From assembly GCA_903934925.1 (NCBI GenBank), contig CAIZPS010000054.1, forward strand, positions 1 to 48,362: 48,362 nt of DNA, read 5' to 3'. Numbering within the stretch: the first letter of the stretch is position 1; each line of letters opens with the position of its first letter. This document shows, piece by piece, positions 1 through 48,362 of the stretch. The translations under genes were made by a program, and so were the position numbers. This DNA comes from an uncultured bacterium. GTDB lineage: Bacteria; Actinomycetota; Actinomycetes; S36-B12. The notes beneath the pieces are model-generated. The model worked only from the letters and a program-made list of their open reading frames with translations. It searched no databases and was not told where the DNA came from.

Positions 1-349
1 CCTTGACCTTGTTCTCGTAGCCGGCGTAGGAGTGGATCACGTACCAATCCCCCGGCGCCACCCGCATCTGCTCGCGGAAGGCGGCTACAGGGTCCTCATC
101 CTCGGCGAGGATCTCCTCGGCGACGATCTCCTCGGCGACGATCTCTTCGGCGACGAGCTCCGACTCGAGCACGACCGCCTCCGCCTCGACGATGGCAGCT
201 GCCTCCTCGAGGGCATCCTCGGCGTCGACGATGGCCTCCGCGACCTCCTCGGGGGTGGCGTCAGCAGGGATGTCGACGACGACCTCGTCACCGCCGGGCG
301 CGGTGGCGAACGGGTCGATCGAGGGCGACGTGGGGTCCTGGTCGGACAC
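1..349 (-). CDS. nusG: Transcription termination/antitermination factor NusG, N-terminal part only (rest lies beyond window start)
   Basis: Absent from the ORF track because it runs off the window. My minus-strand translation from GTG (347-349) gives [14 protein letters not shown]...[49 protein letters not shown], ending in the conserved NGN-domain opening. AAGGAG lies at rc 360-365, 10 nt upstream. The gene is immediately downstream of secE. Confidence 0.85.
101..160 (-). repeat. 15-nt in-frame tandem repeat x4 inside the nusG N-terminal acidic extension
   Basis: Units are ctcggcgaggatctc / ctcggcgacgatctc / ctcggcgacgatctc / ttcggcgacgagctc. They encode the [20 protein letters not shown] pentapeptides. 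Confidence 0.9.
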
Positions 350-388
350 GGCGGTCAGTCTCCTTGGGTCGTCGGTCTGTAGCGGGCG

Positions 389-634
389 TCATCCGAAGAT
401 GAGCAGCACGCCTCGGGTGAATACGTAGTCGTAGCCCGCGATGATGCCGGCCATGATGAGGACGAAGATCACGACCACGGTCGTGTAGGCGATCAGCTCC
501 TTGCGCGTCGGCCAGATGACCTTGCGCAACTCGGCGACCACCTGGCGGATGAACAGGGCCAGGCGCGAGAACACACTGCCCTTGTCCTTGCGACCGCGGG
601 ATTCGCGGTCGGACACGGCATCGGTGTCCGTCAT
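389..634 (-). CDS. secE: Preprotein translocase subunit SecE (81 aa)
   Basis: The C-terminal 81 codons of ORF 389..1165 read [72 protein letters not shown]. This is a typical SecE (VxELRKVxWPTRxE plus a single TM helix). ATG is at 632-634 with AAGGAG at rc 642-647. The tRNA-Trp-secE-nusG order is as expected. Confidence 0.9.
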
Positions 635-647
635 CGTCCAGCTCCTT

Positions 648-713
648 ATCTCGTGCTCGTGTCCTGATCTCGTGCTCGTGTCCTGCTCAGGTCGTGCTCG
701 GGTCGTGCTCCGG
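648..713. repeat. Tandem repeats in the tRNA-Trp/secE spacer
   Basis: Two identical 19-nt units atctcgtgctcgtgtcctg lie at 648-666 and 667-685. They are followed by gtcgtgctcgg (691-701) and gtcgtgctccgg (702-713). The array abuts the secE SD. Confidence 0.85.
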
Positions 714-761
714 TGGTACGAGAGTCGTGCCTGGACCGCCTGCGATGCGCAGGGCACCTCG

Positions 762-834
762 CAGGGCCGGAGGGACTTGAACCCCCAACCGCCGGTTTTG
801 GAGACCGGTGCTCTACCAATTGAGCTACGACCCT
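762..834 (-). tRNA. tRNA-Trp (anticodon CCA)
   Basis: The reverse complement reads AGGGTCGTAGCTCAATTGGTAGAGCACCGGTCTCCAAAACCGGCGGTTGGGGGTTCAAGTCCCTCCGGCCCTG. It folds as a cloverleaf with a 7-bp acceptor stem, a GTTCAAG T-loop and a CT-CCA-AA anticodon loop. No CCA is encoded. Confidence 0.92.
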
Positions 835-1025
835 CCGAAGCCGTCCGGGGACGACTCCGCTTGATGCGTCGGAGGGCAGGCTCACGCCGACCTACTTCAG
901 CGAAGGGGGAGTCTACGTGGCCGCCCCGAGGCGGGTCCAATCCGGTCCCCCACGGACGACAGCCCCCGGGTCCGCTCGCACGGCCCTCTCCGGGGACGGG
1001 GCAGACCGGCTGCAAGGATGCTCCC

Positions 1026-2231
1026 ATGACCGAATCGCGCCTCTCCCGCCGCATTGCGGCCATCTCCGAGTCCGCCACCCTCGCCGTCGACGCCAAGGCA
1101 AAGGCCCTCAAGGCCGCCGGGCGTCCGGTCATCGGGTTCGGCGCCGGCGAGCCCGACTTCCCCACTCCCGACTACATCGTGGCCGCAGCGCAGGCGGCCT
1201 GCGCCGATGCCCGCTGGCACCGCTACACCCCGGCAGGGGGGCTGCCCGAGCTCAAGGAGGCGATCGCGGTCAAGACGCTCCGCGACTCCGGGTACGCGGT
1301 CAAGGCCAGCCAGGTGCTGGTCACCAATGGCGGCAAGCAGGCTCTCTACAACGCCTTCGCCTCCCTGCTCAACCCCGGCGACGAGGCACTGCTGCCCGCT
1401 CCCTACTGGACCACCTACCCGGAGGCGATCCGCCTTGCGGGCGGCGTGCCGGTCGAGGTGATGACGGACGAGACATCCGGCTACCGCGCCACCGTGGCGC
1501 AGCTCGAGGCCGCTCGCACCGAACGCACGACGATGCTCGTCTTCGTCTCGCCGTCGAACCCGACGGGCGCGGTGTACTCCCCCGCCGAGGTGGCCGAGAT
1601 CGGTCGCTGGGCCGCCGAGCACGGCCTGTGGGTCGTGACGGACGAGATCTACGAGCATCTGGTCTACGGCGACGCTGAGTTCTCGTCGATGCCGGTACTG
1701 GTGCCCGAACTCGCCGACCGCTGCGTCATCGTCAACGGGGTCGCGAAGACCTACGCCATGACGGGCTGGCGCGTGGGCTGGATGATCGGACCCGACGACA
1801 TCGTCAAGGGAGCCACCAACCTGCAGTCGCACGCCACGTCCAACGTTGCGAACGTCTCACAGGTCGCCGCACTTGCCGCCGTGAGCGGCGACCTCTCCGC
1901 GGTGGACGCAATGAAAGTCGCCTTCGACCGGCGCCGCCTGCTCATCACAGGCCTGCTGGACGCCATCCCCGGTGTGGCCTGCCCGATGCCGGAGGGAGCG
2001 TTCTACGTGTACCCGTCGGTGAAGGGGCTGATCGGACGCACGCTGCGCGGGGCCACGATCGAGTCCTCCAGCCAACTCGCCGGACTCATCCTCGACGAGG
2101 TCGAGGTGGCTGTCGTTCCCGGTGAGGCCTTCGGCACCCCGGGGTATCTGCGGCTTTCGTACGCCACCTCCGATGCGGATATCACCGAGGGAGTCAGCCG
2201 CATGGCCGCCCTGCTGGGTGAGGCGCAGTAG
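1026..2231 (+). CDS. aspC: Aspartate aminotransferase (class I PLP-dependent aminotransferase), 401 aa
   Basis: The product starts [48 protein letters not shown]. It also contains SPSNPTG and the PLP-lysine motif [13 protein letters not shown]. The upstream part of track ORF 501..2231 overlaps the tRNA and secE and is not coding. Confidence 0.9.
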
Positions 2232-2242
2232 CCCCCGAAGAA

Positions 2243-3274
2243 CTAGAGGGTCAGGCCGACCAGGACTGGCTCCGGCTCGAGCGTGATCCCGAACGCCGCG
2301 TGTACGTGCGCGCGCACGTCACGGGCCAGATCAACCACCTCCGCAGCAGTCGCTCCGCCCCGGTTGCACAAAGCAAGCGAGTGCTTCGTGGAGATCGCAG
2401 CACGCGACCCGGGCAGCGCATAGCCGCGCTCGATCCCGGCCTCGCCGATCAGCCAGGCCGCGCTGACCTTGACACCGTCGGACGCCGGGAAGCGCGGGCA
2501 CCCGTCCGGCAGTGCACCCGCCGTAGCCTCGCTGACGACGGGATTGGTGAAGAAGGATCCCGCGCTCCAGGTGTCGTGGTCGGACTCCGACAGCACCATG
2601 CCCTTGCGTGCCCGCAGAGACAGGACCGCCCCACGGATGGCCTGGACATCAGCCGAGCCGCCGATCTCGGTGCCGAGGGCGTCAGCAAGTTCGGCATAGC
2701 TGACCGTCCCGAGATCGCCCGTGCGCAGTTGCATCGTGACCGACAGCACCACCCAGCGTTGTGGATCCTGCTTGAGAGCGCTCGTGCGGTACGCGAACGA
2801 GCAGTTCTCGCTCGCGAGGTCCGACACTGCACCCGATCGACGATCGAGCACGCGCACCGATCGGATCACCTGCGCCACCTCTTGACCGTAGGCGCCGACG
2901 TTCTGCACGGGCGTAGCACCGACCCGACCCGGGATTCCCGACAGCGCCTCGACGCCACTCCAACCATGAGCGACGACCCGCGAAACGACGTCATCCCAGA
3001 CCTCGCCGGCCGCGACGGTGAGCGTCACCTCGTCGCGACCCGTCTCGACGACGGTGACGCCGCGCGTCTCGACGGAGATGACGGTGCCACGGAATCCCTC
3101 GTCAGCCACCAGCAGATTGCTGCCACCACCGAGAAGCAGCACCGGACGACCGTCGCTGTCGGCGGCCGTTACCGCGGCGACGAGGGCGTCGTCCGATTCG
3201 GCGGTGTGCCACGAGTCAGCGGGCCCGCCGACACGCAGGGTCGTATGCGAGGCGAGCGAGAGGTCGACGTCCAT
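2243..3274 (-). CDS. murB: UDP-N-acetylenolpyruvoylglucosamine reductase MurB
   Basis: The 343-aa product has HTTLRVGGPA and LLLGGGSNLLV (FAD-binding PCMH domain), plus SAGSFFTNP and VSAAWLIE-type C-terminal motifs. Confidence 0.9.
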   Translation of the reverse strand: MDVDLSLASHTTLRVGGPADSWHTAESDDALVAAVTAADSDGRPVLLLGGGSNLLVADEGFRGTVISVETRGVTVVETGRDEVTLTVAAGEVWDDVVSRVVAHGWSGVEALSGIPGRVGATPVQNVGAYGQEVAQVIRSVRVLDRRSGAVSDLASENCSFAYRTSALKQDPQRWVVLSVTMQLRTGDLGTVSYAELADALGTEIGGSADVQAIRGAVLSLRARKGMVLSESDHDTWSAGSFFTNPVVSEATAGALPDGCPRFPASDGVKVSAAWLIGEAGIERGYALPGSRAAISTKHSLALCNRGGATAAEVVDLARDVRAHVHAAFGITLEPEPVLVGLTL

Positions 3275-3276
3275 CG

Positions 3277-3699
3277 TCAGGAGAGGCGCACCACGGCCTG
3301 CGCCTTGCCGAGCACCGTCGCTCCGTCAAAGGTCGCGGTAAGTGCAATGCGCGCAGTGCCGTCATCATCGATGGCGGAGACGCTAGCGGAGACGGTGATC
3401 TCAGCACCCGCATCGTCGTCAGGCACGATCACGGGGCGGGTGAAGCGCACGCCGTACTCGAGGAGCGCAGCCGGATCATCCAGCCAGTCAGTGACAACTC
3501 GACCAGCGAGGGCCATCGTCAGCATGCCGTGGGCGATGACATCGGGCAGGCCCACCGCTGTGGCCACACGCTCGTTCCAGTGGATGACGTTGAAGTCGCC
3601 CGATGCTCCCGCGTAGCGCACGAGGTCGGCACGAGTGATCGTGAAGGACTGCGAAGGCAACTCGGCACCAACCTCGACGTCCGCGAGCCGGGGAGCCAT
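3277..3699 (-). CDS. MaoC-like (R)-specific hydratase, HadB-like subunit
   Basis: The 140-aa product has the hot-dog fold motif YAGASGDFNVIHWNERVA...GLPDVIAHGM. Its start overlaps the stop of the upstream partner by 1 nt (TGATG at 3697-3701). Confidence 0.8.
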   Translation of the reverse strand: MAPRLADVEVGAELPSQSFTITRADLVRYAGASGDFNVIHWNERVATAVGLPDVIAHGMLTMALAGRVVTDWLDDPAALLEYGVRFTRPVIVPDDDAGAEITVSASVSAIDDDGTARIALTATFDGATVLGKAQAVVRLS

Positions 3700-4151
3700 C
3701 AGGCCTCCTCAGGGCCGCGTGCGACCAGCAGGGCCCGAGTGGTGGCCACCGGCTCGCCCTCGACCGTCGTGATGTCGCCGCGGGTCGTGATCATGTCATT
3801 GCCGGCCGTGGTGCGGATGCTCTCGATGGTCGTGGACACGACGAGCTCGTCGCCAGCAACGATGGGGCGCCTGTACTCGAATCGCTGCTCCCCATGCACG
3901 ACGCGCGAGTAGTCGAGGCCGAGTTCCGGGTCGCGAATGACCGCACCGCTGGCCTGGAGGGAGAGAACGACGGCGAATGTCGGGGGCGCTACCACGTCCG
4001 CATATCCGAAGGCACGCGCCGCGGAGACGTCGTGAGACACGGGATTGGCGTCACCGATCGCGGCAGCGAACTCCCGGATCTTCTCGCGGGCCACGACATA
4101 ACTCGGTCCGGGTGGATACACCCGCCCGACGAAGTCCGGGTTCAGCGCCAT
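3699..4151 (-). CDS. FAS1-like/MaoC N-terminal-type dehydratase, HadA-like subunit
   Basis: The 150-aa product contains VVAREKIREFAAAIGDANPV...APPTFAVV. The rpmG / HadA-like / HadB-like gene order is as I recall for actinobacteria. Confidence 0.75.
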   Translation of the reverse strand: MALNPDFVGRVYPPGPSYVVAREKIREFAAAIGDANPVSHDVSAARAFGYADVVAPPTFAVVLSLQASGAVIRDPELGLDYSRVVHGEQRFEYRRPIVAGDELVVSTTIESIRTTAGNDMITTRGDITTVEGEPVATTRALLVARGPEEA

Positions 4152-4160
4152 GCGAGGCGT

Positions 4161-4328
4161 CTAGCGCGTTTCCTTGTGCCCGGTGTGCTTGCCGCAGGTC
4201 GGGCAGAACTTCTTCACCTCGAGGCGGTCCGGATCGTTCCGGCGGTTCTTCTTGGTGATGTAGTTCCGGTTCTTGCACTCTTCGCACGCCATGGTGATCT
4301 TCGGACGAATGTCCGTTGCCTTGGCCAC
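4161..4328 (-). CDS. rpmG: 50S ribosomal protein L33 (55 aa, zinc-ribbon C+ form)
   Basis: From the GTG start at 4326-4328 the product reads (M)[54 protein letters not shown], with CxxC...CxxC. The rest of track ORF 4161..4649 runs through tRNA genes. Confidence 0.92.
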
Positions 4329-4350
4329 TGTCTTCTGCCTTTCGTGTGGG

Positions 4351-4426
4351 CTGCTCGGCAAGGGTCCTTGTCGAACATGGCGGATCCGGTCTGTTCGGCA
4401 AGGGTCCTTGTCGAACATCGCGGATC
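4351..4426. repeat. Duplicated 36-nt element (period 40), each copy containing a near-perfect 22-bp palindrome, between tRNA-Met and rpmG
   Basis: Copy A is 4351-4386 and copy B is 4391-4426; they differ at 2 of 36 positions. The palindrome ttcggcaagg-gt-ccttgtcgaa lies at 4394-4415, and at 4354-4375 with one extra mismatch. Confidence 0.85.
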
Positions 4427-4429
4427 GAG

Positions 4430-4502
4430 TAGCGGAGGCCGGACTTGAACCGGCGACACAGCGATTATGAGCCGCTTGCTCTACCAACTGAGCTACCCCG
4501 CC
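4430..4502 (-). tRNA. tRNA-Met (anticodon CAT), elongator type
   Basis: The reverse complement reads GGCGGGGTAGCTCAGTTGGTAGAGCAAGCGGCTCATAATCGCTGTGTCGCCGGTTCAAGTCCGGCCTCCGCTA. It has a canonical D-arm and T-arm. The anticodon stem lacks the three consecutive G-C pairs of initiator tRNA. Confidence 0.9.
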
Positions 4503-4552
4503 GCAGGTGGGACGACGTTCATCATCCCACCGACTCCCGTGAGGGAGACTCG

Positions 4553-4624
4553 AGCCCCTTCCGGGAATCGGACCCGGTACCTCGCCCTTACCAAGGGAGC
4601 GCTCTACCAATGAGCTAAAGGGGC
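4553..4624 (-). tRNA. tRNA-Thr (anticodon GGT), with non-canonical T-loop
   Basis: The reverse complement reads GCCCCTTTAGCTCATTGGTAGAGCGCTCCCTTGGTAAGGGCGAGGTACCGGGTCCGATTCCCGGAAGGGGCT. The acceptor stem is a perfect 7 bp and the anticodon loop is TT-GGT-AA. The T-loop reads TCCGATT (C where U55 is expected), and there is one U-C mismatch in the anticodon stem. Confidence 0.8.
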
Positions 4625-4726
4625 AGATAAGCCTGCCGATCGTACACAAGCAGGCTCCTGCGCTGGAAATCGGCCGATCCAGCCCCTTCGAGGTCCGTCG
4701 GAGGCCTGACAGGGTTGACTGGGGTC

Positions 4727-5692
4727 ATGGAGAGCAACGCGTCACACGGAATCCCGTCCGACTGGGGTATGGCCGACCTGCCGGACCTGACCGGCCGTAC
4801 GGCGATCGTCACCGGGGCCACCTCAGGCATCGGGCTGGTCACGGCGCGAGCGCTGGCCGGTCGCGGGGCAGCCACGACCCTCGCGGTACGCGACACGAGC
4901 CGGGGCGAGGCCACTGCAGACACCATCCGGCGTACTCACCCCGGCGCCCTCGTCGAGGTGGGGAGGCTGGATCTCGCCGACCTGGGCTCTGTGCGCGACT
5001 TCGCCGCGGCGTGGAGCAGCGACCATGACTCCGGCCTGGACCTGCTGATCAACAATGCCGGGGTGATGGCCCTGCCACGACGGGAGAGCCCAGACGGCTT
5101 CGAGATGCAGCTCGCGACGAACCACCTCGGGCACTTCGCCCTCACCGGGCTCCTGCTGCCCGCCCTCGTCGCCCGGCCCCGATCCCGGGTCGTGACGGTG
5201 TCGTCCACGGCCCACCGCATGGGACGCATCGACTTCGACGATCTGCAGGGCCGTCGGCGCTACAGCGCCTGGCGCGCCTACGGCCAGAGCAAGCTCGCGA
5301 ACCTGCTGTTCGCCATGGAACTCCAGCGGCGCCTCGATCTCAACGGCATCCCCACTCTCTCCCTGGCCGCGCACCCGGGCTATTCCGCGACGAACCTGCA
5401 GGCCGCCGGCCCCCAGATGAGGGGACGCGACTGGCTGGCCGGTCCCATCGCGGCGATGAACCGGGTCCTGGCCCAGAGCCCTGAGCAGGGTGCCCTGCCC
5501 ACGCTTCTGGCTGCCACCTTCCCGGGTCTGGCCGGAGGCTCGTACATCGGACCGGACGGCTTCCTCGAGGCGCGCGGACATCCCCGACTGGTCGACCGCT
5601 CGCCCGCGGCACGCGACGAGGCCACCGCGCGACGTCTGTGGGACATCAGCGAGGAGCTGACCGGCGTCAGCTATCCCCTGGACCTGCCGTGA
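4727..5692 (+). CDS. Short-chain dehydrogenase/reductase family oxidoreductase
   Basis: The product has the Rossmann motif TAIVTGATSGIG, NNAG, and the catalytic YGQSK (YxxxK). The start is set at ATG 4727 because the conserved W-x-x-A-D-L-P-D-L-x-G-R lead-in lies upstream of the later Met. The track start is TTG 4715. Confidence 0.8.
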   Translation: MESNASHGIPSDWGMADLPDLTGRTAIVTGATSGIGLVTARALAGRGAATTLAVRDTSRGEATADTIRRTHPGALVEVGRLDLADLGSVRDFAAAWSSDHDSGLDLLINNAGVMALPRRESPDGFEMQLATNHLGHFALTGLLLPALVARPRSRVVTVSSTAHRMGRIDFDDLQGRRRYSAWRAYGQSKLANLLFAMELQRRLDLNGIPTLSLAAHPGYSATNLQAAGPQMRGRDWLAGPIAAMNRVLAQSPEQGALPTLLAATFPGLAGGSYIGPDGFLEARGHPRLVDRSPAARDEATARRLWDISEELTGVSYPLDLP

Positions 5693-6708
5693 CCACTCCG
5701 CCGCTTCGCATGCCGGCGGAGTGGGAGCCGCACGAGCGAACGTGGATGGCCTGGCCGACCTCCGGGTACACCCTCGGCGACACAGCCGAAGCAGCCGACG
5801 AGGCGCGCACCGCCTGGGCGGAGGTCGCGAATGCCATCGTGCGCTTCGAGCCGGTCACGATGGTCGTGGATCCCATCGATGCCAGCAGCTGCCGAGCGTG
5901 GCTCGACGATGCCGTGGACGTGGTCGAGGCCCCCTTAGACGATGCCTGGATGCGCGACATCGGGCCGACGTTCGTGCAGACGGCTGATGGCGACATCGCC
6001 GGCATCGACTGGGTGTTCAATGGATGGGGCGGCCAGGACTGGGCCACCTGGACCAAGGACGCCGAGATCGCCGAGCGCATCTGCCGCACCGTCGGCGTGG
6101 CACCCATCCCGTCGACGCTCACCAACGAGGGCGGCGGCGTCCACGTCAATGGCGAGGGCACCGTGCTGCTCACACGCACGGTTCAGCTCGACCCCGGGCG
6201 CAATCCCGGCTGGACTGCCGAGGATGTGGAGGCCGAGCTCGCGCAAACCCTCGGGGTGGAGCGATTCGTGTGGCTCGAGCGCGGACTCACGCGCGACTAC
6301 GACGAGTTCGGCACCCGGGGGCACGTCGACATCGTCGCCTGCTTCAGCGATGCCTCCACGGTGCTCGTGCACGACCAGACGGCTTCAGAGCACCCCGACT
6401 TCGAGGTCAGCCGTGAAGTCAAGGCACTCCTCGCGGCCGTTCCCGGGCTGACCATCGTGCCGGTTCCAGCACCCGACATCCTGCGCGACGATGAAGGCTG
6501 GGTCGACTACAGCTACATCAACCACTACGTCTGCAACGGCGCCGTCATCCTGTGCGCCTTCGATGACCCAGGTGACGAGCGGGCTGCCGCGATCCTCGCC
6601 GACGCCTACCCCGATCGCGAGATCGTGCTGGTAGATGCCCGTCCGCTGTTCGCGCGCGGCGGCGGCATCCACTGCATCACCCAGCAGCAGCCGGCTCCTC
6701 AACAGTGA
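5689..6708 (+). CDS. aguA: Agmatine deiminase family protein (PAD_porph type)
   Basis: The product has MPAEWEPHERTWMAWP near the N-terminus and the C-terminal catalytic-Cys motif GGGIHCITQQQP. A candidate GTG start at 5689 overlaps the SDR stop (GTGA); the alternative start is ATG 5710. Confidence 0.85.
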   Translation: MTTPPLRMPAEWEPHERTWMAWPTSGYTLGDTAEAADEARTAWAEVANAIVRFEPVTMVVDPIDASSCRAWLDDAVDVVEAPLDDAWMRDIGPTFVQTADGDIAGIDWVFNGWGGQDWATWTKDAEIAERICRTVGVAPIPSTLTNEGGGVHVNGEGTVLLTRTVQLDPGRNPGWTAEDVEAELAQTLGVERFVWLERGLTRDYDEFGTRGHVDIVACFSDASTVLVHDQTASEHPDFEVSREVKALLAAVPGLTIVPVPAPDILRDDEGWVDYSYINHYVCNGAVILCAFDDPGDERAAAILADAYPDREIVLVDARPLFARGGGIHCITQQQPAPQQ

Positions 6709-6725
6709 CCGACTGCTGCACGAGC

Positions 6726-6758
6726 GAGGGCCCGGATCCGTCGTGGATCCGGGCCCTC
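6726..6758. terminator. Perfect 14-bp stem / 5-nt loop hairpin between the convergent aguA and tRNA-Tyr
   Basis: The sequence is gagggcccggatcc-gtcgt-ggatccgggccctc. There is no U-tract on either strand, so its function as a bidirectional terminator is inferred from position only. Confidence 0.55.
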
Positions 6759-6763
6759 GTGCG

Positions 6764-6845
6764 TGGCGGGTGAAGGATTCGAACCTTCGAAGGCAAAGCC
6801 GACGGATTTACAGTCCGCTCCCATTGGCCGCTCGGGCAACCCGCC
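6764..6845 (-). tRNA. tRNA-Tyr (anticodon GTA), long variable arm
   Basis: The reverse complement reads GGCGGGTTGCCCGAGCGGCCAATGGGAGCGGACTGTAAATCCGTCGGCTTTGCCTTCGAAGGTTCGAATCCTTCACCCGCCA. It is 82 nt, a class II tRNA with a GTTCGAAT T-loop. Confidence 0.92.
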
Positions 6846-6898
6846 AGGGTGCAGCCGAAAGGATACACAGCACGGACGGAGGGCTGTCCCCGGCTGTC

Positions 6899-7534
6899 TC
6901 ACGCACGTGCACGCTCGACGGCTGCAGCGAAGGACGGCTCCTGCTCGCCACAGTCGTCCAGCGCCCCCGGTCCGCTCGGGACGCCAATGAAGCGGATGCC
7001 GGCTCTCGCGGCGGCCTGCGCATCCCAACGAGAGTCGCCGATCATCACAGCACGGGCCGGAGTCACATTGAGGTACTCGCAAGCCGCGAGCAACCCGTCG
7101 GGCTCAGGCTTGGGAAGGACATATGCGTCACGGCCAACCACGACATCGACCTCAAGACCCATGCGGATACCGTGAAGCGCCAGGACATCCGGCACGACAT
7201 CCGGGGCGACCAGGGTCACCACCCCGACCGGGATGCTGCACAACACAGGCAGCGTTGTCCCGACCGTCGGCATCACCGTCGAGAACGGGATGGCCGCCCG
7301 CTCATGCCTCGCGATCGCCTCTGACACCTGCGTCCATCGCGAATCACCCGCGAGCGAGTGAAGAACGGACATACAGGCCATCGTCGGGGCATCCCAGTCC
7401 GTCTCGGGGACGTCGGCGACGTCCCAGGATCCGAGGAGGTCGCGAACATCGGCCAGGGCCGCGCCATAGTCTGTGAAGGACTGCAGATCGACTAGCGTGC
7501 GATCGAGGTCAAGGAGCAGTGCATCGGCCGCCAC
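6899..7534 (-). CDS. HAD-superfamily hydrolase (211 aa)
   Basis: This is the C-terminal part of track ORF 6899..9490. It reads VAADALLLDLDRTLVDL (DxDxT motif I) ... VVTLVAPD ... KPEPDGLL ... VMIGDSRWDAQAA (motif IV). The GTG at 7532-7534 is the last possible start before motif I. The remainder of the 863-aa ORF is antisense to the flavoprotein gene. Confidence 0.75.
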   Translation of the reverse strand: MAADALLLDLDRTLVDLQSFTDYGAALADVRDLLGSWDVADVPETDWDAPTMACMSVLHSLAGDSRWTQVSEAIARHERAAIPFSTVMPTVGTTLPVLCSIPVGVVTLVAPDVVPDVLALHGIRMGLEVDVVVGRDAYVLPKPEPDGLLAACEYLNVTPARAVMIGDSRWDAQAAARAGIRFIGVPSGPGALDDCGEQEPSFAAAVERARA

Positions 7535-7552
7535 GCATGCGAGGGTAGGCGC

Positions 7553-9601
7553 ATGATGGATCCCCGTCACGCGATTCTCTTCGAACCGGTGAGCATTGGC
7601 CCCAAGACCCTGCCCAACCGCTTCTACCAGGTACCGCATGCCTCCGGTTTCGGATCGGCCAAGCCCCTCACGCAGGCTGCGTTCCGAGGGATCAAGGCGG
7701 AGGGCGGCTGGGGTGGCGTGTGCGTGGAGTACTCCCCCGTATCCGCCGATGCCGACGAGGATCCCCACGTCGCGGCCTACCTTCGCGACGATCGCGATGC
7801 GGTTGCCCTGAGCCGGACGGCCGAGGCGATCCACGTCCACGGCGCGCTCGCCGGGATGGAGCTCTACCACGGGGGCAACTCGAGCAAGAACGTGAGCAGC
7901 AGGCATGCGCGCATCGCCCCCAGCGCACGAACGGCGGAGATCCGTTGGGGTTCGCAGGCGCGCGAGATGACTATTGACGACATCGAGCGGGTTCAGTCCG
8001 ACTTCGTGAACAGCGCGCGGCTGGCGCGAGACGCAGGCTTCGACATCGTGTACGTATACGGAGCCCACGGCTACCTGCTCACCCAGTTCCTCTCCCCCTG
8101 GTACAACGTCCGCACCGACGGGTACGGAGGCACACTTGCGGGTCGTTCGCGCTTCGCGCTGGAAACCCTCGAGCGCGTTCGCAGCGCCATCGGCGACGAC
8201 TGCGCGATCGCCACCCGCATCTGCATAGACGGACGCCGGGGAGTCAAGGGGATTCGTGTCGAGGAGATGCTCGGCTTCGTCTCTCTCGCCGAACCCCTGG
8301 TCGACCTGTTCGACGTCACCGTCGGGTCCTGGCCCGAGGACTCCGGAACATCGCGCTACTACCCCGAGGGGCACCAACTGTCCTGGACATCGCAGGTGCG
8401 CAGTGCCACAACGAAGCCGATCGTCGGTGTAGGCCGATACACGAATCCCGATCAGATGGCCGCGATCATCCGATCCGGCGACTTCGACCTCATTGGTGCA
8501 GCGCGTCCTGCCATCGCCGATCCCTTCCTGCCCGCGAAGATCGCCGAGGGTCGATCCGGAGATATCCGCGAGTGCACCGGCGCGAACGTGTGCATTCTGA
8601 AGGAAGAGGACTTTCGGCACGTCGGATGCATTCAGAACCCGACCGCCGGCGAGGAGTACCGCCGTGGCTGGCATCCCGAGCGCATTCCCCCGACGAGCAA
8701 CCCGGACAGGAGCGTCCTCGTCATCGGGGCGGGTCCCGCGGGCATGGAGTGCGCGCTCACCCTGGGGCGCCGCGGATTCGAGGCGGTGCACCTGGTCGAC
8801 TCGCAGGACGAGATCGGCGGACGCCTGACCTGGACGAGGCGCCTGCCCACTCTCGGCGACTGGGGCAGGATCACCGACTGGCGCAAGACTCAGATCGATC
8901 AGCTCCCGAACATCACCGTCATCACCGGACGAAGCCTCAGTGCCGCGGACGTTCTGGGCTACGGGGCCGACATCGTCATCGTCGCGACGGGCAGCCGATG
9001 GAGCGATGACGGGACCCAGCCGGGGAGCAGGCGCGTCATCACCGGCGCCTCGGGCTCTTTGACGCCGGAGCGCATCATGGCCGGCGAGCGACCGCGGGGG
9101 CAGCGCGTGGCGGTCTATGACTGCGACGGCTACTACGTGGGCCCAGGCATAGCGGAACTCCTCGCGAACGAGGGCTACGACGTCCACCTTGTGACACCTC
9201 ACTCGATCATCTCGCCGATGAGCGACGGCACCCTCGAGGGGCCGATGCTCCGTCAGCACCTGCACGACGTCGGCGTCTCGATGCACGCCGACGTGACGAT
9301 GCAGCGGGCCGAGGAGGGCGCCGTCACAGGGGAGACCGCGTACTCCGATCCGTGGCGCCTTGAAGTCGATGACATCGTCTTGGTCACGCATCAGGTACCG
9401 GTCGATGCCCTGCACCGCGAACTCGTCGCTGATCAGGCCGGTCTCGACGAAGCCGGCATCAGCCAGGTGTTCCTGATCGGTGACGCGCAATCACCCCGGT
9501 GGATCTCCGAGGCTGTCTTCGACGGTCATAGGCTTGCCCGAGAGATCGACCTGCCCCACCCGGAGTTTCCGGCACCGGTCCTGCGTGACCTTCCTGCCTG
9601 A
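7553..9601 (+). CDS. Trimethylamine/dimethylamine/histamine dehydrogenase-family flavoprotein (OYE-like FMN domain + Fe-S motif + ADP-binding domains), 682 aa
   Basis: The product is colinear, by eye, with my recollection of Methylophilus TMADH. Shared segments are [92 protein letters not shown] and [26 protein letters not shown]. Confidence 0.8.
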
Positions 9602-9636
9602 GACCCTGCCGCACCAACGAGAACCAGAGGAGAGCC

Positions 9637-10128
9637 GTGGCCGACAGCAGTTTCGACATCGTGTCAAAGATCGATCGCCAAGAGGCCGACAACGCCCTGA
9701 ATCAGGCCGCCAAGGAGCTGGCACAGCGATTCGACTTCAAGAACACCGACACCACCATCGAGTGGAAGGGCGAGCTCGTCGTCGAGATCACATCCGGTAC
9801 CGAAGAGCGCGCCAGCGCGGCCCTCGAGGTCTTTCGGGAGAAGCTGATCAAGCGGGGCATCAGCCTGAAGGCCTTCGAGGCCGGAGACCCGCGGGCTTCC
9901 GGCAAGGAGTACAAGATCGGCGGCACTTTCAAGGCAGGTATCTCGTCCGAGCAGGCGAAGAAGCTCGGAAAGCTCATCCGCGATGAGGGGCCCAAGTCCG
10001 TCAAGGCCCAGGTCATGGGCGACGAACTGAGGGTCACAAGCAAGAGCCGGGACGACCTTCAGGCCGTTCAGGCACTCGTTCGCGAAGCCGATCTCGACTT
10101 CGCGGTGCAGTTCGACAACTATCGCTGA
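9637..10128 (+). CDS. yajQ: YajQ-family (UPF0234) nucleotide-binding protein
   Basis: The 163-aa product has [29 protein letters not shown] and a C-terminal [23 protein letters not shown], the typical YajQ signature. It has a GTG start with GAGGAG upstream. Confidence 0.88.
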
Positions 10129-10150
10129 CGATCACCGGAGCGGGTCGACC

Positions 10151-10480
10151 TCACGACGAGCCATGCGAAGCGAGTCGGTCGGTGTCATGCTCGAGTCCTG
10201 ATCGCGTCGCCGCTGGATAGTCGTGCTGCGGCTGCCATTCGAGGGCGTCAAATGGGCAAACATCGACGCAGATGCCGCAGTACATGCATAGACCGAAGTC
10301 GATAGTGAAGCGATCAAGCACACTCACGGTGCGTGGCCGGCGGGCACCCTCCTCGCTCACCTCCTCATGGTGACTGTCAATGGCAATGCACCACGACGGA
10401 CACTCCTGCACGCAGATCATGCACACCGTGCAGGCATCCGGGATCAACTGAATGACGCCACGCGGCTCTCGCGACGTCAC
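10151..10480 (-). CDS. NuoI-like 2x[4Fe-4S] ferredoxin subunit (orphan paralogue, about 109 aa)
   Basis: The product has CTVCMICVQECP and CMYCGICVDVCP separated by an RxxxxxxRFTIDFGxC spacer, as in NuoI/HycF-type proteins. The preferred GTG start at 10478-10480 overlaps the upstream stop (GTGA). The track start ATG 10504 is also possible. Confidence 0.75.
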   Translation of the reverse strand: MTSREPRGVIQLIPDACTVCMICVQECPSWCIAIDSHHEEVSEEGARRPRTVSVLDRFTIDFGLCMYCGICVDVCPFDALEWQPQHDYPAATRSGLEHDTDRLASHGSS

Positions 10481-10959
10481 GCCGGCTCCCGTTCGGACAT
10501 CCACTCGTCTCGCACACCCGGTGGCAGCTGCGGCCTGCGAGCGCGCCGCAAGTCATCTCCCGAGGGCGTCCCTGGCCATTCGCGCGCAACGCGTTCGGTC
10601 AGGGCGCTGGCCTTGCGCAGCGGAGGCACGCCGGATGCCGGGGCCTCACGGAGGATCAGCGGGCGCGGGTCGGGATGGCCCGTGAAGATGATCCCGAACA
10701 TCTCGGCGGTCTCCCGCTCGTGCCATGAAGCGCCGTCGAGCACCGATGACGCCGAGGGCACCGCGAGCTGATCCGCTGGAACTCGAGTCGTGAGACGGCA
10801 GCGCTGGGCAGTGTCCGGGTTGGTGAGGACAGCGACGACCTCGACCACACCGATCCGATCGACGGCCGTGATCAGGTCGAGCATCGCGAAGCCGGCCGCC
10901 CGTGCCTGGTCAAGCGCGCGCAGCCATTCCGTTAGCGGGACCTCCCGGACTTCAGTCAT
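10477..10959 (-). CDS. NuoC-like (complex I 30 kDa family) subunit, orphan paralogue, 160 aa
   Basis: The product reads MTEVREVPLTEWLRAL...SWHERETAEMFGIIFTGHPDPRPLIL, matching the NuoC signature WHERE..D.FG..F.GHPD.R.L. ATG 10957-10959 overlaps the stop of the NuoB-like gene (ATGA). The N-terminal 48 codons of the track ORF overlap the upstream gene. Confidence 0.75.
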   Translation of the reverse strand: MTEVREVPLTEWLRALDQARAAGFAMLDLITAVDRIGVVEVVAVLTNPDTAQRCRLTTRVPADQLAVPSASSVLDGASWHERETAEMFGIIFTGHPDPRPLILREAPASGVPPLRKASALTERVAREWPGTPSGDDLRRARRPQLPPGVRDEWMSEREPA

Positions 10960-11408
10960 CGGCCTGCCAGGGAGAGGAGGGCATCGCGGAGGGCCTCCGG
11001 ACACGGTGGGCATCCGGGCACGTACTGCTGCACCGCGACGATGCGGTCGACCCCGTTGATGACCGTGGGTGCGTCCCAGTAAGGGCCGCCCGTGCTCGCA
11101 CACGCACCGAAGGCCAGCACCGCGTCGACCAGGGGACGCTGACCGAGGGCCGCCTCCACGGCGGGCACGAGAGGGGTCGTGACCGTCCCGGCCACGACGA
11201 GCACCCGGAACCCGCCGCCCGGCTCGCGAACAGGCTCGCGAACAGGCTCGCGATCAGGCTCGCCGTCCGCGGGCACGAGGATTCCGGCAACCACTGCGGC
11301 ATCGACCTCGACCGCGCAGCAGGCCAAGCCCAACGCCAGAACGCGAACCTCCACGAGGGGGTCAGCGGCGAGCCGGAACTCCCGGGTCGCAAGCAGGGAG
11401 TGGAGCAT
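10956..11408 (-). CDS. NuoB-like (20 kDa / hydrogenase small-subunit-related) Fe-S subunit, orphan paralogue, 150 aa
   Basis: The product has LGLACCAVE, FGACASTGGPYW and VPGCPPCPEAL, so all four Cys positions of the N2-type [4Fe-4S] site are present. It is strongly diverged from the canonical nuoB at 32145-32699. It carries an EPDR/EPVR repeat insert. Confidence 0.75.
   Translation of the reverse strand: MLHSLLATREFRLAADPLVEVRVLALGLACCAVEVDAAVVAGILVPADGEPDREPVREPVREPGGGFRVLVVAGTVTTPLVPAVEAALGQRPLVDAVLAFGACASTGGPYWDAPTVINGVDRIVAVQQYVPGCPPCPEALRDALLSLAGR
11221..11264 (-). repeat. 12-nt in-frame tandem repeat (about 3.6 units) inside the NuoB-like gene
   Basis: Units are ggctcgcgaaca, ggctcgcgaaca, ggctcgcgatca and a partial ggctcgcc. 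They encode GEPDREPVREPVREPGG. Confidence 0.9.
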
Positions 11409-11446
11409 GCCGCCAGCGTAGTTCCGCCCTTGCCGGGTGTAGGCTG

Positions 11447-11460
11447 CTAGGACGTCCTAG
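11447..11460. promoter_or_regulatory. Perfect 14-bp palindrome CTAGGACGTCCTAG in the divergent nuoB-like/korA intergenic region (candidate operator)
   Basis: The palindrome was read directly from the sequence. It lies 39 to 52 bp from the NuoB-like start and 75 to 88 bp from the korA start. It contains two CTAG tetranucleotides in a GC-rich context. Confidence 0.4.
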
Positions 11461-11534
11461 AACCTTCTCGTGACGGCAGGCCGCCCACAACGCGAACGCC
11501 GCGCGGAGCCCCTTCACCGTCCCTAAGGAAGCCC

Positions 11535-13400
11535 GTGACCAAGCAGGTCGTCACCCTCAATCGCGTCGTCATCAGGTTCGCCGGGGACTCCGGCGACGGA
11601 ATGCAGTTGACCGGCGACCGGTTCACGTCCGAGACCGCCGGCCTGGGCAACGACCTGTCGACCCTGCCGGACTTCCCAGCAGAGATCCGCGCGCCAGCGG
11701 GCACCATCGGAGGTGTCTCCGCCTTCCAGCTGGCCTTCGCCGACCACGACATCACGACCCCGGGCGATGCCCCCAACGTGCTCGTGGCGATGAACCCAGC
11801 AGCGCTGAAGGCGAACATCAAGGACCTGCCGCGAGGCGCGGACATAATCCTGAACACCGACGAGTTCACCAAGCGGAACCTGGAGAAGGTCGGCTACACC
11901 GCCAACCCCATCGAGGACGGCTCCCTCGAGCCCTACAACGTGCATGCGATCGCCCTGACGTCGCAGACCGTTGAGGCGCTCAAGGGCTTCGACCTGTCGA
12001 AGAAGGAGGCCGAGCGCTCGAAGAACATGTATGCGCTCGGCCTGCTGTGCTGGCTCTACTCGCGCCCGGCCGAGGGAACGCGGACATTCCTGGAGAAGAA
12101 GTTCGGCAAGAAGCCCGAGATCCTCGCCGCCAACCTCGCCGCCTTCGAGGCCGGATGGTCGTTCGGCGAGACCACCGAGGTGTTCTCCGTCCAGTACGAG
12201 GTGGCCAAGGCCGACGACCTGCCCGAGGGCCTGTACCGCAACATCATGGGCAATCCGGCTCTGGCCTACGGGCTCATCGCGGCGTCCAAGAGGTCCGGCC
12301 TGCCACTCTTCCTCGGCTCGTACCCGATCACCCCGGCATCAGACATCCTCCATGAGCTGGCGAAGAACCACCGCTTCGGAGTGACGACTTTCCAGGCCGA
12401 AGACGAGATCGCGGGCATCGGCTCGGCGATCGGCGCCGCGTACGGCGGCGCGCTGGCCGTCACCACGACCTCCGGTCCCGGCATCGCCCTGAAGTCGGAG
12501 GCGATCGGCCTCGCGGTTTCGCTGGAGCTGCCGCTGATCGTCGTCGATGTGCAGCGCGGTGGCCCATCGACGGGCCTGCCGACCAAGACCGAGCAGTCCG
12601 ACCTGCTCCAGGCGATGTTCGGGCGCAACGGTGAGTCTCCGGTGCCGATCGTTGCACCGCAGTCCCCGTCCGACTGCTTCTACGCGGCGATGGAGGCAGC
12701 ACGAATCGCTGTGGAGTACCGGACACCGGTCTTCCTGCTCTCCGATGGCTACATCGCCAACGGCTCGGAGCCGTGGAAGGTGCCGTCCGTCGACGACCTT
12801 CCGACCATCGACCCGAGCTTTGCGACCGGACCAAACCACGTCACGGACTCCGGCGAGGAGGTGTTCTGGCCCTACAAGCGAGACGAGGACACCCTCGCCC
12901 GGCCGTGGGCCATTCCGGGCACGAAGGGCCTGGAGCACCGGATCGGTGGTCTGGAGAAGGCCGACGGCACGGGCAACATCTCCTACGACGCCGACAACCA
13001 CGATCAGATGGTCCGGCTGCGCCAGGGCAAGGTCGACGCGATCGCCAAGACGATCCCCGACCTCGTTGTGGACGATCCGGACGGCAACGCTCGCGTGCTC
13101 GTTCTCGGCTGGGGATCGACCTACGGCCCGATCGGTGCCGCCTGCGAGATCACCCGACGCACCGGCGTGGCCGTGGCCCAGGCCCACCTGCGCCACCTGA
13201 ACCCGTTCCCGTCGAATCTCGGCGAGGTGCTCCGCTCGTACGACAAGGTCCTGGTGCCCGAGATGAACCTCGGCCAACTGGCCATGCTCCTGCGCGCGAA
13301 GTACCTGGTCGACATCCAGGGCATCAACCAGGTGCGGGGCATGCCTTTCAAGTCGACCGAACTCGTCTCCGCCATCACCGACGCCATCTCGAGCCTGTGA
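11535..13400 (+). CDS. korA: 2-oxoglutarate:ferredoxin oxidoreductase subunit alpha (KorA)
   Basis: The 621-aa product starts VVIRFAGDSGDGMQLTGDRFTSETA...DFPAEIRAP (fused gamma/alpha OFOR domains). It also has SYPITPASDILHEL and TTSGPGIALKSE. It has a GTG start with AAGGAAG upstream. Confidence 0.9.
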   Translation: MTKQVVTLNRVVIRFAGDSGDGMQLTGDRFTSETAGLGNDLSTLPDFPAEIRAPAGTIGGVSAFQLAFADHDITTPGDAPNVLVAMNPAALKANIKDLPRGADIILNTDEFTKRNLEKVGYTANPIEDGSLEPYNVHAIALTSQTVEALKGFDLSKKEAERSKNMYALGLLCWLYSRPAEGTRTFLEKKFGKKPEILAANLAAFEAGWSFGETTEVFSVQYEVAKADDLPEGLYRNIMGNPALAYGLIAASKRSGLPLFLGSYPITPASDILHELAKNHRFGVTTFQAEDEIAGIGSAIGAAYGGALAVTTTSGPGIALKSEAIGLAVSLELPLIVVDVQRGGPSTGLPTKTEQSDLLQAMFGRNGESPVPIVAPQSPSDCFYAAMEAARIAVEYRTPVFLLSDGYIANGSEPWKVPSVDDLPTIDPSFATGPNHVTDSGEEVFWPYKRDEDTLARPWAIPGTKGLEHRIGGLEKADGTGNISYDADNHDQMVRLRQGKVDAIAKTIPDLVVDDPDGNARVLVLGWGSTYGPIGAACEITRRTGVAVAQAHLRHLNPFPSNLGEVLRSYDKVLVPEMNLGQLAMLLRAKYLVDIQGINQVRGMPFKSTELVSAITDAISSL

Positions 13401-13407
13401 GGATCCG

Positions 13408-14454
13408 ATGACCGCCACCTACCTGAACCTCATCCCCAAGACCGACGTCGAGCTCGCCGCCAAGGACTTCAAGTCCGACCAGGAGGTCCGCTGGTGCCCC
13501 GGCTGTGGCGACTACTCGATCCTGTCGAACGTGCAGGGCTTCCTCCCAGAGCTCGGGCTCGCCAAGGAGAACATCGTCTTCATCTCCGGAATCGGCTGCT
13601 CCTCACGATTCCCGTACTACATGAACACGTTCGGCATGCACTCCATCCACGGACGTGCACCGGCCATCGCGACCGGTCTCGCGGCGACTCGGCCTGACCT
13701 GTCCATCTGGGTCGTGACCGGTGACGGCGACGCCCTGAGCATCGGCGGCAATCACCTCATCCACGCCCTGCGCCGCAATGTCAACCTGAAGATCCTGCTG
13801 TTCAACAACCGGATCTACGGCCTGACGAAGGGCCAGTACTCCCCCACGTCCGAGCAGGGCAAGATCACCAAGTCCACACCCGAGGGGTCGCTCGACTACT
13901 CCTTCAACCCAGTCTCTCTGGCCCTCGGCGCCGAGGCCACCTTCGTGGCGCGGACGATCGACTCCGACCGCAAGCACATGACCGAGGTGCTGCGCGCCGC
14001 AGCCCACCACGAGGGCACGTCACTCGTCGAGATCTACCAGAACTGCAACATCTTCAACGACGGCGCCTGGGAGCCGCTGAAGGACGGCGACACCCGCGAC
14101 GACATGATGATGCGTCTCGAGCACGGCCAGCCCATCCGCTTCGGCAAGGACATGGAGAAGGGCGTCATTCGCACCCACGACGGCCATATCGCGGTCGCCG
14201 ATGTTGCGGAGGTCGGCGAGGACGCCGTCATTCGGCATGACGCGCACGCCAAGGATCCCGGCCTCGCCTTCGCGCTCTCCCGGCTGTCGAACCCACGAAC
14301 CCTCGAGAACACACCCATCGGCATCTTCCGGGACATCGAGCGGCCGTCCTACGACCGCCTCGTGCGGGAGCAGCTTGCCGAGGTGCAGGCCAAGCAGGGC
14401 GAGGGCGATCTTCAGGCCCTGCTCACCGGCGGAGACACCTGGAACGTCAGCTGA
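13408..14454 (+). CDS. korB: 2-oxoglutarate:ferredoxin oxidoreductase subunit beta (KorB, TPP-binding)
   Basis: The 348-aa product has WCPGCGDY, GIGCSSRFPYY, the GDGDALSIGGNH TPP motif and NNRIYGLTKGQ. Confidence 0.9.
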   Translation: MTATYLNLIPKTDVELAAKDFKSDQEVRWCPGCGDYSILSNVQGFLPELGLAKENIVFISGIGCSSRFPYYMNTFGMHSIHGRAPAIATGLAATRPDLSIWVVTGDGDALSIGGNHLIHALRRNVNLKILLFNNRIYGLTKGQYSPTSEQGKITKSTPEGSLDYSFNPVSLALGAEATFVARTIDSDRKHMTEVLRAAAHHEGTSLVEIYQNCNIFNDGAWEPLKDGDTRDDMMMRLEHGQPIRFGKDMEKGVIRTHDGHIAVADVAEVGEDAVIRHDAHAKDPGLAFALSRLSNPRTLENTPIGIFRDIERPSYDRLVREQLAEVQAKQGEGDLQALLTGGDTWNVS

Positions 14455-14456
14455 GC

Positions 14457-15380
14457 CTGGCCCGTCGGCCCGCAAGCCGGGCGGGGACCGGAGTCCTGCT
14501 CGGCATCCTCGCCTATGGGCTCTGGGGACTCTTCCCGCTCTACTTTCATCTTCTTGACGACGTCTCCCCCATCGAGGTGGTCGCCAACAGGGTGGTGTGG
14601 TCGTTGGTGTTCCTCGCCATCCTCATCACGGTGACGCGGTCGTGGGCAAAGATGCTGATGGCCGCCCGATCACGGCGCAACACCGGCCTACTAGCCATCG
14701 CTGCTGCGTTTCTGGCAGTCAACTGGGGTGTCTACGTCTGGGCAGTGATCTCCGATCAGGTGCTGGAGGCTTCACTCGGGTACTTCATCAATCCCCTCGT
14801 GTCCGTTGCTCTGGGTGTGATCATCCTCGGCGAGCGCCTGCGGGCGATGCAGTGGGCCGCTGTGGCGATCGCGGTCCTCGCCGTCGCAGTGCTCACCTTC
14901 AGCTACGGCCGGCCGCCGTGGATCAGCATCGTCCTTGCCGTCTCCTTCGGCGTCTACGGACTGATCAAGAAGCAGGTGGGCCTCGGGGCAGTCGAGAGCC
15001 TGACCATCGAGACGGCGACGCTGACTCCCCTGGCTGTCGTCCTGATGGTGGTCATGGCGACGCGAGGCGTGTCCGATCTGACCTCGGGAGACGCCCGCCT
15101 CACCGTGCTCCTCATCCTGCTGGGAGTCGTCACCGCCATACCGCTGCTGGCATTCGGCGGGGCAGCCAACCGGATCCCCCTCTCGAGCCTGGGGCTGATG
15201 CAGTACATCACGCCGGTGTTCCAGTTCATCCTCGGTGTGGCCGTGTTCGGGGAGGCCATGACGGCTAGTCGATGGGTCGGCTTCGTACTCGTGTGGGTCT
15301 CACTGCTGGTCATGTCGATCGACGGACTTCGCCATGCGCGCAGTCGGACGAGCAGCCTCGAGGTCATCGAGCCGGACTGA
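14457..15380 (+). CDS. rarD: RarD/EamA-family (DMT superfamily) membrane protein; start codon unresolved
   Basis: Track ORF 14577..15380 begins at VVANRVVWS. The same frame is open upstream and encodes the conserved first helix GVLLGILAYGLWGLFPLYFHLL (14490-14555). There is no ATG, GTG or TTG between that helix and the preceding in-frame region; only CTG codons at 14451, 14457 and 14496. Confidence 0.7.
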   Translation: MARRPASRAGTGVLLGILAYGLWGLFPLYFHLLDDVSPIEVVANRVVWSLVFLAILITVTRSWAKMLMAARSRRNTGLLAIAAAFLAVNWGVYVWAVISDQVLEASLGYFINPLVSVALGVIILGERLRAMQWAAVAIAVLAVAVLTFSYGRPPWISIVLAVSFGVYGLIKKQVGLGAVESLTIETATLTPLAVVLMVVMATRGVSDLTSGDARLTVLLILLGVVTAIPLLAFGGAANRIPLSSLGLMQYITPVFQFILGVAVFGEAMTASRWVGFVLVWVSLLVMSIDGLRHARSRTSSLEVIEPD

Positions 15381-15383
15381 GCA

Positions 15384-16562
15384 TCATTCCGCGTCGGGAA
15401 CCGGGCGCACCGCTACGAGCACGAAAGTGACTGCCAGCAGGACTGGCACGATCAGGAAGGCCAGATGCACGCCCGTGCTGGCGGCGAAGGCGCCCAGAAC
15501 GAAGGGCGCCATCCCGATGGCGAAGGTGGTGAAGGCCAGGGCGAGCGCCGACGCTCGGTCCGGGTTGCCGCCCGAGGCGCGGATGATGCGCGACATGCTC
15601 AGGGGCCAGGCCAGCGACAGACCCACTCCCGTCAGGAACATGGCAGACAGGATGACCACGGGACTTGACGACGCCCAGGCGATCATGAAGGCGACCAGTC
15701 CCGCAATGATCGACACCTTCAGCAGTCGCTCGACGGGGAACCGCTCCGCCAGCCTGATACCGAACACACGGCCGACGAAGAGTCCGCCGAGCACGGTGCT
15801 GAGGCCGGCAGCCGCCGCTGCGGGACTCAGGCCGGCCCGCTCGCGCAGGAGGTCCACGCCCCACAGGCTCAGGCAGAACTCCGCGCCAATGTAGGTCATG
15901 CCGGCCACGAGCGCCCACCACGTGCGACTCGGTAGTGCGCCCGCCTCCTTGCGCGTGCGGACCTCACCCGGGCCGCCGTAGACCGCGAGGTGACGGCCGC
16001 GCCACACCTCGACGAGAGCAAAGGCCACCACGGCGACCAGGAGCCCACCGCGCCACCCGATCACCGTTGATGCCGCGAGCCCGACGCCCAGCGGAGCAAG
16101 CAGGCCCATGAGTGCCGCGAGTCCGGTGCTCTCGGTGAACGCTGGCGGGCTGGCCGCACCCTGATGCGCGGCGATGAAGGAGTTGACGACCACCACCACG
16201 ATGTTTCCGAAGAAGCACGCCACGAAGATCGAGCCCAGGGTCCCGCCGACCGGCATTCCCGGCCACAGGTAGACGACGATGCACAGGGCCGTTCCGATCG
16301 CGGCTACGCGGCCGACGAGTCCGCGACCGAAGCGATGGTTCAGGCGCGGTGTGAGCAGGGCACCGATGATTCCGCCCGCCGCAAGAGCCGTACTGTGCAG
16401 GCCGCCCAGCCACGCGGAGGTGCCCTGCTCGTCACGCAGGAGGGCCAGACTCGCCCCGAACCCGTACACGAACCACGACCAGGTCGCGATGGTGGCGTAG
16501 GAGACGAGAGTCGGGCGGTCATGGACCGGGCGCAGCGGTGGCGCGGCGGCCTCAAGGGTCAT
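15384..16562 (-). CDS. MFS transporter
   Basis: The 392-aa product is highly hydrophobic, with about 12 predicted helices by eye. It has an RxGRR-like loop (LNHRFGRGLVGR) after TM2. Confidence 0.75.
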   Translation of the reverse strand: MTLEAAAPPLRPVHDRPTLVSYATIATWSWFVYGFGASLALLRDEQGTSAWLGGLHSTALAAGGIIGALLTPRLNHRFGRGLVGRVAAIGTALCIVVYLWPGMPVGGTLGSIFVACFFGNIVVVVVNSFIAAHQGAASPPAFTESTGLAALMGLLAPLGVGLAASTVIGWRGGLLVAVVAFALVEVWRGRHLAVYGGPGEVRTRKEAGALPSRTWWALVAGMTYIGAEFCLSLWGVDLLRERAGLSPAAAAAGLSTVLGGLFVGRVFGIRLAERFPVERLLKVSIIAGLVAFMIAWASSSPVVILSAMFLTGVGLSLAWPLSMSRIIRASGGNPDRASALALAFTTFAIGMAPFVLGAFAASTGVHLAFLIVPVLLAVTFVLVAVRPVPDAE

Positions 16563-16632
16563 GACCGGACGCTATCAGTCATCTAGACGACCGCGCTGGC
16601 AAGTCGCCGCTCGCCGGAGCGCCCTGCAGGCT

Positions 16633-17628
16633 TCAGCCGGTGCGGGAGACGACGTAGTCGCACAGCGAGCCCAGCACGTCACGGGCCGGACAGCTCGGCA
16701 GGTCGACCAGAAGCTCGCGCGCGGAGTCCGCCCAGGCACGAGCCTGCCGCTGCGCCAGCACCACCCCTTCATGCGCACGAAGCATCGCCAGTGCCTCTGC
16801 ATGCTCTCCATCGTCCGTGAGGGGCCGACTCAGCAGCTCCTGCAAGCGCGCGTCACTGGGATCGCTGCTCAACCGGACGAAGAGCGCCGCCAGAGTCGGG
16901 ATCCCTTCGCGCAGATCCGTGCCCGGGGTCTTCCCCGATTGCATCGACTCGGACGTGATGTCGACGAGATCATCAGCCAGCTGGAAGGCGACACCGATGC
17001 GCTCGCCGAACTGCGTGAGGATAGTGACGTGTTCGGCCGAGGCACCCGCCATCAGCGCTCCGTACCAGCCCGATGCGGCGATCAGCGAGCCCGTCTTGTC
17101 GGCGATCACCTCGAGGTGGTGGTCGATCGGGTCCTGGTCTGCCCGAGGTCCGACCGTCTCTCGGATCTGGCCGGTGCACAGGCGCTCGAAGGTCAGCGCC
17201 TGGATCCGCACAGCCTCCGGGCCGAGATCGGCCAGGATCTTCGAGGAGCGGGCGAACAGGAAGTCTCCGGTGAGGATGGCGATGGTGTTGTCCCAGCGTG
17301 CGTTGGCCGATGGGGCCCCACGACGCAGTTGGGCCTCGTCCATGACGTCGTCGTGGTACAGCGTGGCCAGATGGGTCAGCTCGACCACCACCCCAGCCGG
17401 GACCACCCCGGGCGCGGACGGATCCCCGAACTGGGCTGCCAGAAGGACCAGCAGCGGCCGGAAGCGCTTTCCCCCGGCATCGACGAGGTAGCGGGCAGCA
17501 TCAGCGACGAACGGGTCGTCGCTCGCAACGGCCTCCTTCAGGCCCTCCTCGACCTGCGCCATGCCCAGCGCAAGCTCCGCCTCCAGCCCGGGATCCGGGA
17601 GAGGCAGGCCGCGCAGGGAGTCGGTCAT
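16633..17628 (-). CDS. Polyprenyl diphosphate synthase (trans-isoprenyl diphosphate synthase; probable menaquinone side-chain synthase)
   Basis: The 331-aa product has GGKRFRP, a first DDxxD (LYHDDVMDEA), a second DDxxD (FQLADDLVD) and KTPGTDLREG. It lies 12 nt downstream of nuoN on the same strand. Confidence 0.88.
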   Translation of the reverse strand: MTDSLRGLPLPDPGLEAELALGMAQVEEGLKEAVASDDPFVADAARYLVDAGGKRFRPLLVLLAAQFGDPSAPGVVPAGVVVELTHLATLYHDDVMDEAQLRRGAPSANARWDNTIAILTGDFLFARSSKILADLGPEAVRIQALTFERLCTGQIRETVGPRADQDPIDHHLEVIADKTGSLIAASGWYGALMAGASAEHVTILTQFGERIGVAFQLADDLVDITSESMQSGKTPGTDLREGIPTLAALFVRLSSDPSDARLQELLSRPLTDDGEHAEALAMLRAHEGVVLAQRQARAWADSARELLVDLPSCPARDVLGSLCDYVVSRTG

Positions 17629-17640
17629 TCCATCAAGGTA

Positions 17641-19206
17641 CTACCGGACGAACACACCCGCCTGCTCGACGATGTCCAGCAGCCACTGGGGGAAGACGCC
17701 CAGGGCGATGGTCATCACCGTCGCGGCGGTGAGCGCGATCGTGGTGAATGTCGACGGAATCACGACCGAGGCGGTGTCCTCGGTGGGCTCGGAGAAATAC
17801 ATCAGGACGATCACGCGGACATAGAAGAAGGCCGCGATGATGCTGGCGATGACGCCCACAACGACGAGCCATGCCGCACCGCTGGCAATACCGGCGGAGA
17901 ACACCGCGAACTTGCCCACGAACCCGCTCGTGAGCGGGATTCCGGCGAGGGAGAGCAGAAACAGCGAGAAGACCGCAGCGATCACGGGGGACTTCTTGCC
18001 CAGACCGACCCAGGCCGAAAGGCTCGTCGCCTCACCTGACGCGTTGCGCACCATGGACACGACGGCGAAGGTGCCGATGGTCGTGAACGCGTAGGCGATC
18101 AGGTAGAAGATCGAGCTGGCCAGCCCCTCCGGAGAAGCGGCCACGACGCCGATGAGAATGAAGCCGGCCTGGGCGATCGAGGAGTAGGCCAGCATTCGCT
18201 TGATGTCAGTCTGCGTGATGGCGAGCACCGACCCGATGACCATCGTGAGACCGGCGATGATCCACAGCATGGGAGTCCAGTCCCAGCGCAGGCCGCCGAG
18301 GGACACATAGAGCAGGCGAAGCATTGCGGCGAACGCTGCGATCTTGACCGTCGCCGCCATGAACGCCGTGACGGGAGTTGGGGCCCCCTGGTAGACGTCC
18401 GGAGTCCATTGATGGAACGGGACTGCTGCGATCTTGAACAGCAGCCCGACCATGACCAGTGCGACTCCCACCGCGACCAGAGTCCCCTCGCCCGGCTTGG
18501 CCGCGAGTGTCTCGGACAGGATGACGAAGTTCACGGAGCCGCTGTAGCCGTAGAGCAGTGCGGCCCCGTAGAGGAAGAAGGCCGACGAGAACGCACCGAG
18601 GAGGAAGTACTTCAGCGCCGCCTCCTGGGAGAGCAGGCGACGGCGACGTGCCATCCCTGCGAGGAGGTAGAGCGGCAGGGACATGACCTCGAGAGCAACG
18701 AACATGAGGAGGAAGTCGTTGGCCGCAGCGAACACGAGCATGCCGGTGAGAGCGAACAGCAGGAAGGGCCAGACCTCAGTCTGGAGGAATCCGCGCTTGG
18801 TGAACTGCTGCTCGTCCTCCGAGCCGGGCAGCGCCGATGCCCGAGGAGCAAAGGCGTCTCCCAGAGGATCGACGGAACGCTCGGCCATGAGGAAGGTCGC
18901 CAGCAGCCCGACTACGAGGAGGGCGCCCCAGAGCACGAGGGTGGGTCCGTCGACAGCGATGGCCCCCTCCCCCGTGATCAGGCGAGTGCCGCGGAGGTCG
19001 ACCGTGACGACGAGTGCCGCGACGATCGCTCCGATCACCAGCACGAGTTGAGTCGGACGACGTCCACCGCGAGGGACGAAGGCCTCGACCAGGACGGAGA
19101 CCACCGCAGCGCCGAACAGGATCAGGATCGGGGCGATCGCGTAGTAGTTGACGGACGGCAGGGTGAACTGAACCTCGGCCGCCATGACCAGTGCGGGGGC
19201 GCTCAC
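17641..19206 (-). CDS. nuoN: NADH-quinone oxidoreductase subunit N
   Basis: This is a 521-aa antiporter-like membrane subunit. Its GTG start overlaps the nuoM stop (GTGA). It is the last gene in the nuoA-N order. Confidence 0.9.
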   Translation of the reverse strand: MSAPALVMAAEVQFTLPSVNYYAIAPILILFGAAVVSVLVEAFVPRGGRRPTQLVLVIGAIVAALVVTVDLRGTRLITGEGAIAVDGPTLVLWGALLVVGLLATFLMAERSVDPLGDAFAPRASALPGSEDEQQFTKRGFLQTEVWPFLLFALTGMLVFAAANDFLLMFVALEVMSLPLYLLAGMARRRRLLSQEAALKYFLLGAFSSAFFLYGAALLYGYSGSVNFVILSETLAAKPGEGTLVAVGVALVMVGLLFKIAAVPFHQWTPDVYQGAPTPVTAFMAATVKIAAFAAMLRLLYVSLGGLRWDWTPMLWIIAGLTMVIGSVLAITQTDIKRMLAYSSIAQAGFILIGVVAASPEGLASSIFYLIAYAFTTIGTFAVVSMVRNASGEATSLSAWVGLGKKSPVIAAVFSLFLLSLAGIPLTSGFVGKFAVFSAGIASGAAWLVVVGVIASIIAAFFYVRVIVLMYFSEPTEDTASVVIPSTFTTIALTAATVMTIALGVFPQWLLDIVEQAGVFVR

Positions 19207-20756
19207 TGCCCGCTCCCTTCGGAGGACGTGCCTGTGGATGAGATCGTCGGCGTGGGATCAGTCATGCCGACCGTGCTCATGACTCGATCGACGGCCGGAT
19301 TGATCACGTTGAGCAGTGGCGCCGGGAAGAAGCCCAGCACGATCGTCAGCACCGCGATGGGGACGAGCGAAGTGACCTCACGCCCACCCAGGTCACGCAT
19401 TCCCTCCAGCCCGGGCTTCAGGGGCCCGGTCATGGACTTCTGGTAGACGCGCAGCACGTAGGCCGCCGTGATCACGATTCCCACGGTGGCTACCGCGCCG
19501 ACCCACATGTATCGCTCGAAGGCCCCCAGCAGGACGAGGAACTCGCCCACGAAGGACACCATGCCCGGGAGCGCCAGGGAGGACAGCGCCGCGACGAGGA
19601 AGAAGCCTGCCAGGACGGGTGCCGCCTTGTTCACGCCGCCATAGTCGGAGAGCAGGCTCGAACCGTGGACGCGGACCATGAGGAATCCGGCCGTGAGGAA
19701 CAGCGCGGCCGTGGACAGGCCATGGGCGACCATGTAGACGACCGAACCGCTCTGCCCCTGGGTCGTGAACACGAAGATGCCCAGCGTGATGAACCCGAAG
19801 TGGGACATGGACGAGTAGGCGAAGAGGCGCTTCATGTCGTGTTGACGCAAAGCCAGCAGTGCACCGTAGAAGATCCCGATCAGCGCGAGCGCGATGACGA
19901 TCGGTGCGTAGAACTCCGACGCTGCGGGGAAGATCTCCAGGCAGTACCGGATCATGCCGAAGGTGCCCACCTTGTCGAGGACGCCGATCAGCAGTACCGA
20001 CGTTCCGGGCTTCGCCTCGGCCGCAGCATCCGGCAGCCACGTATGGAACGGCCATAGCGGAGCCTTGATGGCGAATGCCAGGAAGAAGCCGAGGAACAGC
20101 AGCTTCTGGAGATCCGGATCGATCTCCAGACCAACCAGCGCGCCGAAGTCGAACGTCCCGGTGCCGGTCACCTGGGCAGAAACGACATAGAGGCCGATCA
20201 GCGCCGCCAGCATCAGCAGGCCACCCACGAGGCTGTAGATGAGGAACTTCACGGCGGCGTATGACCTCTGCGGACCGCCGAATCGCCCGATCAGGAAGTA
20301 CGTCGGAATGAGCATGACTTCGAAGAAGACGTAGAAGAGGAAGACATCCGTGGCCGCGAAGACACCGATCATCAGCGCCTCGAGCACAAGCACCAGGGCG
20401 AAGTAGCCCTTCACCGAGCCGCGGCTGCCCTCGTCGACGTCATTCCAGCCCGCGAGAATCACGACGGGAACCAGAGTGGCCGCAAGTGCGATGAGCACCA
20501 GGCTGATTCCGTCGACACCCACCGCGTAGGAGATCCCGAAGGCAGGGATCCACGGATGTGATTCGACGAACTGGAATCGCTCGGCCGAATCCGCCGAGAA
20601 CTGCAGGGCCATCGCGACGGTCAGGGCGAGGGTTACGAGAGAGAAGGCGAAGGCGACCTGCTTGGCGAGCAGCCCCCGCCCCTTCGGCAGGAAGGCAACG
20701 AGGACGCTGCCTGCCAGCGGCACCACCATCAGGATGGTCAACCAGGGAACGTTCAC
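19203..20756 (-). CDS. nuoM: NADH-quinone oxidoreductase subunit M
   Basis: This is a 517-aa antiporter-like subunit ([21 protein letters not shown]). Its start overlaps the nuoL stop (GTGA). Confidence 0.9.
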
Positions 20757-22648
20757 GATGCCCTCACCAGAACCAGGGCGAGGACGACAATCACGGCGCC
20801 ACCCACCATCGACAAGGCGTACGTACGGACGAAGCCGGTCTGGTACCGCCGCAGGCGACCGGAGATTGCGCCCACAAGGGCGGCAAGGCCGTTCACGAGG
20901 CCATCGATTCCCTTGGCGTCGATCGACGTGGCGGCCTTCGCGGCGACGAGTGTCGGGGTCACGACAAGCACCTGGTTCACCTGATTGCCGTAAAGCTCCT
21001 CACGTGCCGCACGCGTGAGCCAGGAGCCTCGCGGCGCCTCGATCGGAATGGGTCGCCGGGCGTACATCACGTAGGCGACGATCACGCCGGCGATGACTGC
21101 GGCGAGTGAGATGCCGATGGTCGCCGCGGTCGACAGCGGCGCCTCCTTCGACTCGAAGCCCACGACTGGCTCGAGCCAGGACTCGATGTCGCCCCAGAAG
21201 AGAAGTGCCATGCCCAGGAAGGTCGAGCCGAGAGCGAGGATGATCAGCGGGATCGTCATGACCTTCGGCGATTCGTGAGGATGGACGTCGTCCTCCCACC
21301 GGGCCTTGCCCAGGAAGGTCATGATGAACATTCGGGTCATGTAGAAGCCGGTGATTCCCGCCGCGATGATGAGCAGGACACCAACGAGCACGCTCTCCTC
21401 GAAGGCCGCATGGATGAGTTCGTCCTTGGACCAGAAGCCCGAGAAGGGAGGGATACCGAGGATGGACAGCCACCCGGCAGCGAACGTGATGAAGGTGATG
21501 AACATGACTGTGCGCAATGCCCCATAGCGGCGCATGTTCACGTTGTCGTTCATGCCGTGCATGACGGATCCTGCGCCGAGGAAGAGTCCGGCCTTGAACA
21601 CACCGTGAGTCAGCAGGTGGAAGATGCCGAACACGTAGCCGATCGGCCCGAGGCCCACGGCGGCGATCATGTATCCGATCTGGCTCATGGTCGAGCCGGC
21701 CAGCGACTTCTTGATGTCGTCCTTGGCCGAACCGATGATCGCACCCATGAATACCGTGATCACACCAACGACGATCACCGCTGTGGCAGCCACTTGGGCG
21801 AGGTCGAAGATCGCATTGCTTCGCGCGATGAGATAGACGCCCGCGGTGACCATGGTCGCTGCGTGGATGAGAGCCGAGACGGGAGTCGGGCCCTCCATCG
21901 CGTCGAGAAGCCACGCCTGCAGCGGGAACTGGGCGGACTTGCCGGCCGCCGCAAGGAGAAGCAGCAGGCCGATTGCGTTCAGCGTCCCCTCGCTCGCCTG
22001 ATCAGCTGCCCCGAACACATCCTCGAAGCTGACGGATCCGAACGTGACGAACATCAGCATGATCGCCAGGCTCAGACCCACATCGCCGACACGGTTGATG
22101 ACGAAGGCCTTCTTCGCGGCAGCTGCTGCAGAGTGCTTGTACTGATAGAACCCGATCAGCAGGTAGCTCGCAAGGCCGACGCCTTCCCAGCCCACGTACA
22201 GGAGCAGGAAGTTGTTCGCAAGTACGAGGATCAACATCGCGCCCACGAACAGGTTCAAGTAGCCGAAGAACTTGCGTCGATCAGGGTCGTGGGCCATGTA
22301 CCCGAGCGAATAGATGTGGATGAGCGCGCCGACCGTGGTGATCAGCAGGACGAAGACCATGGACAGCTGATCGAGCTGGAAGGCCATGTCGGCCTGGAAG
22401 CCCCCCACGGAGACCCAGGTGAACAGGTTCTGGTCGAAGGTGCGCTCCTCCGGAGGGTTCTGCAGCATCGCCAGCAGCATCAGCCAGCCGAGGACGGCGG
22501 AGGCACAGACGGTGAGCACGCCCAGGTACGGGCCCCAGGAGTTCGTGCGCCGGCCACCGAAGAGCAGCACGACAGCACCGGCCAGGGGCAGGGCGATCAG
22601 CAGCCAGATGAGGGAGAACACCCCCTCAGCGGGCATCAACTCGGTCAC
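20753..22648 (-). CDS. nuoL: NADH-quinone oxidoreductase subunit L
   Basis: The 631-aa product has [15 protein letters not shown] and [37 protein letters not shown], plus a long C-terminal lateral-helix region. Confidence 0.92.
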
Positions 22649-22686
22649 AGCGTGGTCCTATCCATCGTCGGAGTCTGTGGGCTGGT

Positions 22687-22986
22687 CTAGTACTTGAGCA
22701 GGTTCGGTTCGTCGATCGAGGCTGATCGTCGGGTGCGGAAGATCGTGACGATGATCGCCAGGCCCACCACGACCTCGGCCGCCGCCACCACCATGACGAA
22801 GAAGGCGACGGTCTGACCGTCGAGATTGCCATTCATGCGTGCGAACGCAACGAACGCGAGGTTCGCGGCATTGAGCATCAGCTCCACCGACATGAACACC
22901 ACGATGGCATTGCGTCGCACGAGCACACCGATAGCTCCGATGCTGAACAGCACAGCCGAGAGGATGATGTAGTTCGACGGGTTCAT
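22687..22986 (-). CDS. nuoK: NADH-quinone oxidoreductase subunit K
   Basis: The 99-aa product has three helices and the [11 protein letters not shown] motif. Confidence 0.92.
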
Positions 22987-23804
22987 TCGCTCTTCCCCTC
23001 CCCCGGCAGCGCGGTCTCGCCCTCGCTGATCTGACGAACCTCATCGATGTCGACGCGATCGAGGGGACGCTCGTCGCCGCGTGCCCGAACCGGTGCCGGC
23101 ACGCTGATCTCACTGATGCCACCATCCGGCAGCAGCGCTGGCGTGTCGACGGCGTTGTGTCGCGCGAAGACGCCCGGGTTCGGGAGGTTGCCTGCGTGCC
23201 CTGGGCCCCGGACCCGGGCGATCGAGAGATCGCGTTGGGTCAAGCGCGCCTTCCAGCGCTCGCGGTGCGCGAGCACCATGGCGCCCATTGCTGCCGTGAT
23301 CAGCAATGCGGAAGTCAGCTCGAACACCAGCAGGTACTGGGTGAAGATCAGGTTGGCAATGCCCTGGACGTTGCCGCCGTGCTCCTCGTTCGCGCTGGCC
23401 AGGCCGACCGTCCGGGACTCCGTCAGGGCGTTGCCGATGCCCCAGATGATGAGGATGGCCATGCCCAGGGCAAGGAGCAGGGCGGCCACTCGCTGGCCCT
23501 TGATGGTCTCAATGAGCGAATCCGAGGAGTCGACGCCGACGACCATGAGCACGAAGAGGAAGAGCATCATGACGGCGCCGGTGTAGACGATGATCTGCAC
23601 CATGCCCAGGAACGGGGCGGAGTTCGCCACGTACATGATTGCCAGGTTGATCATGGTCAGGGCGATCCAGAGGGCACTGTGGACCGCCTTGCGAGAGAGG
23701 ACCATGCCGAGCGCTCCGGCAACCGCCAGAACGGCGGTCACCCAGAAGACGATCTGCTCGCCAGTGCTCGACTCCGTAGCCGCGTCAGCCAGCATCACGA
23801 TCAT
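22983..23804 (-). CDS. nuoJ: NADH-quinone oxidoreductase subunit J (with long hydrophilic C-terminal tail)
   Basis: The 273-aa product has an N-terminal ND6-like membrane domain ([24 protein letters not shown]). Its position lies between nuoI and nuoK. Confidence 0.88.
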
Positions 23805-24364
23805 GCGGACTCCTCCACCACGACCACACCAGTGATGGCGCCCGACTGCTCAGGAGAGGACCCCGTGACCTTGTTGGCGTAGTAGTCGCGCTCCGTGGTG
23901 CCCGGGTACATCGCGTGCGGAGGCTCCACCATGCCCGGCAGCAGTGGAGCGAGGAGATCCTGCTTCTCGAAGATCAGCTTCGCCCTGGAGTCATCGGCCA
24001 GTTCGTACTCGTTCGTCATGGTCAGGGCCCGAGTGGGGCACGCCTCGATGCACAGGCCGCAGAGGATGCAGCGCAGGTAGTTGATCTGGTACACGCGGCC
24101 GTAGCGCTCGCCGGGCGAGTAGCGCTCCTCGTCGGAGTTGTCGGCGCCTTCAACCAGAATCGCATCCGCAGGGCAGGCCCATGCGCAGAGCTCACAGCCC
24201 ACGCATTTCTCGAGACCGTCGGCCCACCGATTGAGCTGATGACGGCCGTGGAAGCGCGGCTTCGTCGGGACCTTCTGCTCGGGATACTGCTCTGTGACGA
24301 CCTTCTTGAACATCGTCAGGAAGGTGACACCGAATCCCCGTACGGCCTGGGGAACCTCAGCCAT
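23801..24364 (-). CDS. nuoI: NADH-quinone oxidoreductase subunit I
   Basis: The product has [12 protein letters not shown] and [12 protein letters not shown]. The start is set at [15 protein letters not shown] (ATG 24362-24364), 2 nt after the nuoH stop. The track start 24388 would overlap nuoH. Confidence 0.9.
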
Positions 24365-25718
24365 GGGTGCTCTCCTCATCGGGGTCATGGGTCGGATCCT
24401 CGACGGAACGCGACGTCGTCACGGGCTCCTGCACAATCGTGTTGCCCTGGGCAGCCGCGCGGCGCGAAGTGTAGGTGAAGGACTGCCCCGGCATCGGTGG
24501 CACGGGGAAGCCCGCCTCCATCGGGTCGAACGGGGCAGCAGCGGCGGCGGCCTCGGCGTCCTCGCGCGCACGGTTTCGACGATCAGCGCGCGTCTGGATC
24601 ACCCACGAGGCGAGGATCAGCAGCACGATGACGACTGCACCCGAGATGAGGATCTCCGTCGTCGTGAGACTGACGTCGTCGCGGAGGACGCGAGCGAGTG
24701 ACACGATCATGATCCACGCGATCGATACCGGTATCAGAACCTTCCAGCCGAACCTCATGAACTGGTCGTAGCGCATCCGCGGCAGGGTGCCCCGGAGCCA
24801 GATGAAGATGAAGATGAAGATCTGCACCTTGATCAGCCACCAGAGCATCGGCCACCAGCCTTGGTTGGCTCCCTCCCACAGCGACAAGGGCCATGGGGCG
24901 AGGTAACCGCCGAGGAACAGGGTCGTGGCCATCGCCGAGACAGTGACCATGTTGATGTACTCAGCGAGGAAGAACAGTGCGAACTTCAGCGACGAGTACT
25001 CCGTGTGGAATCCGCCGACGAGCTCACCTTCGGCCTCGGGGAGGTCGAAGGGGGCGCGGTTGGTCTCGCCGACCATGGCCGTGCAGTAGATGAGGAAGGA
25101 CGGCAGCAGGATGACCGCGAACCAGATCGGCTCCTGTGCGATCACGATCTGCGAGGTCGACATCGACCCGGCGAACAGGAAGACGGCGACGAACGACAGT
25201 CCCATCGCGATCTCGTAGGAGATCATCTGGGCGGATGAACGGATGCCGCCAAGCAGCGGGTATGTCGACCCGGAGGCCCAGCCACCCAGCACGATCCCGT
25301 AGATGCCGATGGATGCGATGGCCAGCACGTACAGCACGGAGACCGGGAAGTCCGTGAGCTGCAGCGGCGTCACCACGCCGAAGATGGAGACCTCGGGGCC
25401 GAACGGAATGACGGCGAAGGCGAGGAACGCCATGGTGGCGGAGATCACCGGCGCCAGCCAGTAGACGGCCAGATGGGCCGACTTGGGGATGATCTCCTCC
25501 TTCAGGGCGAGCTTGATGCCGTCCATCAGGGACTGCAGCAGGCCCTGCGGCCCGACCCTGTTGGGACCGATTCGGTTCTGCATCCGGGACACCACGCGCC
25601 GCTCCCACCAGATGGTGAACAGGGTGAGCAGGACGAGGATGACGAAGATGGCGAGCACCTTGAGGATCACCAGCCACCACGGATCAGTGCCGAACAGGCC
25701 GAAGGTCGAATCCGTCAT
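24357..25718 (-). CDS. nuoH: NADH-quinone oxidoreductase subunit H (453 aa, extended C-terminus)
   Basis: The product reads [20 protein letters not shown]...[30 protein letters not shown] 25716-25718 overlaps the nuoG stop (ATGA). Confidence 0.9.
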
Positions 25719-28099
25719 GATGCGCCTCCTGCCGAGAGTCGCACCGCTGAACCGGGCACGACGCCGAGATCTGCATGGATGTGGCATCCGGGCGAGTTCA
25801 TCGGCAGCCACACGACTCCGTCGATGACTTCACCGGGCTCCACGGGCAGCGTGACCGACCCTGCGGGACCGCTGACGGTGACGGTGTCGCCCACGGCTGC
25901 CGCCGCCTGGGCCGACATCACCGCGACGGTCGGCCGGGCCGTGGCCGCCAGATGCGGCTCACCGTCCTGCATGAGGCCTGAGTCCAGGAGCTGGCGCCAG
26001 GACGCGAGGACGACTCCGTCCGGCACCCGTCCCGCAGGCACCGCGGGCGCCTCGAGCCGGGCACCGGTCCAGGGGCCCAGGGCACCCATCTCCGCGCGGA
26101 TGGCGCGGACGTCGGCCTGCTGGGTGAAGCCGAGCTCCTCCGCGATCATCGCCAGCACGCGGGCATCGCCCATGGTCAGCGCATCGCGGAACACCTGCGC
26201 GAAGGGGCGAGGGCGCCCCTCCCAGTTCAGGAAGGTGCCGGCCTTCTCCGTCACGACGGCTACGGGGAGGACGACATCGGCGCGCTCGGTCACGGCCGAG
26301 TGGTGGCTCTCGAGCGACACGACGAACGGCGCCGCGTCAAGGGCGGCCAGCGCGAGCTCGGCATCAGGAAAGTCGCCTGGCTCCACTCCCGCGACGAGGA
26401 GGGCACGAAGCGTGCCGTCCTGTGCGGCCTGCAGCAACTCCACGCCCGAGCGACCGCTGGTCGCGGGAAGGTCGGACGGGGTGACTCCCCAGGCAGCCGC
26501 CACCTGCACACGAGCAGCGGGGTCCTCGATCGGGCGCCCACCCGGCAGAAGCCCGGACAGGGCACCTGCATCGAGGGCTCCTCTCTCCCCCGCCCTGCGG
26601 GGGACCCATGCCAGACTCGCACCCGTCGCGCGGGACAGCTCGGCAGCTGCTGACAGCGCTCCAGCGGATCCGGCAGCACGCTCACCCACCAGGATCACCG
26701 AGCCGGGAGTGGCAAGGAGCGCGCGCACGTCGCCAGAAAGGCCGCGGAGCACGCTGGCCTCGTCACCGGGCTTGGCCGCGATCAGCGAGCCATTGACCTT
26801 GGCCAGTCCGGGCGAAGCCACTGCACCGACCGAGCGCACGTCCGTGCCGCGGCGAGCGGCCTTGCGCAGTCGCAGTTGAAGGATCGGGGATTCGTCCTCC
26901 GGGTCGAGCGCGATGAGCAGGACGAAAGGCGCGGATTCGAGAGCGTCATAGGTCGCTGACACCGGGGATCCGGCCACCACGGCCGACAGGAACTGCGTCT
27001 CCTCCGCCGAGGTCTCACGAACCCGGAAGTCGATGTCGTCGCTGGCCAGCACCGTCCGCGTGAACCGGGCATACGCGTAGGCGTCCTCGACCGTGAGCCG
27101 ACCACCGACAAGCACACCCGCACTGCCGCGAGCGGCACGCAGGCCCTGGGCTGCGACGCTGATCGCCTCAGGCCACGACGCCACCCGAAGTTGGCCGTTC
27201 TCCCGGACAAGCGGAGACTCGATGCGACCGTGCGTCTGATACGCAAAGGCAAAACGCCCCTTGTCGCAGTTCCACTCCTCATTGACGTCGGGGTCGTCCC
27301 AGGCAAGTCGGCGGGTCACGACTCCACGGCGGTAGTCCGTGCGCAGCGAGCAGCCCGAGGCACAGTGCTCGCACGTCGTCGGCACGGATACCAGGTCGAA
27401 CGGTCGCGAGCGGAACCGGTAGGACGCGCTGGTAAGCGCCCCCACAGGGCAGATCTGGACCGTGTTCCCGGAGTAGTAGGACTCGAACGGAGAGTCGTCA
27501 GCAGTGCCCACCATCTGCTTGGCACCGCGCTGGAGCAGCTCCAGTGATGGATCGCCGGCAATCTGCTCGGCAAAACGCGTGCACCGTGCGCAAGAAACGC
27601 AGCGCTCGCGATCAAGCAGGATCTGCGCACTGACGTTGACCGGCTTCTCGAATTCCCGCTTCTCCCCGTCGAATCGCGACTCCGGGCGACCCACGGACAT
27701 CGCCTGGTTCTGCAGAGGGCACTCGCCGCCCTTGTCGCACACCGGGCAGTCGAGTGGGTGGTTGAGGAGCAGGAACTCCATGACCCCCTCCTGCGCCAGC
27801 CGTGCGACCTCGGACGCGTACTGAGTCTTGACGGTCATGCCTTCGCTGAGCACTTGGGCGCAGGCGGGCTGTGGCTTCGGCATGCCCTCGACCTCAATGA
27901 GGCAGGCGCGGCAGGCGGCCACGGGATCGAGCAGCGGATGGTCGCAGAACCTCGGAACCTCGATGCCAAGCTGCTCGGCAGCACGGATGACGAGGGTGCC
28001 CTTGGGCACGCGCATCTCGACTCCGTCGATGACCACGCTGATCTGATCGGTGGCCATCTCGACGTCTGAGCCGGGCCCACTGTTGCTGGTGACGGTCAT
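25715..28099 (-). CDS. nuoG: NADH-quinone oxidoreductase subunit G
   Basis: The 794-aa product has N-terminal 2Fe-2S and 4Fe-4S motifs ([48 protein letters not shown]), followed by a molybdopterin-oxidoreductase-like domain. Confidence 0.92.
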
Positions 28100-29400
28100 C
28101 GCGCAGCCGCTCCCGTGAAGACGTAGGACGCCGCCGGGTCGTACTGCTCGTCGACCGGCGTGGTGGTCGCCGCGACGAACTCGTCACGGAAGTACTTCAT
28201 GGCGGCGGGGTACGGGGTTGCCGCTGCGTCACCAAGCGCGCAGAAGGATCGACCCGCGATCTGGCCGCAGAGATCGGCGAGGGTCTCCATCTCCCGGTCG
28301 GTGCCGTGGCCGTGCTCGAAGCGCTCGAGAGTCTCGGTGATGAAGTAGGTGCCCTCGCGGCAGGGCGTGCACTTGCCGCAGGACTCGTGCTTGTAGAACT
28401 CCAGCCACCTCGTGACCGCCTTCACGACGCTCACGGTGTCGTTGAAGATCATCGGGGTACCCGTGCCCAGCATCGTGCCGGCCTCGGCCATGGCCTCGTA
28501 TGTCATGGGCACATCGAGGTGCTCCGCGGTGAGCATCGGCACCGACGACCCCCCAGGCAGCCAGAACTTCACGTCTCGACCGTCGATCATGCCGCCTGCG
28601 TACTCGAGCAGTTCGCGCATCGTGATGCCGAGCGGGGCCTCGTAGATGCCCGGGCGGTTGACGTGGCCGGACACCGCGAAGACCTTGAAGCCCGGGGACT
28701 TCTCTGTTCCGAACTGACGAAACCAATCGACGCCGCGCCCCACGATGTACGGGATGTTGCAGATCGTCTCAACGTTGTTGATCACCGTTGGCGAGGAGTA
28801 CAGGCCGGCCACCGCCGGGAAGGGGGGCTTGAGACGCGGCTGACCGCGGAAGCCCTCAAGGGAGTCGAGCAGGGCTGTCTCCTCGCCGCAGATGTAGGCA
28901 CCTGCGCCGGAGTGCACCACGATCTCAAGGTCGAATCCGCTGCCTTGGATGTCCCGCCCGATCAGGCCTGCCTCGCGAGCCTCGCGGACCGCGTGCGCGA
29001 CGCGCCGGATGGCCTCCGGCACCTCGCCGCGAATATAGATGAACGCGTGATTGGCACGGATCGCGTAGGACGTGATGATCACGCCCTCCACGAGTGCATG
29101 CGGATTCGCGATCATGATGGGAATGTCCTTGCAGGCACCCGGCTCCGACTCATCGGCGTTGACGACGAGGTAGTGGGCCTTGCCGTCGTTCTGGGGCACG
29201 AAGCTCCACTTCAGGCCCGTGGGGAATCCCGCACCACCCCGACCGCGCAGGCCGGAGTCCTTGACCGTCGCGATGATCGCATCGGGCTCCTGCCCCAGGG
29301 CACTGCTCAGTGCCGAATAGCCACCGTGACGCCGGTAGCCGGCCAGGGTGAAGAGCTCGGGATCGTCCCAGTGCTCAGTGATGACCGGGGTCAACGGCAT
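28096..29400 (-). CDS. nuoF: NADH-quinone oxidoreductase subunit F
   Basis: The 434-aa product has GLRGRGGAGFPTGLKW, GAGAYICGEETALLDSLEG and the N3 cluster motif ESCGKCTPCREG. Confidence 0.93.
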   Translation of the reverse strand: MPLTPVITEHWDDPELFTLAGYRRHGGYSALSSALGQEPDAIIATVKDSGLRGRGGAGFPTGLKWSFVPQNDGKAHYLVVNADESEPGACKDIPIMIANPHALVEGVIITSYAIRANHAFIYIRGEVPEAIRRVAHAVREAREAGLIGRDIQGSGFDLEIVVHSGAGAYICGEETALLDSLEGFRGQPRLKPPFPAVAGLYSSPTVINNVETICNIPYIVGRGVDWFRQFGTEKSPGFKVFAVSGHVNRPGIYEAPLGITMRELLEYAGGMIDGRDVKFWLPGGSSVPMLTAEHLDVPMTYEAMAEAGTMLGTGTPMIFNDTVSVVKAVTRWLEFYKHESCGKCTPCREGTYFITETLERFEHGHGTDREMETLADLCGQIAGRSFCALGDAAATPYPAAMKYFRDEFVAATTTPVDEQYDPAASYVFTGAAAR

Positions 29401-29403
29401 GAC

Positions 29404-30063
29404 TCAGCCCTCCTGTCCTGTGGCAACTGCAGGTGCGGACATGCCAAGCTCCTTGGCCAGACGCAGGCCGACCAGCATCTTGTCGTCGACGGGCGTGCCC
29501 TCCGCGGCAAGACCGTCCTCGGGGAATGCGAGCGACTTCTCAGTCGCTCGGAAGTCGCGGATGACCGGACCCCGTGTCGAGAACACCGTCTCACCGCGCT
29601 GCAGGCGATCAACGACATCGACGGCCGAGGTGGGAGTGACGTCGTCCATGAATTCCCAGTCGACGGTCATGACCGGCGCATGAGTACAGGCCGCTTGGCA
29701 TTCGATCCGCTCGAGCCAGAACTCGCCGTCAGCCGTGGGCTGATCGTGCCCCACGCCCAAGCGCTCGCTGAGGGCGTCGTAGACCGCATCGCCCCCGAGC
29801 AGCCCGCACAGGGTGTTGACGCACACCCCGATGTGGTGCTTGCCGACCGGGCGGCGCTTGTACATCGTGTAGAAGGATGCAACGGCAGTCGCCTCCGCGG
29901 AGCTGACCCCCGCCATCTCGGCGCACAGGGCGATGCCTTCGGGGGTGACCTCCCCCTCGAGGCTCTGGACCAGGTGCAGCATCGGCATGAGGGCCGAGCG
30001 CGGCCGCGGGTACCGGGCGACCAGCTCCTGGAGCTCGTCGCGGGTGCTCTGGCTGATGGGCAT
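29404..30063 (-). CDS. nuoE: NADH-quinone oxidoreductase subunit E
   Basis: From MPISQSTRDELQELVARYPRPRSALMPMLHLVQ the product has the 2Fe-2S Cys set (GVCVNTLC...IECQAAC). ATG is at 30061-30063 with AAGGAAG upstream. The track ORF extends further upstream into nuoD. Confidence 0.88.
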   Translation of the reverse strand: MPISQSTRDELQELVARYPRPRSALMPMLHLVQSLEGEVTPEGIALCAEMAGVSSAEATAVASFYTMYKRRPVGKHHIGVCVNTLCGLLGGDAVYDALSERLGVGHDQPTADGEFWLERIECQAACTHAPVMTVDWEFMDDVTPTSAVDVVDRLQRGETVFSTRGPVIRDFRATEKSLAFPEDGLAAEGTPVDDKMLVGLRLAKELGMSAPAVATGQEG

Positions 30064-30082
30064 GTCGTCTCTTCCTTGTCGC

Positions 30083-31444
30083 CTAGCGGTCCACGCCGCC
30101 CATGACCGGGTCGATGCTCGCGACCGCGGCGATGACATCGGAGATCATGCTGCCTTCGCACATTGCGGCCACGGATTGGAGGTTGGTGAAGGACGGGTCG
30201 CGGAAGTGAACGCGATAGGGCCGAGTGCCTCCGGAGCTGACGATGTGGCAGCCGAGCTCGCCCTTGGGCGACTCGACGGCCGCATAGACCTGCCCGGCCG
30301 GAACACGGAAGCCCTCGGTGACCAGCTTGAAGTGATGGATCAGCGCCTCCATCGACTCCGACATGATCTCCTTGATGTGCTCAGGCGAATTGCCCTGGCC
30401 GTCGCTGCCGATCGACAACTGGGCGGGCCACGCGATCTTCTTGTCCTCGATCATCACCGGGCCGGGAGCGAGCTTGTCAAGAGCCTGCTCGACGATCCGC
30501 AGGGACTGCTCCATCTCCTCGATGCGGATCAGGAAGCGCCCGTAGACATCGGCCGTCGTCTTGGTGATGACGTCGAACTCGTAGTTCTCGTAGCCGCAGT
30601 ACGGCTGACTCTTGCGCAGATCGTGAGGAAGCCCCGTCGCGCGCAGCACCGGCCCTGTGATCCCCAGAGCCATGCAGCCTGCGAGATCGAGGTAGCCGAT
30701 GTCGACCGTGCGCCCCATCCAGATCGAGTTGTCGACGAGGAGGTCAGCGGTGTCCTTGAGGCGCTTGCGCAGAAGCGGAATCGTCTCGCGGATCTTCTGT
30801 GCACCGTCGACTGGGAGGTCCTGGGCGACTCCACCCGGGCGGATGTAGGCGCTGTTCATGCGCAGTCCGGAGACCATCTCGAAGATGTCGAGGACGAGCT
30901 CGCGCTCCCGGAATCCGAACTCCATGGCCGTCAGGGCCCCAAGCTCCATACCTCCAGTTGCGAGGGCGACGAGATGGGACGAGATCCGGTTGAGCTCCAT
31001 CATCATGACTCGGATGACGTTGGCGCGCTCAGGGATCTGGTCAGTGACGCCCAGTGCCTTCTCGACCGCCAGGCAGTACGCCGCTTCGTTGTACATCGGC
31101 GTCAGGTAGTCCATGCGGGTGACGAACGTGACGCCCTGCACCCACGAGCGGAACTCCATGTTCTTCTCGATGCCGGTATGCAGGTAGCCGATGCCTGCCC
31201 TGGCCTCGGTTACGGTCTCACCGTCAATCTCGAGGATGAGGCGAAGTACGCCGTGCGTAGAAGGATGCTGTGGTCCCATGTTGACGACGATGCGGTCGTG
31301 CTCGCCCTCAGGAGCGCCTGCGATGGTGTCCCAGTCACCACCCGAGACGGTGTAGATGCGGCCGTCGGTCGTGTCGTAGGACCCCGCGTACGAGTCAGCT
31401 TCGTCCGACCCGGCGCTGGTGAAGGTGACGTTGTCGGTCGACAT
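30083..31444 (-). CDS. nuoD: NADH-quinone oxidoreductase subunit D
   Basis: From MSTDNVTF the product has [18 protein letters not shown] and a C-terminal VMGGVDR. Its start overlaps the nuoC stop (TGATG). Confidence 0.92.
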
Positions 31445-32148
31445 CAGTTGTACGACCTCCGCTGGTCCGGGGGCGGGATGGTGCCGCCCTTGTACTCGAC
31501 GGGGATGCCGCCGAGGGGGTAGTCCTTGCGCTGCGGGTGGCCGGGCCAGTCGTCCGGCATCATGATGCGGGTGAGAGCGGGGTGGCCGTCGAAGACGATG
31601 CCGAAGAAGTCCCAGGTCTCGCGTTCGTGCCAATCGCACGTGGGGTAGACGGCGTACAGCGACGGGATCACTGCGTCACCCTCAGGCACCGACACCTCGA
31701 GGCGGATGCGCCGATTGTGGGTGATCGACAAGAAGTGGTAGACGGCGTGCAACTCTCGGCCGGTCTCTCCCGGGTAGTGCACACCATTCACGCCGAGGCA
31801 CATCTCGAATCGCAGTCCAGGCTCGTCGCGGAGGACGGTTGCGAAGGCAATGAGGTGCTCCCGGCGCACGTGGTACGTGATCTCATCGCGGTAGATGACC
31901 ACCTTCTCGATGGCATCGGTTGCCGGCAGCCCCGCCGCCTGAAGGGAAAGCTCGAGTTCGTCGGAGATCTCGTCGAACCATCCGCCGAAAGGACGTCGAG
32001 CCGGGGCAGGCATGACGATCGGCTCCACGAGGCCACCGAACCCGCTGGTGTCGCCGCCGGCGGATGTGCCGAAGGAGCCGTGGCGCACACCGATGATCTC
32101 GAGCTCCTCGATCCCCTGCGGGACGATCGCGCGTTCAGCTTCGGTCAT
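31444..32148 (-). CDS. nuoC: NADH-quinone oxidoreductase subunit C
   Basis: The 234-aa product starts at MTEAERAIV and has [30 protein letters not shown]. Its start overlaps the nuoB stop (ATGA). Confidence 0.9.
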
Positions 32149-32699
32149 CGCATGAGGCCCTTCATCTCCAGGGTGGTGGGAGCGGAAAGGGCCATGGCCT
32201 CCAACTCCACGATCTCCTCGCGGCGATGGGCACCGATCTTGGTGTCCTGAATCTTGTCGTGCAGCTTGAGGATGGCGTCGAAGAGCATCTCCGGCCTGGG
32301 CGGGCAGCCCGGAAGGTAGATGTCCACGGGGATGATGTGGTCGACGCCCTGGACGATCGCGTAGTTGTTGAACATGCCGCCGCTCGAGGCGCACACGCCC
32401 ATGGCGATGACCCACTTCGGATTGGGCATCTGGTCGTAGATCTGACGCACGACGGGCGCCATCTTCTGGCTGACCCTCCCGGCGACGATCATGAGGTCGG
32501 CCTGCCGCGGCGAGGCGCGGAACACCTCCATGCCGTAGCGGGCGATGTCGAAGCGGGGCCCACCCGCCGCCATCATCTCGATAGCGCAGCAGGCGAGGCC
32601 GAAGGTGGCGGGCCACAGTGAGCCCTTGCGCGCATATCCGGCGAACTTCTCGACCGTCGTGAGGAGAACTCCTGACGGCAGGGATTCTTCAAGGCCCAT
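32145..32699 (-). CDS. nuoB: NADH-quinone oxidoreductase subunit B
   Basis: The 184-aa product has [27 protein letters not shown] and LPGCPPRPE. Confidence 0.93.
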
Positions 32700-32709
32700 G
32701 GCTGGCTCC

Positions 32710-33069
32710 CTAGTCCCACTCGAGGCCGCGGCGCCGCCAGACGTAGGCGTAGACCACGAGGACGGTGATGATGAACAGGAACATCTCGATCAGGCCGAAG
32801 AGGGCGAGCTGGTCGAAGGCGACCGCCCACGGGTACAAGAACACGATCTCGATGTCGAAGATGATGAAGAGCATCGCGGTGAGGTAGTACTTGACCGGGA
32901 ATCGACCGCCCCCGACCGGCTGCGGAGTGGGCTCTACGCCGCACTCGTACGCGTCGTACTTGGCCCGGTTGTAGCGCTTGGGCCCGGTGAAGGTGGCCGC
33001 CGCAACGGAGAACACCGCGAAGCCGAAGGCGAGTAGGCCGAGGACGAGGATCGGGATGTAGACGTTCAC
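32710..33069 (-). CDS. nuoA: NADH-quinone oxidoreductase subunit A
   Basis: The 119-aa product has three helices and YECG..P.....RF.VKYYL.A.LF..FD.E..FLYPW. It has a GTG start with GAGGAG upstream. Confidence 0.92.
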
Positions 33070-33097
33070 GCCCGGATCTCCTCACGAATTGCGCGTT

Positions 33098-33113
33098 TGT
33101 GAAATGGTTCACG
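33098..33113. promoter_or_regulatory. CRP/GlxR-type box TGTGAAATGGTTCACG upstream of nuoA (candidate)
   Basis: The box matches TGTGA-N6-TCACA at 9 of 10 specified positions. It lies in the only AT-richer patch of the nuoA upstream region, 29 to 44 nt upstream of the nuoA GTG. A TATGCT -10-like hexamer (rc of 33123-33128) lies just upstream of it on the coding strand. Confidence 0.4.
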
Positions 33114-33200
33114 ACCGAGCACAGCATAGTGGTCGGCTGACACCGCTTTCACCCGGCGTGTGCCCTGTGCCCGGCACCTTGTCGGGCATCAGACAGCGCT

Positions 33201-33229
33201 GCGCGGCTCATCGCTCGCGCCACCCGCGA
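33201..33229. repeat. Intergenic 29-nt copy of the 3' end of menG (second copy at 33267-33295 spans the menG stop codon)
   Basis: The two copies are gcgcggctcatcgctcgcgccacccgcga and gcgcggctcatccctcgcgccacccgcga, with 1 mismatch. Weaker similarity continues further on one side. Confidence 0.8.
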
Positions 33230-33273
33230 ACCCATGGCGCTGCCACTGCGGGACTCGCCCCGCAACGCGCGGC

Positions 33274-33954
33274 TCATCCCTCGCGCCACCCGCGATGCAA
33301 CGCCACGATGCCGCCGCTCAGATTCCGCCACTGCACCTTCGTCCACCCCGCGGACTCCAGGTCGCGTGCAAGTGCCCGCTGATCGGGCCACGCGCGGATG
33401 GACTCGGCGAGATAGACGTATGCCTCCGGATTGGACGAGGTCCGCTCAGCGATTGCCGGCAGGGCCTTCATCAGGTACTCCGTGTAGACCGTGCGGAATG
33501 GGGCCCAGGTGGGGTGAGAGAACTCACACACCACGAGTCGGCCTCCCGGCCGCACCACGCGCAGCAGTTCGGACAGGCCGGCCATGCGGTCATGGATGTT
33601 GCGCAGGCCGAACGAGATGGTCGCGGCATCGAAGACGCCGTCGGCGAAGGGCAGCCGCATCCCATCACCGGCAACGAACGGCAGCCACGGGTGTCGGCGC
33701 TTCCCGACTTCGAGCATCCCTAGCGAGAAGTCGACCGGCACCACGGTGGCACCCGCCTGCGCAAACGGGACGCTTGAGGTCCCGGTTCCCGCAGCGAGAT
33801 CGAGCACCCGCTCCCCTGGCTGGGGATCAACAGCCTCGAGCACCGCGCTGCGCCACCGCCGAGTCTGGCCGACAGACAGCACGTCATTGGTGATGTCGTA
33901 GCGCTCGGCGACGTCGTCGAACATCGCGGCGACGTCACCGGGGGTCTTGTCCAT
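33274..33954 (-). CDS. menG: Demethylmenaquinone methyltransferase (UbiE/MenG family)
   Basis: The product reads [35 protein letters not shown], with the SAM motif VLDLAAGTG, then ISFGLRN and [10 protein letters not shown]. The start is set at the Met preceding the conserved FD.VA..YD block. Confidence 0.88.
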
Positions 33955-34030
33955 ATCTGCTCGTGGCACGCTGGAATCCAACCACCTCGCTGGACATGCC
34001 ACCTCACGGCACTGCCCCTACGCTAAGAGC

Positions 34031-35308
34031 GTGACGACTCCGGCATCCGCGCCTCACGTCGCCACGGAACTCTCGGTGCAGGCCAGCACTCAACGACTCC
34101 GCGTGACAACCCGGTCGATCGTCGATCCCGAGAATCTCCTTGCCCGCCTTCCTCTTCATGACCCTGTCGCCTGGGTGCGCAACGGCGAGGGGCTGATCGG
34201 CTGGGGGGTCGCCGCACGGTTGGAGGTCCGTGGACCCGAGAGATTCAGCCGCACTCAGCGCTGGTGGTCGAACCTCTGTGCTTCGTTCGACGTCGATGAC
34301 TCGGTTAGCGCCCCGGGGACAGGCCCCGTGGCGTTCGGCTCGTTCTCCTTCGATGACGAGGCCTCGACGTCCATCGTCATCGTGCCCCGCGTGATCGTCG
34401 GCCGCCGATCGGGTCAGGCGTGGATCACCACAGTCGGTGACGACCCCGCGGCTCTCAAGGCACCGCCGCCCGTATCCGTGCCCGAATCCCCGAACTCAGT
34501 GGAGTGGCTCGACGGCAGCCGCACGGCTGATGAGTGGGCCGCCACCGTTGCAGAGGCGGTGCGTCGCATCAACGCCGGCGAGCTCGACAAAGTCGTGCTC
34601 GCTCGCGACATCATCGGCGAGGTCGATGGGCCGCTCGATCCCCGACACCTGCTGCTGCGACTTGCCGAGGACTACCCATCCACCTGGACCTTCTGCGTCG
34701 ACAACCTGCTGGGTGCCACTCCCGAGCTTCTCGTGCGTCGCACCGGCGATCTCGTGACCAGTCGAGTTCTCGCGGGCACTGTTCGTCGCCGCAGTGGGCA
34801 CGACGATGAGGGGCTTGCGCAGGCGCTGCTGTCGAGCGACAAGGACACCATGGAGCACGAGTACGCCGTGCACTCCGTTGCGAAGGCCCTAGCCGCCCAC
34901 TGCACCGACCTCGATGTTCCCGAGCGTCCACGTGTGCTGCCACTGGCCAACGTCAAGCACCTGGCCACCGACGTGACCGGTCGACTCGCAGATTCGGCGA
35001 CGGTGCTCGCGCTGGCCGCGTCGCTACATCCGACGGCGGCAGTCTGCGGAACGCCCACGGAGCGTGCGTTCGCCCTCATTCGGGACCTGGAGGGGATGGA
35101 CCGCGGCCGCTACGCGGGCCCGGTGGGCTGGTTCGACCGCCACGGCGACGGTGAATTCGGAATTGCCCTGCGCTGCGCGGAGATCGACGTTGCGGAGCAT
35201 CGGATACGGGCCTTCGCCGGCTGCGGCATCGTCGCCGGCTCTGATCCGCAGGACGAACTCGCAGAGTCGCGCGCGAAGTTGCAGCCCATCCGCGGCGCCG
35301 TGGAGTAG
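34031..35308 (+). CDS. menF: Isochorismate synthase (MenF)
   Basis: The product has the chorismate-binding C-terminal motifs LHPTAAVCGTP, DRGRYAGPVGWFD and IALRCAE...AFAGCGIVAGSDP..E. The GTG 34031 start is chosen to avoid overlapping the divergent menG. The track start is 33947. Confidence 0.85.
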   Translation: MTTPASAPHVATELSVQASTQRLRVTTRSIVDPENLLARLPLHDPVAWVRNGEGLIGWGVAARLEVRGPERFSRTQRWWSNLCASFDVDDSVSAPGTGPVAFGSFSFDDEASTSIVIVPRVIVGRRSGQAWITTVGDDPAALKAPPPVSVPESPNSVEWLDGSRTADEWAATVAEAVRRINAGELDKVVLARDIIGEVDGPLDPRHLLLRLAEDYPSTWTFCVDNLLGATPELLVRRTGDLVTSRVLAGTVRRRSGHDDEGLAQALLSSDKDTMEHEYAVHSVAKALAAHCTDLDVPERPRVLPLANVKHLATDVTGRLADSATVLALAASLHPTAAVCGTPTERAFALIRDLEGMDRGRYAGPVGWFDRHGDGEFGIALRCAEIDVAEHRIRAFAGCGIVAGSDPQDELAESRAKLQPIRGAVE

Positions 35309-35316
35309 CCCCCGCT

Positions 35317-35487
35317 CCCGTTTCTCCCGCTTAGCGGGACAAACGGGGCTGAATCATCCTGTCGGAACCCCCAAGTCCCCACTTCTCCCCATGACCAGAG
35401 CCATGACCAGAGGTTGGGACAAACGGGGCTGAAGAGCCCCCTAAGCGCCACAAACCCCCGTTCGTCCCGCTAAGCGGGAGAAACGGG
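35317..35487. repeat. Composite hairpin-repeat element filling the menF/menD convergent spacer
   Basis: Hairpin 1 is cccgtttctcccgc-tta-gcgggacaaacggg (35317-35347). Hairpin 2 is cccgttcgtcccgc-taa-gcgggagaaacggg (35457-35487), which is essentially the reverse complement of hairpin 1. The direct repeat gggacaaacggggctgaa occurs at 35336-35353 and 35416-35433. The tandem catgaccagag x2 lies at 35390-35412. Confidence 0.85.
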
Positions 35488-35502
35488 GCCTTGGGGTGGA
35501 GC

Positions 35503-37260
35503 TCAGCCCGACTCCAGGGCAGAGTGGACAGCGCGCTGCACCTCCGCGAGGATCTCCGCCTCCTGCGCCCGCTCCACCGTGCGAGCAACGACGATCCGCA
35601 CTCCCCCGAGGCCTAGGGCGTCCTCCAGTGCCGACTGGAGTGCAGGAGCGGTGTCGACGACCACGGCCTGGACACCAAGGGCTCTCGCGATCGCCGGGAT
35701 GTCGACACCGAGGGGGTTGCCAAACACCCGCTCGAACACGGGCGGCTCGACGGCCTGGCGCTGTTCGAGCGTGGAGAAGATTCCTCCACCGTCGTTGTCG
35801 ACCACGACGATGACGAGATCGGGGCGTTCCTCCTCCGCCGGCACCAGCAGGCCGTTGGCGTCATAGAGGAAGGTCTGATCGCCCATCAACGCGATCGCAC
35901 CCGCACCGCCGTTGCGTTGCAGCGCCGCAGCAGCTCCCCAACTCGTCGAGACGCATCCGTCGATGCCGGATGTGCCACGGTTGCCCAGTACGGCGGCCTC
36001 CTGAACGGTGTTCGCGGCGAACGATCCCACGTGCCGCACCGGCCACGACGGGCCGACGAACAGCAGGCCACCGTCCGGCACCAAGGTCGCGACCACGCGC
36101 GCCACGTGCATTCCGGTGAGCGAATCATCGGCAGCGAAGAGGGCGGTCTCCACCGCAGCAGCGGCAAGCACATCGGCGCGCTGCCAGGACTCCAACCACT
36201 CCTCGTCGACCTCCGCCTCGACCGGCGGCAGAGGAACCGACGCGACGACGAGGTCGGCGGATCGTGTCGGATCGCTCCACATGGGCCGACTGTCGACTGC
36301 CACATGCAGGCCGGCGCGGCTCACCATGCGCAGGACGGAGCGGTTGAGTCCGACACGACCCACCGTGAGCACAAGGTCCGGGATGTGCATCTCAGCGAAC
36401 CCGTCATCCTCGAGCAGGAGGGTCGCGTGGCTCAGCGCGGTGCTGCACCCGGCACCGTTGCCGCTCGGCTCGGAGATGACCGGCCAGCCGAGCGCGTCGG
36501 CGAGATCGTCGACGAGGGCGACCGCGTCGGCGTCCTGATGGTCGCCGAGCACAATCACGCCGCGAGCGGGAACGACGACATCGTCGAGCAGCGCGCCAAG
36601 GACGTCATCAAGGGGCGTGCTCATGCCGGCAACCAATCGAGCATCGGCTGTCCACGGGCGGCCATCGGGTCTGCCGTCGAGGTCCTCCGGCCACTCGAGG
36701 TCGCCGTCCGGCACGAGGGGATCGTCGAAGGGGACGTTGAGATGAACCGGCCCGGGGCGCAGTGCGTCCGTGGCCATGGCGACAGCGCGCGCCACCGTCG
36801 ATCGCCAGTATCTGACCTGCCCGGGTTCGCGCACAGCTGGCGCCAGGTCGATGCTGATCCGGACGTCGGATCCGAACGTCGTGGCTTGTCGGATCGTCTG
36901 GTTCGCACCGGCGTCGCGCAGTCGCGGCGGGCGGTCCGCCGTGACGACGAGCATGGGAACTCCCGACTCGTCGGCCTCCACGATGGACGGGTGGAGGTTC
37001 ACCGCCGCCGTGCCCGAGGTCGTGAGCACGACCGCAGGTACGCCCGTCACCTTGCCGATGCCCAGAGCGGTGTAGCCGGCGGAACGCTCGTCGAGACGCA
37101 CGTGCAGCGTGAGGTCGCCGCGAGTCTCGGCGGCGGCGAGTGCGAGCGCCAAGGGCGTCGACCTGGAGCCAGGCGCGAGAACGACATCAGTGACGCCGCA
37201 CCGCAGCAGTTCGTCGACGAGGACCATGGCCTCGGCGGTGGAGGGATTCACGCCGCTCAC
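35503..37260 (-). CDS. menD: 2-succinyl-5-enolpyruvyl-6-hydroxy-3-cyclohexene-1-carboxylate synthase (MenD)
   Basis: The 585-aa TPP enzyme has VVLAPGSRSTPLALA, DERSAGYTALGIGK, TSGTAAVNLHP and GNRGTSGIDG...GDQTFLYD. Confidence 0.9.
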   Translation of the reverse strand: MSGVNPSTAEAMVLVDELLRCGVTDVVLAPGSRSTPLALALAAAETRGDLTLHVRLDERSAGYTALGIGKVTGVPAVVLTTSGTAAVNLHPSIVEADESGVPMLVVTADRPPRLRDAGANQTIRQATTFGSDVRISIDLAPAVREPGQVRYWRSTVARAVAMATDALRPGPVHLNVPFDDPLVPDGDLEWPEDLDGRPDGRPWTADARLVAGMSTPLDDVLGALLDDVVVPARGVIVLGDHQDADAVALVDDLADALGWPVISEPSGNGAGCSTALSHATLLLEDDGFAEMHIPDLVLTVGRVGLNRSVLRMVSRAGLHVAVDSRPMWSDPTRSADLVVASVPLPPVEAEVDEEWLESWQRADVLAAAAVETALFAADDSLTGMHVARVVATLVPDGGLLFVGPSWPVRHVGSFAANTVQEAAVLGNRGTSGIDGCVSTSWGAAAALQRNGGAGAIALMGDQTFLYDANGLLVPAEEERPDLVIVVVDNDGGGIFSTLEQRQAVEPPVFERVFGNPLGVDIPAIARALGVQAVVVDTAPALQSALEDALGLGGVRIVVARTVERAQEAEILAEVQRAVHSALESG

Positions 37261-38249
37261 CCTTTCACGGACCAGGCTGCCGCCAGCCTCTGGTGCCAGT
37301 AGGACGCACGCTCCTCGCCGATGCGCGCCCGGGCCCGCTCGAGGGCCGGTTCATCCGGGAAGACCCTCTCGACCGGCACCCGCCCGCCGCCCGGCAGGAC
37401 CGGCTGACCGAGATCGTCCGCCAGCAGGGTGCCGGTGCCGAGCCCGCAGGCATACGGCAGGTCGGGCAGGGCGGCAGCAGCAGCGATGGACGTCGCGAGT
37501 CCCACCGAGGTGTCGAGGGAGCCGCTGACGACCACGGGCACGTCGAGTCGCTCGGCAAGACGAAGCGTCGCCTCGACTCCCCCGAGGGTCGCCGGCTTGA
37601 GCACCGCGACGTCGGCAACATCGCGCACCCCGGTGACGGGCTCATCCGCCCAACGGATGAGCTCATCGACCGCGAACCGCACATCGACACGGGACCGGAG
37701 GTCGACCAACTCTTCCCGTGTCCGGCACGGCTGCTCGACGTACTCCAGGTCGAAAGCTGCGAGACATGCCAGGGCCTGCCTCCCCCGCTCGACGTCCCAG
37801 GCGCCGTTCGCATCGATGCGGATCGATCCGCGGCCCGCTCCGAGGAGTTCCGTCAGGACTTCCCGGACGGCAGCGACCCGGGCCTCGTCATCGGCCAGGT
37901 CCGCAGAGCCGACCTTGACCTTGATGGTCGTGCAACCATGATCGATCACCGCCGCACGCGTGAGGTCCGCTGCGAGCGCAGACGGCACGGCCGGGAGAAT
38001 CGCGTTGACCGGTACATCGGGACGCACCGGTTCGGGCCACTGCCCGTATGCGGCCTCGATCGCACTCTCCAGCCACCGGGCCGCCGCCACATCGGAGTAG
38101 TCGTCGAAGGGCGCGAACTCACCCCAGCCTGACGGACCCTGAATGAGGACACCCTCACGCAGTCGCAGGCCACGGAACTCCCGGTGCAGGGGAACGGCGA
38201 AGGGAACCGCAGTGCTCAGGAGGTCCGACAGGGTGGGCCGCTCCGACAT
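37257..38249 (-). CDS. menC: o-Succinylbenzoate synthase (MenC, enolase superfamily)
   Basis: The 330-aa product has GWGEFAPF, TTIKVKVG, IRIDANGAW and LEYVEQP. It has a 4-nt overlap with menD and a 1-nt overlap with menB. Confidence 0.85.
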   Translation of the reverse strand: MSERPTLSDLLSTAVPFAVPLHREFRGLRLREGVLIQGPSGWGEFAPFDDYSDVAAARWLESAIEAAYGQWPEPVRPDVPVNAILPAVPSALAADLTRAAVIDHGCTTIKVKVGSADLADDEARVAAVREVLTELLGAGRGSIRIDANGAWDVERGRQALACLAAFDLEYVEQPCRTREELVDLRSRVDVRFAVDELIRWADEPVTGVRDVADVAVLKPATLGGVEATLRLAERLDVPVVVSGSLDTSVGLATSIAAAAALPDLPYACGLGTGTLLADDLGQPVLPGGGRVPVERVFPDEPALERARARIGEERASYWHQRLAAAWSVKG

Positions 38250-39181
38250 CAGGGGCGCTTGGGGAACTGACTGAAGTTCGGGCGCTGCTTGTTCTTGTAG
38301 GCGTCACGCCCGTGCTGTGCTTCCTCCGTCATGTAGAACAGCAGGGTCGCGTCACCCGCGAGCTGCTGCACTCCGGCGAGACCATCGTCAGCGGCGTTGT
38401 GCGAGGCCTTGAGCATGCGCAAGGCGAGCGGCGACATCTCAAGCATGCGCCGTGCGATGTCGACCGTCGCTACCTCTAGGTCCTCGATAGGAACCACCTC
38501 GTTGACCAGGCCCCAGTCGAACGCCTGTGCAGCGCCGTACTGCTCGCACAGGTACCACACCTCGCGTGACCTCTTCTGGCCGATGGTGCGCGCCAGCAGG
38601 CCGGAGCCGTAACCTCCGTCGAACGACCCGACCAGTGGGCCGGTCTGGCCGAAGCGGGCGTTGTCCGCGGCGATCGTCATGTCACACACGACGTGCAGTA
38701 CGTGGCCTCCGCCGATGGCGTAGCCGGCCACCATCGCGATGACTGGCTTCGGCGTCCGCCGGATCTGGATCTGCAGGTCGAGCACATTGAGTCGGCCGAT
38801 CCCCTTGCGAGCAATCTCGTCGCTGCCGATGTAGCCGTCGTCACCGCGGATCGCCTGATCACCGCCGGAGCAGAAGGCGAGGTCGCCCTGGCCGGTCAGG
38901 ATGATCACGCCGATCTCGTCATCATCCCGGGCGCGGTTGAAGGCATCCTGCAGCTCGAACAGGGTCTGCGGGCGGAAGGCGTTGCGACGTGCGGGGCGAT
39001 CGATCGTGATCTTCGCGATCCCTGCTGACTCACCTGTCGACACTTCGTACCGGATGTCGCCATAGTCGCCCTCGGCGCGCCACTCGCATCCCGCAGCAGC
39101 CGACGAGTGAGCGGGATCGACCAGAGCAGGTGAGCCCTCAGGCGCGACCGGGGGAAGCACGTAGCGAGTCCGGGTGTCCAT
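38249..39181 (-). CDS. menB: 1,4-dihydroxy-2-naphthoyl-CoA synthase (MenB)
   Basis: The 310-aa crotonase-fold product has [42 protein letters not shown] and GSFDGGYGS. Confidence 0.93.
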
Positions 39182-39211
39182 GATGGGAAACCTACCGTTC
39201 GGCCTACGCTC

Positions 39212-40426
39212 GTGCAGATGGTGAGCCGCAGCCTTCTCCGCGTTCCCGTGCCTCCGGGCACGGAGGGTCCCGCGCGCCTGCTTCCCGCGCTCGCCGAGGC
39301 GCTCAGCGGAGTCGGTCCCGCGATCGCCCCTGTGCCCACCGTCTCCTCCACGGTCTCCAACGACTACGTCATGGGGATCCTCGCCGCCCTGCGTCCCGAT
39401 GACCTCCCCCTGGAATCGGATGACGTCGCCGTCGCCATCGCGACGTCCGGCTCAACCGGACAGCCACGCGGCGTCCTGCACTCGGCAGCATCCCTCACCG
39501 CACTCAACGAGACCGTCAACGGACCAGGCAAGCGCCCCCGGTGGGTCCTTGCGCTGCCAGTCACGTCGATCGGTGGACTCAACGTGCTGGTGCGCGCGCT
39601 CGCCGCCGATCGCGAGCCCGTCGTCGTGCCCTCCATCGGCGGGTTCGGCCCGTTCACACCGGATGCCTTCGCCGAGGCCGTGGACCGTGCTCGCCGGGAC
39701 GACGAGGACGTTCGCGTGTCGCTGGTTCCTGCTCAGGTTGCACGCCTGATGTCGAGCGAGGCCGGCACCGAAGCACTGCGACAGTGCTCCCGCATCCTGG
39801 TGGGCGGGTCCGCCCTGCGTCAGTCATTGCGTGACGTGGCCGAGGCGCTCGGGGTGTCTCTGACGTCGACGTACGGCTCTACCGAGACAGCGGGCGGGTG
39901 CGTGTTCGATGGCCGACCGCTCCACGGCGTGGACGTCCGGATCGACGACGCCTCCGGCGCACTCATCGTCGGCGGACCCACCGTTGCTCTTGGATATCGG
40001 GGCGAGCCAGCCCTGACACAGGAGCTGTTCGGTCCGGACGGATTCCGCACCCCGGACATCGGCAGGATCGAGACGGACGGGCGCATCACGATCATCGGCC
40101 GAGCAGACGATGTCGTGGTCATCAATGGCGTGAACATCGGGGTCACTGCGGTCGAGCAGGTTCTGGTCGATCATCCGGACATCGAGGCGGCAGCGGTCGT
40201 GGTCGTCTCGGATCCGGCGCGCGAGCCGGCGCTGCATGCCTTCGTCGTCCCACGGGACGGAGCCCCACGCGCTGTCGACGATGCCCGCGAGGCGACCGCC
40301 CAGAGGCTCGGCCGACTCGCCGCGCCGGCCATGCACCGGGTCGGGTCGCTGCCACACCTGCCCAATGGCAAGGTTGACCGCCGGCTGCTGACCGAGTGGG
40401 CCGCATCCGGACAGGAGGACCACTGA
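39212..40426 (+). CDS. menE: o-Succinylbenzoate-CoA ligase (MenE)
   Basis: The product is an adenylate-forming enzyme with [28 protein letters not shown] and LPNGKVDRR. The start is ambiguous among GTG 39212, ATG 39218 and GTG 39221. Confidence 0.85.
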
Positions 40427-41301
40427 TGGCAACACCGCGCGAATGGTGGCAGGGCGCACGGCCGCGCACGCTGCCGGCCGCGATCGCGCCGGTGGCCGTC
40501 GGAGCCGGGCTCGGCGTTCACGCCGGGGCCTTCGACGCGGTGCGCGTCGCACTGGCCCTCGGTGTCGCCGTGCTGCTGCAGGTGGGCGTCAACTTCGCCA
40601 ACGACTACAGCGACGGCATTCGGGGCACCGACACCGTCCGGGTCGGGCCTGTGCGCCTCGTAGGGCAGGAACTGGCCAGCCCACGTGCGGTGCGGACTGC
40701 CGCGTACCTCTCCCTGTTCGGAGCGGCGGTCCTCGGACTGGTGCTGGTGATCCTGACCCGGCAGTGGTGGCTCATCGGCGTGGGAGTCGCCTGCATTGCC
40801 GCGGCCTGGCTCTACACGGGCGGACCGCGCCCCTACGGCTACGCCGGTCTCGGTGAGGTCTTCGTCTTCCTCTTCTTCGGACCGGTGCCGGTGATCGGCA
40901 CGGCATACGTGCAGACGCTGACCATCACCAGCACCGACGTGCTGGCCTCTCTCGGCGTGGGGATGCTCATCTGCGCCATCCTCGTCACGAACAACCTTCG
41001 GGACATTCCCGGCGACAGTCGCGTGGGCAAGCGAACACTCGCCGTGCGACTTGGCGACGAACGAACGCGGATGCTCTATGCGGCACTGGTGACAGGGGCC
41101 CTCGCTGCGCCGGTGCTGCTCGTGCCCGCGACGTCAGCGCTCATCGTTCTGACGAGCGCGACCGGCCTGCTCGCCATCGCCCCCCTGCGCACCGTGCTCG
41201 GCGGTGCCGAGGGGCCTCGGCTCATCCCCGCCCTCACCGGCACGAGCGTCCTCGTGCTGGCCTACGGTCTTGTGCTCGGGCTCCTGCTCGCTGTCGCGTG
41301 A
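40426..41301 (+). CDS. menA: 1,4-dihydroxy-2-naphthoate polyprenyltransferase (MenA, UbiA family)
   Basis: The product reads [19 protein letters not shown], with NFANDYSDGIRGTD (NxxxDxxxD) and NNLRDIPGDSRVGKRTLAVRLG. Its ATG overlaps the menE stop (TGATG). Confidence 0.9.
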   Translation: MATPREWWQGARPRTLPAAIAPVAVGAGLGVHAGAFDAVRVALALGVAVLLQVGVNFANDYSDGIRGTDTVRVGPVRLVGQELASPRAVRTAAYLSLFGAAVLGLVLVILTRQWWLIGVGVACIAAAWLYTGGPRPYGYAGLGEVFVFLFFGPVPVIGTAYVQTLTITSTDVLASLGVGMLICAILVTNNLRDIPGDSRVGKRTLAVRLGDERTRMLYAALVTGALAAPVLLVPATSALIVLTSATGLLAIAPLRTVLGGAEGPRLIPALTGTSVLVLAYGLVLGLLLAVA

Positions 41302-41592
41302 GCCCTCGGCCGGCGGCCAGGACTCGTCAAGATCCTCGGCCCTCGTCGCGGCGTCGATTCGCTCGTTGATGCGGGCAAAGAAGCGTCCCGTCGCCCGGCC
41401 CACACGGCCGCGATGGCGATCGAGGACGACGAGGCTGACCGCCCCGGAGATGAGCAGCCCGGCGACGGCCGCCCACAGGGCGTCGAGCGGGGTCAGATAC
41501 CACACCAGCGCCCAGGCCGCGAGGAAGATCACCAACCTCAGGACCGAGTACACGATGACCGCTCGCGCTGTGGAGGAGCGGGTCTCGGGCAT
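41134..41592 (-). CDS. Small two-helix membrane protein (DUF4229-like) with long low-complexity tail antisense to the menA 3' end
   Basis: The product reads MPETRSSTARAVIVYSVLRLVIFLAAWALVWYL...LWAAVAGLLISGAVSLVVLDRHR. This is two TM helices followed by a charged C-terminus. No in-frame stop occurs until 41134. The alternative start is ATG 41628. Confidence 0.55.
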   Translation of the reverse strand: MPETRSSTARAVIVYSVLRLVIFLAAWALVWYLTPLDALWAAVAGLLISGAVSLVVLDRHRGRVGRATGRFFARINERIDAATRAEDLDESWPPAEGSRDSEQEPEHKTVGQHEDARAGEGGDEPRPLGTAEHGAQGGDGEQAGRARQNDER

Positions 41593-41674
41593 TGCCCTAC
41601 CGTACGTGAGCCTCCGGGCGACGTGCATGCTGACCGCGGTCCCGTAGTCTGGAGTCCTTCGTCCGGACCGGGAG

Positions 41675-41998
41675 GTGACTGTGCTGCGGGTGGCGGGAGC
41701 GATCCTTGCGGTCGCCTTCTACATCTACTGCATCATCGACGTGCTGCGCACGCGGTCCGGAGAGACCCGAGCCCTGCCCCGATGGGTGTGGCTGATCCTC
41801 GTCATCCTCGTGCCCATCATCGGCGGCCTGCTGTGGCTGCTGCTGGGCAAGGTCTGGAACTCCCCCGGCTCGAACCGCCGCCGACGCCGCGGCCCCGTGG
41901 CCCCCGATGACGATCCAGCCTTCCTCAAAAAGATCGGCGACGACGCCTGGAGCCAGCGCATGAAGCAGCGGCGCGGCAAGGGCGAGGCGACCTCCTGA
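41675..41998 (+). CDS. PLD-nuclease-N-terminal-domain (PLDc_N) small membrane protein
   Basis: The 107-aa product has IIDVLRTRSGETRALPRWVWLILVILVPIIGGLLWLLLGK, the signature of this family. The start is GTG 41675 or GTG 41681, after GGAGG. Confidence 0.7.
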   Translation: MTVLRVAGAILAVAFYIYCIIDVLRTRSGETRALPRWVWLILVILVPIIGGLLWLLLGKVWNSPGSNRRRRRGPVAPDDDPAFLKKIGDDAWSQRMKQRRGKGEATS

Positions 41999-42010
41999 TC
42001 CTGCAGGAGT

Positions 42011-42964
42011 TCAGACGCCGGCGTACGAGTGCAGGCTGTTCGCGAAGAAGTTGACGCCGTAGTAGTTGATCAGGAACGAGATCCAGCCGGCGATGGCGAT
42101 CCATGAGGCACGGTTGCCCCGCCACCCTGCGGTCGATCGGGCGTGGAGGTAGGCCGCGAAGACCACCCAGGTGATGAACGCCCACGTCTCCTTGGGGTCC
42201 CAGCCCCAATAGCGCCCCCAGGCGTTCTCGGCCCAGATGGCGCCGGCGACCACCGCGAAGGTCCAGAGCGGGAAGGAGAACGCGACGACGACGTTGGTCA
42301 GCCGCTCGAGCCGCTCGCGGGTGGGCAGGCGTGCCGCCCACCCCATGACGTCAGTCGTGCCCTGACGTGACTCGACTCGGCCCCTCGCAATAGCAAGCGA
42401 TGCCGTCGCAGCCGCGAAGGTGAATGCGCCGAAGCAGACGATGGCGGCGGAGACATGGATGACGAGCCAGTAGCTCTTCAGAGCCGGCACCAGTTGCGCG
42501 GCCTCGGTGTAGAGGACGGTGACGGCGAGACCGAGCCACAGCAGGGTGGGGATGACGACGAAGAGACCCAGCCAGCGCAGGTCGCGCTTGATCGACATGA
42601 CGAGGAACACCGCGAGCACGCCCAGCGCCGCCGTGATCGAGAACTCGTACATGTTGCCCCAGGGCACACGCCCGGCCCAGACTCCCCGGAGCACGACTCC
42701 CACGAGCAGCAGCAACGTGGCGAGCCAGGTGAGGGACATGCCGACGTTGCCCGCCCGACGTCCGGGCTGAACACTCTCGGCGGGCTCCTCCCGGACGAGC
42801 AGGGCCGTGCCCCCCGCACCCTCCATCACCGGCGTGACGACCGGAGCCACAGGACGGCGACCAGCGGCGAAGGAGGCCGCGAAGGCGACCATCGCGATCG
42901 CGAGCGTGACCATGGTGGCGTAGACGAACGCGTTGCTCATCTCGGCCAGTTGGACGCTGGTCAC
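42011..42964 (-). CDS. ccsB: Cytochrome c biogenesis protein CcsB/ResC (System II haem handling)
   Basis: The 317-aa product has the WWD-type motif AENAWGRYWGWDPKETWA and conserved His residues. Its GTG start overlaps the resB stop (GTGA). Confidence 0.9.
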   Translation of the reverse strand: MTSVQLAEMSNAFVYATMVTLAIAMVAFAASFAAGRRPVAPVVTPVMEGAGGTALLVREEPAESVQPGRRAGNVGMSLTWLATLLLLVGVVLRGVWAGRVPWGNMYEFSITAALGVLAVFLVMSIKRDLRWLGLFVVIPTLLWLGLAVTVLYTEAAQLVPALKSYWLVIHVSAAIVCFGAFTFAAATASLAIARGRVESRQGTTDVMGWAARLPTRERLERLTNVVVAFSFPLWTFAVVAGAIWAENAWGRYWGWDPKETWAFITWVVFAAYLHARSTAGWRGNRASWIAIAGWISFLINYYGVNFFANSLHSYAGV

Positions 42965-44520
42965 GCCTGACCTCCTCGTGGTTCCTCACGGGCCTGCATG
43001 CGCGCTGCCACGTGCACTACGTCGGGTTCGAGATCGACCGCCTCCGTCTTGCCCAGGGCTGCGACCTCGACGAGCGTACCTCCGTCTTCGGTGGCCGTCG
43101 CGCGCACCCACATTCTGCGGCGGCGAACGAACAGGGAGATCATCAGGCCGAGCATCGCGACGACGGACGACAGCAGCGCCAACTCCTTGCCCGGGTCATG
43201 GGCGATCTGGAAGGACGCCCACCGATCGAAGTCGACGAACTCGATCGAGCCGAGGCCCTCGGGCAGCTGCCACGTGTCGCCGGGAATGAGCGACTCCAGG
43301 CCCACCTGCTCCATCGACGAGGTGTCGAGCGTGTAGACGCTCTGCGGGGCACCGGAGTCCATGCCGAGGTCGCCCGTGAACGCGGACAGGAAGACGGCGG
43401 GATAGTCCGGAGCAGGGAAGATCGAGTGCGGCCCGAGTTCCTCGGTGAGCGCGGCCGTGGGCAGGAACAGTCCGGTGAAGCCAAGCGAGGGCTCGGCGTC
43501 GGGGATCTTGATGACGCCCGTGGACGTGAAGTTGCCGTCCTGCGGCAGGAACACGACCGTGTCGTCGAACACGATCGACCCGCGCGAGTCACGCACGATG
43601 AAGCGCGGGGCGTACCCGTGCCCGACCAGAAAGACCTTGGCCCCATCGGCCACGAGCGGCTCATTCACCTGGACCGTCGTCTGCTCCGGTGTGGATCCCG
43701 GCTCTGCGCGGTACGTCAGGTCAGCCTCGAACAGCCGAGGCGCCCCAAGCTGCGCCTCGCCGCGCTCGAAGTCCACGCGGAAGTCGTCGAGAGTGAAGGA
43801 GAACGGGGCCAGCTGGTCTGCCGACATCATGCGACCGGCGCCCCAGGCGTCGTACTGGGTGAGGGTGTTCGAGAACCCGGACCCCTCTCGGACGACGACG
43901 TTTCCGCGCCAGCCCAGCACCCCACCGACGGCGATGCCGACAAGGACAAGGACAAGCGCTAGGTGGAACACCAGGTTTCCGGTCTCCCGCCAGTAGCCCT
44001 TCTCCGCAGCAACCCACTCACCGGGGGACGTGCGCACGCGCCATCGCTCCGATCGGAGCAGCGTCGCGGCATCGTCCAGCACCTCGCCGGGCGGCCGGTC
44101 GAGCCGGAACCGGGCGTGCGCGGGAAGGCGGCTCAGGTTGCGCGGGGCAGCGGGAGGCGGCGTGCGCAGCGCCCGCAGGTGCACTCCGATGCGGGGCAGC
44201 ACGCACCCGATCAGGGAGATGAAGAGCAGCAGGTACACCGCCGCGAACCACGGCGCGGCATACACGTCGAAGAAGCCCAGGGCATCCAGTACGGGGGCGG
44301 TGGTCGGGTTCTGCTCGATCCACTGGTCGACCCTCAGAGGATTGGTGCCGCGCTGCGGGAGCATCGAGCCGGGAATGCTCACGACGGCCAGGAGGAACAG
44401 CAGGATCAGTGCCGTGCGCATGCTCGTCAGCTGGCGCCAGAGCCAGCGCAGGAAACCGGTCGAGCCCAGGGGCGGCAGCGGAGCGGTGTCGTCGGTGCGC
44501 ACGGCGGAGTCGGTGGTCAC
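42961..44520 (-). CDS. resB: Cytochrome c biogenesis protein ResB/Ccs1
   Basis: From GTG 44518-44520 the product reads VTTDSAVRTDDTAPLPPLGSTGFLRWLWRQLTSMRTALILLFLLAVVSIPGSMLPQ, a typical ResB N-terminus. Its start overlaps the ccdA stop (GTGA). The upstream part of track ORF 42961..45228 is an out-of-frame read-through of ccdA. Confidence 0.88.
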   Translation of the reverse strand: MTTDSAVRTDDTAPLPPLGSTGFLRWLWRQLTSMRTALILLFLLAVVSIPGSMLPQRGTNPLRVDQWIEQNPTTAPVLDALGFFDVYAAPWFAAVYLLLFISLIGCVLPRIGVHLRALRTPPPAAPRNLSRLPAHARFRLDRPPGEVLDDAATLLRSERWRVRTSPGEWVAAEKGYWRETGNLVFHLALVLVLVGIAVGGVLGWRGNVVVREGSGFSNTLTQYDAWGAGRMMSADQLAPFSFTLDDFRVDFERGEAQLGAPRLFEADLTYRAEPGSTPEQTTVQVNEPLVADGAKVFLVGHGYAPRFIVRDSRGSIVFDDTVVFLPQDGNFTSTGVIKIPDAEPSLGFTGLFLPTAALTEELGPHSIFPAPDYPAVFLSAFTGDLGMDSGAPQSVYTLDTSSMEQVGLESLIPGDTWQLPEGLGSIEFVDFDRWASFQIAHDPGKELALLSSVVAMLGLMISLFVRRRRMWVRATATEDGGTLVEVAALGKTEAVDLEPDVVHVAARMQAREEPRGGQA

Positions 44521-45266
44521 AGCGCCGTCTCGAATCCGGGCAGCGTCACGCGCAGCCACACCGTGAAGTCGGACCACAGGCCCGAGACGAGAAGCACGCC
44601 CACGAGGACCAGCATGCCGCCCCCGATGCGCATCACCCACACGTAGTGCCGCCGGACCCAGCCGATCGCACGGGCCATGGAACTGAAGGCGACGGCCAGG
44701 AGGATGAAGGGCAGCCCCAGGCCGAGGCAGTACACGAGGGACAGCAGGGCGCCGCGCGCTGCACTGGCCTCGGTGAAAGCCATCGACTGAACCACGGTGA
44801 GGGTCGGACCAATGCAGGGCGACCAGCCGATGCCGAAGAGCACCCCGAGCAGCGGGGCTCCCGCAACCCCCCATGTGGGTGCGCGATGCATGCGCCACTC
44901 CCGCTGCAGGCCGGGGATGAGCCCCATGAAGGCGAGTCCCATGACGATGACGACCACACCGAGTACGCGGTTGATGACATCCGCGTACTCCAGGAGCACC
45001 GATCCGATGCCTCCGAACAGCATGCCGTAGCTGACGAAGACGATGCTGAATCCCAGGACGAACAGGATGCTGCCGGCGAGCACGCGCCGTCGACTGCCAC
45101 TGCCCTCCGCAAGTTCGGCGCCCGTCAAGCCCGTGATGTAGGAGACGTAGCCCGGAGCAAGCGGCAGGACACACGGACTGAGGAACGCGACGAGGCCGGC
45201 AGCGAAGGCGATCGGGACAGCAAGCCACAGGGCTCCCCCTGAGACCACCTCGACGATGCCGTCCAT
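44517..45266 (-). CDS. ccdA: Cytochrome c-type biogenesis thiol-disulfide transporter CcdA (DsbD family)
   Basis: The product reads MDGIVEVV...FLSPCVLPLAPGY and also has GWSPCIGPTL. These are the two conserved Cys in TM helices. Its start overlaps the upstream stop (TGATG). Confidence 0.9.
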   Translation of the reverse strand: MDGIVEVVSGGALWLAVPIAFAAGLVAFLSPCVLPLAPGYVSYITGLTGAELAEGSGSRRRVLAGSILFVLGFSIVFVSYGMLFGGIGSVLLEYADVINRVLGVVVIVMGLAFMGLIPGLQREWRMHRAPTWGVAGAPLLGVLFGIGWSPCIGPTLTVVQSMAFTEASAARGALLSLVYCLGLGLPFILLAVAFSSMARAIGWVRRHYVWVMRIGGGMLVLVGVLLVSGLWSDFTVWLRVTLPGFETAL

Positions 45267-45865
45267 CAGGTATCCGGCTCGCTCTCGGCCAGGATCGGTT
45301 CGATCATGCCGCGCAGCGCCGACTCGCTCGCCTTGCCCAGCACGCGGCCGGCCACCCGTCCCTCGCGATCGATGACGAGCGTTGACGGGATCGCCTGCGG
45401 TGGCAGGGTGTCGCTGAAGAGCAGTTGGAGCTGCCCGTCGCGGTCGATGACATTGGCGTACTCGATGCCGAACCGATCGATGAAGGCACGTGCTGACGCA
45501 TCGGAGTCCCGGGTGTCGAGGCCGACGAACGTCACTCCCTGGGCCTGCAGCTCCTCCGAGAGCGCGGCGAGGGTTGGTGCCTCGGCTCGGCATGGCGCGC
45601 ACCACGAGGCCCACACGTTGAGAACCACCACGTCGCCCCGGTGGTCGGCAAGTCGGAACGTTTCGCCGTCGAGCGTGGGGCCTACGACATCCGGTGCCGC
45701 TACCCGCTCGCTCGGGGGAACCAGCACGATCGATCCGTCTCCGGCTACGTACCCTGCCTCGGGGACGGAGCCGGCCTCGGCCTCAGCTGATCCGCCACAG
45801 CCGGCGACCAGGAGTGCGACGGCGATGAGGGCTCCAGCAGGGATCAGGATCGAATGCAGGCGCAT
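45266..45865 (-). CDS. TlpA/ResA-like thiol-disulfide oxidoreductase lipoprotein
   Basis: The product reads MRLHSILIPAGALIAVALLVAGC (lipobox) and has the thioredoxin motif NVWASWCAPCRAEAP. Confidence 0.88.
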   Translation of the reverse strand: MRLHSILIPAGALIAVALLVAGCGGSAEAEAGSVPEAGYVAGDGSIVLVPPSERVAAPDVVGPTLDGETFRLADHRGDVVVLNVWASWCAPCRAEAPTLAALSEELQAQGVTFVGLDTRDSDASARAFIDRFGIEYANVIDRDGQLQLLFSDTLPPQAIPSTLVIDREGRVAGRVLGKASESALRGMIEPILAESEPDT

Positions 45866-45872
45866 GATGCCA

Positions 45873-46520
45873 TCATGCGCCGGCGATCTTGCTCGCGCTC
45901 GCGAGCAGATCGCGGGAGGGCTCCGTGTAGGCGATGGAGACCAGCGCGTCCCCACGGAACTCCAGCGATGTCAGGGAGGCCAGGGAGCACTGGCGACTGC
46001 GGGGGTCATGCCAGAGTCGCCGCTGCTCAGCCGCCAGCCGCGCGATCCAGATCGGCAGCTGGTGACTGACAAGCACCGCCTCATGCCCACGCGCGAGCTC
46101 ACGCGCATCACTGACGGCCGATGTCATGCGCGCTGCCACCTCGTCGTAGGGCTCACCCCAGGATGGCTTGAACGGGTTGTACAGGTAGCGCCACGTGCGA
46201 GGCTGCTTGAGGACGCCGTCACCCACGCTGACCTTCTGGCCCTCGAAGATGTTGTCGGCCTCGATCAGCTGCGGGTCGATCTGGATCGAAAGCCCGTGTC
46301 GATCCGCGACAGGCGTGGCCGTCTGCTGCGCACGCTCCATTGGCGAGGAGATGACATGAGAGATGTCGTGGTCGGCGAGGGCATCAGCCGCGCGTACGGC
46401 CATCTGTCGACCCAGATCGGACAGGTAGTAGCCGGGAAGCCGGCCGTAGAGCACACCCTCCGGATTGAACACCTCACCGTGCCGGAGCAGGTGCACAACC
46501 GTGCGGTCATCGGAGGCCAT
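45873..46520 (-). CDS. Histidine phosphatase family protein (phosphoglycerate-mutase-like)
   Basis: The product reads MASDDRTVVHLLRHGEVFNPEGVLYG (RHGE motif) and has LVSHQLPI. Its position between the haem gene and the TlpA-like gene matches what I recall for mycobacteria. Confidence 0.8.
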   Translation of the reverse strand: MASDDRTVVHLLRHGEVFNPEGVLYGRLPGYYLSDLGRQMAVRAADALADHDISHVISSPMERAQQTATPVADRHGLSIQIDPQLIEADNIFEGQKVSVGDGVLKQPRTWRYLYNPFKPSWGEPYDEVAARMTSAVSDARELARGHEAVLVSHQLPIWIARLAAEQRRLWHDPRSRQCSLASLTSLEFRGDALVSIAYTEPSRDLLASASKIAGA

Positions 46521-46522
46521 GG

Positions 46523-48196
46523 TCAGGTGGCCCGCCGCCGGGCCGCCGTGCGTCGCCGGCTCGGGCGCCACGAGCCCTCGCCGGACTCAAGCGCCGCGAG
46601 TCGCATCGACTCACCATGAGCCGCAAGGGCATCGACCAGCGATGGGATCGTTGACAGATCCGCCAGCACATCGACCCGCAGGCCGTGCTCCTCGGCAGCC
46701 TTGGCTGTCTGCGGCCCGATGCACGCGACGATCGTCGTGTGGTGCGGCTTGCCCGCGATGCCCACCAGATTGCGCACGGTGCTGCTCGACGTGAACAGCA
46801 CGGCGTCGAAGCCGCCCGTCTTGATCGCCTCGCGCGTGTCGGCCGGAGGCGGTGCAGCCCTGACGGTGCGGTAGGCCGTGATGTCCTCGACCTCCCAGCC
46901 CAGCTCGGCGAGCCCGGCGGCGAGTGTGTCGGTTGCGATATCTGCGCGGGGCAGGAACACGCGATTGATCGGATCGGTCAGGGAGTCGTAGTGCGGCCAC
47001 TCGTCCAGCAGCGCCGCCGTCGTCTGCTCACTGTCCGGAACGATGTCGGGGCGCACCCCGAACTCGACGAGCGAGGCGACCGTGGCCTCTCCTACGGCAG
47101 CGACCTTGAGCCCGGCGAAGGACCGTGCGTCGAGGCCGTACTCCTGCAGCTTCTCGCGGATCGCACGGACGGCATTCACGGAGGTGAAGCCGATCCACTC
47201 GTAGCGTCCCTGCACCAGCCCGTGCACCGCACGGTCGATCTGCTGCGGGGTGCGCGGCGGCTCCACCGAGATGGTCGGCACCTCGACCGGCACGGCGCCG
47301 TGCAGGCGGAGCAGTTCCATGATGGGACCGGAGTGGTCTTGGGTGCGCGGGATGAGGACGCGCCAGCCGAACAGCGCCTTGGTCTCGAACCAGTCGAGCT
47401 TGTCGCGCTGGTCGACGACGTGACCCACGACCACGACACCAGGGCCGGCCTGCCGCGAGGTCTTCGTGACCATGCGGATGGTCGCGAGCGTGGCGACGAT
47501 GCTTCGCTGATCGACCGTCGTGCCGCGTCGCGTCACGGCGATCGGCGTGGAGTCATCCGCGCCTGCCGACAGCAGGTGCTCGGCGATGTCTGCGGCGCGG
47601 TCCGCACCGTCGATGAAGACGAGGGTCGTGCGCGGGTCGATGAGGTCTGCCCACGGCACCTGGGTGTCGTGCGCGTCGACGATGCGGACCTGCCGAGTCT
47701 TGCCGCCAGTCAGCCCGAAACCCGCATAGGCCGGGACTCCCATGACCTCGCTGACGCCCGGAGCAAGTTCGAAGTCCAGCCGCGCCTTGCGCAGGGCTGC
47801 GGCCTCGTTCAGGAAGGAGCCGTCGAGAACAGGATCACCAGAGATCAGGCGCACCACGGAGCGACCGGCGCGGGACGCCTCGATCACCAACGCGGAACGA
47901 CCGGCCTGGTCGAGCGGTAGACCAGCGGAGTCAACGGCGACGACGACCTGCGCCTCGGTCGACGCATGCAGCCGAGCCAGGTCGGCCACGTCGGCGTCGA
48001 CGACGATGAGATCGGCGGAGGACAGCAGGTGAACCGCTCGCACGGTGAGCAGGTCGGCGGCACCCGGGCCGGCGGCGACGAGGGCGACATGCCCGTTCAC
48101 CGGGGCACGACGGGACTTCACGATGGGCTCGCTGACCTGCGCTTCAGGCACGTCGACCGCGGGCGCCGCCGGTGCCTTCGTCGCGGGCTTCGACAC
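46523..48196 (-). CDS. Bifunctional uroporphyrinogen-III C-methyltransferase-like / uroporphyrinogen-III synthase (HemD) protein; frame remains open to window end
   Basis: The N-terminal half is a tetrapyrrole-methylase fold (VALVAAGPGAADLLTVRA, VRLISGDPVLDG, APGVSEV). The C-terminal half is HemD-like (WRVLIPRT..., GFTSVNAVRA, VLFTSSSTVRN, IACIGPQTA). GTG 48194-48196 is the first start in the window. There is no in-frame stop between it and position 48362. Confidence 0.8.
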   Translation of the reverse strand: MSKPATKAPAAPAVDVPEAQVSEPIVKSRRAPVNGHVALVAAGPGAADLLTVRAVHLLSSADLIVVDADVADLARLHASTEAQVVVAVDSAGLPLDQAGRSALVIEASRAGRSVVRLISGDPVLDGSFLNEAAALRKARLDFELAPGVSEVMGVPAYAGFGLTGGKTRQVRIVDAHDTQVPWADLIDPRTTLVFIDGADRAADIAEHLLSAGADDSTPIAVTRRGTTVDQRSIVATLATIRMVTKTSRQAGPGVVVVGHVVDQRDKLDWFETKALFGWRVLIPRTQDHSGPIMELLRLHGAVPVEVPTISVEPPRTPQQIDRAVHGLVQGRYEWIGFTSVNAVRAIREKLQEYGLDARSFAGLKVAAVGEATVASLVEFGVRPDIVPDSEQTTAALLDEWPHYDSLTDPINRVFLPRADIATDTLAAGLAELGWEVEDITAYRTVRAAPPPADTREAIKTGGFDAVLFTSSSTVRNLVGIAGKPHHTTIVACIGPQTAKAAEEHGLRVDVLADLSTIPSLVDALAAHGESMRLAALESGEGSWRPSRRRTAARRRAT

Positions 48197-48224
48197 CGGC
48201 TTCGACGCTTCCGCCTTCGCTGCG

Positions 48225-48338
48225 GGCTTGGTCGCTGCAGGCTTGGTCGCTGCAGGCTTGGTCGCTGCCGCCTTCGCTACGGGCTTGGTCGCTGCAGGCT
48301 TCGTGGCTGCCGCCTTCGCTACGGGCTTAGTCGCTGCA
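48225..48338 (-). repeat. 15-nt / 42-nt in-frame tandem repeats encoding Lys-Pro-Ala-Ala-Thr type units
   Basis: The unit ggcttggtcgctgca and variants alternate with gccttcgctacg. The minus-strand translation is ...KPAATKPVAKAAATKPAATKPVAKAAATKPAATKPAATKPAAKAEASKP. Confidence 0.9.
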
Positions 48339-48362
48339 GGCTTCGCCGACGACTTCGCTGCG

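Follow-up and report, generated by a model that had tools for sequence, protein, structure and literature searches.

What can the Fe-S subunits of a complex I-like enzyme do once NuoD, NuoH and the membrane arm are missing? The question is raised by a three-gene operon (hereafter the trio) in the window analysed here, a stretch of 48,362 nucleotides from an uncultured actinobacterium, in which NuoB-, NuoC- and NuoI-like proteins are encoded side by side. A preliminary description had treated this operon as an orphan and had offered three readings of it: a soluble relay for the neighbouring 2-oxoglutarate:ferredoxin oxidoreductase KorAB, a module docking on the membrane arm of the canonical complex I, or a remnant of a second nuo-like cluster.

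Architecture of the operon and its three proteins

All three genes lie on the minus strand, and their extents and assignments follow from open reading frames and Pfam matches. The B-like gene (10956..11408, ATG start) encodes a nuoB2-derived subunit of 150 residues for one N2-type [4Fe-4S] cluster, the C-like gene (10477..10959, ATG start) a nuoC2-derived cofactor-less subunit of 160 residues, and the I-like gene (10151..10480, GTG start) a nuoI2-derived 2x[4Fe-4S] subunit of 109 residues. The 4-nt overlaps described earlier were confirmed from the ORF coordinates: ATGA at 10959-10956 places the C start over the B stop, and GTGA at 10480-10477 places the I-like start over the C stop. The bounds of the operon also agree with the preliminary description, with yajQ (DUF520 by Pfam; 9637-10128, plus strand) as the convergent downstream neighbour and korA (11535-13400, plus strand) on the divergent side, followed by korB (13408-14454, plus strand); both kor genes are identified by the POR/POR_N/TPP_enzyme_C annotation of their orthologues. 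The 126-bp region between the B-like and korA starts (11409..11534, from the ORF ends) is presumably where the promoters lie. A promoter and terminator scan of positions 9500-11700 found no sigma-70-like consensus, and the Rfam search returned tRNAs only.

A complete canonical nuoA-N cluster (nuo1; minus strand, about 17641..33051) lies about 6 kb from the trio, as had been noted, and no other NuoD or NuoH gene occurs in the window. The claim that no NuoD, NuoH or membrane partner stands beside the operon holds well past this contig, since neither the window nor any of 84 related loci has a NuoD- or NuoH-like ORF adjoining the trio. Homologues of the antiporter-like NuoL, NuoM and NuoN are likewise absent next to it. 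Nor is a conserved fourth gene apparent: in two related loci (L001 and L002), the small ORFs between korA and the B-like gene match no Pfam family and are not conserved, and the ORF that follows the I-like gene is TPR-like in L001, without Pfam match in L002, and conserved in neither. A tblastn search of the 126-bp gap found no remnant of nuoA2. Upstream of a basal B-like homologue (P0138), an ORF considered as a NuoA candidate proved to be TMEM164-like.

In the Pfam searches that the preliminary description had proposed, each protein exceeds the gathering cut-off of its family, with 60.2 bits against 27 for Oxidored_q6 (PF01058) on the B-like protein, 91.8 against 22.5 for Complex1_30kDa (PF00329) on the C-like protein and 50.2 against 21.1 for Fer4 on the I-like protein. 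Among NCBIfam models, NuoB, NuoC and NuoI match best, and all scores fall far under the curated cut-offs: 81.8 against 116 (NF005012) and 80.0 against 142.7 (TIGR01957) for the B-like, 68.8 against 122.45 (TIGR01961) for the C-like and 63.8 against 113.05 (TIGR01971, NuoI/TYKY) for the I-like protein. The latter also scores 37.8 bits with the PorD_KorD model TIGR02179, whose cut-off is 60.05.

A motif check found a complete set of ligands, 12 cysteines in all, for three [4Fe-4S] clusters. The four N2-type cysteines reported for the B-like protein are present in LGLACCAVE, GACASTGG and GCPPCPE, and all four (LACC with its tandem CC, GAC, GCPP) are kept in 119/119 full-length homologues. Both CxxCxxCxxxCP motifs reported for the I-like protein were found as well, and their cysteines (C17, C20, C23, C27 and C65, C68, C71, C75) are invariant across 34 sequences. 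The short second protein is NuoC-like, as proposed, by its Pfam score and by the motif WHERETAEMFG (W-x-ERE-x-x-EMFG), which is invariant among the aligned homologues.

The structural models agree with these assignments. The AlphaFold2 (AF2) model of the B-like protein (pLDDT 89) has its best Foldseek matches in PSST/NuoB of complex I, and that of the C-like protein (pLDDT 87), for which database homologues were used, superposes on NuoC/30-kDa chains over 124 columns at about 2 Å rmsd, with an extended C-terminal tail of lower confidence. In the B-like model, confidence is low at about residues 47-66, which correspond to a replaced loop. Here the canonical FRASPRQ loop of NuoB gives way to EPDR/EPVR/EPVR, encoded by a 12-nt tandem repeat of 3.6 copies (TRF; 11221..11263, minus strand), so that the reported exchange of the PRFD..R.G..FRASPRQ segment for an EPDR/EPVR repeat is borne out. 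Close homologues differ in the length and sequence of this loop, which is of a variable acidic and proline-containing type. The B-like protein also lacks the C-terminal helix common to NuoB1 and NuoB2. The I-like protein has only 16 residues before its first cysteine, where the window's NuoI has about 58 and NuoI2 about 70 or more; it is missing the N-terminal ~50 residues as well as the C-terminal extension of NuoI/NuoI2.

In PSST, R77 and R81 of the loop bind glutamates of ND1, D160 of the 49-kDa subunit and quinone (PMC10212512). The quinone-site loop of the B-like protein is degenerate and both of these arginines are lost. Together with the missing N-terminal part of NuoI, this disfavours the docking of the trio on the canonical membrane arm. 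A related explanation, that the trio takes the place of NuoB, NuoC and NuoI on canonical complex I under some condition, is improbable for the same reasons: the B-like protein lacks the loop whose arginine equivalents touch NuoH and quinone, as well as its C-terminal helix, and the I-like protein lacks the N-terminal segment. Such an exchange would find support in the position of nuo1, which has the same orientation as the trio and lies within 10 kb of it in most related loci, and in the speculation of Streptomyces authors that nuo2 subunits might be incorporated differentially (PMC3765725). The proximity of nuo1, however, is ancestral synteny common to full nuo2 loci, and one trio (L069) has neither nuo1 nor kor within 10 kb.

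Derivation from the nuo2 cluster

The second nuo cluster of Streptomyces, nuo2, is known as nuoA2, B2, H2-N2 and is uncharacterised; a nuoD2 has been reported at a separate genomic site (PMC3765725, PMC8388888). In the full nuo2 clusters compared here, the gene order is A2-B2-C2-H2-I2-J2-K2-L2-M2-N2, and D, E, F or G are never part of the cluster. The absence of NuoD in cis, presented earlier as a special trait of the trio, is accordingly shared with every full nuo2 cluster.

The I-like and C-like proteins carry features specific to nuo2, namely a DSH.E insert and VLDRF.IDF in the former and a WPG..RR..PPGV..W tail in the latter; the complete tail, PLRK...WPG...RR..PPGV..W, is common to C2 of full nuo2 clusters. 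In agreement with this, I2 of Pedococcus matches the I-like protein with 114 bits (54% identity) compared to 63 bits (31%) for canonical nuoI, and its C2 matches the C-like protein with 72 bits compared to 49 bits for the window's canonical NuoC. The earlier view that no recent duplication of nuo produced the trio is also supported. The B-like protein has the family signature GGPYWDAPTV and falls inside the nuoB2-type GGPYWD clade of a neighbour-joining tree without support values, on long branches relative to intact nuoB2. Since B2 of Pedococcus is closer overall to the window's canonical NuoB (162 bits) than to the B-like protein (85 bits), the placement of the latter relies on the signature motif, on this unsupported tree and on the other two genes.

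The chromosomal position points to the same origin. In L090, the order is EamA-korB-korA...A2..N2-M48-Usp followed by a convergent yajQ, and in L085 korBA diverges from A2-B2-C2-H2..I2-J2-K2-L2. When these two loci and L089 are compared with the window, L069, L087, L091 and L093, nuo2 and the trio prove to share one slot, with korBA on one side and M48/yajQ, towards rpmG, on the other. The second nuo-like cluster that the preliminary description placed between the kor and rpmG loci thus exists in other actinobacteria as nuo2, and its suggestion of a reduced form of such a cluster is corroborated by both the signatures and the slot. The convergent yajQ, found downstream in 69/74 genomes, delimits what used to be the nuo2 slot at its far end, and in L069 the trio is followed by M48 and M1 peptidases, the same genes that follow nuoN2 in Pedococcus. 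A recent descent of L069 from a Pedococcus-like nuo2 was considered and dropped, as the 82% identity of its M48 peptidase is also seen with unrelated genomes.

No remnants of A2, H2 or J2-N2 were found when Pedococcus queries were run by tblastn on the window and all trio loci; the only hits were to canonical nuo1. With seven membrane genes missing, the trio is a reduced derivative and not a nuo2 cluster. Taken together, the comparisons of sequence and gene order show that the trio represents B2, C2 and I2 of actinobacterial nuo2, and that all seven membrane-subunit genes (A2, H2, J2, K2, L2, M2 and N2) were deleted in situ in its lineage.

The retention of the C-like subunit bears on what the trio may assemble with. 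NuoC carries no cofactor and has no known role other than holding NuoD, so a kept C-like protein hints at a surviving NuoD-type partner. The trio might then join a NuoD-type subunit encoded elsewhere (nuoD2-like or canonical NuoD) in a soluble four-subunit enzyme resembling the Q-module, whose B/D interface would form a catalytic or substrate pocket. The invariant W-x-ERE-x-x-EMFG motif and the conserved extended tail, which looks disordered without a partner, would fit such an assembly, and a distant partner is conceivable given that nuoD is missing in cis from full nuo2 clusters too, that a separate nuoD2 is reported for Streptomyces and that the window itself holds canonical nuoD. We nevertheless consider this unlikely. 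In the PSST loop, the arginine partner of D160 of the 49-kDa subunit is lost, no NuoD homologue occurs within +/-10 kb of the trio at 84 loci, and neither B-D nor C-D fusions are seen among relatives, where only A2-B2 and B2-C2 fusions occur. Of the 282 C-like homologues found, the 120 listed are single-domain throughout, and the long B-like representatives are A2-B2 or B2-C2 fusions or over-called ORFs.

Conservation of the trio and its link to KorAB

The same B-C-I operon is present in at least 120 species-level genomes of the genome scan. Its hosts are all uncultured Actinomycetota, many labelled Nanopelagicales, from freshwater and soil. The orphan status claimed earlier thus stands in so far as no D, H or membrane gene is found in cis, but not in the sense of a unique locus. 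The survey of gene neighbourhoods proposed for B-C-I trios without D or H gave the same arrangement in 80/80 related loci. Literature searches found no orphan nuoB-C-I trio, and no such module in papers on Nanopelagicales or acI. The genes are at present labelled NADH-quinone oxidoreductase subunit B or C, and complex I calls in MAG-based reconstructions can consequently be inflated or confused.

At every one of the 78 loci parsed from species-level genomes, all three ORFs are intact, with single-frame HSPs and no frameshifts; copies that seemed disrupted (L040, L005, L047 and others) reflect the choice of start codon. Coupling is likewise retained, with B-C junctions of -4 (53/78), -1 (11/78) or 0 (9/78) and C-I junctions of -4 (63/78) or -8 (11/78). 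The dN/dS ratios suggested as a check (NG86) were restricted to close pairs with neighbour-gene controls, as dS is saturated over all pairs, and amount to 0.18, 0.20 and 0.31 for B, C and I, similar to the 0.15-0.28 of the neighbours korA, korB and yajQ. Purifying selection acts on the intact trio in at least 74 of the species-level genomes parsed and, more broadly, in over 100 species-level lineages. The long B-like branches, the NCBIfam scores that all lie under cut-off and the hypervariable repeat loop could be read as signs of a non-functional nuo2 relic whose decay is pending. The intact frames, the invariance of the 12 cysteine ligands, the conserved translational coupling and the dN/dS values make such a relic very improbable, as does the persistence of the trio in genomes that have deleted the adjacent korAB, and the remnant proposed earlier is not a decaying one.

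The linkage to korAB that the preliminary description had proposed to examine is conserved in part and is not obligatory. An adjacent, divergent korA is found in 53/68 informative genomes, while in 15/68 the trio is intact without korAB at the locus; it is lower-GC, Nanopelagicales-labelled genomes that keep the trio after deletion of the neighbouring korAB. Moreover, nuo2 of Pedococcus does not lie beside kor, and the adjacency may for this reason be inherited synteny, which it appears largely to be, and not functional coupling. A trio that outlasts the loss of korAB must have, or have acquired, another partner.

A proposed soluble relay and its relation to known systems

We propose that the trio derives from nuo2 by loss of the membrane genes and was kept as a soluble three-cluster electron relay with KorAB as favoured donor, a reading to which we assign a probability of roughly 55%. 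The three products would probably form a soluble heterotrimer of about 46 kDa in which three [4Fe-4S] clusters make up a chain, the I-like protein contributing two and the B-like protein one of N2 type; the C-like protein would serve as a structural clamp. Without the two PSST-loop arginines, the NuoI N terminus and the C-terminal NuoB helix, the trio is expected to have neither a quinone pocket nor a seat on NuoH; this would make a ferredoxin-like electron relay the most likely function. Given that the three Fe-S module genes are kept in more than 100 uncultured species, a small soluble electron-transfer protein probably still works in these organisms.

The choice of donor is the weakest step, being suggested by synteny. 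KorAB, the divergent neighbour, has two subunits and no ferredoxin domain of its own, and two-subunit OFORs are described as having no such domain (PMC5020499). For the mycobacterial KOR (M. tuberculosis), the physiological acceptor was left unidentified (PMC2773412). A soluble relay for the adjacent KorAB, as first suggested, is plausible. The broader idea is tentative: a free-standing, NuoD-less Fe-S heterotrimer acting as electron carrier could be the long-missing physiological acceptor of the 'anaerobic-type' KorAB of actinobacteria or could serve another low-potential enzyme. The conserved divergence of korBA with nuo2 or the trio provides a testable candidate for the reoxidation of actinobacterial 2-oxoglutarate:ferredoxin oxidoreductase.

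Among known systems, the small subunits of group 4 [NiFe] hydrogenases, Mbx and MBS (HycG, MbhJ, MbsJ) share the flavodoxin-like fold and the proximal [4Fe-4S] cluster with the B-like protein. They are associated with a large subunit and a membrane anchor that the trio lacks, and they match clearly worse, with 71.5 (HycG), 70.6 (MbhJ) and 65.4 bits (MbsJ) compared to about 108 bits for PSST/NuoB; these profile scores rule out a group 4 hydrogenase or Mbx origin, and no large subunit lies nearby. The PorD/KorD delta subunit and free dicluster ferredoxins resemble the I-like protein, a small protein of 2x[4Fe-4S] type whose neighbouring KorAB has no ferredoxin domain and for which it could act as the immediate electron acceptor. 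In contrast to them, the I-like protein is derived from NuoI, is in every case translated together with partners of NuoB and NuoC type and persists without korAB.

With the N-module-less enzymes, i.e. cyanobacterial NDH-1, Fpo and Campylobacter complex I, the trio has in common the absence of NuoE, NuoF and NuoG and, presumably, the entry of electrons at the NuoI-type subunit. Their donors are ferredoxin, flavodoxin or F420H2, and the adjacent low-potential KorAB fits that logic. These enzymes keep NuoD, NuoH and a proton-pumping arm and reduce quinone or methanophenazine, whereas the trio has none of these features.

The closest relative is nuo2 itself (sco4599-4608 region of Streptomyces), with which the trio shares GGPYWD in B, the I and C signatures, the slot between korBA and M48/yajQ and the lack of D, E, F and G in cis. 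It differs by the loss of the seven membrane genes, by the PRQ loop and C-terminal helix missing from its B protein and by an I protein that is shorter by about 50 residues at the N terminus and has no C-terminal extension. The trio draws attention to nuo2 as a cluster of 10 genes that is common in actinomycetes and has no NuoD in cis and no known function. Extended to the full clusters, the tentative idea of a free-standing carrier would make nuo2 in Streptomyces and its relatives an enzyme that is driven by KorAB or ferredoxin and works with no canonical quinone pocket.

The Q-module of complex I (NuoB/PSST, NuoC/30 kDa, NuoD/49 kDa, NuoI/TYKY) provides the best PDB matches of the trio proteins in both sequence and structure, and has the same folds, N2-type tandem cysteines and ligands for two ferredoxin-type clusters. 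The trio departs from it in lacking NuoD, the quinone-site arginines and the NuoH-contact segments, and in scoring under the NCBIfam cut-offs. Accounts of the modular evolution of complex I usually describe accretion. In the present case, a complex-I-like enzyme has been reduced to a probably soluble B-C-I core that was then conserved in more than 100 species-level lineages, which suggests that the Fe-S part of the Q-module can exist without NuoD, NuoH and the membrane arm.

A coupled trio of complex I-like genes

Three head-to-tail ORFs on the minus strand of the window encode proteins of the NuoB type (B-like, 10956-11408, 150 aa, ATG start), the NuoC type (C-like, 10477-10959, 160 aa, ATG start) and the NuoI type (I-like, 10151-10480, 109 aa, GTG start). 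They are joined by stop/start overlaps at ATGA (10959-10956) and GTGA (10480-10477). The trio is flanked by the convergent yajQ (9637-10128) and, across a 126 bp gap, by the divergent korA/korB (11535-14454), which encode the two-subunit 2-oxoacid:ferredoxin oxidoreductase (OFOR) KorAB; a complete canonical nuoA-N set (nuo1) occupies the trio's strand at about 17.6-33.1 kb. Just past yajQ, positions 7553-9601 encode a 682-aa OYE-like FMN/Pyr_redox_2 flavoprotein of 2,4-dienoyl-CoA-reductase-like architecture, kept in higher-GC relatives and not in lower-GC ones. Since long spurious ORFs are expected at 66% GC, the 863-aa minus-strand ORF antisense to this gene (6899-9490) was treated as non-coding. 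A tRNA-Pro(cgg) called by ARAGORN inside korB (14206-14275) has no match to the Rfam tRNA model and is probably a false positive.

Pfam assigns B-like to Oxidored_q6 (60.2 bits), C-like to Complex1_30kDa (91.8 bits) and I-like to a Fer4 dicluster family, all above the gathering score. The top NCBIfam models are NuoB, NuoC and NuoI, with every score far under the curated cut-off, and the proteins are therefore divergent family members. In profile searches against the PDB, B-like matched PSST/NuoB at about 108 bits, compared to 65-71 bits for group-4 hydrogenase or Mbx small subunits; C-like matched NuoC/30-kDa chains, and I-like matched repetitive polyferredoxins first and TYKY/NuoI chains next. 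These searches place the three families with complex I subunits, and the AlphaFold models of B-like and C-like agree. The B-like model (pLDDT 89) has PSST/NuoB as its top Foldseek matches, and the C-like model (pLDDT 87), confident in its N-terminal domain and less so along an extended tail, matches 30-kDa/NuoC at about 2 Å over 124 columns. The ligands of cluster N2 are present in B-like as the tandem-cysteine LACC, GAC and GCPP, C-like carries WHERETAEMFG, and I-like contains two CxxCxxCxxxCP motifs. The preliminary description, made from the sequence alone, was accurate in every detail of ORFs, overlaps, motifs, loop replacement and neighbours, and its assignment to the NuoB, NuoC and NuoI families is borne out by these searches.

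Conservation across uncultured Actinomycetota

A protein search with B-like gave 2047 matches, of which the top 120 are without exception short proteins (82-208 aa, 45-99% identity); the four cysteines are kept in 119 of the 119 full-length proteins among them. The family has a signature of its own, GGPYWDAP(T/S)V (GGMFNNYA in canonical NuoB), replaces FRASPRQ by a variable acidic/proline loop, and is without the C-terminal helix. Scanning one genome per GTDB species for this signature identified 120 genomes, all uncultured Actinomycetota MAGs, many of them labelled Candidatus Nanopelagicales (including one acI and one acSTL). At the best 80 of these 120, tblastn with the window proteins found B, C and I together in the same order (80/80), and no NuoD or NuoH homologue beside them. 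The earlier view of an orphan operon thus holds at the 80 kept loci, but with 120 species-level genomes carrying the signature it is not a one-off.

Among 78 parsed loci, the B-C junction is -4 in 53, -1 in 11 and 0 in 9, and the C-I junction is -4 in 63 and -8 in 11. All eight cysteines of I-like are invariant, bringing the invariant ligands of the trio to 12, as is the ERE motif of C-like. Each gene is covered by a single in-frame HSP, the apparent anomalies being artefacts of start-codon choice. As dS was saturated over all pairs, omega was computed by NG86 for close pairs only (dS 0.05-0.8), giving 0.18, 0.20 and 0.31 for B, C and I, near the controls yajQ (0.15), korB (0.20), korA (0.18) and EamA (0.28). 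Given the invariant residues, the conserved couplings and the control-like omega, the operon is under ordinary purifying selection. A dead relic, the decay scenario raised beforehand, is contradicted by these data and is extremely improbable.

Relationship to the nuo2 cluster

The decisive evidence on the origin of the trio came from an exhaustive HMM search covering 1.8 billion representatives. The search revealed that GGPYWD marks a wider NuoB clade with three groups: (a) proteins 200-445 aa long that carry GGPYWDSY[SC]V and whose loop is near-canonical (one form being ..SPRYDMMRLGVIPFPASPRQAD), (b) short proteins in which GGPYWDSY[AS]V goes with a degenerate loop, and (c) the B-like family of the window. 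Group (a) genes lie within 10-gene clusters, A2-B2-C2-H2-I2-J2-K2-L2-M2-N2, that have no D, E, F or G, as seen in the related locus L085, in Pedococcus dokdonensis (L089) and in L090, from a 6.65-Mb genome. Proteins closely related to group (a) are encoded by cultured Angustibacter, Knoellia, Barrientosiimonas, Yimella and Flexivirga; that of Flexivirga bears the name 'subunit B 2'. These clusters are nuo2, the second complex I-like cluster described in Streptomyces, where nuoA2, B2 and H2-N2 behave as one operon in expression and nuoD2 lies elsewhere (PMC3765725, PMC8388888). The preliminary description was right in assigning to Streptomyces a second, partial nuo-like cluster at the equivalent position.

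nuo2 and the trio have matching flanks. In L090 the order is EamA-korB-korA ... A2..N2-M48-Usp and then a convergent yajQ; nuoA2 is divergent from korBA in L085; and in L069, an odd trio locus, the trio is followed by M48 and M1 peptidases, the same as after nuoN2 in Pedococcus. Group (b) loci, wherever looked up, are korBA<>B-C-I><yajQ trios too. In alignments, I-like carries the nuo2-specific insert DSH.E... as well as VLDRF.IDF, and C-like the nuo2-specific tail PLRK..WPG..RR..PPGV..W. Pedococcus I2 scores 114 bits against I-like and 63 against canonical NuoI, and C2 72 against C-like and 49 against canonical NuoC. B2 is the exception (162 bits to canonical NuoB, 85 to B-like), being nearer canonical NuoB overall because B-like is fast-evolving. 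In a neighbour-joining tree, which has no support values and may be subject to long-branch attraction, all degenerate-loop B-likes form one long-branched clade beside intact nuoB2 clades. No A2, H2 or J2-N2 fragments were found near any trio. From the shared signatures, flanks and alignments we conclude that the trio is what is left of nuo2, B2-C2-I2, once all seven membrane genes had been lost in situ; one of the initial hypotheses, a reduced remnant of such a cluster, is thereby correct.

Two further features of nuo2 were observed. In L085 (12338-16697) some 5 kb of unrelated genes (ABC_tran/AAA-like, DUF4143 and, on the opposite strand, an F420H2_quin_red gene) separate nuoH2 from nuoI2 within the full cluster; this split may be a step in cluster break-up. 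The nuo2-type representatives P0150, P0147 and P0235 are predicted as A2-B2 or B2-C2 fusions; these could be real, or missed stop/start junctions at 4-nt overlaps.

Lost segments and possible function

The FRASPRQ segment of canonical NuoB is replaced in B-like by EPDR/EPVR/EPVR, encoded by 3.6 copies of a 12-nt tandem repeat, GGCTCGCGAACA (11221-11263). This loop differs in length and sequence even in an 89%-identical homologue (P0002, EPDPESVHEPECEPECEPDREP), and no other part of B-like is poorly modelled. The cysteine following GCPP in GCPPCPE (11001-11021) is not conserved, being R in most homologues and S/N/G/A/H/T in some, and is therefore unlikely to be a cluster ligand. In complex I, the PSST loop with R77 and R81 lines the quinone cavity, where these arginines pair with ND1/NuoH glutamates, D160 of the 49-kDa subunit and the quinone head-group (PMC10212512). 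Compared to NuoB1 and NuoB2, B-like is missing the loop bearing the equivalents of R77 and R81 and a C-terminal helix of about 35 aa or more. I-like has 16 residues before its first cysteine, against about 58 in the window's NuoI and about 70 or more in NuoI2, and is devoid of the C-terminal extensions of both. In Thermus, the structure has the N-terminal part of Nqo9 at the interface with the membrane domain. With this loop, helix and these ends missing, the trio retains the electron-carrying parts and has shed those that form a quinone site or attach to the membrane arm. Full-length NuoB2 (L085 10001-10681; P0144-P0193) carries FAPGPRQ or FPASPRQ, the PSST R77 equivalent being already gone, which suggests a quinone site altered or absent in nuo2 itself and is consistent with nuo2 clusters having no nuoD in cis.

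The loss of interface elements, together with the L069 trio having no nuo1 within 10 kb, disfavours the earlier suggestion of alternative peripheral subunits docking on canonical complex I, which we consider improbable. A NuoD-type partner encoded elsewhere is somewhat less unlikely: the trio keeps a NuoC-type subunit that has no cofactor and, when modelled alone, a disordered-looking tail, which argues that there is still something for it to clamp, and Streptomyces has a separate nuoD2. We favour a soluble B-C-I heterotrimer of about 46 kDa, in which N6a/N6b-type clusters on I and an N2-type cluster on B would form a three-cluster wire serving as a ferredoxin-like relay.

KorAB is the favoured, albeit tentative, electron donor. 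It is an OFOR of the two-subunit type, which lacks the ferredoxin domain (PMC5020499), the physiological acceptor of the mycobacterial KOR was not identified (PMC2773412), and 53 of 68 informative species-level genomes have korAB divergently adjacent to the trio. The proposed korAB linkage fails in the other fifteen, mostly of 51-54% GC, where korBA is deleted at the locus and the trio is intact with all its cysteines. Relative to full nuo2, kor is divergently adjacent in L085, about 6 kb away in L090 and not adjacent in Pedococcus. Given the kor-less loci and Pedococcus, the adjacency may be inherited synteny. Trio loci with korBA missing upstream include L043, L045, L059-L061, L065, L066, L068, L070, L073, L076, L083 and L084, mostly of 51-54% GC and Nanopelagicales-labelled, with the trio placed right behind EamA or about 1-2 kb behind nuoN.

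The trio exemplifies a complex I module persisting without NuoD or a membrane arm, points toward the function of nuo2, provides a testable lead for the electron acceptor of actinobacterial KOR, and bears on how complex I is called when MAGs are annotated. Database names for its proteins are simply NADH-quinone oxidoreductase subunit B or C, and our literature searches did not find a free-standing B-C-I derivative of nuo2 described. nuo2 itself is known from Streptomyces annotation and transcriptomics, and the trio is a reduced form of it.
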